59,039 nt of DNA from a virus (taxonomy: Duplodnaviria > Caudoviricetes): IMG/VR virus record IMGVR_UViG_3300036975_000019, positions 1-59,039 of that record; one strand, given 5' to 3'. Position 1 is the first letter of the stretch. Each line of letters starts with the position of its first letter. Of the stretch, positions 1-59,039 are shown piece by piece. The translations under genes and the position numbers were made by a program. Under the pieces are notes generated by a model, which made no database searches, was not told the origin of the DNA, and was given only the letters and a program-made list of their open reading frames with translations.

Positions 1-127
1 CCGAGGCCAAAAGCGATTGGATCACGGTGTTTCTGTGGACTTCGTGCGACTGGCCTAAGGGCGCGATGGCCCATTTTGACGACTTTTTATTGCAGGTCGA
101 AGATGACGAATCGCCGCCAGAAAATGG
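1..127. repeat. Terminal direct repeat (copy 1), identical to 58913-59039; circular assembly overlap
   Basis: Exact 127-nt match of the window start and end; the reading frame continues across the join. Confidence 0.95.
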
Positions 128-251
128 CGATATTGTCACGCAATTGTCACGAATGGCGGACGCGTTGGAGAAATTGGCTGCGCTGGATTGGGGTGAGGCG
201 CAGTCCAGATTGTGTATCCAGGCAATAAGCAGACAGATGAGGGAGCTATGA
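1..251 (+). CDS. C-terminal part of the junction-spanning carbohydrate-binding-like protein (starts at 58450)
   Basis: In frame with the open frame from GTG 58450; ends ...ISRQMREL and overlaps the next ATG (ATGA). Confidence 0.75.
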   Translation, partial: EAKSDWITVFLWTSCDWPKGAMAHFDDFLLQVEDDESPPENGDIVTQLSRMADALEKLAALDWGEAQSRLCIQAISRQMREL

Positions 252-1093
252 CAACGGTGACGGTTATGATCCCGTCGCGCAACGAACCGCTCCTTAACAA
301 AACAATAGAAGACTTGCTCACAAAAGCGCGGGGCGAGATTGAGATTATCGCCGTCCTGGATGGGTACTGGCCTGAATCGGTGATCAGTGATGACAGGGTG
401 CATTATATCCACTTTGGCGTTTCGCGCGGAATGCGCCCTGGGCTGAATGCCGCATTTGCCATCTCTCACGGGCAGTATGTAATGAAATTGGACGCGCACT
501 GTATGGTTAGTGCGGGATTTGATGTGATACTGTCCGAGGCGTGCCGCGAGAACTGGGTGTGCGTTCCGTCTCGGTATAGTCTGGACGGCGAACAGTGGCG
601 GCGTGTTTGCGTCGGCGGCAGGCATCCGATCAATCATCTCTACATCGACCTGTCAAATGATGGTCTCAACGGTAAAGAGTGGCAGAAAAAAAACGGGCCG
701 CAGTCAGTTGATGGTCCTGAAATTGAGGATATCATAATCTGCCAGGGGTCGTGCTATTTTATGCACCGCAATCACTGGACGGCAATGGGTCTGTTGGACG
801 TGGAACATTACGGCACGTTTCGCAAAGATCCGCAGGAAGTGTGTTGGAAAACGCTCACAACCGGTGGGCGCGTGGTTCGCGTCAAATCATGCTGGTATGC
901 TCACCTCCACAAGGGGCGCCGGTGGGGTCGGGGTTACAAGCTCGGACAGGCCGATTATCGCAAAGGCGACGAATACGTAAAACAGTGGTGGACAGATTCG
1001 GCTTTTGATGGTCAACAAATTCCATTTCGTGAAATTGTCCGGCGATTTCCAGATATGCCGGGATGGGAGGGACATGAGTGGATGACATCCTGA
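248..1093 (+). CDS. Glycosyltransferase family 2
   Basis: VTVMIPSRNE...IIAVLDG...GMRPGLNAA...MKLDAHC GT-A motifs; GAGGGAG RBS before ATG 248. Confidence 0.9.
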   Translation: MTTVTVMIPSRNEPLLNKTIEDLLTKARGEIEIIAVLDGYWPESVISDDRVHYIHFGVSRGMRPGLNAAFAISHGQYVMKLDAHCMVSAGFDVILSEACRENWVCVPSRYSLDGEQWRRVCVGGRHPINHLYIDLSNDGLNGKEWQKKNGPQSVDGPEIEDIIICQGSCYFMHRNHWTAMGLLDVEHYGTFRKDPQEVCWKTLTTGGRVVRVKSCWYAHLHKGRRWGRGYKLGQADYRKGDEYVKQWWTDSAFDGQQIPFREIVRRFPDMPGWEGHEWMTS

Positions 1094-1773
1094 TTAGTGT
1101 CTGCATTCCGGTGATGAACCGCCGCCACGATTTAGAGCGCACGATAGGCAAGACACTTGCCGCCGCAAAGATCAGCCCACCAATCAACGTGTGCATACTA
1201 GATTATGGTAGCAGTGGCGGATTGAGCGAATTTATGGAGGCCTTGGTGCCTATGCCGATAGTGTTCAATAAGCGAAACAACATCGTCTATGCCCGGTACA
1301 ATGCCGATCATTATCACAATGCACACGCCTGGAATATGGCAGCGAGAATGGGCGCGGGTGAATATCTCGTTATGGCGGGCGCCGACGCATTATTTGATTT
1401 GCACTATTTTGTCGAGATTCGCCGCTTGATTGACGGGGGCGCGATCTGGATGCGCGGGCCGCATTTCAAGGGCATCATTTGCGTACAGCGTGACGAGTTT
1501 GACGCGGCGGGCGGATATGACGAGCAGTTTGAATTTTACGGATCAGAGGACAAGGATCTTGAGGCGCGGCTTACTAGGCGCGGTGGTCAATTCGGCCTCG
1601 TGCCCGACAGTCTGGTCAGCGTTCTTCGCACGCCTAACAGCGAAAAGACGCGGAACTATCGGGGGAATATGACCAAGCAGGAAATGATCGAGCACAACCG
1701 GCGAATCCTGGAAGCAAATAATCAGGCGGGCGTTCTGGTAGCCAATGAGGGGCGGGTATGGGGACAGTGGTAA
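1078..1773 (+). CDS. Glycosyltransferase family 2 with GT7C-like C-terminus
   Basis: ISVCIPVMNR, LDYGS, GAD, GGYDEQFEFYGSEDKDL motifs. Confidence 0.88.
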   Translation: MDDILISVCIPVMNRRHDLERTIGKTLAAAKISPPINVCILDYGSSGGLSEFMEALVPMPIVFNKRNNIVYARYNADHYHNAHAWNMAARMGAGEYLVMAGADALFDLHYFVEIRRLIDGGAIWMRGPHFKGIICVQRDEFDAAGGYDEQFEFYGSEDKDLEARLTRRGGQFGLVPDSLVSVLRTPNSEKTRNYRGNMTKQEMIEHNRRILEANNQAGVLVANEGRVWGQW

Positions 1774-2357
1774 TTGTCGATTTCGCCCACTGTGGCACGA
1801 CGATGCTGGCCGGCATCATTCACCTACTGGGCGTGCCGATGGTCGGGCATGACTATAATGCCGCCAAATGGGAGGATTTTGAAATTAGTCGAGCATTGCA
1901 GAATGGCGAGGCAGCATTTGCAGCCGTGGCGAGGGAGCGAGACGCGACTTTTGGGAATTGGGGGTTCAAATGCCCCGGCATCTGGAATCAGATCGATGTA
2001 CTCGACCGCGTGTTGATTGAGCCGGTCTATCTGGCAATATTCAAAGATCCGGTCAGTGTTACCCTGAGGCGGTTCGGCAATGACAACGGGCGGCGATTTC
2101 GCTATCTCAACGATACTATGCGTCAGATGAAAAAGGCCATCGACGGAATGGGCGCAACGGGCCGCGACATTTCGCTATTCAGTTACAGTCGGGCGGTAGG
2201 TGCGCCGTGGCAATTCGTGCGAAAAGTGGCGAGCGTGATCGGCGCTATACCAACAGCCAAGCAAGCTGAAGCTGCGGCGGGATTCATTCGGCCAAACACC
2301 GGCGGGCCGAGGACGGATTATCCGGCAGTGTGGGAGTATATAGCGCAGTATGATTGA
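1758..2357 (+). CDS. Sulfotransferase-like P-loop protein
   Basis: N-terminal VIVDFAHCGTTMLAGII resembles the PAPS-binding loop (RSGTS-type); WGFKCP; IFKDPVSV resembles the RDP motif. Confidence 0.6.
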   Translation: MGTVVIVDFAHCGTTMLAGIIHLLGVPMVGHDYNAAKWEDFEISRALQNGEAAFAAVARERDATFGNWGFKCPGIWNQIDVLDRVLIEPVYLAIFKDPVSVTLRRFGNDNGRRFRYLNDTMRQMKKAIDGMGATGRDISLFSYSRAVGAPWQFVRKVASVIGAIPTAKQAEAAAGFIRPNTGGPRTDYPAVWEYIAQYD

Positions 2358-2365
2358 GGGAGAAA

Positions 2366-2596
2366 ATGAGCTATTCACCTACGCCTGAAAAATCTACAGA
2401 GGTGATGGATTTTCCAGCAGCAATGCAGGCAGTGATCGGCGGGAAATTCATTACCAGGATCGAATGGAACGATTCGACGATCCTGGGCGGGCGGCATAAC
2501 GGGATTTTGATGTTGTATATTAACAACGATTGGCACCAGTGGATTGTCAGCGATGGCGATCTGCTGGGGCAGGACTGGATTGTTCTCGGTGATTGA
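2366..2596 (+). CDS. DUF2829 / Tad2-like protein (putative anti-Thoeris nucleotide sponge)
   Basis: MDFPAAMQAV..GKFITRIEWN...WIVSDGDLLGQDW matches the family pattern F..A+..+..G..+.R..WN...W..S..D+LA.DW. Confidence 0.7.
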   Translation: MSYSPTPEKSTEVMDFPAAMQAVIGGKFITRIEWNDSTILGGRHNGILMLYINNDWHQWIVSDGDLLGQDWIVLGD

Positions 2597-3548
2597 TTTA
2601 TCCGTTCTCATTCCGGCACGCAACGAGCGATGGTTGGCGCGAACGATTGCCGACATTCTGGAAAATAGCCGGGCCGAAACCGAGATCATTACCGTTCTGG
2701 ATGGTGCGTGGGCCGATCCGCCGATATTACAGAACGATCGGGTGACGGTTGTGTACCATCCGGTGAGCGTCGGTCAGCGAGCAGCAACAAACGAGGCGGC
2801 GCGACTGGCGCGGGGCCAATTTATAATGAAGTGTGACGCGCACTGCGCCTTCGGGGCCGGATTTGATGTAGCACTGATGTCGCGTTGTGAGCCGATGGAT
2901 ACGGTAATGCCCGAACAGCGCAATCTGCATGTATTCGACTGGCAGTGTCAGAAATGCGGGGCGCGGTGGTACATGGGACCGGAGCCGACAGAGTGCCCGG
3001 AGTGCGACAATACAAGCGAGTTTGAACGCATCGAGATATGGCAGCCGAAGGCGAACAGTCGAAATCGGCATTACTGTTTCGATAGTCAATTGCATTTTCA
3101 GTATTGGCGCGATTACAAAAAGCGCGCCGGCAATGGGGTAATGGTCGAATCAATGTCGCTACTCGGCGCGTGTTGGATGATGCACAGGGTGCGTTATTCT
3201 GAGATTGGCGGGCTTGATGAACGGCACGGCTCGTGGGGCCAGATGGGGACTGAGGTCGCGTGCAAAACGTGGCTGTCCGGCGGGCGGCTATTGACCAATC
3301 GGGCGACGTGGTTCGCGCACATGTTCAGAACGCGCAAGGGATTTTCATTTCCCTATCCGATGCGAAGCCAAGATCAACGGCGAGCGCGCGAGCATTCGTG
3401 GTGGTTATGGGCAGAAAGCAACTGGGAACAACCACACAAACCGCTATCGTGGTTGCTGGATAGATTCTGGCCGATTGTGCAGGGCGATGTCGAGCACTGG
3501 ACGGCAGTGGATAGGGAGGCACAGAGGAAAAGAGATTGTGGCAACTAA
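2589..3548 (+). CDS. Glycosyltransferase family 2 with inserted zinc ribbon
   Basis: LSVLIPARNE, MKCDAHC, LDERHGSWG; CQKC...CPEC insertion; paralogous to 248-1093. Confidence 0.88.
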   Translation: MIDLSVLIPARNERWLARTIADILENSRAETEIITVLDGAWADPPILQNDRVTVVYHPVSVGQRAATNEAARLARGQFIMKCDAHCAFGAGFDVALMSRCEPMDTVMPEQRNLHVFDWQCQKCGARWYMGPEPTECPECDNTSEFERIEIWQPKANSRNRHYCFDSQLHFQYWRDYKKRAGNGVMVESMSLLGACWMMHRVRYSEIGGLDERHGSWGQMGTEVACKTWLSGGRLLTNRATWFAHMFRTRKGFSFPYPMRSQDQRRAREHSWWLWAESNWEQPHKPLSWLLDRFWPIVQGDVEHWTAVDREAQRKRDCGN

Positions 3549-4224
3549 AGCCTGCCTCTATTATACGTGCTCGACGCTCGATTCTCGCATTGCGCGGGCC
3601 TGTAGGGAGCAATTGGACAGAGCACGAGGAAGTATACCGCTGGTGAGCGTGTCTCGTTCGCCGCTTGGATACGGGCAGAAAACGATTGTCATTCATGGCG
3701 AGCGAGGCGTAGAGACAATGCACCGGCAGATTGTAGCCGGTCTAAAGGCAATTGAATCTGATGTTGTTTTTATGTGTGAGCATGATGTTTTGTATCACCC
3801 ATCACATTTTGAATTTACACCGTCGCGCCAGGACGTGTTTTATTACAATACGAATGTCTGGAAATTGCGATACGATGATGGACACGCAGTCTGGACGGAC
3901 GATCTACAGCAGGTAAGCGGGCTGTGCGCCTGGCGTGAAATGTTGCTTGAATATTACTCGAAGCGATTGGTTAAATTGTGGGTCGACGGCTGGGACAGGC
4001 ATTATGAGCCGGGGCCGAAAACGGGAAATTACCGAACCGAGAATTGGCAAAGTCCGCATTGCAATCTAGACATTCGGCATGGGCGCAATCAGACCAGAAG
4101 CAAGTGGAAGCCGTCCGAATTTCGCAATCAGCGCTATGCAAAAGGCTGGCGGGAAACGGACGACATTCTGCCGGGATGGGGCAAAACGGGGCGCGAGATA
4201 GTCGAGGACATACGATGCAACTAA
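3538..4224 (+). CDS. GT-A fold glycosyltransferase-like protein
   Basis: GLKAIESDVVFMCEHDVLYHPSHF (ExD-type metal motif); DIRH; located in the GT cluster. Confidence 0.65.
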   Translation: MATKACLYYTCSTLDSRIARACREQLDRARGSIPLVSVSRSPLGYGQKTIVIHGERGVETMHRQIVAGLKAIESDVVFMCEHDVLYHPSHFEFTPSRQDVFYYNTNVWKLRYDDGHAVWTDDLQQVSGLCAWREMLLEYYSKRLVKLWVDGWDRHYEPGPKTGNYRTENWQSPHCNLDIRHGRNQTRSKWKPSEFRNQRYAKGWRETDDILPGWGKTGREIVEDIRCN

Positions 4225-4469
4225 TTCAGGACGCAGATGGCACTGTCTGGAAATACCAGGGCGATACGCCGCCAGCGGGCTGCCGTTGGATGTCGCCAAA
4301 CGTGGGCACAGTCAAAATCGCAGGGGAATGGCGAGGACCGACGGGTGAAAAGAGAGTGCCTTGTGAGATATACAGTCGCGTAGTTGGCTACATTCGCCCG
4401 GTGAGGCAGTGGAATGTCGGCAAGCGCCGCGAATGGGCGGATCGGGTGACATATAGGGTGGAATTGTGA
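4215..4469 (+). CDS. Stand-alone NrdD-type glycyl-radical domain protein
   Basis: CEIYSRVVGYIRPVRQWNVGKRREWADR is the class III RNR C-terminal glycyl-radical motif; GAGGA RBS. Confidence 0.75.
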   Translation: MQLIQDADGTVWKYQGDTPPAGCRWMSPNVGTVKIAGEWRGPTGEKRVPCEIYSRVVGYIRPVRQWNVGKRREWADRVTYRVEL

Positions 4470-4690
4470 GCGAGGGAACAGCGGTTCATTTTTGGGCGCT
4501 TATTGCCAAGGTTCAAACAATGGCGGATGGCGGATTGAGAGTTTATCTCGATCTGCCAGAGGACGCAGTTGAGACGGTGGCCGTCTTGATGGAATATAAA
4601 CGGCACGGGGTTGTGGCCGATGTGAGAATACAGCCGAGACAGGAAGATGACAGCGGAAAATCGGGAAAAACAAGTAAACCCAAGCTCTGA
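4466..4690 (+). CDS. Hypothetical phage protein
   Basis: Translationally coupled ORF (GTGA overlap) upstream of the terminase. Confidence 0.6.
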   Translation: MSEGTAVHFWALIAKVQTMADGGLRVYLDLPEDAVETVAVLMEYKRHGVVADVRIQPRQEDDSGKSGKTSKPKL

Positions 4691-5096
4691 GCAGTTAGAG
4701 ACTATCTTGGCGCAGTTGACAACAGATCAGATGCGCTTTATCGTGGCGCGTCAAGACGTGGCTACCGATAAAGCCGCTGCTGAGCAAATTGGTGTATCGC
4801 CTGACACTATTTCGAGATGGAAACGCGAAGGCGTACCGATTGACGAGGCGGTGCGGTTGATGGCCTTTGATGGATTGGTGACAGCGCTGCATATCCGCAA
4901 GCGAAACCTAGCCAAGGCGATGGCCGTCAAGGTCGCAGGACTGAATAGCGACGATGAGCGGTTGCGTCAAGGTGTAGCAACCGAGGTCATAGAATGGGAG
5001 TTGGGTAGGGCGACAAGTCGGCAGGAAGTTAGCGGCAAAGACGGCGGTCCGCTTGTCGTCAACTTTACCAGCAACGTAGACGATGGCAAACTATGA
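4647..5096 (+). CDS. terS: Terminase small subunit (HTH)
   Basis: HTH (DKAAAEQIGVSPDTISRWK); C-terminal EVSGKDGGPL typical of TerS; directly upstream of TerL. Confidence 0.75.
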   Translation: MTAENREKQVNPSSEQLETILAQLTTDQMRFIVARQDVATDKAAAEQIGVSPDTISRWKREGVPIDEAVRLMAFDGLVTALHIRKRNLAKAMAVKVAGLNSDDERLRQGVATEVIEWELGRATSRQEVSGKDGGPLVVNFTSNVDDGKL

Positions 5097-6426
5097 TGTT
5101 GATCTATCGTTCTATGGCGATAACAAGGCGGCGATAGAATGTCAAGCGCCAGAGGTGTTGCTCATTGGCCCGGCAGAAACGGGCAAAACCATCGCACTGT
5201 TGTGGAAATTACATCGGATCGCGTTCAAATATTCAAACGCAAGCCTGGTGATTTTGCGAAAAACTTTAACATCAACATACGGAACTGTGCTGCGAACGTT
5301 CCAGGAGAAAGTTGTTGGAGAAACAGGCCTGAAATTGTGCGTCGATACCTATGGCGGCGAAAAGGCGCAATGGTTCGACTATCCGAATGGATCACGAATC
5401 TGGGTCGCCGGCCTGGACAAATCGAGCCGTATTCTGTCAGCAGAGCACGATATTATATACGTCAATCAGGCCGAAGAGCTGACAATGGACGACTGGGAGA
5501 CGCTGACCACACGCACGACGGGCAGAGCGGGCCACATTCCACATCCGCAAACGATAGGCGATGCCAACCCAACTTATCCATCGCATTGGATGTACAAGCG
5601 AGAGACGATTCGGCGCTTCTACTCGTGGCACCGGGACAACCCGACGCTGTACGATGGACAGGAATGGACAAGGCAGGGCGAGGAGACGCTCCGCCGGCTG
5701 GCCAACTTAACGGGGCTGCGGCGGGTACGGCTATTCGAGGGCAAAGCAGCGCAGGCAGAGGGCGTTGTATATGAGGATTGGAACGAAGCGATCCACGTCA
5801 TCGAGCCGTTTGCGATTCCCGACGATTGGCGGCGATTTCGCGTCGTCGATTTCGGATTCACAAATGCCTTTGTCTGCCAGTGGTGGGCAGTTGACCACGA
5901 TGGACGCATGTATTTGTATCGGGAAATCTATCATACCAAGCGGCTTGTCGAGGACCACGCTCGGCAGATTGTGGCACTGAGCGAGGGCGAGCGAGTCGAG
6001 GCGACAGTATGCGACCACGACGCAGAGGATCGAGCAACATTGGAACGGCATGGAGTGCCAACGATTGCGGCACAAAAAGCGGTGACGGTGGGCATTCAGG
6101 CAGTACAGGCGCGGCTGAGAGTGCAAAAGGACGACAAGCCGAGGCTGTATGTATTCAGGGGCGCGCTGGTCGAACTCGATCCAGAGTTGGATACAGAACA
6201 TAAACCGACCTGTACGAAGGATGAATTTGCCGGCTATATCTGGGAAAAGACGCCCGATGGCAAGCCGAACAAAGAGACGCCGCATAAGGCCGACGATCAC
6301 GGAATGGATGCTGTACGATACGGGGTGATGTATCTGGACAATGAGACGCAGAGCAGCGGCGAGACCGTACACGCCGATCCAGAAATATATCGAGTCGAAC
6401 ACAAGAGCAGATTGTGGGATAGGTGA
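5083..6426 (+). CDS. terL: Terminase large subunit (PBSX-like)
   Basis: Walker A GPAETGKT; DANP motif; nuclease VDFGFTN...DDHGMDAVRY. Confidence 0.93.
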   Translation: MANYDVDLSFYGDNKAAIECQAPEVLLIGPAETGKTIALLWKLHRIAFKYSNASLVILRKTLTSTYGTVLRTFQEKVVGETGLKLCVDTYGGEKAQWFDYPNGSRIWVAGLDKSSRILSAEHDIIYVNQAEELTMDDWETLTTRTTGRAGHIPHPQTIGDANPTYPSHWMYKRETIRRFYSWHRDNPTLYDGQEWTRQGEETLRRLANLTGLRRVRLFEGKAAQAEGVVYEDWNEAIHVIEPFAIPDDWRRFRVVDFGFTNAFVCQWWAVDHDGRMYLYREIYHTKRLVEDHARQIVALSEGERVEATVCDHDAEDRATLERHGVPTIAAQKAVTVGIQAVQARLRVQKDDKPRLYVFRGALVELDPELDTEHKPTCTKDEFAGYIWEKTPDGKPNKETPHKADDHGMDAVRYGVMYLDNETQSSGETVHADPEIYRVEHKSRLWDR

Positions 6427-6432
6427 GGGAAA

Positions 6433-6882
6433 ATGGTATATCTAGAGTTCGACAATGGGCGCGTATACCTAAAAGACGAAGACGGCAGGCGGTTGTGGGA
6501 AAATATACCTGCTGGCTGGTGGAAGTGTAGATATTGTGGTGGGCTGGTACAGGATAGTGAATCAAAATGTCCAAACTGTTACGGCGGGCGCAAACCCGAA
6601 TATCCCAAGCTGCCCCGCAATTTGAAAACAAGGCGGGGGATACTTGAGTTCACATACGAAATGGTATATGGAATGAAGCCGGGAACCCGTCTGCCATTAC
6701 CAGATGAGACAATCGTTTATGGCGATGGGTGGTTCATTCATTTTGCAACCGATACCTATATGCTCAAAGTGATGAGTCCAACGTTACCTTATCAGGTGCG
6801 AGAGGGCGAGCAACTATACCGATACGCGCCCATTTGGGAATATGACGAAACAGGTATGGCAACGTTCAAAGGCTGGACATAA
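6433..6882 (+). CDS. Hypothetical zinc-ribbon protein between terL and portal
   Basis: WKCRYCG...CPNC; RBS GAGGG. Confidence 0.6.
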   Translation: MVYLEFDNGRVYLKDEDGRRLWENIPAGWWKCRYCGGLVQDSESKCPNCYGGRKPEYPKLPRNLKTRRGILEFTYEMVYGMKPGTRLPLPDETIVYGDGWFIHFATDTYMLKVMSPTLPYQVREGEQLYRYAPIWEYDETGMATFKGWT

Positions 6883-8549
6883 TGACAAAACGAAGACCAA
6901 TCAGATCGCGCATACTCGAATGGCTAGACGCTGCCCCACGCAACGCAGTGGAAAGCGCTTGGACTCGTGGCTATGAATCGGGCTATGAGGATGGCAATGA
7001 CGAGCCGACGCAAGGCACCGTTCGTTCACAGGGCTACACGAGGGCGACGGCAGCCGGCAGTGCCATCAAGGAGCTGGGCGACCTAGACCACGACAAATTA
7101 CTCAATGTGGTGTGGGCCATTTTCCTATCGAATCCGGTCGCCAAGCGCTATTTGCAAATCAAGCGCGATTACATTTTAGGTCGGGGCGTACAGCCGACGA
7201 CAGAGGACGAGGCGCTGCAGGAATTGCTCGATGCCTTTTGGATTGACAATGACCTCGACCGGCGATTGAGAAAATTCGTCCTGCAGTGGCGGCTATTTGG
7301 CGAGCAGTGTTATCCCGTATTTGTCCGCGAGTCGGACGGGCGTGTACGGCTCGGCTATTTTGATCCGACGCAAATTGAGGATGTAATATTGCATCCTGAA
7401 AACGCACTTGAAAAATGGGCCGTCGTCATCAAGCGCCAGAACGCGGCAAAAGTCAAGAATTGGCAATTTGTGCGGCGCGACAAGCAGGTGTATCGCATCG
7501 TCCGCAGGGCTGAGCCGGTAGTGATGGATGATGATACTGTTGCCACCGTAGAGCATGAGGGTCGGCTTGTCACCTGGGAGCAAACGGCGCTTGAACCCTG
7601 GGAAGAGAAAATGCTGGCCGACCACGGCCTAAAAGAATACACCGGCACGTGCTTTTATTTTACCGTCAACGATGTAGCCAACCAGAAACGAGGCTATAGC
7701 GATTTGTTGCAGGTTGTGGATTGGCTCGACCAACTCGACAACACGCTTTTTTCTCTGGCCGACCGGGAGGAATTGGCGGCGCTGTTCTCCTGGGATGTGA
7801 CGTTAAAAGATGCAGATGAGCCGCGCGTCAAAGAGCGGGCGCGACAAATTCGCAAAAATCCGCCGAAACGCGGCAGTTTCCGCGTTCACAATGACAAAGA
7901 AGCGTGGGAAATGAAAATCGCCGATCTCAAGCAGATTGGCACGGTCCAGACGGAAAAAGCTTTGCTCATTCATTCGCTGGGCGGGTTGGGCATGCCGCAT
8001 CACTGGTATGGGTATGGCGACGATACCAATCGGGCTACGGCACATGAGCAAAATCAACCATCCTGGCGCACAATGGAACACGATCAGGACGAGACAAAGG
8101 ATGCCATTTTGTTCATACTCCAATTTGTGCGCGATCAGGCACTCATTGCGCGTATCTGGTCCGGTGAGGCGGATGTAGATTTGCAAATGCCCGAGATGTC
8201 TGGCAGTGACATCAAATTGCTATCCGAGTCATCCGGGCAATTGGCTGTCGGTCTGGCGACAGCAAAAAAAGAGGGCTGGATCACGACCGACACGGCGGCA
8301 GAGGTATGGGCGACATTGATGGCTGAGTTGGGTGTGACGTATGTGCCATCTGAGGAAGTCGAGTTGGCAAAAGCCGAACAGGATGCAAAGCCGCCGCCCC
8401 TGCCACCGCCATTCATGGGGCAGCAGACAGATAGCGGAACAGAGCCAGATATAGGTGAGGAGAACGAACAGGAATATTTAGAGGAGGTGATGGCAGCGGC
8501 AAGCGCTGCCCCCTTTCCGAGAAGCGATCCCTGGGGCCGTTATCCGTAG
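6882..8549 (+). CDS. Portal protein
   Basis: Position after terL; size; NPVAKRY..IKRDYILGRG, FGEQCYP, GYSDLLQVVDWLD, NRATA motifs typical of portals. Confidence 0.85.
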   Translation: MTKRRPIRSRILEWLDAAPRNAVESAWTRGYESGYEDGNDEPTQGTVRSQGYTRATAAGSAIKELGDLDHDKLLNVVWAIFLSNPVAKRYLQIKRDYILGRGVQPTTEDEALQELLDAFWIDNDLDRRLRKFVLQWRLFGEQCYPVFVRESDGRVRLGYFDPTQIEDVILHPENALEKWAVVIKRQNAAKVKNWQFVRRDKQVYRIVRRAEPVVMDDDTVATVEHEGRLVTWEQTALEPWEEKMLADHGLKEYTGTCFYFTVNDVANQKRGYSDLLQVVDWLDQLDNTLFSLADREELAALFSWDVTLKDADEPRVKERARQIRKNPPKRGSFRVHNDKEAWEMKIADLKQIGTVQTEKALLIHSLGGLGMPHHWYGYGDDTNRATAHEQNQPSWRTMEHDQDETKDAILFILQFVRDQALIARIWSGEADVDLQMPEMSGSDIKLLSESSGQLAVGLATAKKEGWITTDTAAEVWATLMAELGVTYVPSEEVELAKAEQDAKPPPLPPPFMGQQTDSGTEPDIGEENEQEYLEEVMAAASAAPFPRSDPWGRYP

Positions 8550-8607
8550 AAACCTGGACGGTGAACCCGATCCGCAAGGTGGCGAAAAGGATCGGTCTGA
8601 GTATGAA

Positions 8608-9903
8608 TTGCAGCAGGCACTTTTACAATTTTGGCGTGGACAGGTCGAGCGCATCAAGGACAGGCTGAGGCCGGGCATACCACGAAATCGGAGAGAGGCA
8701 AAGGCGCCGCAGAGCCGGCTTGATGCCTCGTTCTGGTCGGATGAAAACCGCGAGTTGCTGGCCGTTCTCATTCCAGCTCTATCTGATGCGTCACAGGATG
8801 GCGCAGAGTGGATGGTAAATTGGGTAGACAGTACGCTGGGCATCGGCATCGACTGGACGCTCATCAATGCCGATGCAGTAGAATGGGCGCGAAAATATGC
8901 TGCCGAGTTGGTGCGAGGTATCAATAGCACGACGCGAGATCAGATCAAGCGTCACGTTTCGGCTTGGTTGGATACGCCGGGCCGCACGATGGGCGATCTG
9001 TTTGCAGAACTAGAGAGTCTGCCGGGATTCAATGAATCACGCGCACAAATGATCGCGGTGACGGAAATCACGCGGGCCTATGCTGAAGGAAACAAATTGA
9101 GCGCACAAAAATATGAGGACGAAGGACTATTTACCTGGAAGCGAGTCTGGCAGACGAACAACGATGACAAAGTGTGTCCGCTATGCGCGCCATTGCACGG
9201 CACAACAGCAAAGGGAACAGATGGCGAATATGAGGACGGCACACAGCATCCGCCACGACATCCGCGTTGTCGATGTTGGGAGAATTGGGAGCCGGACATT
9301 TCGCGGGTAGCATTTACCGTCGCTAGAGGTGCAACAGATGCAGAGATAGAAGCAACAGGAAATTTATTCGTCTTTAACGAAGGATCGGACTGGACGCCCG
9401 ACGAGAGAGAAATTGCAGATCGTGCGCTGGAAAAATTAAGCGCACTGAATCCGTTCAGGGATATAACGGAACTAGTACGAGTAACTGGACAAGAAGAATT
9501 TGTAGCGTATTCGTTGGGAGATGGTCGGGTTATGGTGGGGGATGCCTTTTTCGACGAGTTTTATCAGCGCATACTAAACAAATCCTATGGGGGGCGACCT
9601 GGTGTATTAGCTCACGAGCTAGGGCATGAATTAGCTGAGCAGATGATACCAGAGCAGCGAGCCGCTTATGCAGATATTTTTGCTAGGAATAAGAACTGGT
9701 GGCGCGATAATTACGATAAGGTTGGCATCAAGACCGACTATTCGAACATCGACGAGGTAACATTGAGGTACTGGCCATCGTATCAGGCCATGAACGGATG
9801 GCAGGAGGATTTGGCAGAGAGCTATCGAGTTTATTTGAGGGCTGGCGGCGAGATGGGGGATCTTGGTGAGAGGCGTGAGCTAATTCAGGAGTTATTGCGG
9901 TGA
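8608..9903 (+). CDS. MuF (Mu gpF-like) minor head protein with C-terminal HEXXH metallopeptidase-like extension; own start doubtful
   Basis: RAQMIAVTEITRA, DDKVCPLC..LHG, PPRHPRCRC are MuF motifs; LAHELGHE...EDLAES is zincin-like; frame is open from 8491. Confidence 0.85.
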   Translation: MQQALLQFWRGQVERIKDRLRPGIPRNRREAKAPQSRLDASFWSDENRELLAVLIPALSDASQDGAEWMVNWVDSTLGIGIDWTLINADAVEWARKYAAELVRGINSTTRDQIKRHVSAWLDTPGRTMGDLFAELESLPGFNESRAQMIAVTEITRAYAEGNKLSAQKYEDEGLFTWKRVWQTNNDDKVCPLCAPLHGTTAKGTDGEYEDGTQHPPRHPRCRCWENWEPDISRVAFTVARGATDAEIEATGNLFVFNEGSDWTPDEREIADRALEKLSALNPFRDITELVRVTGQEEFVAYSLGDGRVMVGDAFFDEFYQRILNKSYGGRPGVLAHELGHELAEQMIPEQRAAYADIFARNKNWWRDNYDKVGIKTDYSNIDEVTLRYWPSYQAMNGWQEDLAESYRVYLRAGGEMGDLGERRELIQELLR

Positions 9904-10166
9904 TTTCATCGCGGCTAGTGGATATACAGAGTCAATTAGAAACTGATCCTGGCCGGTGGTTTCCGGACGGAAAGACAAATCGACGGGCAGCAAATCAAGA
10001 GTTAGGGCGAATGGTAGGACAAGCCCTGTCGGTGTTTGACGAATGGGCCTTGTATGCTATCGCGATGTATGGGCGTTATATTGTCGCCAATTCACAAGAC
10101 GAAACCGGGACAGCCATCACGATCAGCCAGTGGATAAAGTCAGTCGAGCAAGGGGCACATGTTTAG
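9900..10166 (+). CDS. Hypothetical protein (possible immunity partner of the MuF extension)
   Basis: GTGA-coupled to MuF; 88 aa. Confidence 0.45.
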   Translation: MISSRLVDIQSQLETDPGRWFPDGKTNRRAANQELGRMVGQALSVFDEWALYAIAMYGRYIVANSQDETGTAITISQWIKSVEQGAHV

Positions 10167-10358
10167 CAAAGCCCCAAAGTCACCACAGAAGACGGTTTGT
10201 CCACTAGGGGCAAATTCCAAGTTCGGGTGATCGGCGGGGTACGCCCAAGTGTTGAAATTACCCCTTGATTGTTCGAATGCGGCAATAACGGCGCGAGTCG
10301 GGGACGTGAAATAAGTAATCCATTGTCCCGTGTTGAGATTAAAAACGTGTGTTTTCAT
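10140..10358 (-). CDS. Small moron-like hypothetical protein on the reverse strand
   Basis: GAAAGG RBS before ATG 10358; has its own promoter and leader. Confidence 0.55.
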   Translation of the reverse strand: MKTHVFNLNTGQWITYFTSPTRAVIAAFEQSRGNFNTWAYPADHPNLEFAPSGQTVFCGDFGALLNMCPLLD

Positions 10359-10482
10359 AGGAACCTTTCTAATACAAAAACCCACCCGCCTCAACCAGCG
10401 CTACTGTCTAGGCAACGCAGGAGACGGGCAGGTCAAAAAACAAACAAAAAGCACGGTATTGCCGCATTGCCTAGACAGATAT

Positions 10483-10511
10483 AGTATATCATTTTTGGGA
10501 TGATTTGTCAA
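10483..10511 (-). promoter_or_regulatory. sigma70-type promoter TTGACA-17-TATACT for the reverse moron
   Basis: Reverse complement of TGTCAA 10506-10511 and AGTATA 10483-10488. Confidence 0.75.
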
Positions 10512-10987
10512 TGACCGCTGAATTAGAAATCAAAGGGCTAGATGAGGTCCAGCAATATCTTGCCAAATTCCCGGCACAGATTAACGCTGACCTGCAATCG
10601 GCAATGAAGGGTGCCGCCGCTTTGGTCAAATCTAGGCTTAACCAATATCCTCCGTTATCTGAGGCCAACACGCCGCCAGGGCCAAACGGCTATTCGTGGT
10701 ATGAACGGGGCTACGGCGTGCAAACGGTAACGGGCAAAGGCTATCCTGTTTCTAAAGTGTTAGGGCGCTCGTGGACAAGCGTCGTCAAAGGCGAGGGAAT
10801 GGACGTAAAAGGCATTATCGGCACGCCCGTTTCGTATGCGCCTTTTGTACACGACGAAAGGCGCCAGGCTAGTTTCCATCGACGGCGAGGATGGCAGACA
10901 GCACAGGCAGTATTGGACAAAAACGCGCCGGTTATACAAGAGTTTTTTGACAAGATGATTGAGCGAATCATTGCCAGGGTGTCTTGA
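10511..10987 (+). CDS. HK97 gp10-like / Mu gpG-like virion morphogenesis protein
   Basis: LEIKGLDE N-terminus; LGRSW; IGTPVSYAPFVH. Confidence 0.7.
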   Translation: MTAELEIKGLDEVQQYLAKFPAQINADLQSAMKGAAALVKSRLNQYPPLSEANTPPGPNGYSWYERGYGVQTVTGKGYPVSKVLGRSWTSVVKGEGMDVKGIIGTPVSYAPFVHDERRQASFHRRRGWQTAQAVLDKNAPVIQEFFDKMIERIIARVS

Positions 10988-10997
10988 GGGAGACAGT

Positions 10998-11327
10998 ATG
11001 AAATGGTTTAGATGTCCAAAATGTGGATTTGTGGATACGGCAAAAACGCAGATCGAAATTACAGCCTGCTTGCGCCTTGAGGACATACAGAAAGAGCCAT
11101 ACGGCGCGCTTATATATGATGATTATGAGTATATTCAGAATCCGCGCGCTTTGCAATGTGTCATTTGCGGATCAACCGTTGCTGTAGTAGAGAAACCGTG
11201 TCATCACGACTGGGGCCGCATTGAATGGGGCTATGGCGGCAATAAGGGCCAGGCGCGTCAACAATGCCAGCGATGCGGAGAGTATCGTTATGGCAAGGGC
11301 AAAAGCCCAGCGTGGGAGAGCGCATGA
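10998..11327 (+). CDS. Cys-rich hypothetical protein
   Basis: CPKC, CVIC, CHHDW, CQRC; RBS GAGGGAG. Confidence 0.6.
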   Translation: MKWFRCPKCGFVDTAKTQIEITACLRLEDIQKEPYGALIYDDYEYIQNPRALQCVICGSTVAVVEKPCHHDWGRIEWGYGGNKGQARQQCQRCGEYRYGKGKSPAWESA

Positions 11328-11488
11328 CATCCGATCTTTCACCCGCAGCCATCAAATTGGCTCGCCGCCTGCAGGCATTACCAGCAGGTCGATTCTATTT
11401 GGCAATTTTGTACAAAGCCGCTAAAATATGGTTGCTGGGCATTTTGACACCGAGGGGGATCAAAGCAGAGAGGATACAGGGGGAGTGA
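11324..11488 (+). CDS. Small hypothetical protein
   Basis: ATGA-coupled, GGGAG RBS. Confidence 0.5.
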   Translation: MTSDLSPAAIKLARRLQALPAGRFYLAILYKAAKIWLLGILTPRGIKAERIQGE

Positions 11489-11691
11489 AATTATCTGGAG
11501 AACAATTAGACGCATTAGAGGATTTATTGTCAAGGCGCATGGATATGCAGTATTGGCTATTTGCTATGTGGCAAAATCGGGATAAGAGATCAGAAATCGC
11601 CGAACAGTTTTATGAAACGTGGACGAAGCACCGAAGGGAGTTTGAGTCGTGGTGGTTGCTTGTTAAAAACGTTTTTGGGGGAACGCAATGA
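11485..11691 (+). CDS. Small hypothetical protein
   Basis: GTGA-coupled ORF. Confidence 0.5.
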   Translation: MKLSGEQLDALEDLLSRRMDMQYWLFAMWQNRDKRSEIAEQFYETWTKHRREFESWWLLVKNVFGGTQ

Positions 11692-12101
11692 AACTATCCA
11701 GACGTGATATGCTAAAAGGATTCGGCGCATTCATTGCCGGTCTGTTGATGGGCGCGGCAAAGGCTGAGATGAAGCAAGACGAGCCAAAGATGCAAGAGGC
11801 TGATGACATTATTGATGAGGGGTGGGATTATAACAAATGGGTCACGCCTCTCGATTCCTATCGTGATTTCGGGCACACTTGGGCTTGTGCATCATGGTAT
11901 GCGCGGATACATACGCGCGCGCCAACTGTTGACGACTGGCCAGTCGTGTCGGGGGTGACTATAATGTGGTTTGCAGAAAATCCTATTCCCGAGGGATGGG
12001 TAGAATCAGGCAAAAACGGCACGCCTAGGGTGCTAAATTACATTATAGGCGGTATTGATATGGTACAAGAACCCGACGTTATTTTCATTACGAAAGTCTA
12101 G
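11688..12101 (+). CDS. Twin-arginine signal peptide protein with tail-collar-like C-terminal motif
   Basis: MKLSRRDMLKGFGAFIAGLLMGAAKA; C-terminal GVTIMWFAENPIPEGWVESGKNGTP. Confidence 0.6.
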   Translation: MKLSRRDMLKGFGAFIAGLLMGAAKAEMKQDEPKMQEADDIIDEGWDYNKWVTPLDSYRDFGHTWACASWYARIHTRAPTVDDWPVVSGVTIMWFAENPIPEGWVESGKNGTPRVLNYIIGGIDMVQEPDVIFITKV

Positions 12102-12123
12102 TTAGGCTAACAATTACATATCC

Positions 12124-12235
12124 GCCCGCACACCAGCGGGCTAGAGCACCAGGAACGGGCAATCGCCCGATAACACGGGGCTAGATTTTCAGAGTGATGT
12201 TAAATCGTCGCCGGAATCTAGCCCCGTTTTGTTTT
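12124..12235 (+). promoter_or_regulatory. Structured leader with terminator-like hairpin upstream of the capsid gene
   Basis: Hairpins 12124-12141 and 12156-12169; ACGGGGCTAGATT/AATCTAGCCCCGT stem followed by TTTGTTTT. Confidence 0.6.
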
Positions 12236-12247
12236 GGAGGTAACAAA

Positions 12248-14620
12248 ATGCCAGTACCACAACCGAACGAATCAGAGCAGGATTTTGTTTCTCGTTGTAC
12301 CCCCATCGTTATGGAGGACGGCACGGCGGAGGACAACGAACAGGCTACCGCTGTTTGTCATTCAATGTATAGGCAGGCACAGGAAGCGGTCAGAATTGAC
12401 GTTGCCGTTACGCCGCGGCTCATTGAGGGCGCGCAGTTTACAGGGAAAGCCTGGGACGTAACCATTATCGGCGCCGAGGATGGCCAGCCGCCGCTTGTCG
12501 TGGACGGGCGAGAGTTCGTCGTCAGCAAAAACGGGAGACTGTACGCCGTAGACGCATTGCGCGCATCCGCGTCTATGTGGGAAGGGGTCAAAGTCTATGA
12601 CAACCATCTCACCGATGCAGAATTTGAGCAGCGCGGCGGGATGCGCTCTGTCAAAGACGAATGGATTGGCACACTGCTCAACGTGCAATGGAACGAGGGT
12701 CGGCGCCAGTTGCGTGCTGAATTTCGCGTCGTAGACGATGCGCTGGCGGCCAAACTCAAAAGCGCCCTAGACGAGGGCGTGCTAGGATCAATCGGGTTGT
12801 CAATCGACGCCTTTCCGATTGTCGGAAACGCTGTCTTGCACGAGGGCAGACAGTGGCCGGTGATCGAAGGCTTCGAGAAAATATTATCAGTGGATTTAGT
12901 TGCAGAGCCAGCAGCAGGGGGACGGTTCAATCGAATTATCGCGGCGAAGCAACCAAGAGAAAAAACACAAGGAGCAATGCAAATGGCTGAGAACGAAACC
13001 AATGAGAACGTTCTGACCAAGAACGATGTGGCAGAAATGATCTCGGCAGCCTTGGCGGAAGCCCTCGCCGCGAAGGACGCCGAGAATGAGCCGGTCGAAG
13101 AGGCCGAACCGGAACCGGAGCAAGCGCCGGTTGAAGAGGCCGAAGACGAGCCAGAAGACGAGGCTGACGACGTGACGGAAAAAGTCGAAGCCGAACTCGA
13201 AAAATTGGCAACAGAGCGGGCGCAATTGATGGTTGACCGCAAGCTGATGGCTGCTCGACTGAACGAAAAACACGAGGCCATTATTAGATCTGCCGTCAAT
13301 GGGCGCAAAGTCACAGAGGCATTTGTAGATGGCTTGATCAAGCAAGCCAAAGAGGCCCAAGCTGGTGCCGATCCATCGGGGCGCGTATCGGGTGCCGGCA
13401 ATGCACCGTCGCCACAAATCGTGCTTGACGAGCACGAGAAAGCCGCCGCTGAGTTTTTGCGGATGGTTGCGGGTAACACCCGTTTTCGTGGTCTGGAAAA
13501 CATCGAGGACGAAGACGTTGCCCACCGCCTGCATGAGAACATCGGCTACAAGGCCTGGGTCAAAGACGGCAAACCGCGCGACGGGTATGGTATGCGCCGT
13601 CTGTCCGACTGGGTTTACCAGTACTGGGGCGATCCGCTGGATGCCTCCCGCTTTTATGAGGCATCGACGACCAGTTCAATCTCGTCAATCGTCAAATCGG
13701 CACTCAACGTGATGCTGGCTGCCAACTATGCCACGCGGCACAAATGGTGGCTGCCGATTGTCCGAGAGGAAGAGATTGACACCATCGACGCGCCGACGCT
13801 GGTCCGCGCTTATGGGCTGGATATGCTTGACGTGGTGAACGAAGGCAATGCCTACACCGAGATGGGATGGGTAGATGAGGAAGAAACCGCCGCTTTCGTG
13901 AAGCGCGGGAACTACGTGGGCGTGACGCTCGAAGCGATGCTACGCGACAAAGTGCAAGTCATTCGCACGCTGCCCGAGCGACTGGCAACTTCGTGGTACA
14001 ACTCGATTTCATACCGCGTCAACCAGGTATTCGACGGCAACAGCGCCGCAGGACCAGTGTTGAGCGACACGGGCGCGTTGTTCAATAGCACTGCCGTTAC
14101 CACGGGAGGCGGACATGCTAACCTGCTGACCGCCGCGCTAACCTACGACAACTATACCGCCTCGCGCACGGCTATGATGAAACAGACCGATCAGTACAGC
14201 GGCGCGGGCACGGAAAAAGGTGTTCGTATGTTGATCCGCCCGAAGTTTATTGTCGTTCCGGTTGACCTGGAAGGTACGGCCCAAGCGATCTTTGGGACCG
14301 AGATGAAGCCCGGCAGCGCCAACAATGACATCAACCCCTACTATAACGAGTGCCAAGTTGTCGTCGATCCCCACAGCACCGATACGAACAACTGGGCGCT
14401 GGTGGCAGATCCGGTAGAGTTCCCGGCGATTTGGGTGCTTTACCTGAGAGGCAATCGCGTGCCAGAGCTGTACAGTGCGGGTGATGAATCTGCAGGCGCG
14501 ATGTTCACCAATGACACGCTGCGCTGGAAGGTTCGTCAGTTGACGTTCCGATTCAGCTCGACGTATGATTGCAGTCCTGTGTCGGATTTCCGCCCACTTC
14601 ACAAGAACAACGTGAGCTAG
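12248..14620 (+). CDS. Head protease-scaffold-major capsid fusion (Mu gpI/gpT-like)
   Basis: GGAGG RBS; protease-like YDNH, IGLSI, SVDLVAEPAAGG; acidic scaffold; HK97-fold capsid motifs RPKFIVVP, NNDINP, NNWALVADP. Confidence 0.88.
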   Translation: MPVPQPNESEQDFVSRCTPIVMEDGTAEDNEQATAVCHSMYRQAQEAVRIDVAVTPRLIEGAQFTGKAWDVTIIGAEDGQPPLVVDGREFVVSKNGRLYAVDALRASASMWEGVKVYDNHLTDAEFEQRGGMRSVKDEWIGTLLNVQWNEGRRQLRAEFRVVDDALAAKLKSALDEGVLGSIGLSIDAFPIVGNAVLHEGRQWPVIEGFEKILSVDLVAEPAAGGRFNRIIAAKQPREKTQGAMQMAENETNENVLTKNDVAEMISAALAEALAAKDAENEPVEEAEPEPEQAPVEEAEDEPEDEADDVTEKVEAELEKLATERAQLMVDRKLMAARLNEKHEAIIRSAVNGRKVTEAFVDGLIKQAKEAQAGADPSGRVSGAGNAPSPQIVLDEHEKAAAEFLRMVAGNTRFRGLENIEDEDVAHRLHENIGYKAWVKDGKPRDGYGMRRLSDWVYQYWGDPLDASRFYEASTTSSISSIVKSALNVMLAANYATRHKWWLPIVREEEIDTIDAPTLVRAYGLDMLDVVNEGNAYTEMGWVDEEETAAFVKRGNYVGVTLEAMLRDKVQVIRTLPERLATSWYNSISYRVNQVFDGNSAAGPVLSDTGALFNSTAVTTGGGHANLLTAALTYDNYTASRTAMMKQTDQYSGAGTEKGVRMLIRPKFIVVPVDLEGTAQAIFGTEMKPGSANNDINPYYNECQVVVDPHSTDTNNWALVADPVEFPAIWVLYLRGNRVPELYSAGDESAGAMFTNDTLRWKVRQLTFRFSSTYDCSPVSDFRPLHKNNVS

Positions 14621-14660
14621 TTTATCAGGGGCAGACCATCGCCCCTTAAGGAGACATAAC

Positions 14661-15962
14661 ATGAACGAGAATCAGAAAAAGTGGCTGGGGTATGCGATTG
14701 TCGTGGCTGCGATCATTCTGTCGAATGTGTTGTTCGGCTACGTGATTCCGTATCCCTCGCCGCCTGTGGAAATGCCATTCGGCGCACAGGGCTATACCAA
14801 TTTCACCGGCTTGATTGTCGAAGCGCCAACATATCAGGCAACCAACGAGCCTGCAATGCAGGTGGACAATGACGGCGTGTCCAACGTGTTCGAGGTTTTG
14901 GACGGCGGCACACCCGCGCTGGTTGTGGACTCAGACGGCAATACCACCATCAGCGGCACGTGCAGCGGGTGCTCGGTCAACTCCGCTTCCGGTCTGCGCA
15001 TCACCCAACCCACGGCAGCAACGACGGCGACGCCTGCACTGGCGGTGAATAGCCTTGCGGCCGGGGCAAACTTGCTGGAGGTCCAAGACGCGAGCACGCC
15101 CGTGTTTGTGGTAGAGAATGGCGGGGATCATACTATCGCCGGCAATGTGGCTATAGCACAACCAACGGCGGCGGCAACGGCAACGCCGATGGTTTATGCG
15201 AATACCGCGGCCGACGCGCCGGATCTGCTCGTTGTCGCAAAAGACGCCACGCCAGTCGTCTCTGTCCACAATGACGGAACGCTGGACGTTGAAGGTGATG
15301 TCGATGTCGGCGATACGTTGAACGTTGACGGCGATATCGATCTGGACGGCGACGGGTTCGACGTGAACATCACTGCAGGTTTCTCGATTGATGGTGACGC
15401 CGCGAGTAACATCAATATCAACACCGGCGATCTGACGATTGAGAACGAGGACAAATCGATCATTATCAAAGGCGACGAGGCGGCGGCGGACGCGATCTAT
15501 CTGGATGCCAATGACGCAGCAGGCACCGGGGTTTCTATCGTAACCGGCGCGTCGGCGGGGCTGTCCATTGATGGTGGGCTGACCGACATCGGCGGTGGTA
15601 CATACACCGTTGCGGACGGGGATAACGATTTGGGCGTCGAGGGTGACATTGAAACCAATGGGAACCTGGTGTTGTCCAGTGCCAATTATCCAGTTGAGCA
15701 CGGCAGCGCCGGGCGCGAGATCTATTTTGGTGTGACCAGCGCGTTTACCGGCACGACAACGGTATTGAGCACGACGACAGGAATCGAGAATGTAGTGGCA
15801 GCTCTGTGCCAGGTGGATGACCCGGATGACGATTCTGGAGATGCGTTTTTGTGCATCGGCTCGCATACTGACGGTGATGTAACGCTGACGGCGCTGGATG
15901 ACTCTGGCGATGAATCGACCGAGGTCGATACGACAGTCTACTACATTATCTTGGGCTACTAG
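14661..15962 (+). CDS. Capsid-associated fibre/decoration-like protein with N-terminal hydrophobic segment
   Basis: Follows MCP; KKWLGYAIVVAAIILSNVLFGY; repeats (I.QPTAA.TATP, LLEV.D..TPVF.V.N.G). Confidence 0.6.
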   Translation: MNENQKKWLGYAIVVAAIILSNVLFGYVIPYPSPPVEMPFGAQGYTNFTGLIVEAPTYQATNEPAMQVDNDGVSNVFEVLDGGTPALVVDSDGNTTISGTCSGCSVNSASGLRITQPTAATTATPALAVNSLAAGANLLEVQDASTPVFVVENGGDHTIAGNVAIAQPTAAATATPMVYANTAADAPDLLVVAKDATPVVSVHNDGTLDVEGDVDVGDTLNVDGDIDLDGDGFDVNITAGFSIDGDAASNININTGDLTIENEDKSIIIKGDEAAADAIYLDANDAAGTGVSIVTGASAGLSIDGGLTDIGGGTYTVADGDNDLGVEGDIETNGNLVLSSANYPVEHGSAGREIYFGVTSAFTGTTTVLSTTTGIENVVAALCQVDDPDDDSGDAFLCIGSHTDGDVTLTALDDSGDESTEVDTTVYYIILGY

Positions 15963-15972
15963 GAGGCGAATA

Positions 15973-16338
15973 ATGGATAACTATGTTGTATTAGGCTTTA
16001 CGCTCGTCAATCCAGCCGACGCCTCCGCCCTGGGCGATAACGATTTCTACCAGAACGTGCCGTGCGATATGACTATCATTTACGTCTGCGCCGCATCTGA
16101 TACCGATGATGCAGACCTCACAGTAGACATCAACGACGATGGAACGGGCGCAATTGAGGCTATCTCGTGCGCGGACAAAGAAGATCCCGGCGAGTGGAAA
16201 TCGACGCACGTTGGCGGGACTAACGATCCTGTTCGAGTTGCAGCCGGCAGCGAACTGTCGTTTGACGTAAATGACGCGGATGCAGCAACAACCATACATC
16301 TCACCATTTGGGCGCTCGCGTCCGAGGTGTGGGCATAA
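15973..16338 (+). CDS. Putative decoration protein, paralog A
   Basis: AGGAGG RBS; beta-rich and acidic; highly similar to the next gene. Confidence 0.7.
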   Translation: MDNYVVLGFTLVNPADASALGDNDFYQNVPCDMTIIYVCAASDTDDADLTVDINDDGTGAIEAISCADKEDPGEWKSTHVGGTNDPVRVAAGSELSFDVNDADAATTIHLTIWALASEVWA

Positions 16339-16349
16339 GGAGAATTGAC

Positions 16350-16712
16350 ATGAAACCAGTAGTTTTGAATTTTACGATGGTCAACCCTGCCGAGGGCGGG
16401 GCGCTGGGCGCGCTCGATTTCTATCAGAACGTGCCATGCGATCTGACCATTGTCTATGTGTGTGCCGCAGCCGACACGGATGACACCGGCCTGACTGTCG
16501 ATATCAATGACGATGGAAGCGGGGTCATCACTGGCATCGACGCGGCAGACAAAGAAGATCCGGGCGAGTGGAAAAGTACTCACGTCGGTGGGACCAATGA
16601 TCCCGTTGTGGTTGCGGCTGGCAGTGAGCTGTCGTTTGATGCCAACAATGCGGCCAATGCGACGACTGTTCACATCTCGATCTGGGCGCTCATCTCCGAG
16701 GTCTGGGCATAG
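16350..16712 (+). CDS. Putative decoration protein, paralog B
   Basis: AAGGAG RBS; shares DFYQNVPCD, ADKEDPGEWKSTHVGGTNDPV and SEVWA with paralog A. Confidence 0.7.
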   Translation: MKPVVLNFTMVNPAEGGALGALDFYQNVPCDLTIVYVCAAADTDDTGLTVDINDDGSGVITGIDAADKEDPGEWKSTHVGGTNDPVVVAAGSELSFDANNAANATTVHISIWALISEVWA

Positions 16713-16766
16713 TGATAGAATGAGGCGGGGCGACACATTACCCCGCCTCCTGAAAGGCAATTGAAT

Positions 16767-17018
16767 ATGGACGAAAAACTGATCAAACGGGCGCGTTTGT
16801 ACCTGGGCGATGACGGCGAAATGCTGGGCTGTCGCGTCGATGAACAATGGAACGTGCTGCGCGTGGTTATAGATTACGGGGTCAAGGGGACAAAGGTGTT
16901 TAATATCCCACTGGCCGACCTGCCAGAACTGCCAAAACCCAAGCCGAAGCCGAGAGCCAAGCGGACGCGAACGGTACGCAAGGCCGCGCCCAAGCCGGCA
17001 GAGGAGGGGGGCGAATGA
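16767..17018 (+). CDS. Hypothetical protein with basic C-terminal tail
   Basis: GAAAGG RBS; coupled to the next gene. Confidence 0.55.
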   Translation: MDEKLIKRARLYLGDDGEMLGCRVDEQWNVLRVVIDYGVKGTKVFNIPLADLPELPKPKPKPRAKRTRTVRKAAPKPAEEGGE

Positions 17019-17512
17019 ACGCACCAATTATCACGAAGCCCTTTTCCGGCATTTTAGAATCGGGTATAACCGAGCTAATCGGCATCAATGAAAAAGTCGA
17101 TCAAAATGACTATAGCGGCAGTGTCGATGTTGATGTATCACCAGGCCCACAGAATGCCAGTGGCGTGATTCAACAGTTCTCGTTTTACCAGACTGAGGAT
17201 AGCGGCGGGGCCATCCTGTCGCCTGCTGGCACGCTCTACATTTTGGACGCTGATCCTGATGTTGAAAGCGGGGCTACCTCGCTTGATGCTGCCGAATGGG
17301 TGACGGTCATCGGCACGGTGGATGTCGCCGCGACGGACTGGAAAGCGGACGCAAAAGGCAGTATTGCGACAATCACTGATAATTTGATCTACTTTCACGG
17401 TGTCGCCAGTCTGTATTTTACATTCAAACTGACCAGTGCCACATCGGTCAACAGCGCGGCAGGCGATGATGAGCAGCTAGAATTCAATTTTTGGTATCAG
17501 CTCTATAGTTAG
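17015..17512 (+). CDS. Putative virion structural protein
   Basis: Beta-rich ORF in the structural operon; GGAGGGG RBS. Confidence 0.55.
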   Translation: MNAPIITKPFSGILESGITELIGINEKVDQNDYSGSVDVDVSPGPQNASGVIQQFSFYQTEDSGGAILSPAGTLYILDADPDVESGATSLDAAEWVTVIGTVDVAATDWKADAKGSIATITDNLIYFHGVASLYFTFKLTSATSVNSAAGDDEQLEFNFWYQLYS

Positions 17513-17522
17513 GCGGTGACGG

Positions 17523-18224
17523 ATGTACTACTACCAACGCCGCCGTCTGTGGGGCGGCTATAGCAAAAAAGTGTTGAGTTATGGACCTGTTGCTTACTGG
17601 CCCTTGAATGAGGAGTCGGGTTCGGTTGCCTATGACATCAGCGGCAACGGGCGCAACGGTGCCTATACTGGCGTTACTCTGGGGCAGGACGGGATTGGGG
17701 ATGGGGGGACGTGCCCACTGTTTGATGGGGCGAATGATTATGTGAATATTATCGCGGCCCAAAATGCGTATAATGGTGCTGAGGGTGCTTTGATAGTATG
17801 GGCAAAGGCTAGCGGCGCGGGCATGTGGTCTGATGGCACTTTGCGATATATCATTCATCTTTTCGCGGGCGCGACTACATTTATGTATATTCAACGAACC
17901 GCTGCTAATAATGCGCTTCAATTCCGGCGGCGGGTGGGGGCAGCTGACAAAGTTATAAATGCAACGGGCGTCTCGTCGACGGAATGGATGTCGGTCGGTT
18001 TATCGTGGAGTGAAACCGGAGATACTGTAAAAGCATTTTATAATGCAAGCCAATTGGGAGCGACACAAACGGGACTCGGTACATGGTCAGGCGTACCTTC
18101 TGTTATGACGGTGGGGGCATATAACACGACGCCTGCCAATGTATGGGACGGATACGAAGGAAGCGTCATATTGTTTAATTCTGTACAGTCAAATGCTGCG
18201 ATGATTGATTTGATGACGATATAG
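17523..18224 (+). CDS. LamG/concanavalin A-like lectin domain protein
   Basis: PVAYWPLNEESGSVAYDISGNGRNG...FDGANDYV signature. Confidence 0.8.
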   Translation: MYYYQRRRLWGGYSKKVLSYGPVAYWPLNEESGSVAYDISGNGRNGAYTGVTLGQDGIGDGGTCPLFDGANDYVNIIAAQNAYNGAEGALIVWAKASGAGMWSDGTLRYIIHLFAGATTFMYIQRTAANNALQFRRRVGAADKVINATGVSSTEWMSVGLSWSETGDTVKAFYNASQLGATQTGLGTWSGVPSVMTVGAYNTTPANVWDGYEGSVILFNSVQSNAAMIDLMTI

Positions 18225-18293
18225 AGGCAGGCGCCTATTTACGGAAGCGGATTGATATCTGTCTCATCGGAGTAAATCTAGTGGTGACATAAT

Positions 18294-18728
18294 ATGGCAA
18301 ATTGGCACGGATACTTTGTAGTCGAACGGGGCACAATCGGATCGGGCAATTGGGCGGCGCTACAAGCCGTCTACGAGGCAATGGGCACGCACGATAGCAC
18401 AATGCCTGCCGAGAACAACCACAAGCGGGCGCGGCTGGATGGCGATGCCGTGATCTATGAATCTTCGTTTGATCCGACCGAGGTCAGTATAGCACAATTC
18501 AAGCAACTGTTAGCGGATGAATTTAGTCTAGACGTTGAGGATATCGAGCATACCGTGGGTAGTGATGACTATGCTGGATACGGAACGACAGTTTGGGAAT
18601 TTCTCTACAATGACGTGGCGCGCTTTACGGTGCGGCGTTTCGGGGGCGGCGGGACGTGGGCAGAAAGTCGCGCTGAGGTGTTGGGCTATCTATCTGACAA
18701 CGCCGCAAGCTGGGAGGAGGCCGAATAA
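18294..18728 (+). CDS. Hypothetical structural-region protein
   Basis: 144-aa ORF coupled to the next gene. Confidence 0.55.
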   Translation: MANWHGYFVVERGTIGSGNWAALQAVYEAMGTHDSTMPAENNHKRARLDGDAVIYESSFDPTEVSIAQFKQLLADEFSLDVEDIEHTVGSDDYAGYGTTVWEFLYNDVARFTVRRFGGGGTWAESRAEVLGYLSDNAASWEEAE

Positions 18729-19615
18729 TGGCAATCCCGTTGACCGTATTTTCAACCGTCGTAGACGGGAATACCGGGGATGACGATAACAAGCTGACTG
18801 CGCTCGAACAGTACCGCCTGTGCGTTTCGGCTGTTGAGCGGTACAGCAAGGACGCGCCAGATACGTATACCGAGGACGTGACGGGCGACGCGGGCAATTA
18901 CTATGCCATCTCAAATCTGACCTATTGGGTCGAGGGGTTTTCCCACGTGACGCAGATCGAATATCCAGCGGCAACCATTGCCAGCGACGAGACGCCCCAA
19001 TATCTAGAGCCGGAGGATTGGGACGATAACTATTGGGCAGAAATCAGCGGCACACATACGCGGCACATTTATCTACCCCATCACGCGCCGGCAGCAACGG
19101 AAACAATGCGGATCACGTACACGGTGCCCTACCAGTGGGTGGCGGGCGGATCGGCAACGGCAGTAGAGCAAGAAGCGCATGGGTTCACCGCAAATGATTA
19201 TGTTTATCTGGATAGCACAACCTATACGGCAGCAGACAGCATCCGTATTGCCACGCACCAGGTTAGCGCGGTAACGGATGCGGACAATTTTAGCGCAAAG
19301 TGGCTACAGGCCGACGTGCCGACAGAACATTTTTTCGCTATTTGCAATCTTGCGTCGGGGCTATGCTGCCAGGCACTAGCAGCGAAATATGCCAGCATCG
19401 GACGCACGCTGATCAACGTAGATAGCGCAAGCCACGCCAGTAAATCGAGCGACTACGCCAAGCGTGCCAAAGAGTTCATCGATCTATACCGCAACCAATT
19501 AGGTTTCGACCGAGAAGATGATTATCAGGGCGCGGGTGAGTTTATCGATCTGGACACGAGACCGGGCTATCCCGGCAATCGTGACTATTTGCACCATCGA
19601 GGGGAGACGCGGTGA
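18728..19615 (+). CDS. Putative head-tail adaptor with inserted domain
   Basis: Position; AVERYSKDAP and AICNLASGLCCQALAAKYA resemble adaptor helices. Confidence 0.55.
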   Translation: MAIPLTVFSTVVDGNTGDDDNKLTALEQYRLCVSAVERYSKDAPDTYTEDVTGDAGNYYAISNLTYWVEGFSHVTQIEYPAATIASDETPQYLEPEDWDDNYWAEISGTHTRHIYLPHHAPAATETMRITYTVPYQWVAGGSATAVEQEAHGFTANDYVYLDSTTYTAADSIRIATHQVSAVTDADNFSAKWLQADVPTEHFFAICNLASGLCCQALAAKYASIGRTLINVDSASHASKSSDYAKRAKEFIDLYRNQLGFDREDDYQGAGEFIDLDTRPGYPGNRDYLHHRGETR

Positions 19616-20076
19616 GCGAATCAGGAATTCGGACAGCAATCAAGGCGATCGTTTCGGGCGTGTCGAATGTGGGCAACGTATACGATTATGAACGCTGGGC
19701 GGCATTTGCCAATGGCAAAGACACGCTTGCCGTGGCAACCATCAGCGGATCGGAGGTCGTGCGATTCTGGACGATTTCTTGCACAGGTTGTGTAGCGACG
19801 TTGGAGACGTTCGCCGGAGACGTGAGGCGCGCGTGGTCATACACCATCAGCGGCGCGGTTGGCCTGGACGATTCGGCGGCCAGTGAGAAGACGGCTATCG
19901 CATTGGCAGAAGACATCATGGATGCGCTGGACGGGGCGGCAACGATTCACACCTCAACAGAGGTCACGGACGGCCGCGTGCATCCGGCGCAATTGAGAAT
20001 ATTTGAGAATCGGCTCATTGCCGGCCTGCTCTGTCACTATATCGAGATCACGCAAACCGTATCGGAGGTGGTGTAA
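19612..20076 (+). CDS. Putative tail terminator/completion protein
   Basis: IRTAIKAIVSGVSNVGNVYDYER; size and position. Confidence 0.55.
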   Translation: MSESGIRTAIKAIVSGVSNVGNVYDYERWAAFANGKDTLAVATISGSEVVRFWTISCTGCVATLETFAGDVRRAWSYTISGAVGLDDSAASEKTAIALAEDIMDALDGAATIHTSTEVTDGRVHPAQLRIFENRLIAGLLCHYIEITQTVSEVV

Positions 20077-20300
20077 TGAACTATGATGGCAAGTATGTCA
20101 AGACGAAAGATCAAAAGGCGTTCTGGGCGGTTGATGACGGGCAGCGGCGATTGATTGTCTCTACTGCCGAGGTATTCGCCGATCCGCGTCCAGTTGAATT
20201 GGTGACGGCGGAAGAGTTGGCGGCGATACCGCTAGAGGGAACAATTGAGCCGGAGCCAGAACCGGAGATCGAGGTCGAGTTTGAGGATTTGGAATTTTAG
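20076..20300 (+). CDS. Small hypothetical protein
   Basis: GGAGG RBS; coupled ORF. Confidence 0.55.
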   Translation: MNYDGKYVKTKDQKAFWAVDDGQRRLIVSTAEVFADPRPVELVTAEELAAIPLEGTIEPEPEPEIEVEFEDLEF

Positions 20301-20308
20301 GGGGAAAT

Positions 20309-20857
20309 ATGCAATACACGGGGGAATGTGTTGTACCGTGGAAAATCTCAGTTGGCGGTCCAGTGATGACGCGCCACGTTGCGCGGTACGCCTGGGCAAT
20401 ATTGCACTGTGCCAATAAGCACGTCATTGATTTGGGGAGTGGTACAGGCTACGGCTCGTTTATGTTGAGCTGGGTAGCCCGAATGGTGACAGGATTGGAG
20501 AAAAATGCGGATTGTGTCTTTTTCGCGCAGGAGAATTTCGACACGATTTTCTGTCGTTATCGCCAGGCTGACATTACGGTAGACGCCATACCACAGGCCG
20601 ACGTATATGTCGCCTTCGAGATACTGGAACATCTCGACAGCCCACACCGACTGATTGGGCGTCTGCCGCCTGGAAAATTGCTATGGTCAATGCCCGTCAA
20701 CGACATATCACAATTCCACAAGCGGGGCTATTCTGTCTCACAGATTGACTATCTGATGGGTCGTGGTGGGTGGTTTCAGGCCGGAGACGGCCTGATTGTA
20801 CCGAGGGATCGGGCGTGGTTTGCGCCCAACAACGTGATTGGAATGAGGGAGGTATAA
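20309..20857 (+). CDS. Class I SAM-dependent methyltransferase (glycan-type)
   Basis: HVARY..A, VIDLGSGTGYGS, FEILEH motifs. Confidence 0.85.
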   Translation: MQYTGECVVPWKISVGGPVMTRHVARYAWAILHCANKHVIDLGSGTGYGSFMLSWVARMVTGLEKNADCVFFAQENFDTIFCRYRQADITVDAIPQADVYVAFEILEHLDSPHRLIGRLPPGKLLWSMPVNDISQFHKRGYSVSQIDYLMGRGGWFQAGDGLIVPRDRAWFAPNNVIGMREV

Positions 20858-20858
20858 A

Positions 20859-21041
20859 ATGATTCAATGGGAATATAAGGTTGTGATTCTACAGCCGGGG
20901 CAGAACGAGATTGATACGCTCAATGCAGAGGGACAAGAGGGCTGGATGGTTTGGCAAAGTGATCGCTGCCCGATAGATGGCGAGGTCGTTTTTCACCTGA
21001 TGCGCCCAATGCGGGCAGAGGAAAAGCCGGGGGAGAGTTAA
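20859..21041 (+). CDS. DUF4177-like small protein
   Basis: QWEYKVV...LNAEGQEGW...LMRP. Confidence 0.6.
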   Translation: MIQWEYKVVILQPGQNEIDTLNAEGQEGWMVWQSDRCPIDGEVVFHLMRPMRAEEKPGES

Positions 21042-21045
21042 TACA

Positions 21046-22122
21046 ATGCGAATCATGATTATGTATCCCGGCGCAGAGTGGAGCGTCTACGACGTGGCGC
21101 GCGGATACGAAACGGCGCTGGCGAATCTGGGTCACGAGGTACGGCCATTCAACTATCATTTGCACTATCGCTATCAAAAGACGTTTTTGGGCTGGCTATG
21201 TCAGACACAAGGGATGAAATTTCCGGCAGACGCGGCATGTCTGCGAGCAACAGAGGCGTCAATCACCGAAATTGTCGAATTTGCGCCGCAATTGCTCTTT
21301 ATCGTGTCGGGGCTGGGCTGGCACCGGCGGGGCTATGATCTGGCCTATCGCCTGGGTATTCCAATGGTATTTGTTTGCACAGAGTCACCGTATATGGATG
21401 CGGAACAATACGAAATTGTGGCAAAAGGCCATATTTCGATGGTATTCACCAATGACCGTGTAAGCGTTCCCGTCTATGAGGATTTATGTCCAACGTACTA
21501 TTTGCCGCATTCATTCGATCCGACGCGCCATTATCGCCGCGATGTGGGGCTGGAATATCAAACGGACGTATTTTTCTGGGGCACGCTGTGGGCAGAGAGA
21601 CGGCATTTGCTGGGATCGCTCGATCTGTCGGCCTATCGCGCCAAAGTCGGTGGGGCGTATACTGATCCAAATCGTCCTGACGTTTTGATTGGCGAGATCA
21701 TGGACAACGAGGAAATGGCGCTGTGGTATAGTGGCACAAAACTCGCGCTCAACCATCACCGCAAAGACGTATTCGGCGGCGGCTTGCTGGCTCGTGGTGA
21801 CGCCTATAGTCTGGGGCCGCGCGCGTTCGAGATTGCAGCGATGGGAGCATTTCAATTGTGCGATGATACGCGTCCGGAATTAAGAGACGTTTTCGGCGAT
21901 AGCATTGCAACGTATGCTGATGCCGAGGAGTGCCAGGACAAAATTGACTATTACCTGACGCACGACGCGGAACGGGAGGGAATGGCACAGGCGGCATGGA
22001 GGCGCGTGCAATCGTGTTCGTTTGAACAACGCGCCAACCAGATCGTTATTCCGGCATTGGAGCGATTGTTTCGTTCATCTCGGGCGAGGCGATGGCCCGG
22101 TTGTGTGAGACGTAACGTGTAA
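21046..22122 (+). CDS. CgeB/YkvP-like GT-B glycosyltransferase
   Basis: TESPY, FTND, YLPHSFDP, KLALNHHR, PRAFEIAAMGAFQLCD, KIDYYL..DAERE. Confidence 0.85.
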   Translation: MRIMIMYPGAEWSVYDVARGYETALANLGHEVRPFNYHLHYRYQKTFLGWLCQTQGMKFPADAACLRATEASITEIVEFAPQLLFIVSGLGWHRRGYDLAYRLGIPMVFVCTESPYMDAEQYEIVAKGHISMVFTNDRVSVPVYEDLCPTYYLPHSFDPTRHYRRDVGLEYQTDVFFWGTLWAERRHLLGSLDLSAYRAKVGGAYTDPNRPDVLIGEIMDNEEMALWYSGTKLALNHHRKDVFGGGLLARGDAYSLGPRAFEIAAMGAFQLCDDTRPELRDVFGDSIATYADAEECQDKIDYYLTHDAEREGMAQAAWRRVQSCSFEQRANQIVIPALERLFRSSRARRWPGCVRRNV

Positions 22123-22125
22123 TTA

Positions 22126-22197
22126 ACCGGCTGGTCTAGGGTGTGGTTAGCTGCCACACCTGAACGGGGTGCCTCCCTCCACCCCTGACCAGCCGGT
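22126..22197 (+). ncRNA. Candidate three-way-junction structured RNA upstream of the tail tube gene
   Basis: 11-bp closing stem 22126-22136/22187-22197 with two internal hairpins. Confidence 0.6.
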
Positions 22198-22262
22198 GAT
22201 CGAGGGAAACGGGAATAGAGCCACTGTGGGAGGTGGGCAATGACACAATAGGAGTATAACAA

Positions 22263-22658
22263 ATGGCTATTGTAGCGAAACACGGCAAAAACTCATTGAT
22301 CTATATCAATGGGTCCGAGGTCATCGGGGCAAACGCCTGGTCATTATCTGTCGATCACGAGGCGGCTGAGTACGCCGTCTTTGGCGATGATTGGAAAAGC
22401 AATTTATCTGGACTGCTGGGTTGGTCGGGCAGCGTCACGGCCTGGAGCGATCACGATGCAAAGATCTTACAGACCGCCGCTGTGTATGACGGCACGTTGC
22501 CGCTTCTGGTGTATGACGACAGAACGGATAACACAACGTATTATAGCGGCAATGCGATCTTTGGATTCTCGTCAGACGCGGGCATGGCGGCCGTAGTCGG
22601 CCAGTCGGCTAGCTTTACCGGCTCGGGTGAGCTGTCCGTTACCGGCTTCTCGGCATAA
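22263..22658 (+). CDS. Major tail (tube) protein
   Basis: HGKNSLIYING, WSLSVD, FGDDWKSNLSGLLGWSGS, SFTGSGEL (TP901-1-like tube pattern). Confidence 0.8.
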   Translation: MAIVAKHGKNSLIYINGSEVIGANAWSLSVDHEAAEYAVFGDDWKSNLSGLLGWSGSVTAWSDHDAKILQTAAVYDGTLPLLVYDDRTDNTTYYSGNAIFGFSSDAGMAAVVGQSASFTGSGELSVTGFSA

Positions 22659-22677
22659 TCCAAATTGAGAGGGAGCG

Positions 22678-23064
22678 ATGGCAGAAAAAAAACGCAAAAA
22701 GCGCAAGATTCAGACATACGTAATTCCCGCTGACGACTTTATAGTCGAGGCAGAGGACGGAACAGAATTCGCGCCGCACAAAGGCGAAACGGTGACGCTG
22801 CGGCGCGATATGTCCTGGAGTGCGTTTCGTATCACGGGCGAGTTGGCTATGCGGGAATATGCGCCCCGGGCAATTGATCTGCTCAATCAGCAGATCGTTG
22901 CCTGGACGCTGACCGATCCTGATAGTGGGGATGAGGACGGAAACCGCGAGCCGTATCCACAACCGGGAACGGATGAATTTGAGCCGTTTCTGTGGGAAAT
23001 GGATAACGCGCTCCGTTGGTGGCTGCTGGGCAAAGTTTTCGACAGGTCGGCACTCCCAAACTGA
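22678..23064 (+). CDS. Tail assembly chaperone (G-like)
   Basis: Between tube and tape measure; IVAWTLTD; ends at a slippery site. Confidence 0.75.
   Translation: MAEKKRKKRKIQTYVIPADDFIVEAEDGTEFAPHKGETVTLRRDMSWSAFRITGELAMREYAPRAIDLLNQQIVAWTLTDPDSGDEDGNREPYPQPGTDEFEPFLWEMDNALRWWLLGKVFDRSALPN
23055..23061 (+). other. -1 frameshift slippery heptamer C CCA AAC
   Basis: X XXY YYZ immediately before the TGA; the -1 frame is open to 23330. Confidence 0.75.
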
Positions 23065-23330
23065 CGCAAGTCGCCATATTCAAATTAGCATGTGGCGACA
23101 AAGACGCGCCGGCGGAACCGCTACAGCTCAAAGAGGGGGTTGTCTGCCGTTTTTATGGCTGTCTGCCATCACAGCTAGATGGAGAGGACATGACTCGCGT
23201 TTTGCAGAATATGCGGGCCGTCAAGCTGTTTGAGTCGGTCGGTTCGTGGTATCATGGCAGATCGACAGGCCCGCCGCCTGCCTTTATCGCAGATCTGATT
23301 CAGCGCGACTTTGAGGAAAGCCAGAAATAA
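23055..23330 (+). CDS. Tail assembly chaperone frameshift extension (GT-like)
   Basis: -1 frame PKLTQVAIFK...CRFYGCLPSQL; ends at the tape measure start. Confidence 0.7.
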   Translation, partial: PKLTQVAIFKLACGDKDAPAEPLQLKEGVVCRFYGCLPSQLDGEDMTRVLQNMRAVKLFESVGSWYHGRSTGPPPAFIADLIQRDFEESQK

Positions 23331-26188
23331 TGCCTAGCAAACACGAAATAGAGCTAATTCTAAAAGCGACTGACAAAGCATCGAAAACGCTTGATAAAAC
23401 ACGGGGCGGAATGAATGATTTGGTTAAGGGCATTCAGGCCGGTGTTGCCGCGTTCGGCTTGCTCAAGGCGGCTCAAGTTGCGGTAGATTTTACCAAGTTC
23501 GGCGCCTCTGTCCAGATGGCCGAACAGCGATTTACGGCATTTGCGGGTGGGTCGGCCGAGGCAGCGCAATACCTCGCGGCATTCAACAAAGCCACCGACG
23601 GCACGGTTGACCGTATGGCGGCGATGCAATCAGCCGGCAAAATGCTGCAAATGGGCCTGGTCGATAACGCCGACGAACTGGGCCTCATGGCGGCAATGGC
23701 GACCAAATTGGGCGACCAGACCGCCGATGCTGGGGCACGCATCAGCGACTTTAGCATGATGCTTGCCAACACCTCGATTCCACGCCTCGACAATTTCGGC
23801 ATATCCTCCGGCAAGGTCCGCCAACGCATCAATGAGCTACTCGAAACGGGACAGGCACTATCCCGCGAAGAGGCGTTCAAGATGGCGGTCATGGAGGAGG
23901 GCAGCAAGGCGCTGGCCACGCTAGGCGACACCTCCGATCAGACTGCCGTTAAAATCGATCAGGTCGCAGCCTCGTTCAAAACGCTCAAACAAAACGCGGC
24001 GGCGGCTGTTGCCGACATTGCCAATAATAGTAACCTGTTCGGCGCGCTGTCCAACACGCTTGCCGATGCCGCCGGCAAATCGGATATGTTTTTTACGGCA
24101 TACGCGGCGGGCGCAAAGGCGGCAGACGGTAATATTTTCAAGCTAGGTCTAGCCATTGATGAATTTAACAAATCAATGGTTATACAAGAATCTGCGCTAG
24201 TAGCCACTAATGATGAAATAGATAGATATAAATTGGCCTTGGAGGGGGCTAATCCAGAAGTCGAGCGATATTCGCAAAATATGGAACAGTTGGGAACAGA
24301 TACGGCGAATACCACGAATGAGATTTCCTATCTGGATACGGCAACTCTCGATCACGTAATATCCCAAGGCGAGCTAGAACATACTGTACTGACAACGATT
24401 GCCACACTTAACGCGGAAAAGGAAGCGCTGGGGTTAACGTCTGATGCAACCTACACTCAGGTATTGGCAGCTCAAGAGCTTGCATTGGCCGAACAAGAGG
24501 CCAAGGACGCCGCAGAGGAGCATACTACAGCACAAAATGAATTAGCCATACAGCTCAAAGATACCACATCGGCGGGACTGGCAAGGGCAGCTATTCAACA
24601 GTTGACAATGGCTCATGAGGACGGCACCATTTCAACAGAAGACTACAACACTGCTGTTCGCGAGATTGCGCTTTCGTTTGGGTTGGCCGATGAAAAAAGC
24701 CTGCTTTTGGCATCTGGCGTTCAGGATTTGGTACAGGATTTATCCAATGGCGAAGTTTCGGCTGATAACGTCGCGGTTGCATTATCTAATCTCAAAACTG
24801 AATCAGAACAGGCTCGATGGGCTGTAGATGATTTGGGTAATGCCGTTCGTGATATGCCCGACTCCAAAGATATCAATATTGCCATCAAGGTCAATCAGCG
24901 GACTATGGGCTATGGCGGCTCTGTCGCCGAGGGAATGCAAGACATCGGCGAGGGCGTAGCCGAGGGCCTGGCTCTCGGCATTGATAACGGTATTCCCGCC
25001 GTTCAATCATCCGTTGACGATATGACCGCCTCGATGATGGGCAGCGCAGCCGAGGCATTGGGCGTACAATCCCCGTCCACCGTTTTTGCCGAATTCGGAC
25101 GTGATGTGGTACGCGGCTTTGTCGAGGGCGTCAACGAGGAAGCCGATACTCTCGATGACGCGATGGAGGTCATTTTTGACTTCTCTGATAAATTCGAGCG
25201 CCTGGGTGGGACAGCGGCGCGGATGTATCAGGATCAATTTATCGATCCGATGGAAGATCGTATCAGCGAATTGGCCGATTATGCCGATGAATTAGAGCGT
25301 ACTATTGCCGAAAAGCGCAAAATCTATGAAGACGAGGATACAACTGAGAGCGAACGGGCAGCAGTACTCGAAGAGTTGCTGCGTCTAAATAATGAACTGG
25401 CACTTGTAAAGCATCGTGAATCACAATTAAGTGAGGAGCTACTTGAACGCGAGCAAACGCTGCTCGATCTGGAAAAACAACGCCAGGATTTGGCCTTTGT
25501 CCAACAACAGCTTGACCTTGTGCGGTTCGCGCAGGCGCAAGAAATGTCAATGGACGTTTTCGAGGGTCTGGAGTTCGGCGCCAATGCCAACCTAGAGGAC
25601 TGGGTACAGGCAACAACAGATGTCGTTGCGCAATCCGTAGCGATGCTCACAGAGCAGTTGCAAGAAATCGATCTGGACATTCCCGGCGAGGTCGGTGGTG
25701 GCACCTTTAATGGGGGCGGGCCAATGGATGACATCTTTGGAACGCTGGGCCAGACCATCGACAGCACGGCGCAATCTACAGCGTCCTATAACGCCACGCT
25801 CGACTCGACAAGTATGGCGATATCTGGTGCGGCGGTGGAGCTTGGAGCGCTTGACGGCGCGATGCTGGCATTGGCCAGCGATGTCAATTCGGGCGCCTCT
25901 GCATGGCGCAATTATGCAAGTGCACTGAATTCAATTGATGTGCCGGAGATATTGCAACCGGGCAGCCCGCCGCCACTGGCCTATGCGCTGGGCGACATCA
26001 ATTCGGAATTGTCTCAAATGCGCGCGCTCATTCCAGGCATAAGCAGCGGATTTGACAGCCTCTCGTCTGCGCCGCAATCTATCAGCAATACGACACACAA
26101 TAATGGCGGCAATACGTACAATATCACGCTGCCAAATGTAATCGACACGCAAAGCCTGCTTCGGGAATTGGCTATCTATCAGAGGTAA
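23330..26188 (+). CDS. Tape measure protein
   Basis: IELILKATDKAS N-terminus; long Ala-rich helical; LGVQSPSTVFAEFG. Confidence 0.9.
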   Translation: MPSKHEIELILKATDKASKTLDKTRGGMNDLVKGIQAGVAAFGLLKAAQVAVDFTKFGASVQMAEQRFTAFAGGSAEAAQYLAAFNKATDGTVDRMAAMQSAGKMLQMGLVDNADELGLMAAMATKLGDQTADAGARISDFSMMLANTSIPRLDNFGISSGKVRQRINELLETGQALSREEAFKMAVMEEGSKALATLGDTSDQTAVKIDQVAASFKTLKQNAAAAVADIANNSNLFGALSNTLADAAGKSDMFFTAYAAGAKAADGNIFKLGLAIDEFNKSMVIQESALVATNDEIDRYKLALEGANPEVERYSQNMEQLGTDTANTTNEISYLDTATLDHVISQGELEHTVLTTIATLNAEKEALGLTSDATYTQVLAAQELALAEQEAKDAAEEHTTAQNELAIQLKDTTSAGLARAAIQQLTMAHEDGTISTEDYNTAVREIALSFGLADEKSLLLASGVQDLVQDLSNGEVSADNVAVALSNLKTESEQARWAVDDLGNAVRDMPDSKDINIAIKVNQRTMGYGGSVAEGMQDIGEGVAEGLALGIDNGIPAVQSSVDDMTASMMGSAAEALGVQSPSTVFAEFGRDVVRGFVEGVNEEADTLDDAMEVIFDFSDKFERLGGTAARMYQDQFIDPMEDRISELADYADELERTIAEKRKIYEDEDTTESERAAVLEELLRLNNELALVKHRESQLSEELLEREQTLLDLEKQRQDLAFVQQQLDLVRFAQAQEMSMDVFEGLEFGANANLEDWVQATTDVVAQSVAMLTEQLQEIDLDIPGEVGGGTFNGGGPMDDIFGTLGQTIDSTAQSTASYNATLDSTSMAISGAAVELGALDGAMLALASDVNSGASAWRNYASALNSIDVPEILQPGSPPPLAYALGDINSELSQMRALIPGISSGFDSLSSAPQSISNTTHNNGGNTYNITLPNVIDTQSLLRELAIYQR

Positions 26189-26190
26189 AT

Positions 26191-28341
26191 ATGGCGAGAA
26201 CAGATTATGATCTGATAGTTGTGTCCTGGGATGGACACAACATAAACGACACGACGAACTATAAAAGCGGCGTGCGGGGCATCTCGTGGGGATTGCCGCC
26301 GATGGCGCCGCTTGCCTCTACTCGTGTCAACAACTTCCCGATTGTGTCCAAGATCGAGCGCCAGCAGAGGATTATCAATTTGCTCGTAACTATCACGGCA
26401 AGCGATAAGCGCACGGCACGAGATAATCTACTCAAGTGGTTTGATCCAGACGATGAAACTGCCAAAAACTTTATTGTAGAGGACGCAGACGGTACAAATG
26501 ACCGCTACGTGCAAGCCTTTTGTTCCAGTTGCGTGCCTACGACTATTGGTTCTACCGCCACGGCACACCGAGATCAATTCAACATCACCCTCGCCACCCA
26601 CGGCGATCCGTTATGGAAAGCGTCGACCAAAAGTGAGCCGGCAACGTGGAGCGCATCTTCGACAGGCGAAACGCACGAATGGACAAACAGTGGAACGGCA
26701 GACGCCTATCCGACTATTACTGTCTCGCCGACCTCTGCCAAGTCTGGAACGGATGACTATCTCTATAAACAGTTTATCCCCTGGCGCTGGCGCGCGCCGT
26801 ATGGTGCCACACGATACCCGCTGGATGTGGTAGACGTTTTGGATACTACCAGCCTGGTCGAGACGGCCACGACAAGCGACCTGGACGGCGCGATCAATGA
26901 CAGCGTGACGACCATCTCTATTACTGACGCCTCGTCATTTCCGACGCGCGGAATGGGATACATTACGGATGCCGTTAACGGCGACGAGCAAATAAGCTGG
27001 ACGGGAAAATCCAGCAATGACCTGACTGGCGTAACGCGCGGCATTGGAGGCACATCGGCAGCACAACACGCTGACGAGGACGTGATCGCCGTCTCAAAAT
27101 CAATGGTCAACGGTGCGGATGTTCGGATTGAGGTTGATGGCGTAGACCGCGATCTGTGGATCACCGGCTGGAATAGCGCATCTAGTAAGGTGTGGGTCAA
27201 TACCGACTGGTCCAAGGCCTGGGATTCGACCATCACCGCCGCCATTGCCAGCGGCGCGACAGTGACGAGTATCACCGTCGACGATTCGGTCAAAGACGCG
27301 CCATCCAGTGGCGTATTATTTATCAATAACGAGGCATTTGCCTACAGCGCAAAAGACAACAAAACCAAGACGTTTGCCATTTCGGACCGCGCGACGCTTG
27401 GCACCAGCGCGGGCAATCACAGCTTGGGTGATACAATCTGGTGGTGCCAGCGGATGATATTCATCAAATACGGCAATCTCTCAGCCTCGGCAATGAGCGT
27501 CGATGCCGATTACGCACCAGCTTTTGACACGACTAACTCGACAAATGGCAGTTGGATATACGGTGCAACTGATTTTGGCGAAGATGATGGGCTGCGCGCG
27601 GGCCAGTGGCAGAGATCGACCGAATACGGCACACCAGAATATTACGGCGGCAATCAGGATAGCGCCGCCGATCCGTGGACAGATCCCGGCCTCGAATGCA
27701 CGGGACGGGAAAAGGGCCGGTATTATCTATGGAACCCGTGCGGTATAACCAACGTCAATGCCACGAACGGCGAAAAATGGAGCGATAACACAAGCGACTG
27801 GCACGGCACCATCTCGAGCTGGACGGGCCGATCCTGGTACGCTGAATATATCACGCCGGCGCCTAGTTCGGCTTCGACGTGGGAGGCGTGGTCACAGGAT
27901 CAGGCTATCACAGCGGGGCGCTATAAAATTTCGATTATGAGCCGGGCGATCAACAAATCCACAACCAACAAATTTGAGCTGCAGGATTGCACGATTACGC
28001 TCAACTCAAATCAGATACCCGTGATCGGCTCATTCTCGGAATCGGGCATGTACAATCTGAGTCTGACCATTGCCAACAATACGACTGGCGAAAGCATCGC
28101 ACTGGCCTGGAAAACGGCGGTAGATTCAGAATTGGAGATCGATACTCGCCCTGTTCTGGAAGGCGGTAAAACAGTAACCGATATCACCAACGGCATCAAC
28201 GCCTTTAATGCACTCACCCTGGTTGAGGCACACCGCCGGGACTGGTTCAAATTGCAGCCCGGTGTCAATGAGTGGGAAATTACAGAAACGGGACTGGCCG
28301 GCATGGATATAACGATTGAATTTCGAGCGAGATTTTATTAG
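26191..28341 (+). CDS. Distal tail (Dit-like) protein with inserted domains
   Basis: After TMP; NSGTADAYPTI and C-terminal WFKLQPGVNE; two internal repeats (AI....T.I.+.D.S..P..G...I..E...T...RG..GTSA..H). Confidence 0.7.
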   Translation: MARTDYDLIVVSWDGHNINDTTNYKSGVRGISWGLPPMAPLASTRVNNFPIVSKIERQQRIINLLVTITASDKRTARDNLLKWFDPDDETAKNFIVEDADGTNDRYVQAFCSSCVPTTIGSTATAHRDQFNITLATHGDPLWKASTKSEPATWSASSTGETHEWTNSGTADAYPTITVSPTSAKSGTDDYLYKQFIPWRWRAPYGATRYPLDVVDVLDTTSLVETATTSDLDGAINDSVTTISITDASSFPTRGMGYITDAVNGDEQISWTGKSSNDLTGVTRGIGGTSAAQHADEDVIAVSKSMVNGADVRIEVDGVDRDLWITGWNSASSKVWVNTDWSKAWDSTITAAIASGATVTSITVDDSVKDAPSSGVLFINNEAFAYSAKDNKTKTFAISDRATLGTSAGNHSLGDTIWWCQRMIFIKYGNLSASAMSVDADYAPAFDTTNSTNGSWIYGATDFGEDDGLRAGQWQRSTEYGTPEYYGGNQDSAADPWTDPGLECTGREKGRYYLWNPCGITNVNATNGEKWSDNTSDWHGTISSWTGRSWYAEYITPAPSSASTWEAWSQDQAITAGRYKISIMSRAINKSTTNKFELQDCTITLNSNQIPVIGSFSESGMYNLSLTIANNTTGESIALAWKTAVDSELEIDTRPVLEGGKTVTDITNGINAFNALTLVEAHRRDWFKLQPGVNEWEITETGLAGMDITIEFRARFY

Positions 28342-28349
28342 GAGGGATT

Positions 28350-28634
28350 ATGTCACTGCTAACCAGATTGCTAGATCCAGAGGAGGGCGAAGCCAAGCTG
28401 CCCGTCCACCAATTCATGGCGGCACTGGCAGAATACAAGCGCGGCGCGATCACTGGGTCTCAGGTTGTTTCTGCTTTCGGTCTCTCACCTACCGAAGCCA
28501 CGCAATTGCAGGATTGGTTGGACAATCTCGACGGCGATACAATCAATCGAGCACTGATTCACGATGCCCTGTTGCTCGGCGAGGTCGGTTTATACACGCA
28601 GGCATTTGTCAAGACGAGGTTAGGTATTGAATGA
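28350..28634 (+). CDS. Small tail-region protein
   Basis: AGGAGG RBS; 94 aa. Confidence 0.6.
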   Translation: MSLLTRLLDPEEGEAKLPVHQFMAALAEYKRGAITGSQVVSAFGLSPTEATQLQDWLDNLDGDTINRALIHDALLLGEVGLYTQAFVKTRLGIE

Positions 28635-31354
28635 GTATTGCTGTAGCAATCACCAGGGCAGCGGCTAATACAGATACGGGCAACCAGACATTTACGGCTG
28701 CCGACCTGGGCGATTTGACGCCTGCCGCAGCGCTATTCATCGTTTCTGGCGGCACATCAGATGGTACTGCTGCCGCCGATGCCATTCTCGGATTTGGCGC
28801 AGCGACATCGACAAGCGAGCGCTGGGCCTGTGACGCAACCTCCGAGGACTCGGTAGCCACAACCGATTCTAGCCGGCACGCGATAGATGACGGCTGTATT
28901 ATTGTCACTGCGCCCGGCAGTTCCAGCGCAGACGGCGAGGCCGATTTCGTCTCATTTGGCACCAATAGCGTTACCGTCAACTGGTCCGATGCGCCCAGCT
29001 CGGCATGGCTGATAACCGTCATCCTTTTCGGCGGCGATGATTTGTCAGCACACGCTGGCGTATATACACCTCACGGAACGGTCGATAATGCCGTAGACGT
29101 AACTGGTCCTGGATTTGAACCCGATATTGTATTTTCTGCAACCCACGGCGAGGGGTTCGACGGATCGGGCTATAGTGACGGCAAGCTTAGCTTTGGCATC
29201 GCATTAAACAAAGATCCTGTCGTCCAGTTCTGCCAGGGTTGGTTTTCCTCAAACGGTGAGGCGTCCGCAAATGTCCAGGCGGCTATCACTGACGATTACG
29301 GCATAGCCAATAAAGAGGAAGATTCGGCCTGGGAATGGGCGGGCGAATACGGCAGTTTTGATTCGGACGGGTTTTCTGTTACGTCTCGCGTGGGTGGCAA
29401 TTCAGATAGTGACGAGGTTGGCTACCTCGCGCTGGCATTTAGTGGCGCGGTAGATTTCGCCGCTGGCATTATTGACACGCCGACCAGTACGGGCACCGAC
29501 TCAATCACCGATCCGAGTTTCACGCCACAATTTGTCCTGTTGGGTATGACGCAGTTGCAGGCCATAGATACCAATTACACCGACGGGGACGCGGGGTCAT
29601 TCGGCGTTTCTGTTTTTGATGCGGATGACGCATATAGCAATAGCATCCAGGACGAGGACGCAGAGGGCACCGCAGACACGCAATCTCTGAGCGACGACAC
29701 GGCAGTCAACTTTCCTGCTGACGATGGATCGGCCAGTCACGTCGCGGCATTTTCGTCATTCGATGCCAATGGCTGGACGCTGAATTTTAGTACCACCGAT
29801 GGTACCGCGCGAAAATGGTTCTATTTTGCGATAGAGGCGTATGCGACAGGATCGGCATCGGTCAGTCCGTCCGTATCACCATCCGTATCGCCGTCCGTTT
29901 CTCCATCAGTCAGCCCGTCCGTTTCGCCATCCGTCTCACCATCACTATCACCAAGTGCAAGCATTAGCCCGTCCGTTTCGGAAAGCTCGTCCGTTTCGTC
30001 ATCGCCGTCTAGTTCGGTCTCGCCATCACTATCACCAAGTGCAAGCATTTCGCCGTCCAGTTCGGTATCGCCGTCTAGTTCAGTGTCACCATCTGAATCG
30101 CCATCTATATCGCCGTCGCCAAGTTCAAGCGTCTCACCATCCATTTCGCCGTCCGTGTCGCCTTCTGTCTCACCGTCTGTGTCGCCGTCCGTGTCGCCCT
30201 CGGTTTCACCATCGGTGTCACCATCTGAATCGCCGTCCATCTCGCCATCCAGCTCGGTATCACCGTCCGTGTCGCCGTCTGTCTCGCCGTCTATCTCACC
30301 CACGCCGCCGCCGGCAATCATACTTGAAACGCAGGCTCGCGTTCTCGTGGCAGACCTATCACAAAATATCTTTGCCGAAATCGAGCCGCGAATTGATCAG
30401 GTTGCATGGCGTATCAATCAGCCGACAACGGTTGTGATGGCAATTGATGCAGATGAAGCGACCGAGACAATTTGCCAATTTGGAAATCGAATCGTTATCC
30501 AATTCCAGAATGGTTTGCCCGACTGGGGCGGGGTAATAGATTGCCCGCAGGTCTGGCGCGATGACGGCACAATAGAGATGCACGTATATTCACCGGAGCG
30601 TCTGCTCAATCGGCGTTATACCGAACGAGAGCAGATTTTTGACGGCAATAACGCTGGCACCATTCTGCAAAAGTTGCTGGAAAAGGCCAACAATGAACAC
30701 CCGACAGGTATTGTTCTCGGCTCGATCTGGCAGGGCGGCGACGATTTGCAGGTTGAAAACCACTATACAAAATTGCAGGAGGTCATCACGCAGCAATTGC
30801 TGAATGACGAATACACGCCCTACGCCTACGAGATCGTGACGACTGTAGAAAGTGGTAAAATCGTATTTACTATCAATTTCTACGAAAAATTGGGCCGCGA
30901 TTTGTCTGCCGAAGCGATCTGGTTTGAGGGTGAAAATTTTACTGTCGAGGAATTTTCCTACCGTGGGCCTATCATCAATGAATTTACGGCCATTGGTAAA
31001 GGCTCGACGTGGGATGATGATCGCCCCGTTGCAACCGAGACAGACGAGACGAGCAGAGCACGGTACGGCCTTTGCCAGGAATCGGAGATATATTCAGAGA
31101 TACTAGAACAGGGCACATGTGAGACAATCGCCGCCACGCGCATTGATCGCCACCGCGAGCCGTGGATACACCTCGTCGGCACGGAATATGATATGGACGC
31201 GGCGCCATACGCTGGCCATCACGCGGGCGATATTATCCGCGCTATTTTGCCCAATTATGGATTCAACGGCACGGATGTCAACGTTCGCATTTTAACGCGC
31301 GAATTTGATTTCGGCACGCACCTATGCCGCGTCGTGGCAGAGGAGGATCGATAA
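28631..31354 (+). CDS. Tail hub (Tal-like) protein with N-terminal beta-rich domain and ~150-aa Ser/Pro linker
   Basis: C-terminal third has a hub pattern (WGGVI, SRARYGLCQE, GDIIRAI); N-terminal repeats (TGPGFEPD, TDPSFTPQ, F.SFD..G++). Confidence 0.7.
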   Translation: MSIAVAITRAAANTDTGNQTFTAADLGDLTPAAALFIVSGGTSDGTAAADAILGFGAATSTSERWACDATSEDSVATTDSSRHAIDDGCIIVTAPGSSSADGEADFVSFGTNSVTVNWSDAPSSAWLITVILFGGDDLSAHAGVYTPHGTVDNAVDVTGPGFEPDIVFSATHGEGFDGSGYSDGKLSFGIALNKDPVVQFCQGWFSSNGEASANVQAAITDDYGIANKEEDSAWEWAGEYGSFDSDGFSVTSRVGGNSDSDEVGYLALAFSGAVDFAAGIIDTPTSTGTDSITDPSFTPQFVLLGMTQLQAIDTNYTDGDAGSFGVSVFDADDAYSNSIQDEDAEGTADTQSLSDDTAVNFPADDGSASHVAAFSSFDANGWTLNFSTTDGTARKWFYFAIEAYATGSASVSPSVSPSVSPSVSPSVSPSVSPSVSPSLSPSASISPSVSESSSVSSSPSSSVSPSLSPSASISPSSSVSPSSSVSPSESPSISPSPSSSVSPSISPSVSPSVSPSVSPSVSPSVSPSVSPSESPSISPSSSVSPSVSPSVSPSISPTPPPAIILETQARVLVADLSQNIFAEIEPRIDQVAWRINQPTTVVMAIDADEATETICQFGNRIVIQFQNGLPDWGGVIDCPQVWRDDGTIEMHVYSPERLLNRRYTEREQIFDGNNAGTILQKLLEKANNEHPTGIVLGSIWQGGDDLQVENHYTKLQEVITQQLLNDEYTPYAYEIVTTVESGKIVFTINFYEKLGRDLSAEAIWFEGENFTVEEFSYRGPIINEFTAIGKGSTWDDDRPVATETDETSRARYGLCQESEIYSEILEQGTCETIAATRIDRHREPWIHLVGTEYDMDAAPYAGHHAGDIIRAILPNYGFNGTDVNVRILTREFDFGTHLCRVVAEEDR
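29852..30312 (+). repeat. Coding tandem repeat (SPSV/SPSI/SPSS)n
   Basis: Degenerate 12-nt units with varied synonymous codons. Confidence 0.95.
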
Positions 31355-32254
31355 ATGCCACGCTTGCAACCATCCTACGTTTGCCTAGACAAAAGCCAGG
31401 GCAATCTAATCGAACAAATTGAGAAAACCAAACACAAAGTGCGCATGTTGCAGGAAAATACGCTGCCCACCGCAGGCGGTGAACGCGAGGGCAACAGCAT
31501 TGCGGACGAGACGCAAGCTATCATATACGAGGGAAATATACCCGTCGGCGGCATCATATTATGGCATGGCTCGTCAGGTAATATCCCATCTGGTTGGGCG
31601 CTGTGCAATGGCAGCAACGGCACGCCCGATCTGCGAAACAGATTTGTCGTTGGCGCCGGCGATACCTATAGCCCGGGCGATACCGGCGGCTCGTCCTCCA
31701 TTGACTGGGAACACAATCACAGCTCGGGCAGTTACGCAACGGATAACGACTCACATAGTCACAATGTCGAGGGAACCAGTGCCAGCGAATCGAGCCATAC
31801 CCACGGCACCGGCTCATTGGTTACGGCGAACGAGTCGAGCCATACCCACGGCATAGGCTCAATAGCGGCGGCGAACGAATCAAGCCATACCCACGGCGCT
31901 GGATCTTATGCCGCAGACGCATCATCCAGCGCGACGGTTGATTTGCAGAGCACGCTATATGATACGAACGTCCGAAACCTCAACCATACACATAATGTCT
32001 CGGGCGAGAGCAGCGCCGGCAGTGCCCACACGCACAGCATGAGCGGTACCAGTGCGGCGGGATCTACTCACAATCACACCGTCTCAGGCAGCACCGCCGC
32101 CGGTTCATCTCACAGCCACGGTGCGGGCAGCTATTCAACCGATAGCGACAGCCACAGTCACGATGTCACCGGATCGAGCAGTACAGAAGGCAGCTCGTCA
32201 GAAAGCATTTTACCACCATACTACGCGCTGTGCTGGATTATGCGCGTCTCGTAA
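31355..32254 (+). CDS. Tail fibre with collar domain and HxH metal-binding repeats
   Basis: PVGGIILW..IPSGWALCNGSNGTPDLRNRFVVGAG; ten HxH motifs; LPPYYALCWIMR end. Confidence 0.85.
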   Translation: MPRLQPSYVCLDKSQGNLIEQIEKTKHKVRMLQENTLPTAGGEREGNSIADETQAIIYEGNIPVGGIILWHGSSGNIPSGWALCNGSNGTPDLRNRFVVGAGDTYSPGDTGGSSSIDWEHNHSSGSYATDNDSHSHNVEGTSASESSHTHGTGSLVTANESSHTHGIGSIAAANESSHTHGAGSYAADASSSATVDLQSTLYDTNVRNLNHTHNVSGESSAGSAHTHSMSGTSAAGSTHNHTVSGSTAAGSSHSHGAGSYSTDSDSHSHDVTGSSSTEGSSSESILPPYYALCWIMRVS

Positions 32255-32309
32255 CAAATCAGGCTACGCAAATTGGCTGTTTAGGTATTTGCGCAGTCTG
32301 CCATTAACG

Positions 32310-32339
32310 AAGCCGCACCATTTCTAGTGCGGCTTTTGT
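32310..32339 (+). terminator. Intrinsic terminator of the structural operon
   Basis: AAGCCGCAC/GTGCGGCTT stem followed by T-rich sequence. Confidence 0.7.
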
Positions 32340-32359
32340 CGTTTCTGGTTGAAATCGCA

Positions 32360-32392
32360 AATTTCTAACCAATTTCTAACCAATTTCTAACC
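32360..32392. repeat. Three perfect tandem 11-bp repeats AATTTCTAACC
   Basis: Copies at 32360, 32371 and 32382. Confidence 0.9.
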
Positions 32393-32401
32393 ATTTGCCT
32401 A

Positions 32402-32430
32402 TTGACATTTAAGCGAAAATCGCTTATAAT
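32402..32430 (+). promoter_or_regulatory. Consensus sigma70 promoter with palindromic spacer
   Basis: TTGACA-17-TATAAT; AAGCGA-AAA-TCGCTT inverted repeat. Confidence 0.85.
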
Positions 32431-32473
32431 ATAGACAGCTAATCAAACGGTGACCGCGGAAATGGAGAGCAAA

Positions 32474-32932
32474 ATGATAGAGAAAATCAAAGTTTGGAAA
32501 AAGAACTGGAACGGAAAAGATGGCTACAAAATCGAAACAAGAATCTACATCGACCTCGACAACGGCAAGCGCGGCGGCTTTTTCCTGACAGGGAATCCAT
32601 ACCAAAATGCAGGCGACATCGACGGCCAGATTACACAAGCCGACATTGACGAAGCGCTCGAACTTTGCGGCGGCGAATGGCACACGATGTACCGTGAAGA
32701 ATGCGAGGCTGCCTACAAATCACAACCGCAAGACAACCACGATTTTTTCTCAGCATTTTTCGATACACCAGAAACGCCGGTTTGCTTCGAATGCGGAACG
32801 ACAGAAAATCTAGTTTGCATCAATAACGACAGCGGAATGTATCTCTGCCAGAAATGCCGGTCTAAAATACAACAACACACAATATGCTCATTGGCATCAG
32901 ATCCAACAGAGGAAGCGGCGAGAAATCAATAA
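32474..32932 (+). CDS. Hypothetical early protein with C-terminal zinc finger
   Basis: GGAGAG RBS; CFECG...LCQKC. Confidence 0.6.
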   Translation: MIEKIKVWKKNWNGKDGYKIETRIYIDLDNGKRGGFFLTGNPYQNAGDIDGQITQADIDEALELCGGEWHTMYREECEAAYKSQPQDNHDFFSAFFDTPETPVCFECGTTENLVCINNDSGMYLCQKCRSKIQQHTICSLASDPTEEAARNQ

Positions 32933-32979
32933 TTTTCAGTGCCCCGCCGGTGGCCTCGTAACCGGCAAGGAGAGAAGGA

Positions 32980-33396
32980 ATGACTGAAACAAGATTAGTT
33001 TGCTCAAAGTGCGGCAAAACAAAAGAGCGTAGCGAGGCGCTCAAAGCTGGCTGGTTGGAACACCAGATCAAAGATGCGCCGGCAGGTTATCTAATCATCC
33101 GCTGCCCGGAACACATCACTGGCCACGCGCTGAGGATGGCGGGATTGCCACAGCAAAAAGTCAGCAAGCGGATTGCCGACAACCTAGATCGCGGCCTCTG
33201 GTGCGAATTCGGCGACGATTACATCGCCAGCGCAAGCGAGATCGACACCGATGACGGCATTGCCTTCGCGCTCTCGTATCATCACGAAGGCATGCCGGCG
33301 CACAAATCAAAAACGTTTGATACGGTGCTCGCGCTGATCGTGGCAATGCGCGAAGTCGAACCGGATCTTCGAAAGTGGCGGCTTAGAGAATTATAA
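32980..33396 (+). CDS. Hypothetical early protein
   Basis: CSKC...CPEH; strong RBS. Confidence 0.6.
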   Translation: MTETRLVCSKCGKTKERSEALKAGWLEHQIKDAPAGYLIIRCPEHITGHALRMAGLPQQKVSKRIADNLDRGLWCEFGDDYIASASEIDTDDGIAFALSYHHEGMPAHKSKTFDTVLALIVAMREVEPDLRKWRLREL

Positions 33397-33466
33397 CCTT
33401 GCAGAAACGTACAATAAAAGGGCCGATTTTGGCCCTTTTTTGCTATCATGTTTGCAGGATTGTCTA

Positions 33467-33495
33467 TTGACAATACGCTAGCGATATGCTATAAT
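33467..33495 (+). promoter_or_regulatory. Consensus sigma70 promoter
   Basis: TTGACA-17-TATAAT; flanks similar to the 32402 promoter. Confidence 0.85.
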
Positions 33496-33538
33496 GTAGA
33501 CAGTTAACCAAACAGCGAACACGAAACGGAGAACGAAA

Positions 33539-33919
33539 ATGGCATTCAAAATCATAGCACCAAATGGACAGAAATATACGATAGACGGAAACAGATTGGC
33601 AATGAATCGCGCAGTCGATTACAATTTGTTTGAAAAAGGCAATTACGGACCGTATCAGTTGGACGCCGAGGATTGGGGAATTTTAAGCGGCGCATTCAGC
33701 AAATGCATCAGCCAGGAGGAATTCGGCAATATCGACAGCACAAATTGGCACGACCACCCAGCGACCAGCCGCCAACGTGAGTATTTGGCAATTCTGCAGG
33801 TCAGAATCCCCGACGGCTACCCATTGACCAAAGGCGCCGCCAGCACGATCATCGGCTCAGTGAAAAGCGGAAACGGCGTCGGCTCATTCGGACTGACCTT
33901 CACAGACGGAAGCAACTAG
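33539..33919 (+). CDS. Hypothetical early protein
   Basis: GGAG RBS; PATSRQREYL...LTKGAASTII small helical motif. Confidence 0.6.
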   Translation: MAFKIIAPNGQKYTIDGNRLAMNRAVDYNLFEKGNYGPYQLDAEDWGILSGAFSKCISQEEFGNIDSTNWHDHPATSRQREYLAILQVRIPDGYPLTKGAASTIIGSVKSGNGVGSFGLTFTDGSN

Positions 33920-33923
33920 AAAC

Positions 33924-33949
33924 GGGCGGGGAAACCCGCCCTCATTTTT
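33924..33949 (+). terminator. Intrinsic terminator-like hairpin
   Basis: GGGCGGG-GAAA-CCCGCCC then TCATTTTT. Confidence 0.6.
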
Positions 33950-33961
33950 CAGGAGAATACA

Positions 33962-34423
33962 ATGGCAAAAATGCAATTAAACGTTCGGATCCCCAACATC
34001 ACCCGCCGGCAAATGGACACAATCGCCGGGCGGGAAAATATGACAAAGGGCGAGATTGTAACTCTTGCCGTGGATAGGCTGTATGCACAGCTAGAAAGGG
34101 AGCACAAAATGGATGAAAAAATCACGAGCGTCAGATACGGATTTCACGCAGCAGATTTACTGATCGGCGACGACGAAATGGAAATGTACGACGAGCGTCT
34201 GAGCGCAGCCAAGTACGCGGATTTGGTCGAGACCAAATTCCGCGAGGCTTATCCAGAAGCCGATATCGAGGTCGTCTATGATTTCGGAGCCGGCGGCGTA
34301 TTGCCCTATCCGCTCAGAGCCGCCGTCAATGACGAGATCGATCACCGCGAGATCGGCACCGTCCAGCACATCGCTGGGCAGGTGTACGAGGATTTCGCCT
34401 GGTGCGTGGAGAAAGGGGAATAG
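33962..34423 (+). CDS. Ribbon-helix-helix protein with C-terminal extension
   Basis: KMQLNVRIPNITRRQMDTIA...KGEIVTLAVDRLY. Confidence 0.6.
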   Translation: MAKMQLNVRIPNITRRQMDTIAGRENMTKGEIVTLAVDRLYAQLEREHKMDEKITSVRYGFHAADLLIGDDEMEMYDERLSAAKYADLVETKFREAYPEADIEVVYDFGAGGVLPYPLRAAVNDEIDHREIGTVQHIAGQVYEDFAWCVEKGE

Positions 34424-34438
34424 CAGCAAGCTGGAATC

Positions 34439-34463
34439 AGGCCCCCACATCGGGGGCTTTTTT
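34439..34463 (+). terminator. Terminator between convergent operons
   Basis: AGGCCCCC/GGGGGCTT stem plus T run. Confidence 0.7.
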
Positions 34464-34684
34464 CATTCCAACAGAACGCCAAATGCGACGGCGGCGGCAA
34501 TCAGCGCGTCATTGTAGCCGCGTTCATATAGGGCTATTTTCTCTCCAAGTTCGTGCAGGTCGGGCTGGCTTCCCATTTCGGCGATAAATTCTCGCACCAC
34601 AATCGGCGCGCCCGTACTCGCGAGCGAAACGCCGTACAGTATGTTCGCTATGTCATCACGAAAAAATACCTCTAATGCCATCAT
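34463..34684 (-). CDS. Small hypothetical protein, last gene of the reverse operon
   Basis: AAGGTG RBS; 73 aa. Confidence 0.55.
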   Translation of the reverse strand: MMALEVFFRDDIANILYGVSLASTGAPIVVREFIAEMGSQPDLHELGEKIALYERGYNDALIAAAVAFGVLLE

Positions 34685-34737
34685 TCACCTTTCTTGTCTA
34701 CTACTCTACTCGCCTACACATTCACGCCCAAGTATGC

Positions 34738-36048
34738 CTACAGTAGACCAGTAGAGTAGACGATTTCTTTGACCCGATTCCAGTTTGCCCCACCGCGCTG
34801 GCCTCCGAAAATTTCAGCCGTGACAGAGGTGATGTTTGGCCGTTCCATTGACGCCCAGGTATCGATCACCCGTTGTTTCAGGTCATCTGGCGTGTCTGGC
34901 ATTTCTCGCTGCGGGCCGTTTCCGGTCATTGCTGCGATAATATCCTGGCGCCCGATGATCGGTGCCTGAAATTCCATAATGTCTCGACCTGGCAACCAGG
35001 CCAGCGCGCGGCCCTGGACGTTGATATTTTGTGCATCGGATGTGTCAAGCAGGATGCGCGATTGCGCGCCGCTTTTTGCTTTGAACTGGACACAACACGA
35101 GAGCTGATTACGAATGGTCGTATCTACATTTGCGGCTTTCCAATCCTGTCCAGCGAGGATTAGCCACATCCCGAACTTGCGCGCGCGGAGGGCCAATGTA
35201 GCCAACCCATCCTCAACGTTTCGATCTGCCAACAGTGCCGTGATTTCATCACCGATTACGACAAGAGGCTTGATCGGCTCGCCTGCCATCGAATTGTACA
35301 GGTAGAGTGAATCGACGCCAGTGTACTGGCTGAACAATTCGCGCCGGCGATTGAGTTCGTCTGTCAATTCAGAAAATACAGCAACGGTATCGCGTTCGCT
35401 GTCGATGACTGGATAAAGCAGTCGATCACAGGCCTCAAATGGTGCAAGTGTCGCTTTTTCTAGGTCGATCATTACCAGATCGACCGGATCGGCAGACATT
35501 GCCAACTGGTACGCTATCGATCGCAAAAAGATTGACTTTCCCCAACCGCTTGAACCGCCCACGGCTATGTGGACCAGTTCGGACATATCCGCCTTGACTG
35601 GGCCGTCGGCGCCCATGCCAAGTACAAGGTTTCGATATGTCGGCATCTCAACAAGCGAACGAAGCGGAACATGCGTCGGCAGTTCCCTTGCCGTATCGGG
35701 CACAAGCTGCGCGATTTGTTCAGGCGATCCGTTGTTCGCGGCCATCAACATCAAGCGCATTTTGTGAAATTCATCTTGTACCACGTCGCGTACAATGTCG
35801 CCGATCATTCCATACCATGCACCACTGTCCAGATCACGGAATACAGAACCGTTGTAGACTGCGCCAAGATTGCCATTTGCGTCCCGTTCAAAATGTCGCA
35901 TTGCTTCGGCGGCCATCTGTTGCAATCGCACGTCGTCGGCCTGTTTGACACGTAACCGTTTGTACATTCTAGGCGCAATCATTGATAACGCGGAAATCCA
36001 GAAATCACCTGTCATCGTCACTGCCTCCAAATCTATTCGTATTGGCAC
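34738..36048 (-). CDS. FtsK/SpoIIIE (TraB-like) DNA translocase ATPase
   Basis: HIAVGGSSGWGKS Walker A; MIDLEK; ELNRR; VVIGDE Walker B; ARKFGMWLILAGQ; possible C-terminal wHTH. Confidence 0.88.
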   Translation of the reverse strand: MPIRIDLEAVTMTGDFWISALSMIAPRMYKRLRVKQADDVRLQQMAAEAMRHFERDANGNLGAVYNGSVFRDLDSGAWYGMIGDIVRDVVQDEFHKMRLMLMAANNGSPEQIAQLVPDTARELPTHVPLRSLVEMPTYRNLVLGMGADGPVKADMSELVHIAVGGSSGWGKSIFLRSIAYQLAMSADPVDLVMIDLEKATLAPFEACDRLLYPVIDSERDTVAVFSELTDELNRRRELFSQYTGVDSLYLYNSMAGEPIKPLVVIGDEITALLADRNVEDGLATLALRARKFGMWLILAGQDWKAANVDTTIRNQLSCCVQFKAKSGAQSRILLDTSDAQNINVQGRALAWLPGRDIMEFQAPIIGRQDIIAAMTGNGPQREMPDTPDDLKQRVIDTWASMERPNITSVTAEIFGGQRGGANWNRVKEIVYSTGLL

Positions 36049-36305
36049 CGCTCTCGCGCGTCTTTGTACAATTTATAGATTTCTCTTTTGCTTTCCGTCA
36101 CAAATACACATAGCCAAACCCAGGCTATTTCTCCTAGCAGAATCACAGAAAAAAATGGCGCTATGTCTACCAGTATTTTGAACGCATAGATTAGGGCAAC
36201 TGAAAGGCCCACCAAAGTGCCAGAAAATATAAAGATCGTGCCCCACTCTATCAGATTTCGTTTCAAGCGCTCTGCTATATATTGCCTTACACATTTTCTA
36301 CTCAT
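36033..36305 (-). CDS. Small two-TM membrane protein
   Basis: Two hydrophobic stretches; GGAGG RBS; overlaps the FtsK start. Confidence 0.65.
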   Translation of the reverse strand: MSRKCVRQYIAERLKRNLIEWGTIFIFSGTLVGLSVALIYAFKILVDIAPFFSVILLGEIAWVWLCVFVTESKREIYKLYKDARERCQYE

Positions 36306-36717
36306 TGTCATCACCTCCAAACGCCCGCCGGTATGCTAGATCCGCATCCTCGCGCGCCTGCTTTTTCGGGAACCAGGCCGAGAAAATGCCCGAGTTCGCC
36401 TCGCGTGGTTTGCGCGTTGATGGGCTGTGCTTGTCGATTGTCTGGACAAAAAACGAGACGGCGAGCGTCAGGCCGAATAATCCCCAGGGGAGAAGCAGGC
36501 CGATCATCCATCCGCCCCACGTTTCGGCAATAAATGTCCAGGCCGTGCGTGCGTCAATTTTCCATAGCCGCCAAATCGCGCAAATCAGGAATGTGCCGAC
36601 CTCGACGACATCCACGGCCAGCGCGCCAACAACAGCCATCACGGTGGGGATTTTGACTTCTGTTTCGAGGCCGACATTGGTTTTCTCTGGTGGAATGTCT
36701 ATGACAGGTCTAGCCAT
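36298..36717 (-). CDS. Two-TM membrane protein
   Basis: Hydrophobic segments; GGAGG RBS; coupled to the upstream gene. Confidence 0.7.
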   Translation of the reverse strand: MARPVIDIPPEKTNVGLETEVKIPTVMAVVGALAVDVVEVGTFLICAIWRLWKIDARTAWTFIAETWGGWMIGLLLPWGLFGLTLAVSFFVQTIDKHSPSTRKPREANSGIFSAWFPKKQAREDADLAYRRAFGGDDNE

Positions 36718-37499
36718 TATTCTGCCTCCATTCCGTGCCCGTTGCTGCCAAGTTTGCCTGCAAGTTTCACTTGGCGCACATCCTTCGCGGCGGTAGTACG
36801 CGAAACCCCGAATAACTTGCCAAGTCGCGTATAGGTGATTTCGGGTTGTTTCGCCAAAGTCTCGGCAATTGCGATTTGCCTATCATTCAGTTGCACCGGC
36901 TCTGGTTTCGGTTGCGCTGGTTCCGGTTCTGGTTGCGCGACAGTTTCGCTATTATCCTGCAATGATTTAGCAACTTTCACCTCGGTTTCGTTTCCATTGA
37001 TGATCTTGCGGTGTAATGCCGCGCGACGGTTCGCCGCAACCGTCGCAAGCGCCGAAACTACCGGGAATAGGATCGCAAGTAACATGATTGGCGGTGCAAC
37101 TTTCGTTGCCACCTGATAGATTGCGTTGAATGCCACGACGCAACCAGTAACGATATAGTACGCGATTACCATCACGCCTGCACCCTGAGCATCCTCAAGC
37201 GGTAATTTGGTATCTTTGGCATTGTGCCGCCTTTGATATGCCTGTTGCGTCTCGTTGAATGCCTGAGCCTCTAGATAATAGGAATTGACGCCAAACCCGG
37301 CAATCTCGATACTGGCGGCCACGATAAACGCCAACCACGGCGGCAAATCAAATATCGTCATGATAGCATTGCCCGTCATAGCTGCCTCCGGTATGGGGGC
37401 AAGCCAGTTCGACGCCATTGTCAACGACGATACAAATGCGGCATTGACCTCGCCTGTCCAGTGATCAAACCAGGGTGAAATGTTTTTGTATTGTTTCAT
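36717..37499 (-). CDS. Multi-TM membrane protein with C-terminal HTH (SpdA/DUF2637-like architecture)
   Basis: About four TM segments, a Pro/Glu linker, then LNDRQIAI...PEITYTRLGKLFGVSRTTAAKDV. Confidence 0.7.
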   Translation of the reverse strand: MKQYKNISPWFDHWTGEVNAAFVSSLTMASNWLAPIPEAAMTGNAIMTIFDLPPWLAFIVAASIEIAGFGVNSYYLEAQAFNETQQAYQRRHNAKDTKLPLEDAQGAGVMVIAYYIVTGCVVAFNAIYQVATKVAPPIMLLAILFPVVSALATVAANRRAALHRKIINGNETEVKVAKSLQDNSETVAQPEPEPAQPKPEPVQLNDRQIAIAETLAKQPEITYTRLGKLFGVSRTTAAKDVRQVKLAGKLGSNGHGMEAE

Positions 37500-37717
37500 T
37501 CCCCAATCCTTTCCAATATCTCCTCACCTAACCGTTCGATCCTGTCTAGTTGTTTGCTAATCGTCGTCAGCATTGTGCTCTCTCTCAAATACCGCCGAAC
37601 TGCCACGCGCACAATCTCGGACTTTTCATCCCCCGGCGTCGTAGTCCACCATTCGTATAAATCAGGGTGCTTCGTGTCGGTAACGGCGGCTTGCATGCTC
37701 ACTCGTTTTGATTTCAT
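37496..37717 (-). CDS. Putative RHH-type repressor of the reverse operon
   Basis: KSEIVRVAVRRYL; first gene after the promoter; GAGGT RBS. Confidence 0.6.
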   Translation of the reverse strand: MKSKRVSMQAAVTDTKHPDLYEWWTTTPGDEKSEIVRVAVRRYLRESTMLTTISKQLDRIERLGEEILERIGE

Positions 37718-37750
37718 ATCACCTCGTTTGTGTGTTATGATTATAATACA

Positions 37751-37779
37751 AGTATACCACGACTGCGCCCGCCTGTCAA
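37751..37779 (-). promoter_or_regulatory. Promoter of the TraB-like operon
   Basis: Minus strand TTGACA-17-TATACT with extended TG. Confidence 0.8.
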
Positions 37780-37831
37780 CAAGTTTACAACTGTAAATAA
37801 AAATTGGCTACAAATGTGAACGAATTGGGTA

Positions 37832-37860
37832 TTGACACCAGAGGAAAAATGGTGTATAAT
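37832..37860 (+). promoter_or_regulatory. Divergent consensus sigma70 promoter
   Basis: TTGACA-17-TATAAT; ACACCA...TGGTGT inverted repeat. Confidence 0.85.
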
Positions 37861-37904
37861 GTATTCATAGTGGATACGGGAACGAACACGAAAGGAACAG
37901 GGAA

Positions 37905-38108
37905 ATGACAAAGATTTATTTTACAGGTTATGGAACAAATGGGGGCCGCGCCGAGAATTTGATGGGCGCGGCGAAAGCAAAACGCCGCATCGAAAACGCG
38001 GCAGACAAGCGCGCCGCATGCGGCGCGATCAACCGGGAGTGGGACGAGAAACGTTGCGATGAATTTGATGGGTGCTGGATATGTACCCGACGGGTACATA
38101 TAAAATGA
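37905..38108 (+). CDS. Small hypothetical protein
   Basis: First ORF after the promoter; ATGA-coupled. Confidence 0.5.
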   Translation: MTKIYFTGYGTNGGRAENLMGAAKAKRRIENAADKRAACGAINREWDEKRCDEFDGCWICTRRVHIK

Positions 38109-38440
38109 CAAAAGCAACCACGGTACGATTTCCAATCGGACTGGTGCAGGCCATCCGCGATGAGCAGGTCCGAGAGCATCGCGGATCGCAAACCGAGACC
38201 GTCACGTCATTGATCATTGACGGCCTCAAGTCTCGCGGGGTCTACAATTTCAACGATGCCTGCCGCGAAATCAAAATGTACTGGAGGCGGGACGAGTTCC
38301 ATGACTGGTGTCGAGAGAATGGCGTGCCAACGTTCAATACGGTGACGGCCTGGGAGAACTACGCTCAGGCATTCGAGACAGACGGCGACGTTGCAGACGA
38401 GCGCGCCACCCAGCAGGATGCGCTGCCGGGCGCGTCGTAG
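38105..38440 (+). CDS. RHH-like N-terminal domain protein
   Basis: KATTVRFPIGLVQAIRDE...TETVTSLIIDGL. Confidence 0.55.
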   Translation: MTKATTVRFPIGLVQAIRDEQVREHRGSQTETVTSLIIDGLKSRGVYNFNDACREIKMYWRRDEFHDWCRENGVPTFNTVTAWENYAQAFETDGDVADERATQQDALPGAS

Positions 38441-38455
38441 AAAGGAAAATTAGAG

Positions 38456-38656
38456 ATGAAACACAATGAAGGCGGATGGTATGCCTGGAAAATCGACGGC
38501 AGCCAGTGGCTGCAACTGCCAGAAAAGCCGGTACTAAGACGAATGCCTGACGCATTTGTAAGCGACTCAGGCGTATTCGACGATGGGCACGAGAGGTTTT
38601 CGTGTCTATGGTTCGACGACCCCGAGGCCGCGCGCGAAGCGGAAAAACTAGGCTGA
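38456..38656 (+). CDS. Small hypothetical protein
   Basis: GAAAGGA RBS. Confidence 0.5.
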   Translation: MKHNEGGWYAWKIDGSQWLQLPEKPVLRRMPDAFVSDSGVFDDGHERFSCLWFDDPEAAREAEKLG

Positions 38657-38814
38657 TGACGCACGACGCCGACCGCTCCAGATGGCAAGCATATCAAGCC
38701 TGGATTGCCGATGTACAGCGCGACTATCCAGACCACGAAATAACCGAGACGCCGCAAGGTGTCGAAATCGAACTCGATGACGGCAGCGTTATCGAGATAG
38801 AATATAGGAGGTGA
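38656..38814 (+). CDS. Small hypothetical protein
   Basis: TGATG-coupled. Confidence 0.45.
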   Translation: MTHDADRSRWQAYQAWIADVQRDYPDHEITETPQGVEIELDDGSVIEIEYRR

Positions 38815-38964
38815 CACGGAACCCAACTAGTTTTCGAGCGACCCCGGCGCATCTACCAGCGCCCCCGTTGCGTGGATGTGCCGGGGATTTTTCAAATTAG
38901 CCCTCCCGGGCGGCGGGGCAGCAGCGATTGGAGCCGCCCGCTTTTTAGAAAGGGGAATATTATT

Positions 38965-39306
38965 ATGAGTAGAAATCTATGTACCTCAAGTTGTTGTGGT
39001 AACACAGTTAGGCTATCAGATTTGCGCGGCAAGCCTATCGAATTCAGGCGATATCATGATGCACCGCCAGCCATTGGCACAAAATGGACTTGTCCAGACT
39101 GTGGAACTGTCTACTTTGTTATCTGGCGAGATGCGCAATGGAGTATTGAGTATGGCGATTGGGTCCGCGGGTTCGTTCTAGATTTGTCCTATTACGAATC
39201 TTTTAACGATGAACATCGTTACGACGATGATGGCAACGTCGTTGGACTGGACGAACCGTGGTATCTCTGCCAAGACAACGCAGAAATTCGGCAAACTGTT
39301 TGGTAG
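38965..39306 (+). CDS. Zinc-ribbon hypothetical protein
   Basis: GAAAGGGG RBS; CPDCG; DLSYYESFNDE. Confidence 0.6.
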   Translation: MSRNLCTSSCCGNTVRLSDLRGKPIEFRRYHDAPPAIGTKWTCPDCGTVYFVIWRDAQWSIEYGDWVRGFVLDLSYYESFNDEHRYDDDGNVVGLDEPWYLCQDNAEIRQTVW

Positions 39307-39335
39307 ACCTGATGGGGGGATTGCAAAAATCCCGA

Positions 39336-39374
39336 CCGCTGACCTGGTGGACCGTTCGATTCGGTCTCGGCGGA
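39336..39374 (+). ncRNA. tRNA-like minihelix (acceptor stem plus T arm only)
   Basis: CCGCTGA/TCGGCGG 7-bp stem; GACCG-TTCGATT-CGGTC T arm; 7-nt linker CCTGGTG. Confidence 0.55.
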
Positions 39375-39499
39375 CATTTTAACAATTTATGCGCTGGGCT
39401 GTTCGTGACGGGATATCGAAACAGGATGGGGCGGGTAAGGTGCTGGATGGACTCGACGCCAGCTTGACGGCAGTCCGGCGCAATTTGAAAGGGGAAACG

Positions 39500-39715
39500 A
39501 TGACAAAATCACAAACCTTCGTCGGCGCGACCGAAACACGCGCCGACAAAATGTCGAGGACCGCGCGTCAAATCGAACGCGGCACGTCAACATTTGGAGT
39601 GGCCGCCAACACCGGGCAGCGATTGACTGATTCAGAACCCGCGCCGGTTACGACAAAGACAGCGGCGGAGATGGTCCAGGCAGAGCTGGTCCTGATGAAA
39701 GGGTTGGGGATGTGA
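39500..39715 (+). CDS. Small hypothetical protein
   Basis: GAAAGGGG RBS. Confidence 0.55.
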   Translation: MTKSQTFVGATETRADKMSRTARQIERGTSTFGVAANTGQRLTDSEPAPVTTKTAAEMVQAELVLMKGLGM

Positions 39716-39990
39716 TGAAGAGTAAAGCATACGTACTATGGGTTGTACGAGATGGGCACTTTGTTATCGTCGAACACGGCAGCGGGTTTCCAGACAACCT
39801 AGCAACAAAGCTATGGTTTGATCTTCCAGGTATCGACGGTGACACAGCTCTGGCAAAATTCTACGCCAGCGGACTGGATAGACAATGCAATGTCGAACTG
39901 ACACCAATGCCGGGCAGCCCCTACACTCGGGCGACATTCGAGCGGGCGACGGTAAACGGCGTCACGGTGATCGTCGGGAGGTATTGGTAA
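39712..39990 (+). CDS. Hypothetical protein
   Basis: Coupled ORF. Confidence 0.5.
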   Translation: MMKSKAYVLWVVRDGHFVIVEHGSGFPDNLATKLWFDLPGIDGDTALAKFYASGLDRQCNVELTPMPGSPYTRATFERATVNGVTVIVGRYW

Positions 39991-40403
39991 TGGACGCACA
40001 AAATCAAGTCACACAAAACACAGCGGATCGTGGCTATCGTGACGGCTGGACGGCGGAGCAGTTCGCGGCCCGACAGGTGTGCAAGCTAATAGAGGAGCTT
40101 GGGGAATTAGCGAGATGTTTTTGGCTACCAAAAGTTTCTCCGCGAACTCGTATAGATCAGCTTATGATTGATTTATCTGGAGAGGCCAAATGGATTTTTG
40201 ACGATGATACTTTATGGGACGATCATCCAATCGACGGCGTTGGGATAGCAAGCACGATCTATGCCCGGTCCGAACTCGCTGACCTCCAAGTCGTCGTATT
40301 CAACCTCGCTGCCGCTCTAGCCGAAATCACCGGCGAACCGTTCGACGTGGTGCAGGCTGCGGTTGACAAGAGCACGGCTGATGTGAAGCGAGGGGTACGG
40401 TGA
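39990..40403 (+). CDS. MazG-like nucleotide pyrophosphohydrolase
   Basis: KLIEELGELA...ELADLQVV. Confidence 0.7.
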   Translation: MDAQNQVTQNTADRGYRDGWTAEQFAARQVCKLIEELGELARCFWLPKVSPRTRIDQLMIDLSGEAKWIFDDDTLWDDHPIDGVGIASTIYARSELADLQVVVFNLAAALAEITGEPFDVVQAAVDKSTADVKRGVR

Positions 40404-41077
40404 AATTCCAGACGATTCTGGCCGATCCGCCGTGGTGGTATGCAGACCAGCGCAAGATTCGCAAAGACGGCGCTGGCCCAACTCGCGGGATCGGTGCGTG
40501 TCATCACTACGACCAGATGAAAACAAAAGATATAGCAACGATCCCGGTTTGGAACATTGCCGCCGAGAGATGTCATTGCTACGTGTGGGCAACAATGCCA
40601 CTCCTGCCAGATGCGTTTCACGTTCTGTCAACTTGGGGTTTTCGCTGGGCAACCGTCGCGTTTTGCTGGGTCAAGGTCAACTCCAAGCGGTTCGATGACG
40701 CGATCCTGGATGTGCTGCAGCCGACGATGCTGGACAATGGGCGTACGGTTGAAACGTTCCTCGACGCACTCACATTTTTTGGTCCTGGATTCTACACAGG
40801 CAGCAATATCGAGCTGGTATTGCTGGGCACAAAAGGGCAACCATTCAAGCACGCCGCAGGTTGCAAGGCGTCGCAGATCATTTATGCGCCACTGACAGAG
40901 CACAGCGCGAAACCTGACGAGGTACAAAGGCGGATCGCCTGGATGTATCCCAACGCAACGCCACGCCTTGAAATGTTTGGCCGGCGGTCCATTGACGGTT
41001 GGACGGTGATCGGGAACGAAGCGCCAGGGTACGAAGGCGAGGACATTCGAGATAGTCTAAAGAAGTTGGCAGAATGA
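40400..41077 (+). CDS. MT-A70 family adenine methyltransferase
   Basis: ILADPPW, HYDQM, WAT, WVK, HSAKP, RLEMFGR..GW..IGNE. Confidence 0.9.
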   Translation: MKFQTILADPPWWYADQRKIRKDGAGPTRGIGACHHYDQMKTKDIATIPVWNIAAERCHCYVWATMPLLPDAFHVLSTWGFRWATVAFCWVKVNSKRFDDAILDVLQPTMLDNGRTVETFLDALTFFGPGFYTGSNIELVLLGTKGQPFKHAAGCKASQIIYAPLTEHSAKPDEVQRRIAWMYPNATPRLEMFGRRSIDGWTVIGNEAPGYEGEDIRDSLKKLAE

Positions 41078-41337
41078 TCACTGCAACGCCACCCTGGAAA
41101 GACGATAAGCCATTCCACGCCCCAGCAGTGTTTACGCACGCGACGCGCGAGGAGATCGACGTGTGTCTGAATTGCACGTTACCGCCAGATGCCTGCAACG
41201 GTCCTGATTGCCCATTTCATTACTCAAAGCGGGACAAGGCAGAGTTGCGCCGGCGTATCGCTTACCTGGCGCATCAAGTGGGGAAAAAGCAGGTATATCG
41301 GGCAGTTGAGGCAATCAGGAAGGAGCTGGAACGATGA
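41074..41337 (+). CDS. Cys-containing hypothetical protein
   Basis: CLNC...CNGPDCPF; coupled. Confidence 0.5.
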   Translation: MITATPPWKDDKPFHAPAVFTHATREEIDVCLNCTLPPDACNGPDCPFHYSKRDKAELRRRIAYLAHQVGKKQVYRAVEAIRKELER

Positions 41338-41522
41338 ACGACTGGGAGCCAACGGTAGTTAGTATCGTGTGGTATGAAGATGATTTGATCGGCATTGATT
41401 GTCATTGCGGCGAATATATTGTTATCTCGACCGAGTGCGATTCAGATTGCCCTCGGTGCGGGCGCGTTTATAGGGCCAGTATTTCGATAGAAATACTGGT
41501 TAAGGACGGGGAAAAAGAATGA
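41334..41522 (+). CDS. Small zinc-ribbon protein
   Basis: CHCG...CPRCG. Confidence 0.55.
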   Translation: MNDWEPTVVSIVWYEDDLIGIDCHCGEYIVISTECDSDCPRCGRVYRASISIEILVKDGEKE

Positions 41523-41740
41523 GACAGTCTACCAGAGCAGTTATCAAGGCGCTAGACGGCAGGCGTTTGACGGCGAGGCAAATCGCTGTCGAAATCGCCT
41601 ACTGTCGAGGCGCCGTCAATTATGCGCTGACCGTCCTAAAAGCGACAGATCAGATATCCATCGTTGACGAGGACGCGCTAACTCCGGTCTATCAATTGAC
41701 CGGGGAAGTCTGCCCGTGCTGCGGGCAGGTGATTCGATAG
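41519..41740 (+). CDS. Winged-helix protein with C-terminal CxxC
   Basis: LTARQIAVEI...GAVNYALTVL. Confidence 0.55.
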   Translation: MRQSTRAVIKALDGRRLTARQIAVEIAYCRGAVNYALTVLKATDQISIVDEDALTPVYQLTGEVCPCCGQVIR

Positions 41741-41753
41741 AAAGGGACCGAAG

Positions 41754-41984
41754 ATGAACCAATACACGAGAACCAACCCGCCGCCCTATCCGTGGGTGAG
41801 CGTGGAAGATGAACTGCCACCACAACTTATACGAGTTTGGGCTGTGTGGCTTTTGGATAATAACAAAGTGCCAACCATCGCACGCTCTGTCTATGATGGC
41901 AAATGGCGAACGTGGGAGTTTGCATTTGACGCGAGAGATTGGCATGTCTCTCACTGGCAGTATTTGCCAGCACTGCCAGAATAG
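41754..41984 (+). CDS. DUF551-like protein
   Basis: WVSVEDELP...VSHWQYLPALP. Confidence 0.7.
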   Translation: MNQYTRTNPPPYPWVSVEDELPPQLIRVWAVWLLDNNKVPTIARSVYDGKWRTWEFAFDARDWHVSHWQYLPALPE

Positions 41985-42077
41985 TTGACAAATTGTAACG
42001 CTACATTACAAACCTGTAATGATTCGCGGCGTTGGAATGTGGTATAATAGAGACACTATTAGATTGGAGTATGAGGG

Positions 42078-42554
42078 ATGAAAGCAGAAATCGACGAATA
42101 CGGAAACATCAAGATCAACATCATTGACCTGATCGACCAGCTAGATGACGAACAGAAGCAGGAGATCGCAGGGCATTTTGCCTGGCATTCTCCAATCTGG
42201 AATGAGCTGGTTCGAGCCGTTGCTGATGAATACGCAGCCGAGAATTTCAATAGCAACATTTACAAGATGCGTCTGGCATTTTTCCAGAGTGCCGACGTTC
42301 CGCGCACTTTGCGGCAAACCATCAAGGCGCTGCTCACAACTATTCTGCACTTGCAGCAAAGCGTCAGAGTATATACGAACGCAAACGGACAATGGCGGCA
42401 ATGGTTTCACGAGCATCATCCTGGAAAAGGCGATCCTGTTCCATTTCCACGGCGGGAACTGGGCTGGCCCGATAACAAAGAGATTTCTGACTTTATGCAG
42501 AAAACGGGCATTGACGGGCTACTTGACAGGTGCGAGAAAGAGAAAACGTGTTAG
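42078..42554 (+). CDS. Hypothetical protein
   Basis: Extended -10 TGTGGTATAAT and GGAG upstream. Confidence 0.6.
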   Translation: MKAEIDEYGNIKINIIDLIDQLDDEQKQEIAGHFAWHSPIWNELVRAVADEYAAENFNSNIYKMRLAFFQSADVPRTLRQTIKALLTTILHLQQSVRVYTNANGQWRQWFHEHHPGKGDPVPFPRRELGWPDNKEISDFMQKTGIDGLLDRCEKEKTC

Positions 42555-42589
42555 CCCAACAACTCGCACTCCCAACACAGGAGCCGCCA

Positions 42590-42802
42590 ATGACGCAATC
42601 GACTGACCTGCCGATCCTCACCATCACCAGAAACGGTGACGGCACTATCACACAAACCTATTCTGTCAATGGCGAAACCGTCACAATGCCACCATTTAGG
42701 CCAAAAATATCCAGTTTGCAGCGATGGCTTGAGGACGGTGAGGTGCCGGTGACGTGGGCGGACGGGGGGATGACGGTGTTTAGATTGGAGGAGGCCGACT
42801 AG
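42590..42802 (+). CDS. Small hypothetical protein
   Basis: AGGAG RBS. Confidence 0.5.
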   Translation: MTQSTDLPILTITRNGDGTITQTYSVNGETVTMPPFRPKISSLQRWLEDGEVPVTWADGGMTVFRLEEAD

Positions 42803-43557
42803 TGCGGTATCTCGGTGGCAAGTCTCGACTTGGTAAACAAATCGCTTACGTCATTAATCAGATCCGCAAGCCCGGGCAATCCTACTGGGAGCCATTCTGT
42901 GGTAGCTGTTGGGTGACAATCCACGTTCACAACGTCGGCCCAATGTATGCCAGTGATGGGTGTTATGAGTTGATCGAAATGTGGAAGGCGCTGCAAAACG
43001 GTTGGCAGCCTCCGCGTATCGTGACAGAGGAAATGTATCAAGAGGCGAAAGCGGGCAAATTTGATCCGGCATTGACGGCGTTTATCGGGTTCGGATGTTC
43101 GTTTGGGGGTAAGTGGTTTGCGGGGTATGCGAGAGATCCGAAATCTGATCGCAACTATGCCGCCAATAGCGAGAACTCAATAATGAAACGCCTGATTGAT
43201 TTGCGAGACGTTCGCTTCTTTTTCGCTGATTATCGCCGCCCAGCACCACAAGCCGAATGCCTGATATACGCCGATCCGCCATACGCCGGCACGACAGGTT
43301 ATCACGCTGTTGATGGATTCAACACGGGCGAATTTTGGCAATGTGTCCGCAACTGGGCAACAACTGGTAATAAGGTCATTATCTCAGAATATGCTGCGCC
43401 AAATGATTTTGCTTGCATTCTAGAAATGCCAACCCGCACCGATCTAGAATCAGCAGGCGGTGGCAAAGATCCACGCATCGAGCGCCTATTCATGCACGAA
43501 TCACAGGCGCATCTCTATTATGAGAATGTGCCAGAACAAATGGAGTTGGAATTATGA
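42802..43557 (+). CDS. D12-class (Dam-like) DNA adenine methyltransferase
   Basis: MRYLGGKSRL, EPFCGS, IYADPPY, ISEY. Confidence 0.9.
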   Translation: MRYLGGKSRLGKQIAYVINQIRKPGQSYWEPFCGSCWVTIHVHNVGPMYASDGCYELIEMWKALQNGWQPPRIVTEEMYQEAKAGKFDPALTAFIGFGCSFGGKWFAGYARDPKSDRNYAANSENSIMKRLIDLRDVRFFFADYRRPAPQAECLIYADPPYAGTTGYHAVDGFNTGEFWQCVRNWATTGNKVIISEYAAPNDFACILEMPTRTDLESAGGGKDPRIERLFMHESQAHLYYENVPEQMELEL

Positions 43558-43724
43558 CCGACAACGACAAACCCGATCATCTCGACGCAGCAAAAGCCGC
43601 CATTGACGCGGCGATAGCTGATTTGGAAACGCTCAAGGCTCGAATTGAGGCACTGCGGGCGGCAATTCGCGAGCTAGTTGACCTCGTGCCGGAATGGATG
43701 AAAGATGAAACCCCTTCTACTTGA
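43554..43724 (+). CDS. Small coiled-coil protein (not in ORF track)
   Basis: ATGA-coupled, GGAG RBS; MTDNDKPDHLDAAKAAIDAAIADLE... Confidence 0.5.
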   Translation: MTDNDKPDHLDAAKAAIDAAIADLETLKARIEALRAAIRELVDLVPEWMKDETPST

Positions 43725-44481
43725 TACATTTTGTGGTGCGGGTGGGTGCTCAATGGGCTACCATCGCGCCGGCTTTGATGTGGTGGGCGTGGATATAAAC
43801 CCGCAGCCGCATTACCCGTTTCCGTTTATTCTGGGTGATGCGCTTGAGGTGCTGCGCCGGCTGATAGCAGGCGAGGCAATACAGGCGAGCGATAGTAAAT
43901 CGTACACGCTGGATGATTTTGCCGTGATACACGCAAGCCCGCCGTGCCAGGTTCACAGCACAATGACAAAACGATGGGGTCAGGACGTTGTACAGGGGCA
44001 TGTCGATTTGATACCCGCAACGAGGGCAATACTCAAGGCAACAGGAAAGCCATATATTATCGAGAACGTCGAAGGCGCAAGGTCCAAGCTGATTTGCCCG
44101 GTTATGTTGTGTGGTACAATGTTTGGACTGGGTTCTATGGGCGCACAATTGCGACGCCATCGCTATTTTGAGTGTTCGTTTTTCGTAGGATTGACGCCGC
44201 CGTGCCAACATAACAAATCGTCGGCGATTGGTGTTTATGGAGGCGGGCAACATCCCCGGCGGCGCAAAACGATTGGTGTTTACGGGCATTCTGGCGGGCG
44301 TTCAAAGCGTGATAATTATATGGCCTTTGGCGTTGATGCAAGACGCGAGGCCATGGGTATCGACTGGATGACGCAGGATGAACTATCTCAAGCCATCCCG
44401 CCCGTTTACACCGAATGGATCGGACAGAAATTGCTTGAGGTGCTGCCAGAATGGATGAAGGAGAAAACGAAGAATGGATAG
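43705..44481 (+). CDS. C5 cytosine DNA methyltransferase
   Basis: LDTFCGAGG, HASPPCQ, IENV, RRHR.FE, LSQAIPP. Confidence 0.9.
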   Translation: MKPLLLDTFCGAGGCSMGYHRAGFDVVGVDINPQPHYPFPFILGDALEVLRRLIAGEAIQASDSKSYTLDDFAVIHASPPCQVHSTMTKRWGQDVVQGHVDLIPATRAILKATGKPYIIENVEGARSKLICPVMLCGTMFGLGSMGAQLRRHRYFECSFFVGLTPPCQHNKSSAIGVYGGGQHPRRRKTIGVYGHSGGRSKRDNYMAFGVDARREAMGIDWMTQDELSQAIPPVYTEWIGQKLLEVLPEWMKEKTKNG

Positions 44482-44650
44482 AATGCGTTTTTCCATAATC
44501 ATGGCCGTCATCTTGTGGTCCGCTGCTTTGACAATGTGGGCCTTTCCAAAATGGGCAGCGTGGATATTTCTCGTCGTCGGCATTTACCTATTCATCTGGT
44601 GTCTGTGCGTTTGCGCGGCGCGGGGGGATGGGGAAGAAGGGATGCGATGA
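44474..44650 (+). CDS. Small two-TM membrane protein (not in ORF track)
   Basis: AAGGAG RBS; MDRMRFSIIMAVILWSAALTMWAFPKWAAWIFLVVGIYLFIWCLC... Confidence 0.55.
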   Translation: MDRMRFSIIMAVILWSAALTMWAFPKWAAWIFLVVGIYLFIWCLCVCAARGDGEEGMR

Positions 44651-44829
44651 ACAAATCCATCCGAATTGATATCGACGCCGAAATGTATCACAAAGCTGCC
44701 GAACTAGGTCGCAAATTTGGCCTGACGGCTGAGCAGGTATTAGAGACGGCGTTTTTAGAGTACGCCGAGGGAATGAGACCGGCAGAGGAACAGACAGCCG
44801 ATACAGACGAATCCGCACCAAATGCTTGA
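44647..44829 (+). CDS. RHH-like protein
   Basis: MNKSIRIDIDAEMYHKAAELGRKFGLTAEQVL. Confidence 0.55.
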   Translation: MNKSIRIDIDAEMYHKAAELGRKFGLTAEQVLETAFLEYAEGMRPAEEQTADTDESAPNA

Positions 44830-44854
44830 CAGGCTGGGCGGGATGTGGTATAAT
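44826..44854 (+). promoter_or_regulatory. Consensus sigma70 promoter
   Basis: TTGACA-17-TATAAT with extended TG. Confidence 0.85.
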
Positions 44855-44871
44855 GAAATCGTAGCAACAAA

Positions 44872-44998
44872 TGCCGTTCCCGCGGCAATAGACAGCATAG
44901 GCCGAAACCTGCACAATCGTGTGGGTCGGTGGTTAGCATATGTCGCCTATGCCTATCGCTGACCCGGGAACCGGCCCACACGATTGAGCGGGTTTTTT
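44872..44998 (+). ncRNA. C4-antisense-like leader/attenuator 1
   Basis: Long stem 44914-44930/44970-44986 plus U tail; its loops are complementary to upstream 44877-44882 and 44895-44902. Confidence 0.6.
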
Positions 44999-45016
44999 GT
45001 TTGAAAGGGGAACGAG

Positions 45017-45190
45017 ATGGGCGCATTTTATGTATGTGGCAATATGAGGGAAGCACTTGAATCGAAACTCATTATTCATATTCGCTTGATGAATGACGAG
45101 TGGGTTAATATCTGGAAATTCAAAGATGTTGAAATTTCATTTTGTCCATTTTGCGGGCAGCGGCTCGAAGAAACGCCGGTATTTTATTAG
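45017..45190 (+). CDS. Small CPFCG zinc-binding protein (not in ORF track)
   Basis: GAAAGGGG RBS; ...EISFCPFCGQRL. Confidence 0.55.
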   Translation: MGAFYVCGNMREALESKLIIHIRLMNDEWVNIWKFKDVEISFCPFCGQRLEETPVFY

Positions 45191-45226
45191 GATTGCATTG
45201 AGCGATTTTATTTGAAAGGGGAAACA

Positions 45227-45850
45227 ATGCAAACATATCACAAAATTCAAACGGTATATCTGAGAGACCCGACCACCAAGTACAAAACACTACTAGCGGG
45301 CCAGTTTGCTCGGCCTGAATTTGAATATCTCGCAACAAATGACTGGATATTCACCGAGAAAATTGACGGTACAAATATTCGCGTCAATTGGGATCTCGAA
45401 ACCGTCACGTTTTGGGGTAGAACAGACAGGGCACAAATGCCAAGTTTTTTGTTGGACAAGCTCGCCGAATTGTTCCAGGCTGAAAGATTCCGACAGCTAT
45501 ATCCTGAAACGCCGATGCTTTTGTTTGGCGAGGGATATGGGGCAAAGATCCAAAAGGGCGGCGGTAATTACATTTCCGATGGTGTAGACTTTATCCTCTT
45601 TGACGTGATGATTTCTGAACATTATCTAAGCCGTGAAAATGTACAGGATATTGCTGATCATCTCGGAATCAACACCGTCCCGATAGTTGGGCGCGGCACT
45701 CTGTATGATGCTGTTGAGATGACTCGGATCGGCTTTAAATCTCGAATCGGATCGCAAATTGCAGAAGGTCTCGTAATGCGCCCCGCTGTAGAGTTAATAT
45801 CTAGAACAGGGCAGCGCGTCATTTCAAAAATCAAACACAAGGATTTCTAG
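45227..45850 (+). CDS. RNA ligase (Rnl2-like nucleotidyltransferase domain)
   Basis: TEKIDGTN (motif I), LFGEGYG, FILFDV, AEGLV, KIK. Confidence 0.85.
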   Translation: MQTYHKIQTVYLRDPTTKYKTLLAGQFARPEFEYLATNDWIFTEKIDGTNIRVNWDLETVTFWGRTDRAQMPSFLLDKLAELFQAERFRQLYPETPMLLFGEGYGAKIQKGGGNYISDGVDFILFDVMISEHYLSRENVQDIADHLGINTVPIVGRGTLYDAVEMTRIGFKSRIGSQIAEGLVMRPAVELISRTGQRVISKIKHKDF

Positions 45851-45873
45851 ATATCATCTGAAAGGCGGCTGAC

Positions 45874-45964
45874 ATGCAAACCTTTCTTCCATACCCATCA
45901 TTTACCGAATCCGCCCGCGTCCTCGACAATCGGCAGCCTGCCGTATGTGTGGCCGGGAGGATGA
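45874..45964 (+). pseudogene. Internally deleted MSMEG_6728-like (pyrimidine dimer glycosylase-like) gene
   Basis: N-terminus MQTFLPYPSFTESARVLDNR joined out of frame to the family C-terminus LPYVWP. Confidence 0.65.
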
Positions 45965-45978
45965 AAATGAACTTTCCC

Positions 45979-46007
45979 TTGACTTTTCGAGCGAGATCGG
46001 TTATAAT
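45979..46007 (+). promoter_or_regulatory. sigma70 promoter
   Basis: TTGACT-17-TATAAT. Confidence 0.8.
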
Positions 46008-46019
46008 AGAAATTGACAA

Positions 46020-46160
46020 CCCGTTGGCGCGGGAAGATAAAAAACTCTGAACGTAATACCCGACTCGCTTATTTTGCGGGCAGGGCCTGTGTCGAATCGT
46101 ACGTTCAGAGGCGATGCCGACCCGCCAACAGGACCTACCCGCAAAGCAAGTGAGTTTTTT
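46020..46160 (+). ncRNA. C4-antisense-like leader/attenuator 2
   Basis: CTCTGAACGTA 46045-46055 vs TACGTTCAGAG 46100-46110; GTTGGCG vs CGCCAAC; terminator stem plus U tail. Confidence 0.6.
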
Positions 46161-46179
46161 ATTTTAGAATGGAGACGAC

Positions 46180-47421
46180 ATGGCAGACACAAAACAACTA
46201 GCCCTATTCGACTATGATCAGCTCGACACGCCAACACGCGACTTCGTGCAGCAACGCACGGAGGAAATCCGCATCCTGGCCCGGCGGATGGCTAATGATA
46301 TTGTCGGGATAGGTCAGCGACTTATCGAGATCAAGGCACGTCTGGGACACGGGCATTTTGGCGAGTGGCTGGAGTATGAGTTTTCGTGGTCGCATACTAC
46401 AGCCTGGAAATTTATGAGGGTAGCTGAAGCGTTCAAATTTTCACATTGTGAAAATTTGACCATAGAAGCCAGCGCTCTCTACCTGCTAGCCGCCCCGTCA
46501 ACCCCCAAAGAAGCCCGCGACGAAGCCATAGAACGTGCCGAACAGGGCGAGGAAATAACGCACGCCACCGCACAAGAGATCGTAGAGGAACACAAAGACG
46601 AGGAGCCGGAGGACGAGCCAGAGCCGATTCGCTTTGTCTGTCCTGACTGCGGACAAGTATTCTCGGATCACGTGTGGCATTGTTTCTATTGCCATAGCCA
46701 TTGGGGAGACTCACAAACTTGGTGTGCAGCGTGCAACCACAAAAAGCCAGACCAGAAAGAGCACGCCGATCTGCTACGCCTTATGCAGAATGCGCCAGAT
46801 CTGTTCCAGCAAGTGCAGCTTGGAGAGCTGACGATCCGGCAAGCCAAGTCACAGATCAACAGACAAGAGCGTGTTGAAAAAGTGCAAGAAATCAGCGACG
46901 GTAACACCGAGATCGATACAGACAAGAAATACCCCGTCATCTACGCTGATCCTCCCTGGCGATACGAGCACAGCAAAACAGACAATCGCAAGATCGAGAA
47001 TCAATACCCAACTATGGAGCTGGCAGACATTCAGAAACTCCCCGTTTCCGAACTCGCAACGCCTGACGCCGTTTTGCTTATGTGGGCTACTGGGCCGAAA
47101 CTTGCCGAGGCGATGACGGTGATTGAGGCGTGGGGATTCACATACCGCACAAGTATGGTATGGGTGAAAGACAAGATCGGCATGGGCTATTATGCCAGGC
47201 AGCGTCACGAGCTTTTGCTGATTGCAGCGAGGGGTTGCCTGCCAGTGCCAGAGCCGGCAAACAGACATGATTCTGTTGTTGAGTCACCGCGATTAGAACA
47301 CAGCAAAAAACCGGATGTGTTCTATGAGATTATCGAGTCTATGTATCCAGAGTATGCAAAGATCGAACTGTTTAGCAGGAATAAACGTGAGGGGTGGGAT
47401 AATTGGGGAAATCAGGCGTAA
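46180..47421 (+). CDS. DUF3102-like / zinc ribbon / MT-A70 methyltransferase fusion
   Basis: IGQRLIEIKARLGHGHFGEWL; CPDC..CFYC..CAAC; YADPPW, HSKKP, KIELFSR. Confidence 0.88.
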   Translation: MADTKQLALFDYDQLDTPTRDFVQQRTEEIRILARRMANDIVGIGQRLIEIKARLGHGHFGEWLEYEFSWSHTTAWKFMRVAEAFKFSHCENLTIEASALYLLAAPSTPKEARDEAIERAEQGEEITHATAQEIVEEHKDEEPEDEPEPIRFVCPDCGQVFSDHVWHCFYCHSHWGDSQTWCAACNHKKPDQKEHADLLRLMQNAPDLFQQVQLGELTIRQAKSQINRQERVEKVQEISDGNTEIDTDKKYPVIYADPPWRYEHSKTDNRKIENQYPTMELADIQKLPVSELATPDAVLLMWATGPKLAEAMTVIEAWGFTYRTSMVWVKDKIGMGYYARQRHELLLIAARGCLPVPEPANRHDSVVESPRLEHSKKPDVFYEIIESMYPEYAKIELFSRNKREGWDNWGNQA

Positions 47422-47921
47422 CGCACGATTTTAAGGAGCGCCTTGCATACAGCGAGGCGGCAAGTTGTGAATCATTTTGGGATCAGGTATACAAAGAAGC
47501 ATTCCCCTCGATGATATGGCACAAACAATGCACGGGTAATACAGAGGGACAGCATCGGGGCGTGGATCGCTTAATCTATCTAAAAAATGATCGTGTACTG
47601 AGAATAGATGAAAAGAAACGCGAGAAACAGTATAACGATATTTTGCTGGAATATGTTTCTGTTGACACGACAGGTGCGCCGGGATGGATTGAAAAAGCCT
47701 TAGCAATTGATTATCTTGCTTATGCATTTATGCCAACCCAAAGAGTGTATCTGTTTGACTGGCTTATATTGAAAAGATGTTGGCGCTATTATGGCGAGAT
47801 ATGGAAGCGAAAGTACAAAATTGTAAAAGCGAAAAATAGTAGGTATTATACACACAGCGTTGCTGTGCCCATCGATGTTCTCATGGACAAAACAAGCAAA
47901 GCAAGAGTTATTCAATTATAG
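47403..47921 (+). CDS. Putative PD-(D/E)XK nuclease
   Basis: QHRGVD...IDEK...NDILLE. Confidence 0.55.
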   Translation: MGKSGVTHDFKERLAYSEAASCESFWDQVYKEAFPSMIWHKQCTGNTEGQHRGVDRLIYLKNDRVLRIDEKKREKQYNDILLEYVSVDTTGAPGWIEKALAIDYLAYAFMPTQRVYLFDWLILKRCWRYYGEIWKRKYKIVKAKNSRYYTHSVAVPIDVLMDKTSKARVIQL

Positions 47922-47979
47922 CCAATAGGCAAAAAGAAAACCACATGGGCGAACAACTAGCAATCGAGGAGCAGCATAC

Positions 47980-49173
47980 ATGGCAAAAGCACTTTTACAC
48001 GAATTAGGCAAATCACTATCATACGGACGCTTGACACTGCGGGCAAAAGTGCTTTGGCCGATGCTGCTGGCATCAAGCGATGACCAGGGACGTGGGCTGG
48101 CTGAGGCAGACTCGGTAAAATGGTACGTCTGCCCGAACGTGCCCGAGATCGCAATAGATGACGTGCCGGCGCTTTTTTCCGAAATGGCGCAGCAGGGCAT
48201 GATCGTCACCTATGACACGGATCGGGGACTTGTCTACCAGATCGTGCGATGGTGGGAGTACCAGAGCCTCCAATGGGCCAGGCCGTCAAAATACGACGCA
48301 CCGGAGGGCTGGACGGATCGCATTCGCTATAGCAATCGAGGTGACTGTCACGCCTGCAACTGGGACACGTGCGGCGGCTTTGATGCCCAGCCACGAGAAG
48401 AACCCCAAGAAGACGATGATACCCCGCAAGAAAACGAACCGGAGACGGTAGAAAACCAGGTAGAAAACTACGTAGACAACCAACCTAACCTAACTCAACC
48501 TAACTTAACTCAATCTAATTTAACTGATAAAAACCACGCGCCCTCCGGCGCGGTTGAAAAATCCCCTGAAAATCAGGGTGATCTAGAGCTATTCTACGGC
48601 GGGGACGTTCCAGAACAGCGAGAACGGTCCCCAGTAACCCCACCAGAACCCCGCGATGCTGTGGCTGATATTGTCGAACAGGCTGCAAAGCGTCAACGCG
48701 ATCCGCTATGGTGGCTCAAGCCAGGTACATTTTGTGGGGATCATAATTATCTTGAACCATACCGGGCGTTTTGTGGTGTCATCCGGCGCGATCCGTCGCT
48801 CGTGGGGGAACACAAGACAAAAAAATGGCTGGCGCAGTTCGAGAAAATGGCCGTCATATCACCAGGTGGAGGGGATTGCGATCCGGTGATCATTCCGCCC
48901 GGCATTATGGCAGATGCGATTAAGGCCATCCGTGACGATTGGAATTTCCAGCACAGGCGATGGACGACGCCGTTTTCGAACACGTTTCGTGACGCGGTTG
49001 AGCTGGTTGCCGCGCAATTGATGAACGGTCAGAACGTTGACGGCGCACCACCGAAGCAGCCTATCGTCGTTAGTGTGCCGACAGGTGATCCGGGCTGGAT
49101 GATAAAACCAACGCCCGAAATGGCTGCTGCACGAGAGCGTGCTAGGAGGAGAGTAGAGAGTGGCGTCTTTTGA
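47980..49173 (+). CDS. Replication initiator (wHTH, replisome organiser-like)
   Basis: SDDQGRG, YQIVRWWEYQ N-terminal domain; internal repeats; upstream of a loader-like gene. Confidence 0.7.
   Translation: MAKALLHELGKSLSYGRLTLRAKVLWPMLLASSDDQGRGLAEADSVKWYVCPNVPEIAIDDVPALFSEMAQQGMIVTYDTDRGLVYQIVRWWEYQSLQWARPSKYDAPEGWTDRIRYSNRGDCHACNWDTCGGFDAQPREEPQEDDDTPQENEPETVENQVENYVDNQPNLTQPNLTQSNLTDKNHAPSGAVEKSPENQGDLELFYGGDVPEQRERSPVTPPEPRDAVADIVEQAAKRQRDPLWWLKPGTFCGDHNYLEPYRAFCGVIRRDPSLVGEHKTKKWLAQFEKMAVISPGGGDCDPVIIPPGIMADAIKAIRDDWNFQHRRWTTPFSNTFRDAVELVAAQLMNGQNVDGAPPKQPIVVSVPTGDPGWMIKPTPEMAAARERARRRVESGVF
48481..48525. repeat. AACYY pentamer tandem array inside the initiator gene (candidate origin)
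   Basis: caacctaacctaactcaacctaacttaactcaatctaatttaact. Confidence 0.6.
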
Positions 49174-49789
49174 TGAGGTTTCCAGCGTTATTGATTACCT
49201 GATTAGCCTCTATCCGTATCTATCGGGAAAATTGACGGCTGACAGAATAGAAAATATGTACGCTGCCTATCACGGCATTTTGTGTGATATGGAGTATGCC
49301 AACCTGAAAGCGGCGGCGGTCCACGTCGCCGCAACGCACAAATTTTTCCCAGCAGCCAGCGAGATCAGGGAAGCCGTTTTCCATTTGATGACGGTCGCCA
49401 ACCACGTCCCCAGTGCGGATGACGCGTGGGCTGAGGTGTCTAAAAAGTTGAGATCACAACACGCGGCCACTATCATCGGCGAAACGGAGGACGGCGCAGT
49501 CATTATCACTTCAGGCACATTGGGTGTTGACGAAAACGGATTCATTATTGAACATGAGCCGCAGTGGTCTACGCCCCTGATTCACAATGCCATAGACGCG
49601 ATTGGCGGATGGCGTTATTTGCGCTCGAGCTGTGACGCGATGGCGGATAGTGTGCATTTCAAAAAGGCCTATGATGGATATTTCGAGCGCAACAAAGAGG
49701 CAACGTTGATGCTACCGGCTGTACGCCAGGCTGTTGAAAAGCTGGCCGGGGCAATGCGTCCGCGGATCGAGGCGGGTCATGACTGCTAA
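49160..49789 (+). CDS. Helicase loader/inhibitor (G39P-like)
   Basis: KFFPAASEIR, AWAEV, AIGGWRYL, HFKKAY. Confidence 0.7.
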   Translation: MASFDEVSSVIDYLISLYPYLSGKLTADRIENMYAAYHGILCDMEYANLKAAAVHVAATHKFFPAASEIREAVFHLMTVANHVPSADDAWAEVSKKLRSQHAATIIGETEDGAVIITSGTLGVDENGFIIEHEPQWSTPLIHNAIDAIGGWRYLRSSCDAMADSVHFKKAYDGYFERNKEATLMLPAVRQAVEKLAGAMRPRIEAGHDC

Positions 49790-50003
49790 CGTCACCCGCC
49801 TGCCCACCGATCTTCCAGTTGGAACCATTGGCGAGGTCGGGCGCGTCGGCAATCGCGGCATCGTCCTGGCCACGGTAGACGGTGACGGCACGCCTGGCGC
49901 GGCTTGGTTTACATTCGAGCAAATCGAGGCGATGGGGCTGATGCACGTGCCAATTGGCAAGATCGTGGTACAGGTGGTTAGCGTGGAGTTGAGATTAGAT
50001 TAG
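49779..50003 (+). CDS. Small hypothetical protein
   Basis: GAGG RBS; overlapping ORF. Confidence 0.5.
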   Translation: MTANVTRLPTDLPVGTIGEVGRVGNRGIVLATVDGDGTPGAAWFTFEQIEAMGLMHVPIGKIVVQVVSVELRLD

Positions 50004-50019
50004 AACGGAGGTAGCGTGC

Positions 50020-50328
50020 GTGATCTTTGAAACGCTCTACGAAAGTGCGCAAAGAGGCGAATTGCTTTTAATAAATGGCGGTTTTTGTCACTGGCACCTG
50101 CGCCGAGACAAACAATTGACCATCCGTGAAATCATCAGCACCCGACCAGGTGCAGGGACCGAGATGCTCGAAACACTCAAACAAATGCCGGGCGCGCAAT
50201 CCATTTTTGCCAAATGCCCCGTTGACCTGCCGGCCAACAACTGGTATCGCCGGCGAGGATTCACATGCGAAGGAACCCAGACCACTCGCACGGGAAGGAA
50301 ACTCAACCAGTGGCGACTCCAACTCTGA
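50020..50328 (+). CDS. GNAT-fold acetyltransferase-like protein
   Basis: RPGAGTEML, AKCPVDLPANNWYRRRGF; GGAGG RBS. Confidence 0.7.
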   Translation: MIFETLYESAQRGELLLINGGFCHWHLRRDKQLTIREIISTRPGAGTEMLETLKQMPGAQSIFAKCPVDLPANNWYRRRGFTCEGTQTTRTGRKLNQWRLQL

Positions 50329-50987
50329 TCTATTGCGGTGGCGGCAACCCGCGATTTTATGAAATCGCCACCGCTGCGGGATTCAAATACGGAGCTCAAT
50401 TACCCAACACGATCTACGGACCGCTTTACTTTGCCGATCAGGACTGGAAGCAACCAGATCGAGATCGGTACATGACCGCCCTGCAACAACACCGCCCCCA
50501 CATGGCCAGCGTCTTGGACCTGGAGAGGAAGGATCAATTATCCGAGGTCCTGAGCTGGGCCGAAGAGGCCGCCCAGTTTGTCAACGTAGTCATGATCATT
50601 CCCAAGGTCAGCGGGATCATTCCCTGCCTGCCCCGCACCATTGCCGGCGCCGAGATCCGTCTCGGCTATAGCGTACCCACCAAATACGGAGGGACGCAAC
50701 TCTTTGCCAGTGAGTTTACCGGTTGGCCCGTCCACCTACTCGGCGGTTCCCCACACAAACAGATGGAGCTATCCGCCTACTTTGATACCGTCAGCGTCGA
50801 TGGCAATATGTTTATGAAGATGGCGACAAATTTTTGCTCGTTTTTTGAACCAAACAGAAAGAAATACCGCCGTGGGCATTGGCCCACTCTCCCTGAAGCG
50901 GACGGCAAGAAATGGGGTGACGATGCGCCTTATGAAGCATTCAAGCGCTCATGCAAAAACATTATGGCAATGTGGTGTTCATTCTAG
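50310..50987 (+). CDS. DUF6610-like / TGT-like TIM-barrel protein
   Basis: FADQDWK, IIPK, GYSVPTKYG, VHLLGGSP, SVDGN. Confidence 0.6.
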   Translation: MATPTLIYCGGGNPRFYEIATAAGFKYGAQLPNTIYGPLYFADQDWKQPDRDRYMTALQQHRPHMASVLDLERKDQLSEVLSWAEEAAQFVNVVMIIPKVSGIIPCLPRTIAGAEIRLGYSVPTKYGGTQLFASEFTGWPVHLLGGSPHKQMELSAYFDTVSVDGNMFMKMATNFCSFFEPNRKKYRRGHWPTLPEADGKKWGDDAPYEAFKRSCKNIMAMWCSF

Positions 50988-51196
50988 CCGTCACGGGCAG
51001 CAGTTGATCAAGATATTGGAATTGGGGGCGATTCCATGACTTGGCTTCACCGCCTCATTGCCAATGCCTGTCACCGGCAGTGCGTCTGCTCTCTCGACGC
51101 CCTGCTGATTGACGCGCTTGGTGTCCTGTTCGAGGCGTCGCTACCGCCGGCGGTCAGAATGGCGTGGTGGCAGGTGAAAAAGCTTGGAGAGCTGGT

Positions 51197-51556
51197 GTGA
51201 TCTTTTTCATATCTGGCCGCCTGCCTGGCCTCAACGCCGTCATCGAGGCCAATCGGCGCAACCGCTACGCCGGGGCCGAGACGAAAAAGAACGCGACACA
51301 GAGCGTCTTATTGCAGGTGCGCGATGTGCAGCCGATTCACGGCTGTTGCGATTGGTATTTCATGTGGCATTGCTCGGATCGCCGCCGCGATCCTGACAAT
51401 ATCGCCAGCGCCGTCAAATTTGTGTTTGATGGCCTGATCGCCGCTGGAGTGATTGACAATGACGGCTGGAAGCAGGTCCGTACCATTACACACCGTTTTG
51501 TGGTGGACCCGGGCAACGTGGGCGTTGAGGTCGAGGCGCGGGAAATTGGGGATTGA
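51197..51556 (+). CDS. RusA-like Holliday junction resolvase
   Basis: RRRDPDNIASAVKFVFDGL...IDND. Confidence 0.8.
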   Translation: MIFFISGRLPGLNAVIEANRRNRYAGAETKKNATQSVLLQVRDVQPIHGCCDWYFMWHCSDRRRDPDNIASAVKFVFDGLIAAGVIDNDGWKQVRTITHRFVVDPGNVGVEVEAREIGD

Positions 51557-51581
51557 CAGGGGTATTTTTTTGTGTTATAAT
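51553..51581 (+). promoter_or_regulatory. Consensus sigma70 promoter
   Basis: TTGACA-17-TATAAT. Confidence 0.85.
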
Positions 51582-51616
51582 TAAACTAGGTTAAATGTTA
51601 GCAGAAAGGGGACGCA

Positions 51617-51841
51617 ATGAAAAACGCTTTTTTGGGGTTCAAATTGGAACAGGGGTTAAAGAACGATCTAAAGGCGCTAGCGGATTCTGAGGATCGCACA
51701 ATGTCACAGATGGCCGTGATTTTGCTACAAGAGGCAATGGAGAGCCGTCGGCGCCGGCAGATCGTTCGTCAGGAAACGGCGCAAGAGTTTATGGCACGGT
51801 TGGACAGGCGCGTCGAGCGAAAACGACAAGAGAACATTTAG
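51617..51841 (+). CDS. Arc/RHH-like regulator
   Basis: LKNDLKALADSEDRTMSQMAVILL. Confidence 0.7.
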   Translation: MKNAFLGFKLEQGLKNDLKALADSEDRTMSQMAVILLQEAMESRRRRQIVRQETAQEFMARLDRRVERKRQENI

Positions 51842-51854
51842 AAAGGAAAAAAGG

Positions 51855-52796
51855 ATGACAGACGAAAAGGCATTGACGACAACCGGCAAGACGGTCACAG
51901 TTTACGGTGAGTCAGGAGACGTGGCTGCATTGCAACAGCGGATCATGACAATGTTGCCGCAGGTAGCAAAGATCGGACCACAGGCAGCATACGGATTGGC
52001 GCAGGTCTCGCTAGCGATGGGCCTAAATCCATTTATTGGCGAGATTTGGGCAATCCCAAGCAAAAGCGGCGGCTATGCCATCAGTGGCGGTATCAAGGGC
52101 ATGCGCCGCAGCGCCCACAAAAAGGCAGAAGAGGACGGCGGCATGTACACCACCGAATTTCGTAGACCGACAGATGACGAAATCGAAGGCTTGACCGTCA
52201 ACCAGGGCGACATTGTGCGGGCTTGTGACGTGTATGTTTCCGGGCGGCGTGCCGAGGCATTCCGAAAACTGACGGGCAAGATCCCAATGTATACAGGAAT
52301 CGGTGTTTATCGCAAAGGCGAAAGTACACGCATGAATCCGCTCCAATGCGTCAGGAAGCGAGCCGAGGCAGACGGATTAAAACAGGCATTCGATCTGCCG
52401 CTTGCATTTAGTGAGAATCACGACGATGTCGATTTTATCGAGCCGGACGTGTACGACGCTGATTATGTTCCTGATGGAAGTGACACAACAGCGCCAATCG
52501 CTGTTGATGAGGTGTTTGGAGAATACGAGCACGATGGCGATCATGATATTCCAGGAGAGAAAGCGCCACGCGATATGGCCGCGCCGGCCTGGGTAACGAA
52601 CCCAAGCGAAACAAAGAGATTTTATATCTGGCTGAATAATCAGCAGCTTCCAAACGGCAAGATCATCACCAAGGGCCAGATGTACGAAGCCATCGGGGTA
52701 CAGTCTAGCCTAAAAGAATATACCGGGACTATCGGCGAGGCAAAACAAGCGGTGCTTGATTTTGTCGCCAATTGGACGCCAGAATCCAAAGACTAG
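51855..52796 (+). CDS. RecT/Bet-like single-strand annealing protein
   Basis: GLNPFIGEIWAIP, GIKGMRR, KRAEADGLKQAF. Confidence 0.75.
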   Translation: MTDEKALTTTGKTVTVYGESGDVAALQQRIMTMLPQVAKIGPQAAYGLAQVSLAMGLNPFIGEIWAIPSKSGGYAISGGIKGMRRSAHKKAEEDGGMYTTEFRRPTDDEIEGLTVNQGDIVRACDVYVSGRRAEAFRKLTGKIPMYTGIGVYRKGESTRMNPLQCVRKRAEADGLKQAFDLPLAFSENHDDVDFIEPDVYDADYVPDGSDTTAPIAVDEVFGEYEHDGDHDIPGEKAPRDMAAPAWVTNPSETKRFYIWLNNQQLPNGKIITKGQMYEAIGVQSSLKEYTGTIGEAKQAVLDFVANWTPESKD

Positions 52797-52850
52797 CCAC
52801 CCACCACACCGGCAGTACCCTCGCGGCGCTGCCCGGTTGAAAGGGGAAAC

Positions 52851-53120
52851 ATGAGGCCATTTAGCTGTGGTACGCAGTTTGGAGACTGGGAAGGTGCAAA
52901 TTGTTGCAGATGCAAAAAAGGCGCACCAGATGGGTCGTGGGCTACTTGCCCTATCCAGGCGGCATTGATTGAGGCGTATTTGGGAGATGGTGAAATCAGC
53001 GACGAAATCGCCGACAGGATGGGGCGCGCAAACGGGCGCTACAATTGGCCCTGTGGCGAAGTCGAATGGACAGAGGAATGGAAATCTGAATGGCTATCAA
53101 GGCAGGCAGAGCCTGAATGA
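52851..53120 (+). CDS. Cys-rich hypothetical protein
   Basis: GAAAGGGG RBS; PFSCGT..CCRC..CPI. Confidence 0.6.
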   Translation: MRPFSCGTQFGDWEGANCCRCKKGAPDGSWATCPIQAALIEAYLGDGEISDEIADRMGRANGRYNWPCGEVEWTEEWKSEWLSRQAEPE

Positions 53121-53299
53121 CACTCTTTTCTCGCGCCGTCGATCTGTACAATCAGCGCAAAACGCCCGAACAGGTACGCAGCCTGTTTCGGGAAATAAAC
53201 GAATTCGTCACCTTGTCGCAACGGTTCGCGCGTGGGAAGGTGTCGTTTTGGCAGTGGCGGCGAGCGTTGGAGAAAGTGAAAAAAGAAATGGAGAAATAG
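53117..53299 (+). CDS. Small hypothetical protein
   Basis: ATGA-coupled. Confidence 0.5.
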   Translation: MTLFSRAVDLYNQRKTPEQVRSLFREINEFVTLSQRFARGKVSFWQWRRALEKVKKEMEK

Positions 53300-53300
53300 G

Positions 53301-53921
53301 ATGAAAGAATACCCGTTTTTGTGCAATGCGCGAACGGTCCGCGCTATTTTGGACGGCAGACAGACGCAGGATCGGAGGCCGATGAAAATCCAGAATTTCA
53401 AGCTGGATGGTGGCGGCCATCCATATATTGACATGGGGTATCCAGATGAGTGGGATGGTGCTGGAGTAAGACGAGACATTCACTATCCGTGGTATCCAGG
53501 CGATCATTTGTGGGTGCAAGAGGGATACAGGATCAAATATCACAGCGGGTCTATCGTCAGCGGGATCTATTTGGAAGACGAAGCACCATTCCGGGTTACA
53601 TTGACACCAGAGGAATATGCCAAATGGTGTAAGCGAAAATATCCCTATCGTGCTTCACCTGGGCGATTTATGTACAAAAGCCTGTCGCGCATAACGCTAG
53701 AGGTCAAGCGCGTGTGGGTTGAACGGGTGCAGGATATAAATGAGGATGACGCGAAAGCTGAGGGCGTGAACCCGATGATTTGGATTAACCACGGAGAACA
53801 TGAACCAGCCTATTGTGTAATGTTTTGGGCACTCTGGGATTCAATCTATGGCAAAACCGAGTACAGATCGGATGCTAATCCCTGGGTATGGTGTCGTGAA
53901 TTTGAAAGGGTCAAGCTTTGA
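53301..53921 (+). CDS. ASCH-like phage protein
   Basis: VRAILDGRQTQDRR, PGDHLWVQE, RITLEV..V.VERVQDI, ANPWVW. Confidence 0.75.
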   Translation: MKEYPFLCNARTVRAILDGRQTQDRRPMKIQNFKLDGGGHPYIDMGYPDEWDGAGVRRDIHYPWYPGDHLWVQEGYRIKYHSGSIVSGIYLEDEAPFRVTLTPEEYAKWCKRKYPYRASPGRFMYKSLSRITLEVKRVWVERVQDINEDDAKAEGVNPMIWINHGEHEPAYCVMFWALWDSIYGKTEYRSDANPWVWCREFERVKL

Positions 53922-54517
53922 AACGTTGCTCAACCTGTCATGCTGAGGTCTGCCATTTTTGCCTGCATTATGCTTTCAATGGGGCAGGTCCAGACGGGCA
54001 GGTATATGTCGGTGATGGGTTTTGCCGGTTGAACGGCGAGGCCAAAGAACCAGATGGTGGGCTGAATTGTGATAATTTTGTATGCCAGAAATGGCTGGAA
54101 GAAAGGATGACGATGATTGACGAGGTGAGGCTTGAGAAAATACGGGCGCGATGTGAGGCGGCGACGCCTGGACCGTGGAAGGCGATATCCGCATACTGGC
54201 TTGAAACTGAGGATGAGGAGCAATTTAGGGTGTATGATATTGAGAACCAAAATGGGGATGTCACAATCGCCCATACTTCTGTGCTGATAGGTAAAAATGA
54301 TGCCGACTTTATCGCTCGCGCCCGTCAAGACGTTCCCGATCTACTCGATGCGATTGACAACCTACAAGCCGAGAATGAGAGACTACGGGAAACGCTAGAA
54401 CGGGCAGAAAAAGCCGTATGTTTTGGCACACCGGCGAATTGCGATTCGCATTGCCAAATTTGTGGTCGGTACGAAGGCCACTCCGACCACTGCCCGTTCA
54501 AGGTGCTGGAATCCTAA
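53918..54517 (+). CDS. Ead/Ea22-like protein with Cys-rich N-terminus
   Basis: RCEAATPGPW...DADFIARARQDVPDLL. Confidence 0.65.
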   Translation: MKRCSTCHAEVCHFCLHYAFNGAGPDGQVYVGDGFCRLNGEAKEPDGGLNCDNFVCQKWLEERMTMIDEVRLEKIRARCEAATPGPWKAISAYWLETEDEEQFRVYDIENQNGDVTIAHTSVLIGKNDADFIARARQDVPDLLDAIDNLQAENERLRETLERAEKAVCFGTPANCDSHCQICGRYEGHSDHCPFKVLES

Positions 54518-54535
54518 TGCTGCTATAATCACGCA

Positions 54536-54560
54536 AGCCGCCAGGTCATCGGCGGCTTTT
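54536..54560 (+). terminator. Intrinsic terminator ending the early region
   Basis: AAGCCGCC/GGCGGCTT stem plus T run. Confidence 0.6.
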
Positions 54561-54562
54561 GC

Positions 54563-54591
54563 TTGACAATTAGCATATCGCGTGGTATACT
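54563..54591 (+). promoter_or_regulatory. Promoter upstream of the holin-like genes (candidate late promoter)
   Basis: TTGACA-17-TATACT. Confidence 0.75.
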
Positions 54592-54639
54592 AATAGCGGG
54601 GGGATGATCTGATTTTTCATTCATTCCAGGGAGCGAATT

Positions 54640-54849
54640 ATGACAAAGCAGCTTTGGATCGCAATTATCACGTTTGTTGTAAACGTGATTTTGTATTTTG
54701 GATCAAAATATTTTGATCCCTCCATTGCAGAGGACATCAAATTCGTCGTTAACGCCGCCAATATTCTGGTCGGCGTTATTTTGTTGCACTTTTACGGTGC
54801 TGATGCGATGCTCGCCCTAAAGGCCGCCATTCAAAAGTCGAGCAAATAA
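54640..54849 (+). CDS. Holin-like two-TM protein
   Basis: 69 aa, two TM segments, basic C-terminus. Confidence 0.55.
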   Translation: MTKQLWIAIITFVVNVILYFGSKYFDPSIAEDIKFVVNAANILVGVILLHFYGADAMLALKAAIQKSSK

Positions 54850-54863
54850 TAAGGCGGCGCACA

Positions 54864-55370
54864 GTGGAAAGCCTCGGAGAACTCGGGCGCGAATATGGAC
54901 CGTGGATCATCATCGTCCTATTGCTCCTTACCAATGAAAAAGCGCAGAACTTTATTCGCGGCATCGTCGGCGCGATAATTCCGGCCTGGGGTGAACGCTG
55001 GAAGGCACGGCAGGAGAGAGAACGCTACGAGCGCGAACGGGGCGAACGTGAGCGCATCGAGTCATTGTTACTGGCCAAAGACACGATGGCTGATTATCGC
55101 CAGGAAATGAAGGACATGAAAGCGGAGCGTGAGCGCGAGCGTGAATCATTCCGCATGGAGCGCATGGCCTGGCGAAACGAACAACTGGCAGAGCGTGCCA
55201 AGACGCTGGATGTCGTCAAAGGTTACGAAAAAGCTATGGCAGTTTATGTTGAGGTGATGCGTGACCAGTCGGAGCTGCTGCGGCAATTGGTCGACAGGGC
55301 CGACACTCACGATAATGCGCTGAATATACTTTCGCAGAAAGTAAACCAATTAAGCGAGAAAATGGCATGA
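54864..55370 (+). CDS. Membrane-anchored coiled-coil protein (holin-associated type)
   Basis: YGPWIIIVLLLL then a long charged coiled coil. Confidence 0.55.
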   Translation: MESLGELGREYGPWIIIVLLLLTNEKAQNFIRGIVGAIIPAWGERWKARQERERYERERGERERIESLLLAKDTMADYRQEMKDMKAERERERESFRMERMAWRNEQLAERAKTLDVVKGYEKAMAVYVEVMRDQSELLRQLVDRADTHDNALNILSQKVNQLSEKMA

Positions 55371-55675
55371 CGAAAAGCCTTGATCCAAAAGTTCAATTTA
55401 TCCGCGATATGCGCGAGCAGATCATTAACGAGGAGCTGCCCGCTATTTCACGCTATTTACTCGATTTGGAGAAAATAGCACAAAATGGAAATGCCCGCAT
55501 CCAGCGGGCGATAAGAAGCATTGAACTTGAGGCGGTTGGTCAAGACGAGATCATCATCGAGGGCATCCGGGCTATATATCGTCTGCGGAATATTATCCAC
55601 CAACTCCTGAATGCAGATTTGATCATGGAGCTAATCCAGGGTATCGAAGATGACGAAGAGCCAAATGATCTTTAG
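55367..55675 (+). CDS. Hypothetical helical protein
   Basis: ATGA-coupled. Confidence 0.55.
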   Translation: MTKSLDPKVQFIRDMREQIINEELPAISRYLLDLEKIAQNGNARIQRAIRSIELEAVGQDEIIIEGIRAIYRLRNIIHQLLNADLIMELIQGIEDDEEPNDL

Positions 55676-55696
55676 CGTGGGGGGCGGGGAGAGGGC

Positions 55697-56743
55697 GTGA
55701 GCCGACAAAAAACGGTTGACACCTACATAATGAAGCGCGGGCACAAATATCTGGTGCGCCTGCCTAAAAAGATTTTGGAGTGCGAATATCTCGCAACATT
55801 TGAAACGCTCGAAGAGGCGCAAGCTGCGCGGGATCGAGAACTCAAACGCGCAGAACTTGCACAGAGTAAACCCAAAGTCGAAGGCTTAACAAACGAATAT
55901 CAAGGGAAAACGGTTGATGATTTGTGGTCAGATGCTTATAGTGCACAAGTAGTTGCAGAAAAGCGGGAAGCACTGAGGCAGGCACAAAGAATTACCATTC
56001 CTGGGCCAAATCAAGCATTTGGCGTCGCGTGGTTGTCCGATTTTCATGTTGGCAGTGACGAGACGGATTATCGGTCACTCAGGCGCGATTTTGAGATTGT
56101 GCGAGACACGCCGCGATTGTATGCAGAATTTCACGGTGACGGAACGGACAACTGGATCAATGCCAAGTTGTCTCATTTGCAACGCGGGCAGGCGTTGCCA
56201 TTCGATGGCGAGGTACGGTTATTTGCCGATTTGATGGCAATGCTGCACGATAAATGGATCGCCATTGTCTGTGGCAATCACGACAATTGGACGCGAAAAC
56301 TTGCCGGGATTGATCAAATACGGCAGGCGCTTGACGGGGCGACGGTCCTGTACGATACAGACGAGGTGTGCTTTGTTCTGGCGCACGGTGAAAATAGCTA
56401 TCGCGTCAAAATGCGCCACAAGTGGAAATATTCGAGTATTTTCAACCGTACACATTCGATAGAGGTCGGCTGGGTGCGCGGTGGGTATGATTTTGACATT
56501 GGCGTGGGTGGTCATACGCATATCGGGACGTATGACAGATCGTTTCATCGGCACGGCAAAAGACGGCACGCCATTTTAACAGGGACATACAAGGTAATCG
56601 GTGGAGCCTTCGGGCGGCAAATTGGGGTCGCAAAGTCGCAGAATCGCGGATGCGGCGCAAGCATCTTTTATCCAGATGGCCGATACGCCTTTTTTGACGA
56701 TTTGGACACGGCGGCAGAATTTTTGAAATATCTAAATAGGTGA
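55697..56743 (+). CDS. Calcineurin-like metallophosphoesterase with AP2-like N-terminus
   Basis: SDFHVG, HGDGTDN, GNHD, GHTH; YLATFETLEEAQAARD. Confidence 0.85.
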   Translation: MSRQKTVDTYIMKRGHKYLVRLPKKILECEYLATFETLEEAQAARDRELKRAELAQSKPKVEGLTNEYQGKTVDDLWSDAYSAQVVAEKREALRQAQRITIPGPNQAFGVAWLSDFHVGSDETDYRSLRRDFEIVRDTPRLYAEFHGDGTDNWINAKLSHLQRGQALPFDGEVRLFADLMAMLHDKWIAIVCGNHDNWTRKLAGIDQIRQALDGATVLYDTDEVCFVLAHGENSYRVKMRHKWKYSSIFNRTHSIEVGWVRGGYDFDIGVGGHTHIGTYDRSFHRHGKRRHAILTGTYKVIGGAFGRQIGVAKSQNRGCGASIFYPDGRYAFFDDLDTAAEFLKYLNR

Positions 56744-56825
56744 TCCATCCTTTTCCTCCTTTCAATGGGTGGGGTGCGAGCTTTCTACCGCCCCCACCCA
56801 GAAAGGGAACGAAACGAGGTGCAAA

Positions 56826-56930
56826 ATGAGAAAATTGAAATTTCGTTGGATTAAACCAGTTGCCAGCGGCAAATTCAAATTGATCAAGCCGCGATCCGTC
56901 TCGGGCAAGTTGGTGCTGGTTCGACGGTAA
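56826..56930 (+). CDS. 34-aa highly cationic peptide (not in ORF track)
   Basis: GAGGT RBS; MRKLKFRWIKPVASGKFKLIKPRSVSGKLVLVRR. Confidence 0.5.
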   Translation: MRKLKFRWIKPVASGKFKLIKPRSVSGKLVLVRR

Positions 56931-57022
56931 AATAACCCGCCGTCAGTACAGAGCCGACTTGGGCCGATCAAGGCTGGGCGGTTACGAGTATTGACGGCGG
57001 GAATTCGGGATAAAGGGGACAC

Positions 57023-58348
57023 ATGGCGTTAATCGACTATAGCGAACTAAAGGCGAAATTGGACGAACTGACGGCAGACGTTGCAAGTCTATCATCTGAC
57101 TTGATGGATGTGGCAGCACGGGTGGTCAATATTGAAAGCACGCTGGTCAGTTTCGAGGCGCGGCTAGTTGAGTTGGAGGAAGGCGCCCCAATGCCGCCGC
57201 CAATGGGGACGTATTACGTCGCGCCAAATGGCGACGATGACGGCGACGGCAGCCCGGATGATCCGTGGCTGACGTGGAACTGGGCCAGGCAGGTGCTTGA
57301 GCCAGGCGACGTGCTGGTGCTACTGCCGGGTGATCATGGCGATTTTCTCGATAACACCGGCAGCGAACATAAAATGGTTTTCGCCGGCACACCCGAAAAT
57401 CCGATCACCATCTGGGGCGATGGAGCAACCATTCCCTATGTCACGCTTGAGGGTGAATACGGCATCCTCGACGGGATCAGCGGATCGTATCTGTTCAATC
57501 GCTGCAATCACCTAAGCCTGGAAAACTGCACGTTTCACACCGATTCGAGTCGCTTTAACGTCATCACCCTCTTTCACGACCACCATCACATCATCATTGA
57601 CAACTGCGATATTTCAGGGTCAGAACGATCATGCATTGACACCCTGGGCGTCTCGGATGTGATCATCCGCAACTGCCACATCCACGACTGCAACCGGGCC
57701 ATTCAGATCAAAAAGGGAGCGCTCAACATCCAGGTGATCGGCTGTGACATTCACGATTTCACCGAGGGCGCCATCATGGGATTAGGCACGACCTGCACCG
57801 GGGACTGTCAGGTGACGGGTGCATCGTGGGTGCGCGATCCAGAGATGCCGATTTCGGATAGATACCAGGCGAAAAATGTTACCATTAGCGGTAATACTAT
57901 CCACGATGGCTACTCGTGGGTAACTGTTCGCCTCGGCGGATGGCGCGATTATACAATCATCAATAATGTATTCGAGGATCTGGACAGGGCTGACAAATTG
58001 GCTTATGTCATCCGCATTGACTCCCAACATTGGGAGTTCAAGGACGCGATGGCGCTGGCCCACGAGCCGCACCGAGATTGTGACGCGCCTTGTTCGTCCA
58101 GTGAGTGCAACCGGATCATTCTGCCCTCTGGTCCGGGCGGCGTCATCCAGAATAACATATTTCGCAATTTCGGCGGCGAGACGCTGCTTCGCGTGCTATC
58201 GCCATGCTATATTCCAAATATGGATTATAACGAGGTTGAGGACGGTGCCTATTCAGCACATGGCCCGTCGGATGCATACATGTTGCACGGAGTGGATTAC
58301 GCACCGGGCGAGGTGCCCGGAATAGAGGGGCATACAACGTATGGATAA
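57023..58348 (+). CDS. Right-handed beta-helix (pectate-lyase-like) protein with N-terminal coiled coil
   Basis: YYVAPNGDDDGDGSPDDPWLT, LEPGD, repeated I.NC.IHD. Confidence 0.8.
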   Translation: MALIDYSELKAKLDELTADVASLSSDLMDVAARVVNIESTLVSFEARLVELEEGAPMPPPMGTYYVAPNGDDDGDGSPDDPWLTWNWARQVLEPGDVLVLLPGDHGDFLDNTGSEHKMVFAGTPENPITIWGDGATIPYVTLEGEYGILDGISGSYLFNRCNHLSLENCTFHTDSSRFNVITLFHDHHHIIIDNCDISGSERSCIDTLGVSDVIIRNCHIHDCNRAIQIKKGALNIQVIGCDIHDFTEGAIMGLGTTCTGDCQVTGASWVRDPEMPISDRYQAKNVTISGNTIHDGYSWVTVRLGGWRDYTIINNVFEDLDRADKLAYVIRIDSQHWEFKDAMALAHEPHRDCDAPCSSSECNRIILPSGPGGVIQNNIFRNFGGETLLRVLSPCYIPNMDYNEVEDGAYSAHGPSDAYMLHGVDYAPGEVPGIEGHTTYG

Positions 58349-58448
58349 CGAGAATACGTATCAGATAGACATCGGTGATCTAATCGCCGTGGTTGGCATT
58401 ATCGGGCTGGTTTTTTGCCTCGTGATTCGGGCAATGTTTGGGGGATAA
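58341..58448 (+). CDS. 35-aa single-TM peptide (not in ORF track)
   Basis: GAGGGG RBS; LIAVVGIIGLVFCLVI. Confidence 0.45.
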   Translation: MDNENTYQIDIGDLIAVVGIIGLVFCLVIRAMFGG

Positions 58449-58449
58449 T

Positions 58450-59039
58450 GTGGAAACGATTTTATTTGACGGGTTTGAACTCGGGTTTCATGACCAGGAT
58501 GGCATTTCAGAGCTGACCATTCCGAATGGTTGGCATATTGACTGGATTGAGGGCGATGGTTATTCCCGCCCTGAGGCCGATGAAAAGAGAAAACCTCAAC
58601 CCGAGGTTTTCAGCGGTCACAGTGCTGCGTCCATTCAAACCACCAATGGGCATAAACATAAAGCCGTATTGTGGCGGCGTTTCGCCGCAGAACCGGGCAA
58701 GATGTACCGAGCATCGGTTCAGGCAATGGGCCTCACGCACACCGAAGGCGACAGCGGCGCGGGTATGCGCGTTGGATTCGATCTAGAGGGAAAATATCGC
58801 TTGACAGATGAAACATTCACGAAATGGGGCCAATGGTACGACCAGTACCATAAAGATGAAACTGACCCCATTCCCTGGCGAGACGGAAAATGGGTTGAGT
58901 TGTCTTGTGTCGCCGAGGCCAAAAGCGATTGGATCACGGTGTTTCTGTGGACTTCGTGCGACTGGCCTAAGGGCGCGATGGCCCATTTTGACGACTTTTT
59001 ATTGCAGGTCGAAGATGACGAATCGCCGCCAGAAAATGG
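58450..59039 (+). CDS. Carbohydrate-binding-like domain protein continuing across the junction to 251 (237 aa)
   Basis: Open frame from GTG 58450: GFE...IPNGW...RPE...MRVGFD...WVELS..A.A...ITVFL...WP...HFDD, resembling surface-protein domains of Anaerolineae. Confidence 0.7.
   Translation, partial: METILFDGFELGFHDQDGISELTIPNGWHIDWIEGDGYSRPEADEKRKPQPEVFSGHSAASIQTTNGHKHKAVLWRRFAAEPGKMYRASVQAMGLTHTEGDSGAGMRVGFDLEGKYRLTDETFTKWGQWYDQYHKDETDPIPWRDGKWVELSCVAEAKSDWITVFLWTSCDWPKGAMAHFDDFLLQVEDDESPPEN
58913..59039. repeat. Terminal direct repeat (copy 2)
   Basis: Identical to 1-127. Confidence 0.95.

Follow-up and report, generated by a model that had tools for sequence, protein, structure and literature searches.

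The leftward operon at 34463-37717 of a 59-kb tailed phage is interpreted here, tentatively and at somewhat less than an even chance, as an accessory, membrane-bound and sequence-directed motor for double-stranded DNA, with the phage's own genome as cargo and virion-free transfer as its likeliest end. The window, meaning the whole stretch of 59,039 nucleotides that was analysed, is the entire IMG/VR record IMGVR_UViG_3300036975_000019, which is rated 100% complete and carries a 127-nt exact terminal repeat that fits a circular assembly. Its tailed-phage gene set includes TerL, a portal, a fused capsid protease and major capsid protein, a tape measure and a tail fibre. The reading of the operon as a pump is based on an FtsK-type motor, partners that bear helix-turn-helix (HTH) domains, a site in cis, the mobile-element context of the relatives and the accessory nature of the cassette.

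Six leftward ORFs, all on the minus strand, make up the operon. They encode, in order, a 73-aa RHH-like protein (37496..37717), a polytopic membrane protein of 260 aa with 3-4 TM segments, a Pro/Glu-rich linker and a C-terminal HTH (36717..37499), two 2-TM proteins of 139 aa (36298..36717) and 95 aa (36033..36320), a single-domain FtsK/SpoIIIE-type ATPase of 436 aa (34738..36048) and a last protein of 73 aa (34463..34684). The first five ORFs overlap successively by 4, 1, 23 and 16 nt, the last of these overlaps covering the ATPase start, and are thus probably translationally coupled, while a 53-nt gap separates the ATPase gene from the last ORF. A leftward promoter is predicted at 37751..37779 on the minus strand (TTGACA-17-TATACT with a TG, 11/12 consensus matches), in line with the reverse operon with its own promoter that had been proposed in the sequence-only reading. 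An opposite-facing promoter predicted at 37832-37860 has 12/12 consensus matches, and the divergent-promoter region contains 9 promoter-like sites, compared with 5.0 +/- 2.1 in shuffles. Between both promoters lies a perfect palindrome found by eye, TTTACAACTGTAAA (37784..37797), which is a candidate operator. At the other boundary, a G+C-rich hairpin followed by a T run on the plus strand (34439..34459) ends the converging rightward unit, with the end of the leftward operon 4 nt away. The last ORF is preceded by an AGGTG ribosome-binding site just past an inverted-repeat hairpin; it had no match in the profile libraries searched and weak phmmer matches to ORFs that follow the ATPase gene in two other loci (L022, 5e-4; L011, 5e-3).

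The ATPase belongs to the FtsK/SpoIIIE superfamily, as judged from its profile score, Walker motifs and RecA-like motor fold, and the original call to this effect was confirmed. It matches Pfam FtsK_SpoIIIE (PF01580) at E 5e-15 with 56 bits (cut-off 24) and phrog_1358 at E 8e-38, and both the Walker A motif (GGSSGWGKS) and the Walker B residues (D267-E268) are invariant across 22 relatives. A PDB profile search retrieved FtsK at 3e-24, and Foldseek searches with an AF2 model (pLDDT 80) retrieved the FtsK motor at 2e-19 (TM-score 0.55) and TcpA at 1e-18, with EccC also ranking near the top by both structure and sequence. No hydrophobic segment that could represent a TM segment was found in the window protein, and most of its relatives have 1-3. 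Identification as a chromosomal FtsK was rejected, given the lack of a detectable gamma domain and of a 4-TM N-terminus and the sporadic occurrence of the gene.

In a motor-domain tree, the window family constitutes its own branch (support 99/97, 25/25 rows), apart from pIJ101 Tra, a second Streptomyces plasmid ATPase (p7), TcpA, FtsK and EccC. The phylogeny that had been suggested for choosing between TraB or TcpA and FtsK or EccC therefore places the family with none of them. The two Streptomyces proteins, the only such references in the tree, lie across from the family on very long branches, and the shortest path from the family leads to chromosomal FtsK/SpoIIIE. By hhalign, these two proteins also score lowest among eight references, with the phage proteins Moonbeam gp188 and Omega gp203 being among the highest. 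Assignment to Streptomyces TraB was likewise rejected, the NF041214 model giving 15.2 bits (E 0.0056) against a cut-off of 800 and 15.6 bits in a six-frame search; with this score and the separate branch, the 'Streptomyces-like TraB' label cannot be retained for the ATPase. The well-supported clade of the window ATPase comprises 451 clusters, all of them so far from Chloroflexota genomes or unnamed contigs.

The C-terminal domain of the ATPase (residues about 387-433) is modelled as three helices, so that an HTH-like domain stands from the possible winged HTH noted previously and its wing does not. Profile comparison gave probabilities of at most 0.1% with the gamma domains of E. coli and Bacillus FtsK and no likeness to the C-termini of Streptomyces Tra proteins, a fold search gave no significant match, and no Ftsk_gamma match was detected in 35 family members. 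Across the family, C-terminal domains gave sub-threshold HTH matches only, none of them for the window's own copy. In TraB, a C-terminal winged HTH reads clt repeats; the window has at this point a three-helix domain without significant match and a cluster of repeats at the gene end.

This cluster is a CTAC/GTAG-type iterated inverted repeat (34697..34759) that spans the ATPase stop codon, with 17-nt arms at 34701-34717 and 34743-34759 that are 88% complementary. Its predicted hairpin has a stability of -28.9 kcal/mol (z -4.5), equalled in 0/200 shuffles, and it is the densest CTAC/GTAG cluster and unique in the phage, with 8 tetramers per 70 nt where the genome mean is 0.26 and the next best value 4. 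Stable hairpins were found at 17/45 ATPase gene ends compared with 49/353 other gene ends (Fisher p 2e-4), and 14/16 of the CTACTACTA/TAGTAGTAG pairs present among 557 kb lie within 150 nt of an ATPase stop. The repeat motif tracks the class of the ATPase C-terminal domain in 13/16, 7/7 and 4/4 loci, a co-variation that rests on three or four clades, such that shared descent may explain it, and that in part arises of necessity, since the 5' arm often codes the protein's tail. The inverted repeat is a candidate clt-like loading site; it could also be nothing more than an RNA hairpin.

Hydropathy places hydrophobic segments of the 260-aa protein at residues 44-74, 104-132 and 127-158, with a weaker one near 18-36, and its C-terminus matches HTH_11 at E 1.9e-4 with 21.7 bits, under the cut-off of 25, which agrees with the multi-TM protein with a C-terminal HTH described before. 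Eight database matches including the protein itself correspond to seven relatives, and a full-length BLAST match links it to L042 (E 7e-9). A search for DUF2637 (PF10935), which had been recommended, gave no match for this protein at E <= 1 with Pfam or at E <= 10 in six frames. In locus L069 the membrane partner is a DUF2637 protein by HMM (E 9e-25, 87.8 bits) with an added HTH, to which the window protein is tied only via a chain of BLAST matches, and the nearest named Atlas cluster has DUF2637 in 22% of its members (score 0.76), which is taken as a lead only. No likeness to Spd proteins or DUF2637 was detectable for the window membrane proteins in comparisons that also missed a true DUF2637 pair, and pIJ101 SpdB has no Pfam family match either. 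DNA-binding additions have been found on the membrane partners of other relatives, namely an IclR-type HTH in L015 (5e-7), HTH_11 in L027 (2.4e-6) and HTH_24 in L005 (7.7e-8). The 139-aa and 95-aa proteins contain two hydrophobic spans each, as the sequence-only reading had it. For the former, phmmer matches were obtained in L064 (1.4e-28), L003 (1.4e-5) and L055 (2.4e-5), along with a match to a local HMM of the L003/L025/L055 family (4.4e-5), and this family is encoded directly upstream of the ATPase gene in other loci. The latter has no relatives among the loci and shows no likeness by phmmer to the TM regions at the N-termini of longer ATPases.

The first product of the operon is RHH-like by weak matches (RHH_1 E 0.094, ParR NF010497 E 0.012, phrog_38823 E 3e-4) and is the sole window ORF matched (E 0.0024) by a local HMM made from five small RHH proteins downstream of ParM in relatives. 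It may act as a regulator or DNA adaptor; the proposed RHH-like repressor is thus kept as to its fold and reduced to a candidate regulator as to its role. Control of the Kor/TraR type finds no support, as Kor/TraR regulators are of the GntR type.

The context of the ATPase was surveyed in 48 non-redundant loci, with one member per neighbour cluster scanned against Pfam. Neighbours include ParM in 10 loci, ParA in 5, a tyrosine integrase in 9, a serine recombinase in 6 and a primase in 3; L012 has integrases beside the ATPase, L015 combines integrase, primase and ATPase, and L002 is a second tailed phage that carries the ATPase. The frequent parM-parR fusion in relatives speaks for segregation no less than for transfer. 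The cassette is absent in 32/32 terminase-related phage records, 19 of which are at least 90% complete, and the operon is for this reason regarded as accessory. The ATPase gene is also sporadic in the phylum, occurring in 2/301 sampled genomes, both already known. Chloroflexota are the presumptive host, as indicated by the relatives of the cassette only; cultured Anaerolineae and Caldilineae are filamentous, and the host may be so as well.

Searches of the window at E <= 1 gave no tyrosine integrase, resolvase, relaxase (PF03432), AAA_10 (PF12846) or T4SS-DNA_transf (PF02534), in accordance with the earlier observation that relaxase and T4SS are missing, and T4SS-dependent conjugation was rejected given the lack of a PF03432 relaxase and of VirB4-like and VirD4-like genes. 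Local HMMs from the 10 ParM and 5 ParA relatives found neither protein in the window. A ParMRC partition locus was rejected on the lack of ParM and an RHH protein that is only weakly ParR-like. AICEs have been defined as uniting Int, Rep and an FtsK-type Tra in one element (Ghinet et al., 2011; accessible part of PMC3218068); the window has a Rep-like gene (47980-49173), and its classification as an AICE was rejected for lack of a tyrosine or serine recombinase. Without integrase, ParM or ParA the phage shows no marker of persistence in cells, an observation that runs against the transfer reading.

Among the alternatives, it is rather unlikely that the operon is a segregation helper, an element-specific FtsK/SpoIIIE acting as a septal pump that clears or distributes extrachromosomal copies together with a partition system, with no transfer between separated cells. 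The 10 ParM genes lie 1.3-2.2 kb from the ATPase on the same strand (upstream in 9, downstream in L019), with a small RHH gene in between in 5 loci, and in L002 the ParM, RHH and ATPase genes overlap end to start; the ParM protein scanned from these 10 matched ALP_N at 1.4e-19. ParA in 5 loci, the weak ParR likeness of the window RHH protein and the motor profile scores, which are higher with FtsK/SpoIIIE (155 and 143) than with Streptomyces Tra proteins (63 and 82), point in the same direction. Nonetheless, a separate canonical FtsK about 800 residues long is already encoded in the host genomes examined (738-813 aa for the open frames, which score 54-104 bits), and canonical FtsK moves any trapped DNA. 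Moreover, the window phage carries neither ParM nor ParA, and many of the relatives carry integrases and are integrative elements, which have no need of partition while integrated.

An exclusion or defence role, in which a membrane complex, expressed by the prophage or early after infection, would keep foreign DNA from entering or drive it out, is considered improbable. A cis site linked to the ATPase gene of the element itself is in keeping with self DNA as the target, and the genes found next to the ATPase in relatives serve partition, replication and integration, whereas the absence from terminase-related phages and a strong predicted promoter of its own, at a position typical of lysogeny and moron genes, would suit such a role; temperate phages often keep these genes in such a place. 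PADLOC matches (SspH 6e-18, mad8 1e-16) are limited to the shared ATPase domain, and an Ssp/MADS system was rejected as the ATPase alone matched among the six operon proteins. The other five had no match at E <= 0.01; four had none at E <= 0.1, and the 260-aa protein matched WYL (E 0.013) and CasR (E 0.036), which are HTH-bearing CRISPR-associated models and not part of Ssp/MADS. Most improbable of all is a type VII-kind secretion ATPase with a small phage protein as its export substrate. Of the named NCBIfam models EssC scores best (E 4e-19), and EccC has been mentioned among the top matches, but the scores reach 68 bits against a cut-off of 778 for EssC and 58 against 509 for EccCa, leading to rejection of this class, and the window protein has one ATPase domain where a T7SS-like protein has three. 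The family does not branch with T7SS-type rows, so that a grouping with secretion ATPases, one of the outcomes named as able to refute the proposed DNA pump, is not observed, and an HTH-like domain on the ATPase and DNA-binding domains on its partners also argue against protein export.

For the operon as a DNA motor, a mechanism can be proposed in which the consensus promoter would drive the six genes, and the RHH-like first product would probably regulate the operon or mark the DNA. The polytopic HTH protein and the two 2-TM proteins would, from their anatomy, form a membrane part that holds the ATPase. The latter may assemble into a ring as in FtsK, to judge from family and fold, and its three-helix domain may load on the inverted repeat, as suggested by the co-variation only, after which DNA would be pumped through the cytoplasmic membrane or septum. 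By analogy, the most likely purpose would be virion-free transfer into a neighbouring cell of the Chloroflexota host. TraB and Spd proteins transfer Streptomyces plasmids into neighbouring cells, and the module may work like them without belonging to the TraB family. The wider proposition, that Chloroflexota elements including tailed phages own a TraB-like dsDNA conjugation with a repeat-loaded, FtsK-clade motor acting virion-free along or between filaments, is doubtful at present. If true, 'one-protein' conjugation, to our knowledge so far reported only in Actinobacteria, would have arisen a second time or would have an ancient relative here, and the phage could spread as naked DNA.

Taking known systems into account, the tra-spd genes of Streptomyces plasmids (pSVH1, pIJ101) and the window operon both have a single FtsK-like ATPase without relaxase or T4SS, small translationally coupled membrane proteins and a membrane partner with a DNA-binding domain, and a divergently transcribed regulator is listed for both. 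The TraB/Spd likeness initially put forward holds for this layout and fails for the ATPase, which lies outside TraB, and for DUF2637, which the window lacks. SpdB2, with its four TM segments, is a dsDNA-binding protein (PMC4447253, in part). The clt site is built of repeats, both direct and inverted, that lie at the 3' end of tra or overlap it (accessible text of PMC3583192), and the repeat cluster at the 3' end of the window ATPase gene resembles such a site. The DUF2637-plus-HTH layout of the L069 partner recurs in a protein encoded beside the FtsK-like gene of the Streptomyces albidoflavus plasmid p7. In contrast, TraB has an N-terminal membrane anchor whereas the window ATPase lacks any TM segment, and TraB/Spd systems reside on Streptomyces plasmids and AICEs, while the window cassette resides on a tailed phage attributed to Chloroflexota.

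Chromosomal FtsK/SpoIIIE proteins, dsDNA motors of the ring type whose C-terminal domain reads DNA, provide the best structural and PDB-profile matches, but they measure about 800 to 1329 aa with a 4-TM N-terminus that the 436-aa window protein lacks. The FtsK/SpoIIIE-like proteins of phrog_1358 (Bacillus and Mycobacterium phages) are also borne by tailed phages and have no assigned role; identity to the window protein was at most 32%, with 0 of 250 records covering 80% of the query, and Moonbeam gp188 and Omega gp203 branch with cellular FtsK in the tree, apart from the window family. Such genes have been reported in Streptomyces phages as well, and the accessible portions of PMC11536984 and bioRxiv 10.1101/2024.02.16.580700 do no more than mention the gene. 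TcpA of Clostridium perfringens pCW3-type plasmids is likewise an FtsK-like ATPase of a mobile element, yet it acts with a relaxase and a T4SS-like system, with tcpM adjoining, for which the window has no match (PF03432, PF12846, PF02534). TdtA of the Thermus element ICETh1 is described, in the available part of PMC5365140, as a single ATPase that forms a hexamer and drives DNA from the donor cell, on an integrative element outside Actinobacteria, and as HerA-like without a DNA-binding domain; it is likened to the window ATPase by description only, the latter having a C-terminal HTH-like domain. The plasmid-phage pZL12, which carries ParA/ParB (PMC4487206, in part) whereas the window phage does not, and the SpdB2 homologues on actinophages differ from the window in phylum and ATPase clade and are among the closest systems to the cassette.

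Six leftward genes (34463-37717) make up the operon that a sequence-only reading had proposed as a Streptomyces-like TraB/Spd DNA transfer module, and all six do lie on the - strand at the positions assigned to them. They encode, in order, an RHH-like protein of 73 aa, a polytopic protein of 260 aa, two 2-TM proteins of 139 and 95 aa, an ATPase of 436 aa (34738-36048) and a further 73-aa ORF, with the first five ORFs overlapping by 4, 1, 23 and 16 nt. Their own promoter has been located by sequence match at 37779-37751, where 11 of 12 consensus positions and a TG are present; it faces a rightward-gene promoter with 12/12 consensus positions, and a perfect 14-nt palindrome was noticed by eye between the two divergent promoters. 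Assignment of the 436-aa product to the FtsK/SpoIIIE ATPases is confirmed by Pfam (E 5e-15) and phrog_1358 (E 8e-38), and its Walker motifs show no variation in 22 relatives. In the 260-aa protein three hydrophobic segments are clear and a fourth is weak, in keeping with the multi-TM protein foreseen, and its supposed C-terminal HTH is represented by an HTH_11 match just under the cut-off. Two hydrophobic spans occur in each of the 139-aa and 95-aa proteins, as anticipated, and the RHH-like character of the first gene is reduced to weak matches. Neither of the two small membrane proteins resembles the N-terminal TM region that longer ATPases carry and from which it might have been split off. 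The absence of a relaxase and a T4SS holds at E <= 1, with no match in the window to PF03432 (the one relaxase model used), AAA_10 (VirB4-like) or VirD4-like proteins; nor was a tyrosine integrase or resolvase found there at that threshold. A phage-wide search for over-represented KOPS-like or clt-like 8- to 10-mers yielded no word linked to the operon; clusters of such words fell in tail genes and the replication gene.

The likeness of the ATPase to Streptomyces TraB has not been borne out, as the TraB equivalog model yields 15 bits where its cut-off is 800; EssC gives 68 bits (cut-off 778) and FtsK PRK10263 gives 49 bits (cut-off 1566). A profile search of the PDB retrieved FtsK (3e-24), EccC (6e-22) and TcpA (1.4e-15), and Foldseek with the AF2 model (pLDDT 80) placed the FtsK motor (2e-19), TcpA (1e-18) and EccC (1e-17) about equally. 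When the family was compared by hhalign to eight references, the scores were 160 for a Bacillus phage Moonbeam protein, 155 for E. coli FtsK, 151 for mycobacteriophage Omega, 143 for Bacillus FtsK/SpoIIIE, 122 for TcpA, 103 for Streptomyces EccC, 82 for the S. albidoflavus p7 ATPase and 63 for pIJ101 Tra. A TraB/TcpA grouping is also not seen in an unrooted maximum-likelihood tree of 37 motor domains (275 columns), where all 25 family rows are split off by a 99/97 branch; on the opposite side are FtsK, both phage proteins, T7SS-type domains, TcpA and two Streptomyces Tra, the only Tra references and both on very long branches. Based on the profile scores, the hhalign comparison and this branch, the family, whose proteins have one ATPase domain each, forms its own clade of the FtsK superfamily, being neither TraB, TcpA, EccC nor cellular FtsK. 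A conserved N-terminal motif, H-I-x-P-D..G-R-L-G...R-D-x-D, has been observed family-wide at residues ~52-80 (alignment A1; low AF2 confidence).

For the C-terminal domain, described beforehand as a possible wHTH, both AF2 models contain the three helices (~387-433) and lack the wing. A full-length hhalign alignment ran through FtsK gamma; this apparent match was dropped because the domain alone, in a 220-sequence alignment, scores <= 0.2% probability against the gamma domains of FtsK and Bacillus and the C-termini of Tra, TcpA and the phage proteins. Pfam searches with 35 members returned sub-threshold HTH_38 (4/35) and HTH_7 (3/35) matches, the best at E 0.0056, and no HTH match for the window's own domain. 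Foldseek had no match at E <= 0.001, its top rows being winged-helix/HTH domains at E ~1. Since Pfam remained sub-threshold and Foldseek gave no match at that level, the term HTH-like is a structural reading of the predicted models, carrying no family assignment.

The relationship to Spd-type membrane partners was examined through the DUF2637 HMM, to which the window 260-aa protein gave no match. Seven close relatives of this protein conserve the membrane part and vary at the C-terminus. Nor did hhalign match the window protein to pIJ101 SpdB or to the DUF2637 protein of p7, a weak test because a true DUF2637 pair was missed as well, and an equally insensitive comparison of the family's TM parts with the group from related loci L015, L005, L008 and L069 gave nothing. 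In L069, the protein upstream of the ATPase is a DUF2637 protein (9e-25) with a C-terminal HTH, and Streptomyces p7 encodes a DUF2637 protein (2.8e-9) with weak C-terminal HTH matches two genes after its FtsK-like gene. BLAST connects the L069 protein to that of L015 over its full length (6.5e-17), L015 to L005 (1e-32) and L042 (1e-16), and L042 to the window 260-aa protein, again over the full length (6.9e-9); significant winged-HTH matches occur in the L015, L005 and L027 partners. Homology to the Streptomyces partner has been shown for L069, not for the window 260-aa protein.

An inverted repeat with arms of 17 nt each (34701-34717 and 34743-34759) spans the ATPase stop codon. Folded as RNA it reaches -28.9 kcal/mol (z -4.5), with 0/200 dinucleotide shuffles equally stable, and it is not followed by a T run. 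The stretch contains 8 CTAC/GTAG tetramers in 70 nt, against a genome mean of 0.26 and 4 at the next best spot. A family-wide survey of 45 non-redundant loci with enough flank found folding at z < -2.5 in 17/45 ATPase gene ends versus 49/353 other gene ends of the same loci (Fisher p 2e-4; mononucleotide shuffles, 60 and 30 per site). At least 6 CTAC/GTAG tetramers lie within 100 nt of the ATPase stop in 13 of the 45 loci, and in 12 of these 13 this is the densest spot of the locus. Allowing one mismatch per half and a spacing of 9-90 nt, the CTACTACTA/TAGTAGTAG pair has 16 sites across 60 loci totalling 557,452 nt, 14 of them within 150 nt of the ATPase stop; the window's degenerate copy falls outside the 16. 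One of the two sites away from ATPase ends is a CTACTAC/GTAGTAG inverted repeat near 5190 of L014, in or beside a 465-aa gene present twice in that locus.

In other subgroups the same place is taken by (ACA)n/(TGT)n or GTGACA/TGTCAC repeats, and the repeat motif follows the sequence class of the C-terminal domain: CTAC-rich repeats accompany class GYxGGxA (13/16 loci), ACAAC/GTTGT-rich repeats class GYGNxFYI (7/7) and GTGAC/GTCAC-rich repeats class GYRNA (4/4), with 14 further loci having no C-terminal class. As the classes are clades, these counts amount to three or four independent events only, and the link is partly forced by the coding arm. The 5' arm is coding in some loci, giving TTTT or QQQQ protein tails, and lies wholly after the stop in others, and some loci have extra direct copies of the motif; these features speak for a constraint on the DNA.

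Relatives of the ATPase numbered 198 at E <= 0.001 in a word-indexed search (8000 scored candidates), and among the 120 listed, six had source names pointing to an organism or habitat: "Chloroflexi bacterium" for four, "Anaerolineae bacterium" for one and "marine sediment metagenome" for one. The closest ATPases, P0002 and P0003, come from contigs of 45.7 kb and 31.2 kb. With an exhaustive profile search the clade grew to 451 clusters at E <= 1e-30, and scanning one genome per species with a pattern recovered 12 loci from 7 assemblies, each of them bearing a title of Chloroflexota, Anaerolineae, Anaerolineales, Anaerolineaceae or Caldilineaceae. Nothing above ~32% identity was found in GenBank phages and PLSDB plasmids; in viral contigs a single-protein query retrieved no relatives and an alignment-based scan was needed. 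The ATPase-bearing genomes also contain separate open frames of ~740-810 aa, scoring 54-104 bits only, which are read as probable housekeeping FtsK. One Chloroflexota MAG, G001, holds five family copies at 513-639 bits (L009, L010, L011, L014 and L018), which suggests that a single host or bin contains several related elements. The gene is sporadic, since an even sample of 301 genomes of the same phylum gave 2 matches at E <= 1e-60, both known before, and such a distribution is what mobile elements predict.

In most of 70 related loci, with ORFs called by a simple, error-prone greedy script, the gene immediately upstream of the ATPase, in the same orientation, encodes a 2-4-TM protein; the one in L003, L025, L055 and L064 belongs to the family of the window 139-aa protein. 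One to three N-terminal TM segments occur in most ATPases and none in the window's clade. Neighbours were counted as BLAST clusters of non-duplicate loci, with Pfam scans on one member per cluster, giving tyrosine integrases in 9 loci, HTH_17 proteins in 7, large serine recombinases in 6, a DnaA_N protein in 4 and a primase with DUF927 in 3. L012 and L015 resemble integrative elements. A second tailed phage is represented by L002, with terminase (2.6e-31) and portal (2e-61) genes 1.5 kb downstream of parM-RHH-ATPase genes that overlap end to start. Two genes after the ATPase, L025 encodes a LysM (4e-5) and peptidase M23 (4.9e-14) protein (2977-3651), a cell-wall hydrolase that could suit a trans-envelope DNA channel and could equally be a phage lysin.

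The window, a tailed phage of 59,039 nt, is a full IMG/VR record rated 100% complete, and its ends have an exact 127-nt repeat in common, as expected of what is probably a circular assembly. Among sequencing runs, one DNA data set contained it, possibly that of the source sample, and the listing gave no RNA data set. The phage encodes TerL, portal, head morphogenesis, fused capsid protease/major capsid, tape measure and tail fibre proteins, followed in the right arm by DNA methyltransferases, an RNA ligase, a replication initiator, a Bet-like annealing protein and an exonuclease. Nearly all long ORFs are on the + strand, and GC skew changes sign only at ~30-38 kb. The four methyltransferases (40400-41077, 42802-43557, 43705-44481 and 46180-47421) comprise one MT-A70 and three PHROG methyltransferase families, and family-2 glycosyltransferase genes occupy 212-1093 and 2544-3548 at the left end. 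A tail-fibre protein (31355-32254) has many His-rich SSHTHG-type repeats, with a 45-nt tandem repeat in its DNA (31786-31897). Iteron-like tandem repeats (12 nt x3 and 15 nt x3; 48447-48525) lie inside the replication-initiator gene (47980-49173), an apparently plasmid-like origin architecture. At 32360-32393, 3.1 copies of the perfect 11-nt unit AATTTCTAACC come after a T-run hairpin and shortly before a consensus promoter that serves the rightward unit 32450-34423; this repeat could be an operator or centromere-like site. On either side of the operon, RHH-like N-termini were noted by eye in the products of 33962-34423 and 38105-38440, neither with a Pfam RHH match, and several small DNA-binding proteins may be clustered around this region.

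A Chloroflexota host is inferred only from the cassette's relatives. The terminase was found in 1/5 ATPase-bearing genomes, at 25% identity only. Among 120 listed terminase relatives the one organism name is a Methanoregula MAG, uninformative on the host, and capsid relatives in 74/401 sampled Chloroflexota genomes (73/400 without the unpublished genome G042) are no host evidence, Chloroflexota alone having been searched. Chloroflexota are a largely filamentous phylum, and cultured Anaerolineae and Caldilineae are filamentous.

In its anatomy the module fits a dsDNA motor that is held in the membrane, directed by sequence and would act on the element's own DNA, considering the single FtsK-type motor with its HTH-like end, a membrane partner with DNA-binding character, small membrane proteins from coupled genes, a repeat site unique in the phage, the mobile context and the dispensable cassette. 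Such a motor might serve TraB/Spd-like transfer into neighbouring cells, the reading tentatively preferred here at somewhat below an even chance. Segregation of the element is rather unlikely, yet deserves consideration: actin-like ParM (ALP_N 1.4e-19) accompanies the ATPase in 10 loci, with a small RHH next in 5, and ParA is present in 5 loci, whereas the window has no ParM, ParA or integrase. In L058, about six tandem copies of GGTACGCTACC (~3440-3530), immediately following ParA (2323-3069) and a gene of 116 aa, look like a centromere and are distinct from that locus's ATPase-end inverted repeat.

The cassette is an add-on outside the phage core, as the family is absent at E <= 1e-5 from all 32 IMG/VR records with a terminase at 43-78% identity to the window's (19 at least 90% complete), the same model having found the gene in five genomes. 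An exclusion or defence cassette would be another use for such an addition, and is held to be quite improbable. Protein secretion is given hardly any credence; EccC is among the structural matches, and in the tree the T7SS-type domains fall outside the family branch, leaving the ATPase apart from the secretion type. If transfer into neighbouring cells is indeed the function, phages of Chloroflexota hosts would have a virion-free route of spread, and an overlooked form of conjugation would contribute to gene flow wherever sediments, mats and wetlands are rich in Chloroflexota.

To our knowledge, single-ATPase dsDNA transfer has been described for Actinobacteria only. No literature joining AICE with Chloroflexi was found in full-text searches of openly available main texts, and none of the matches listed for Chloroflexi, FtsK, prophage and conjugative was relevant. 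Ghinet et al. (PMC3218068) report AICEs from Actinomycetales only. That actinophages might use Spd-type proteins to spread their DNA has already been suggested (PMC4447253), and a conjugative Streptomyces plasmid-phage, credited to Zhong et al. (2010), is mentioned in PMC3583192. The novelty lies in the distinct ATPase clade with a matched cis site at the ATPase gene end, in the Chloroflexota setting and in the presence in complete tailed phages. With the clade, partners and cis site found in a second phylum and in complete tailed phages, the question becomes directly testable, and the repeat site and class-specific motifs are immediate targets for binding assays. Streptomyces plasmids resemble these loci in having a membrane domain and a DNA-binding domain beside an FtsK-like ATPase. 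Their clt sites (PMC3583192) consist of repeats in direct and inverted orientation that lie at the tra 3' end or overlap it, and the phage repeat likewise lies at the 3' end of its ATPase gene.
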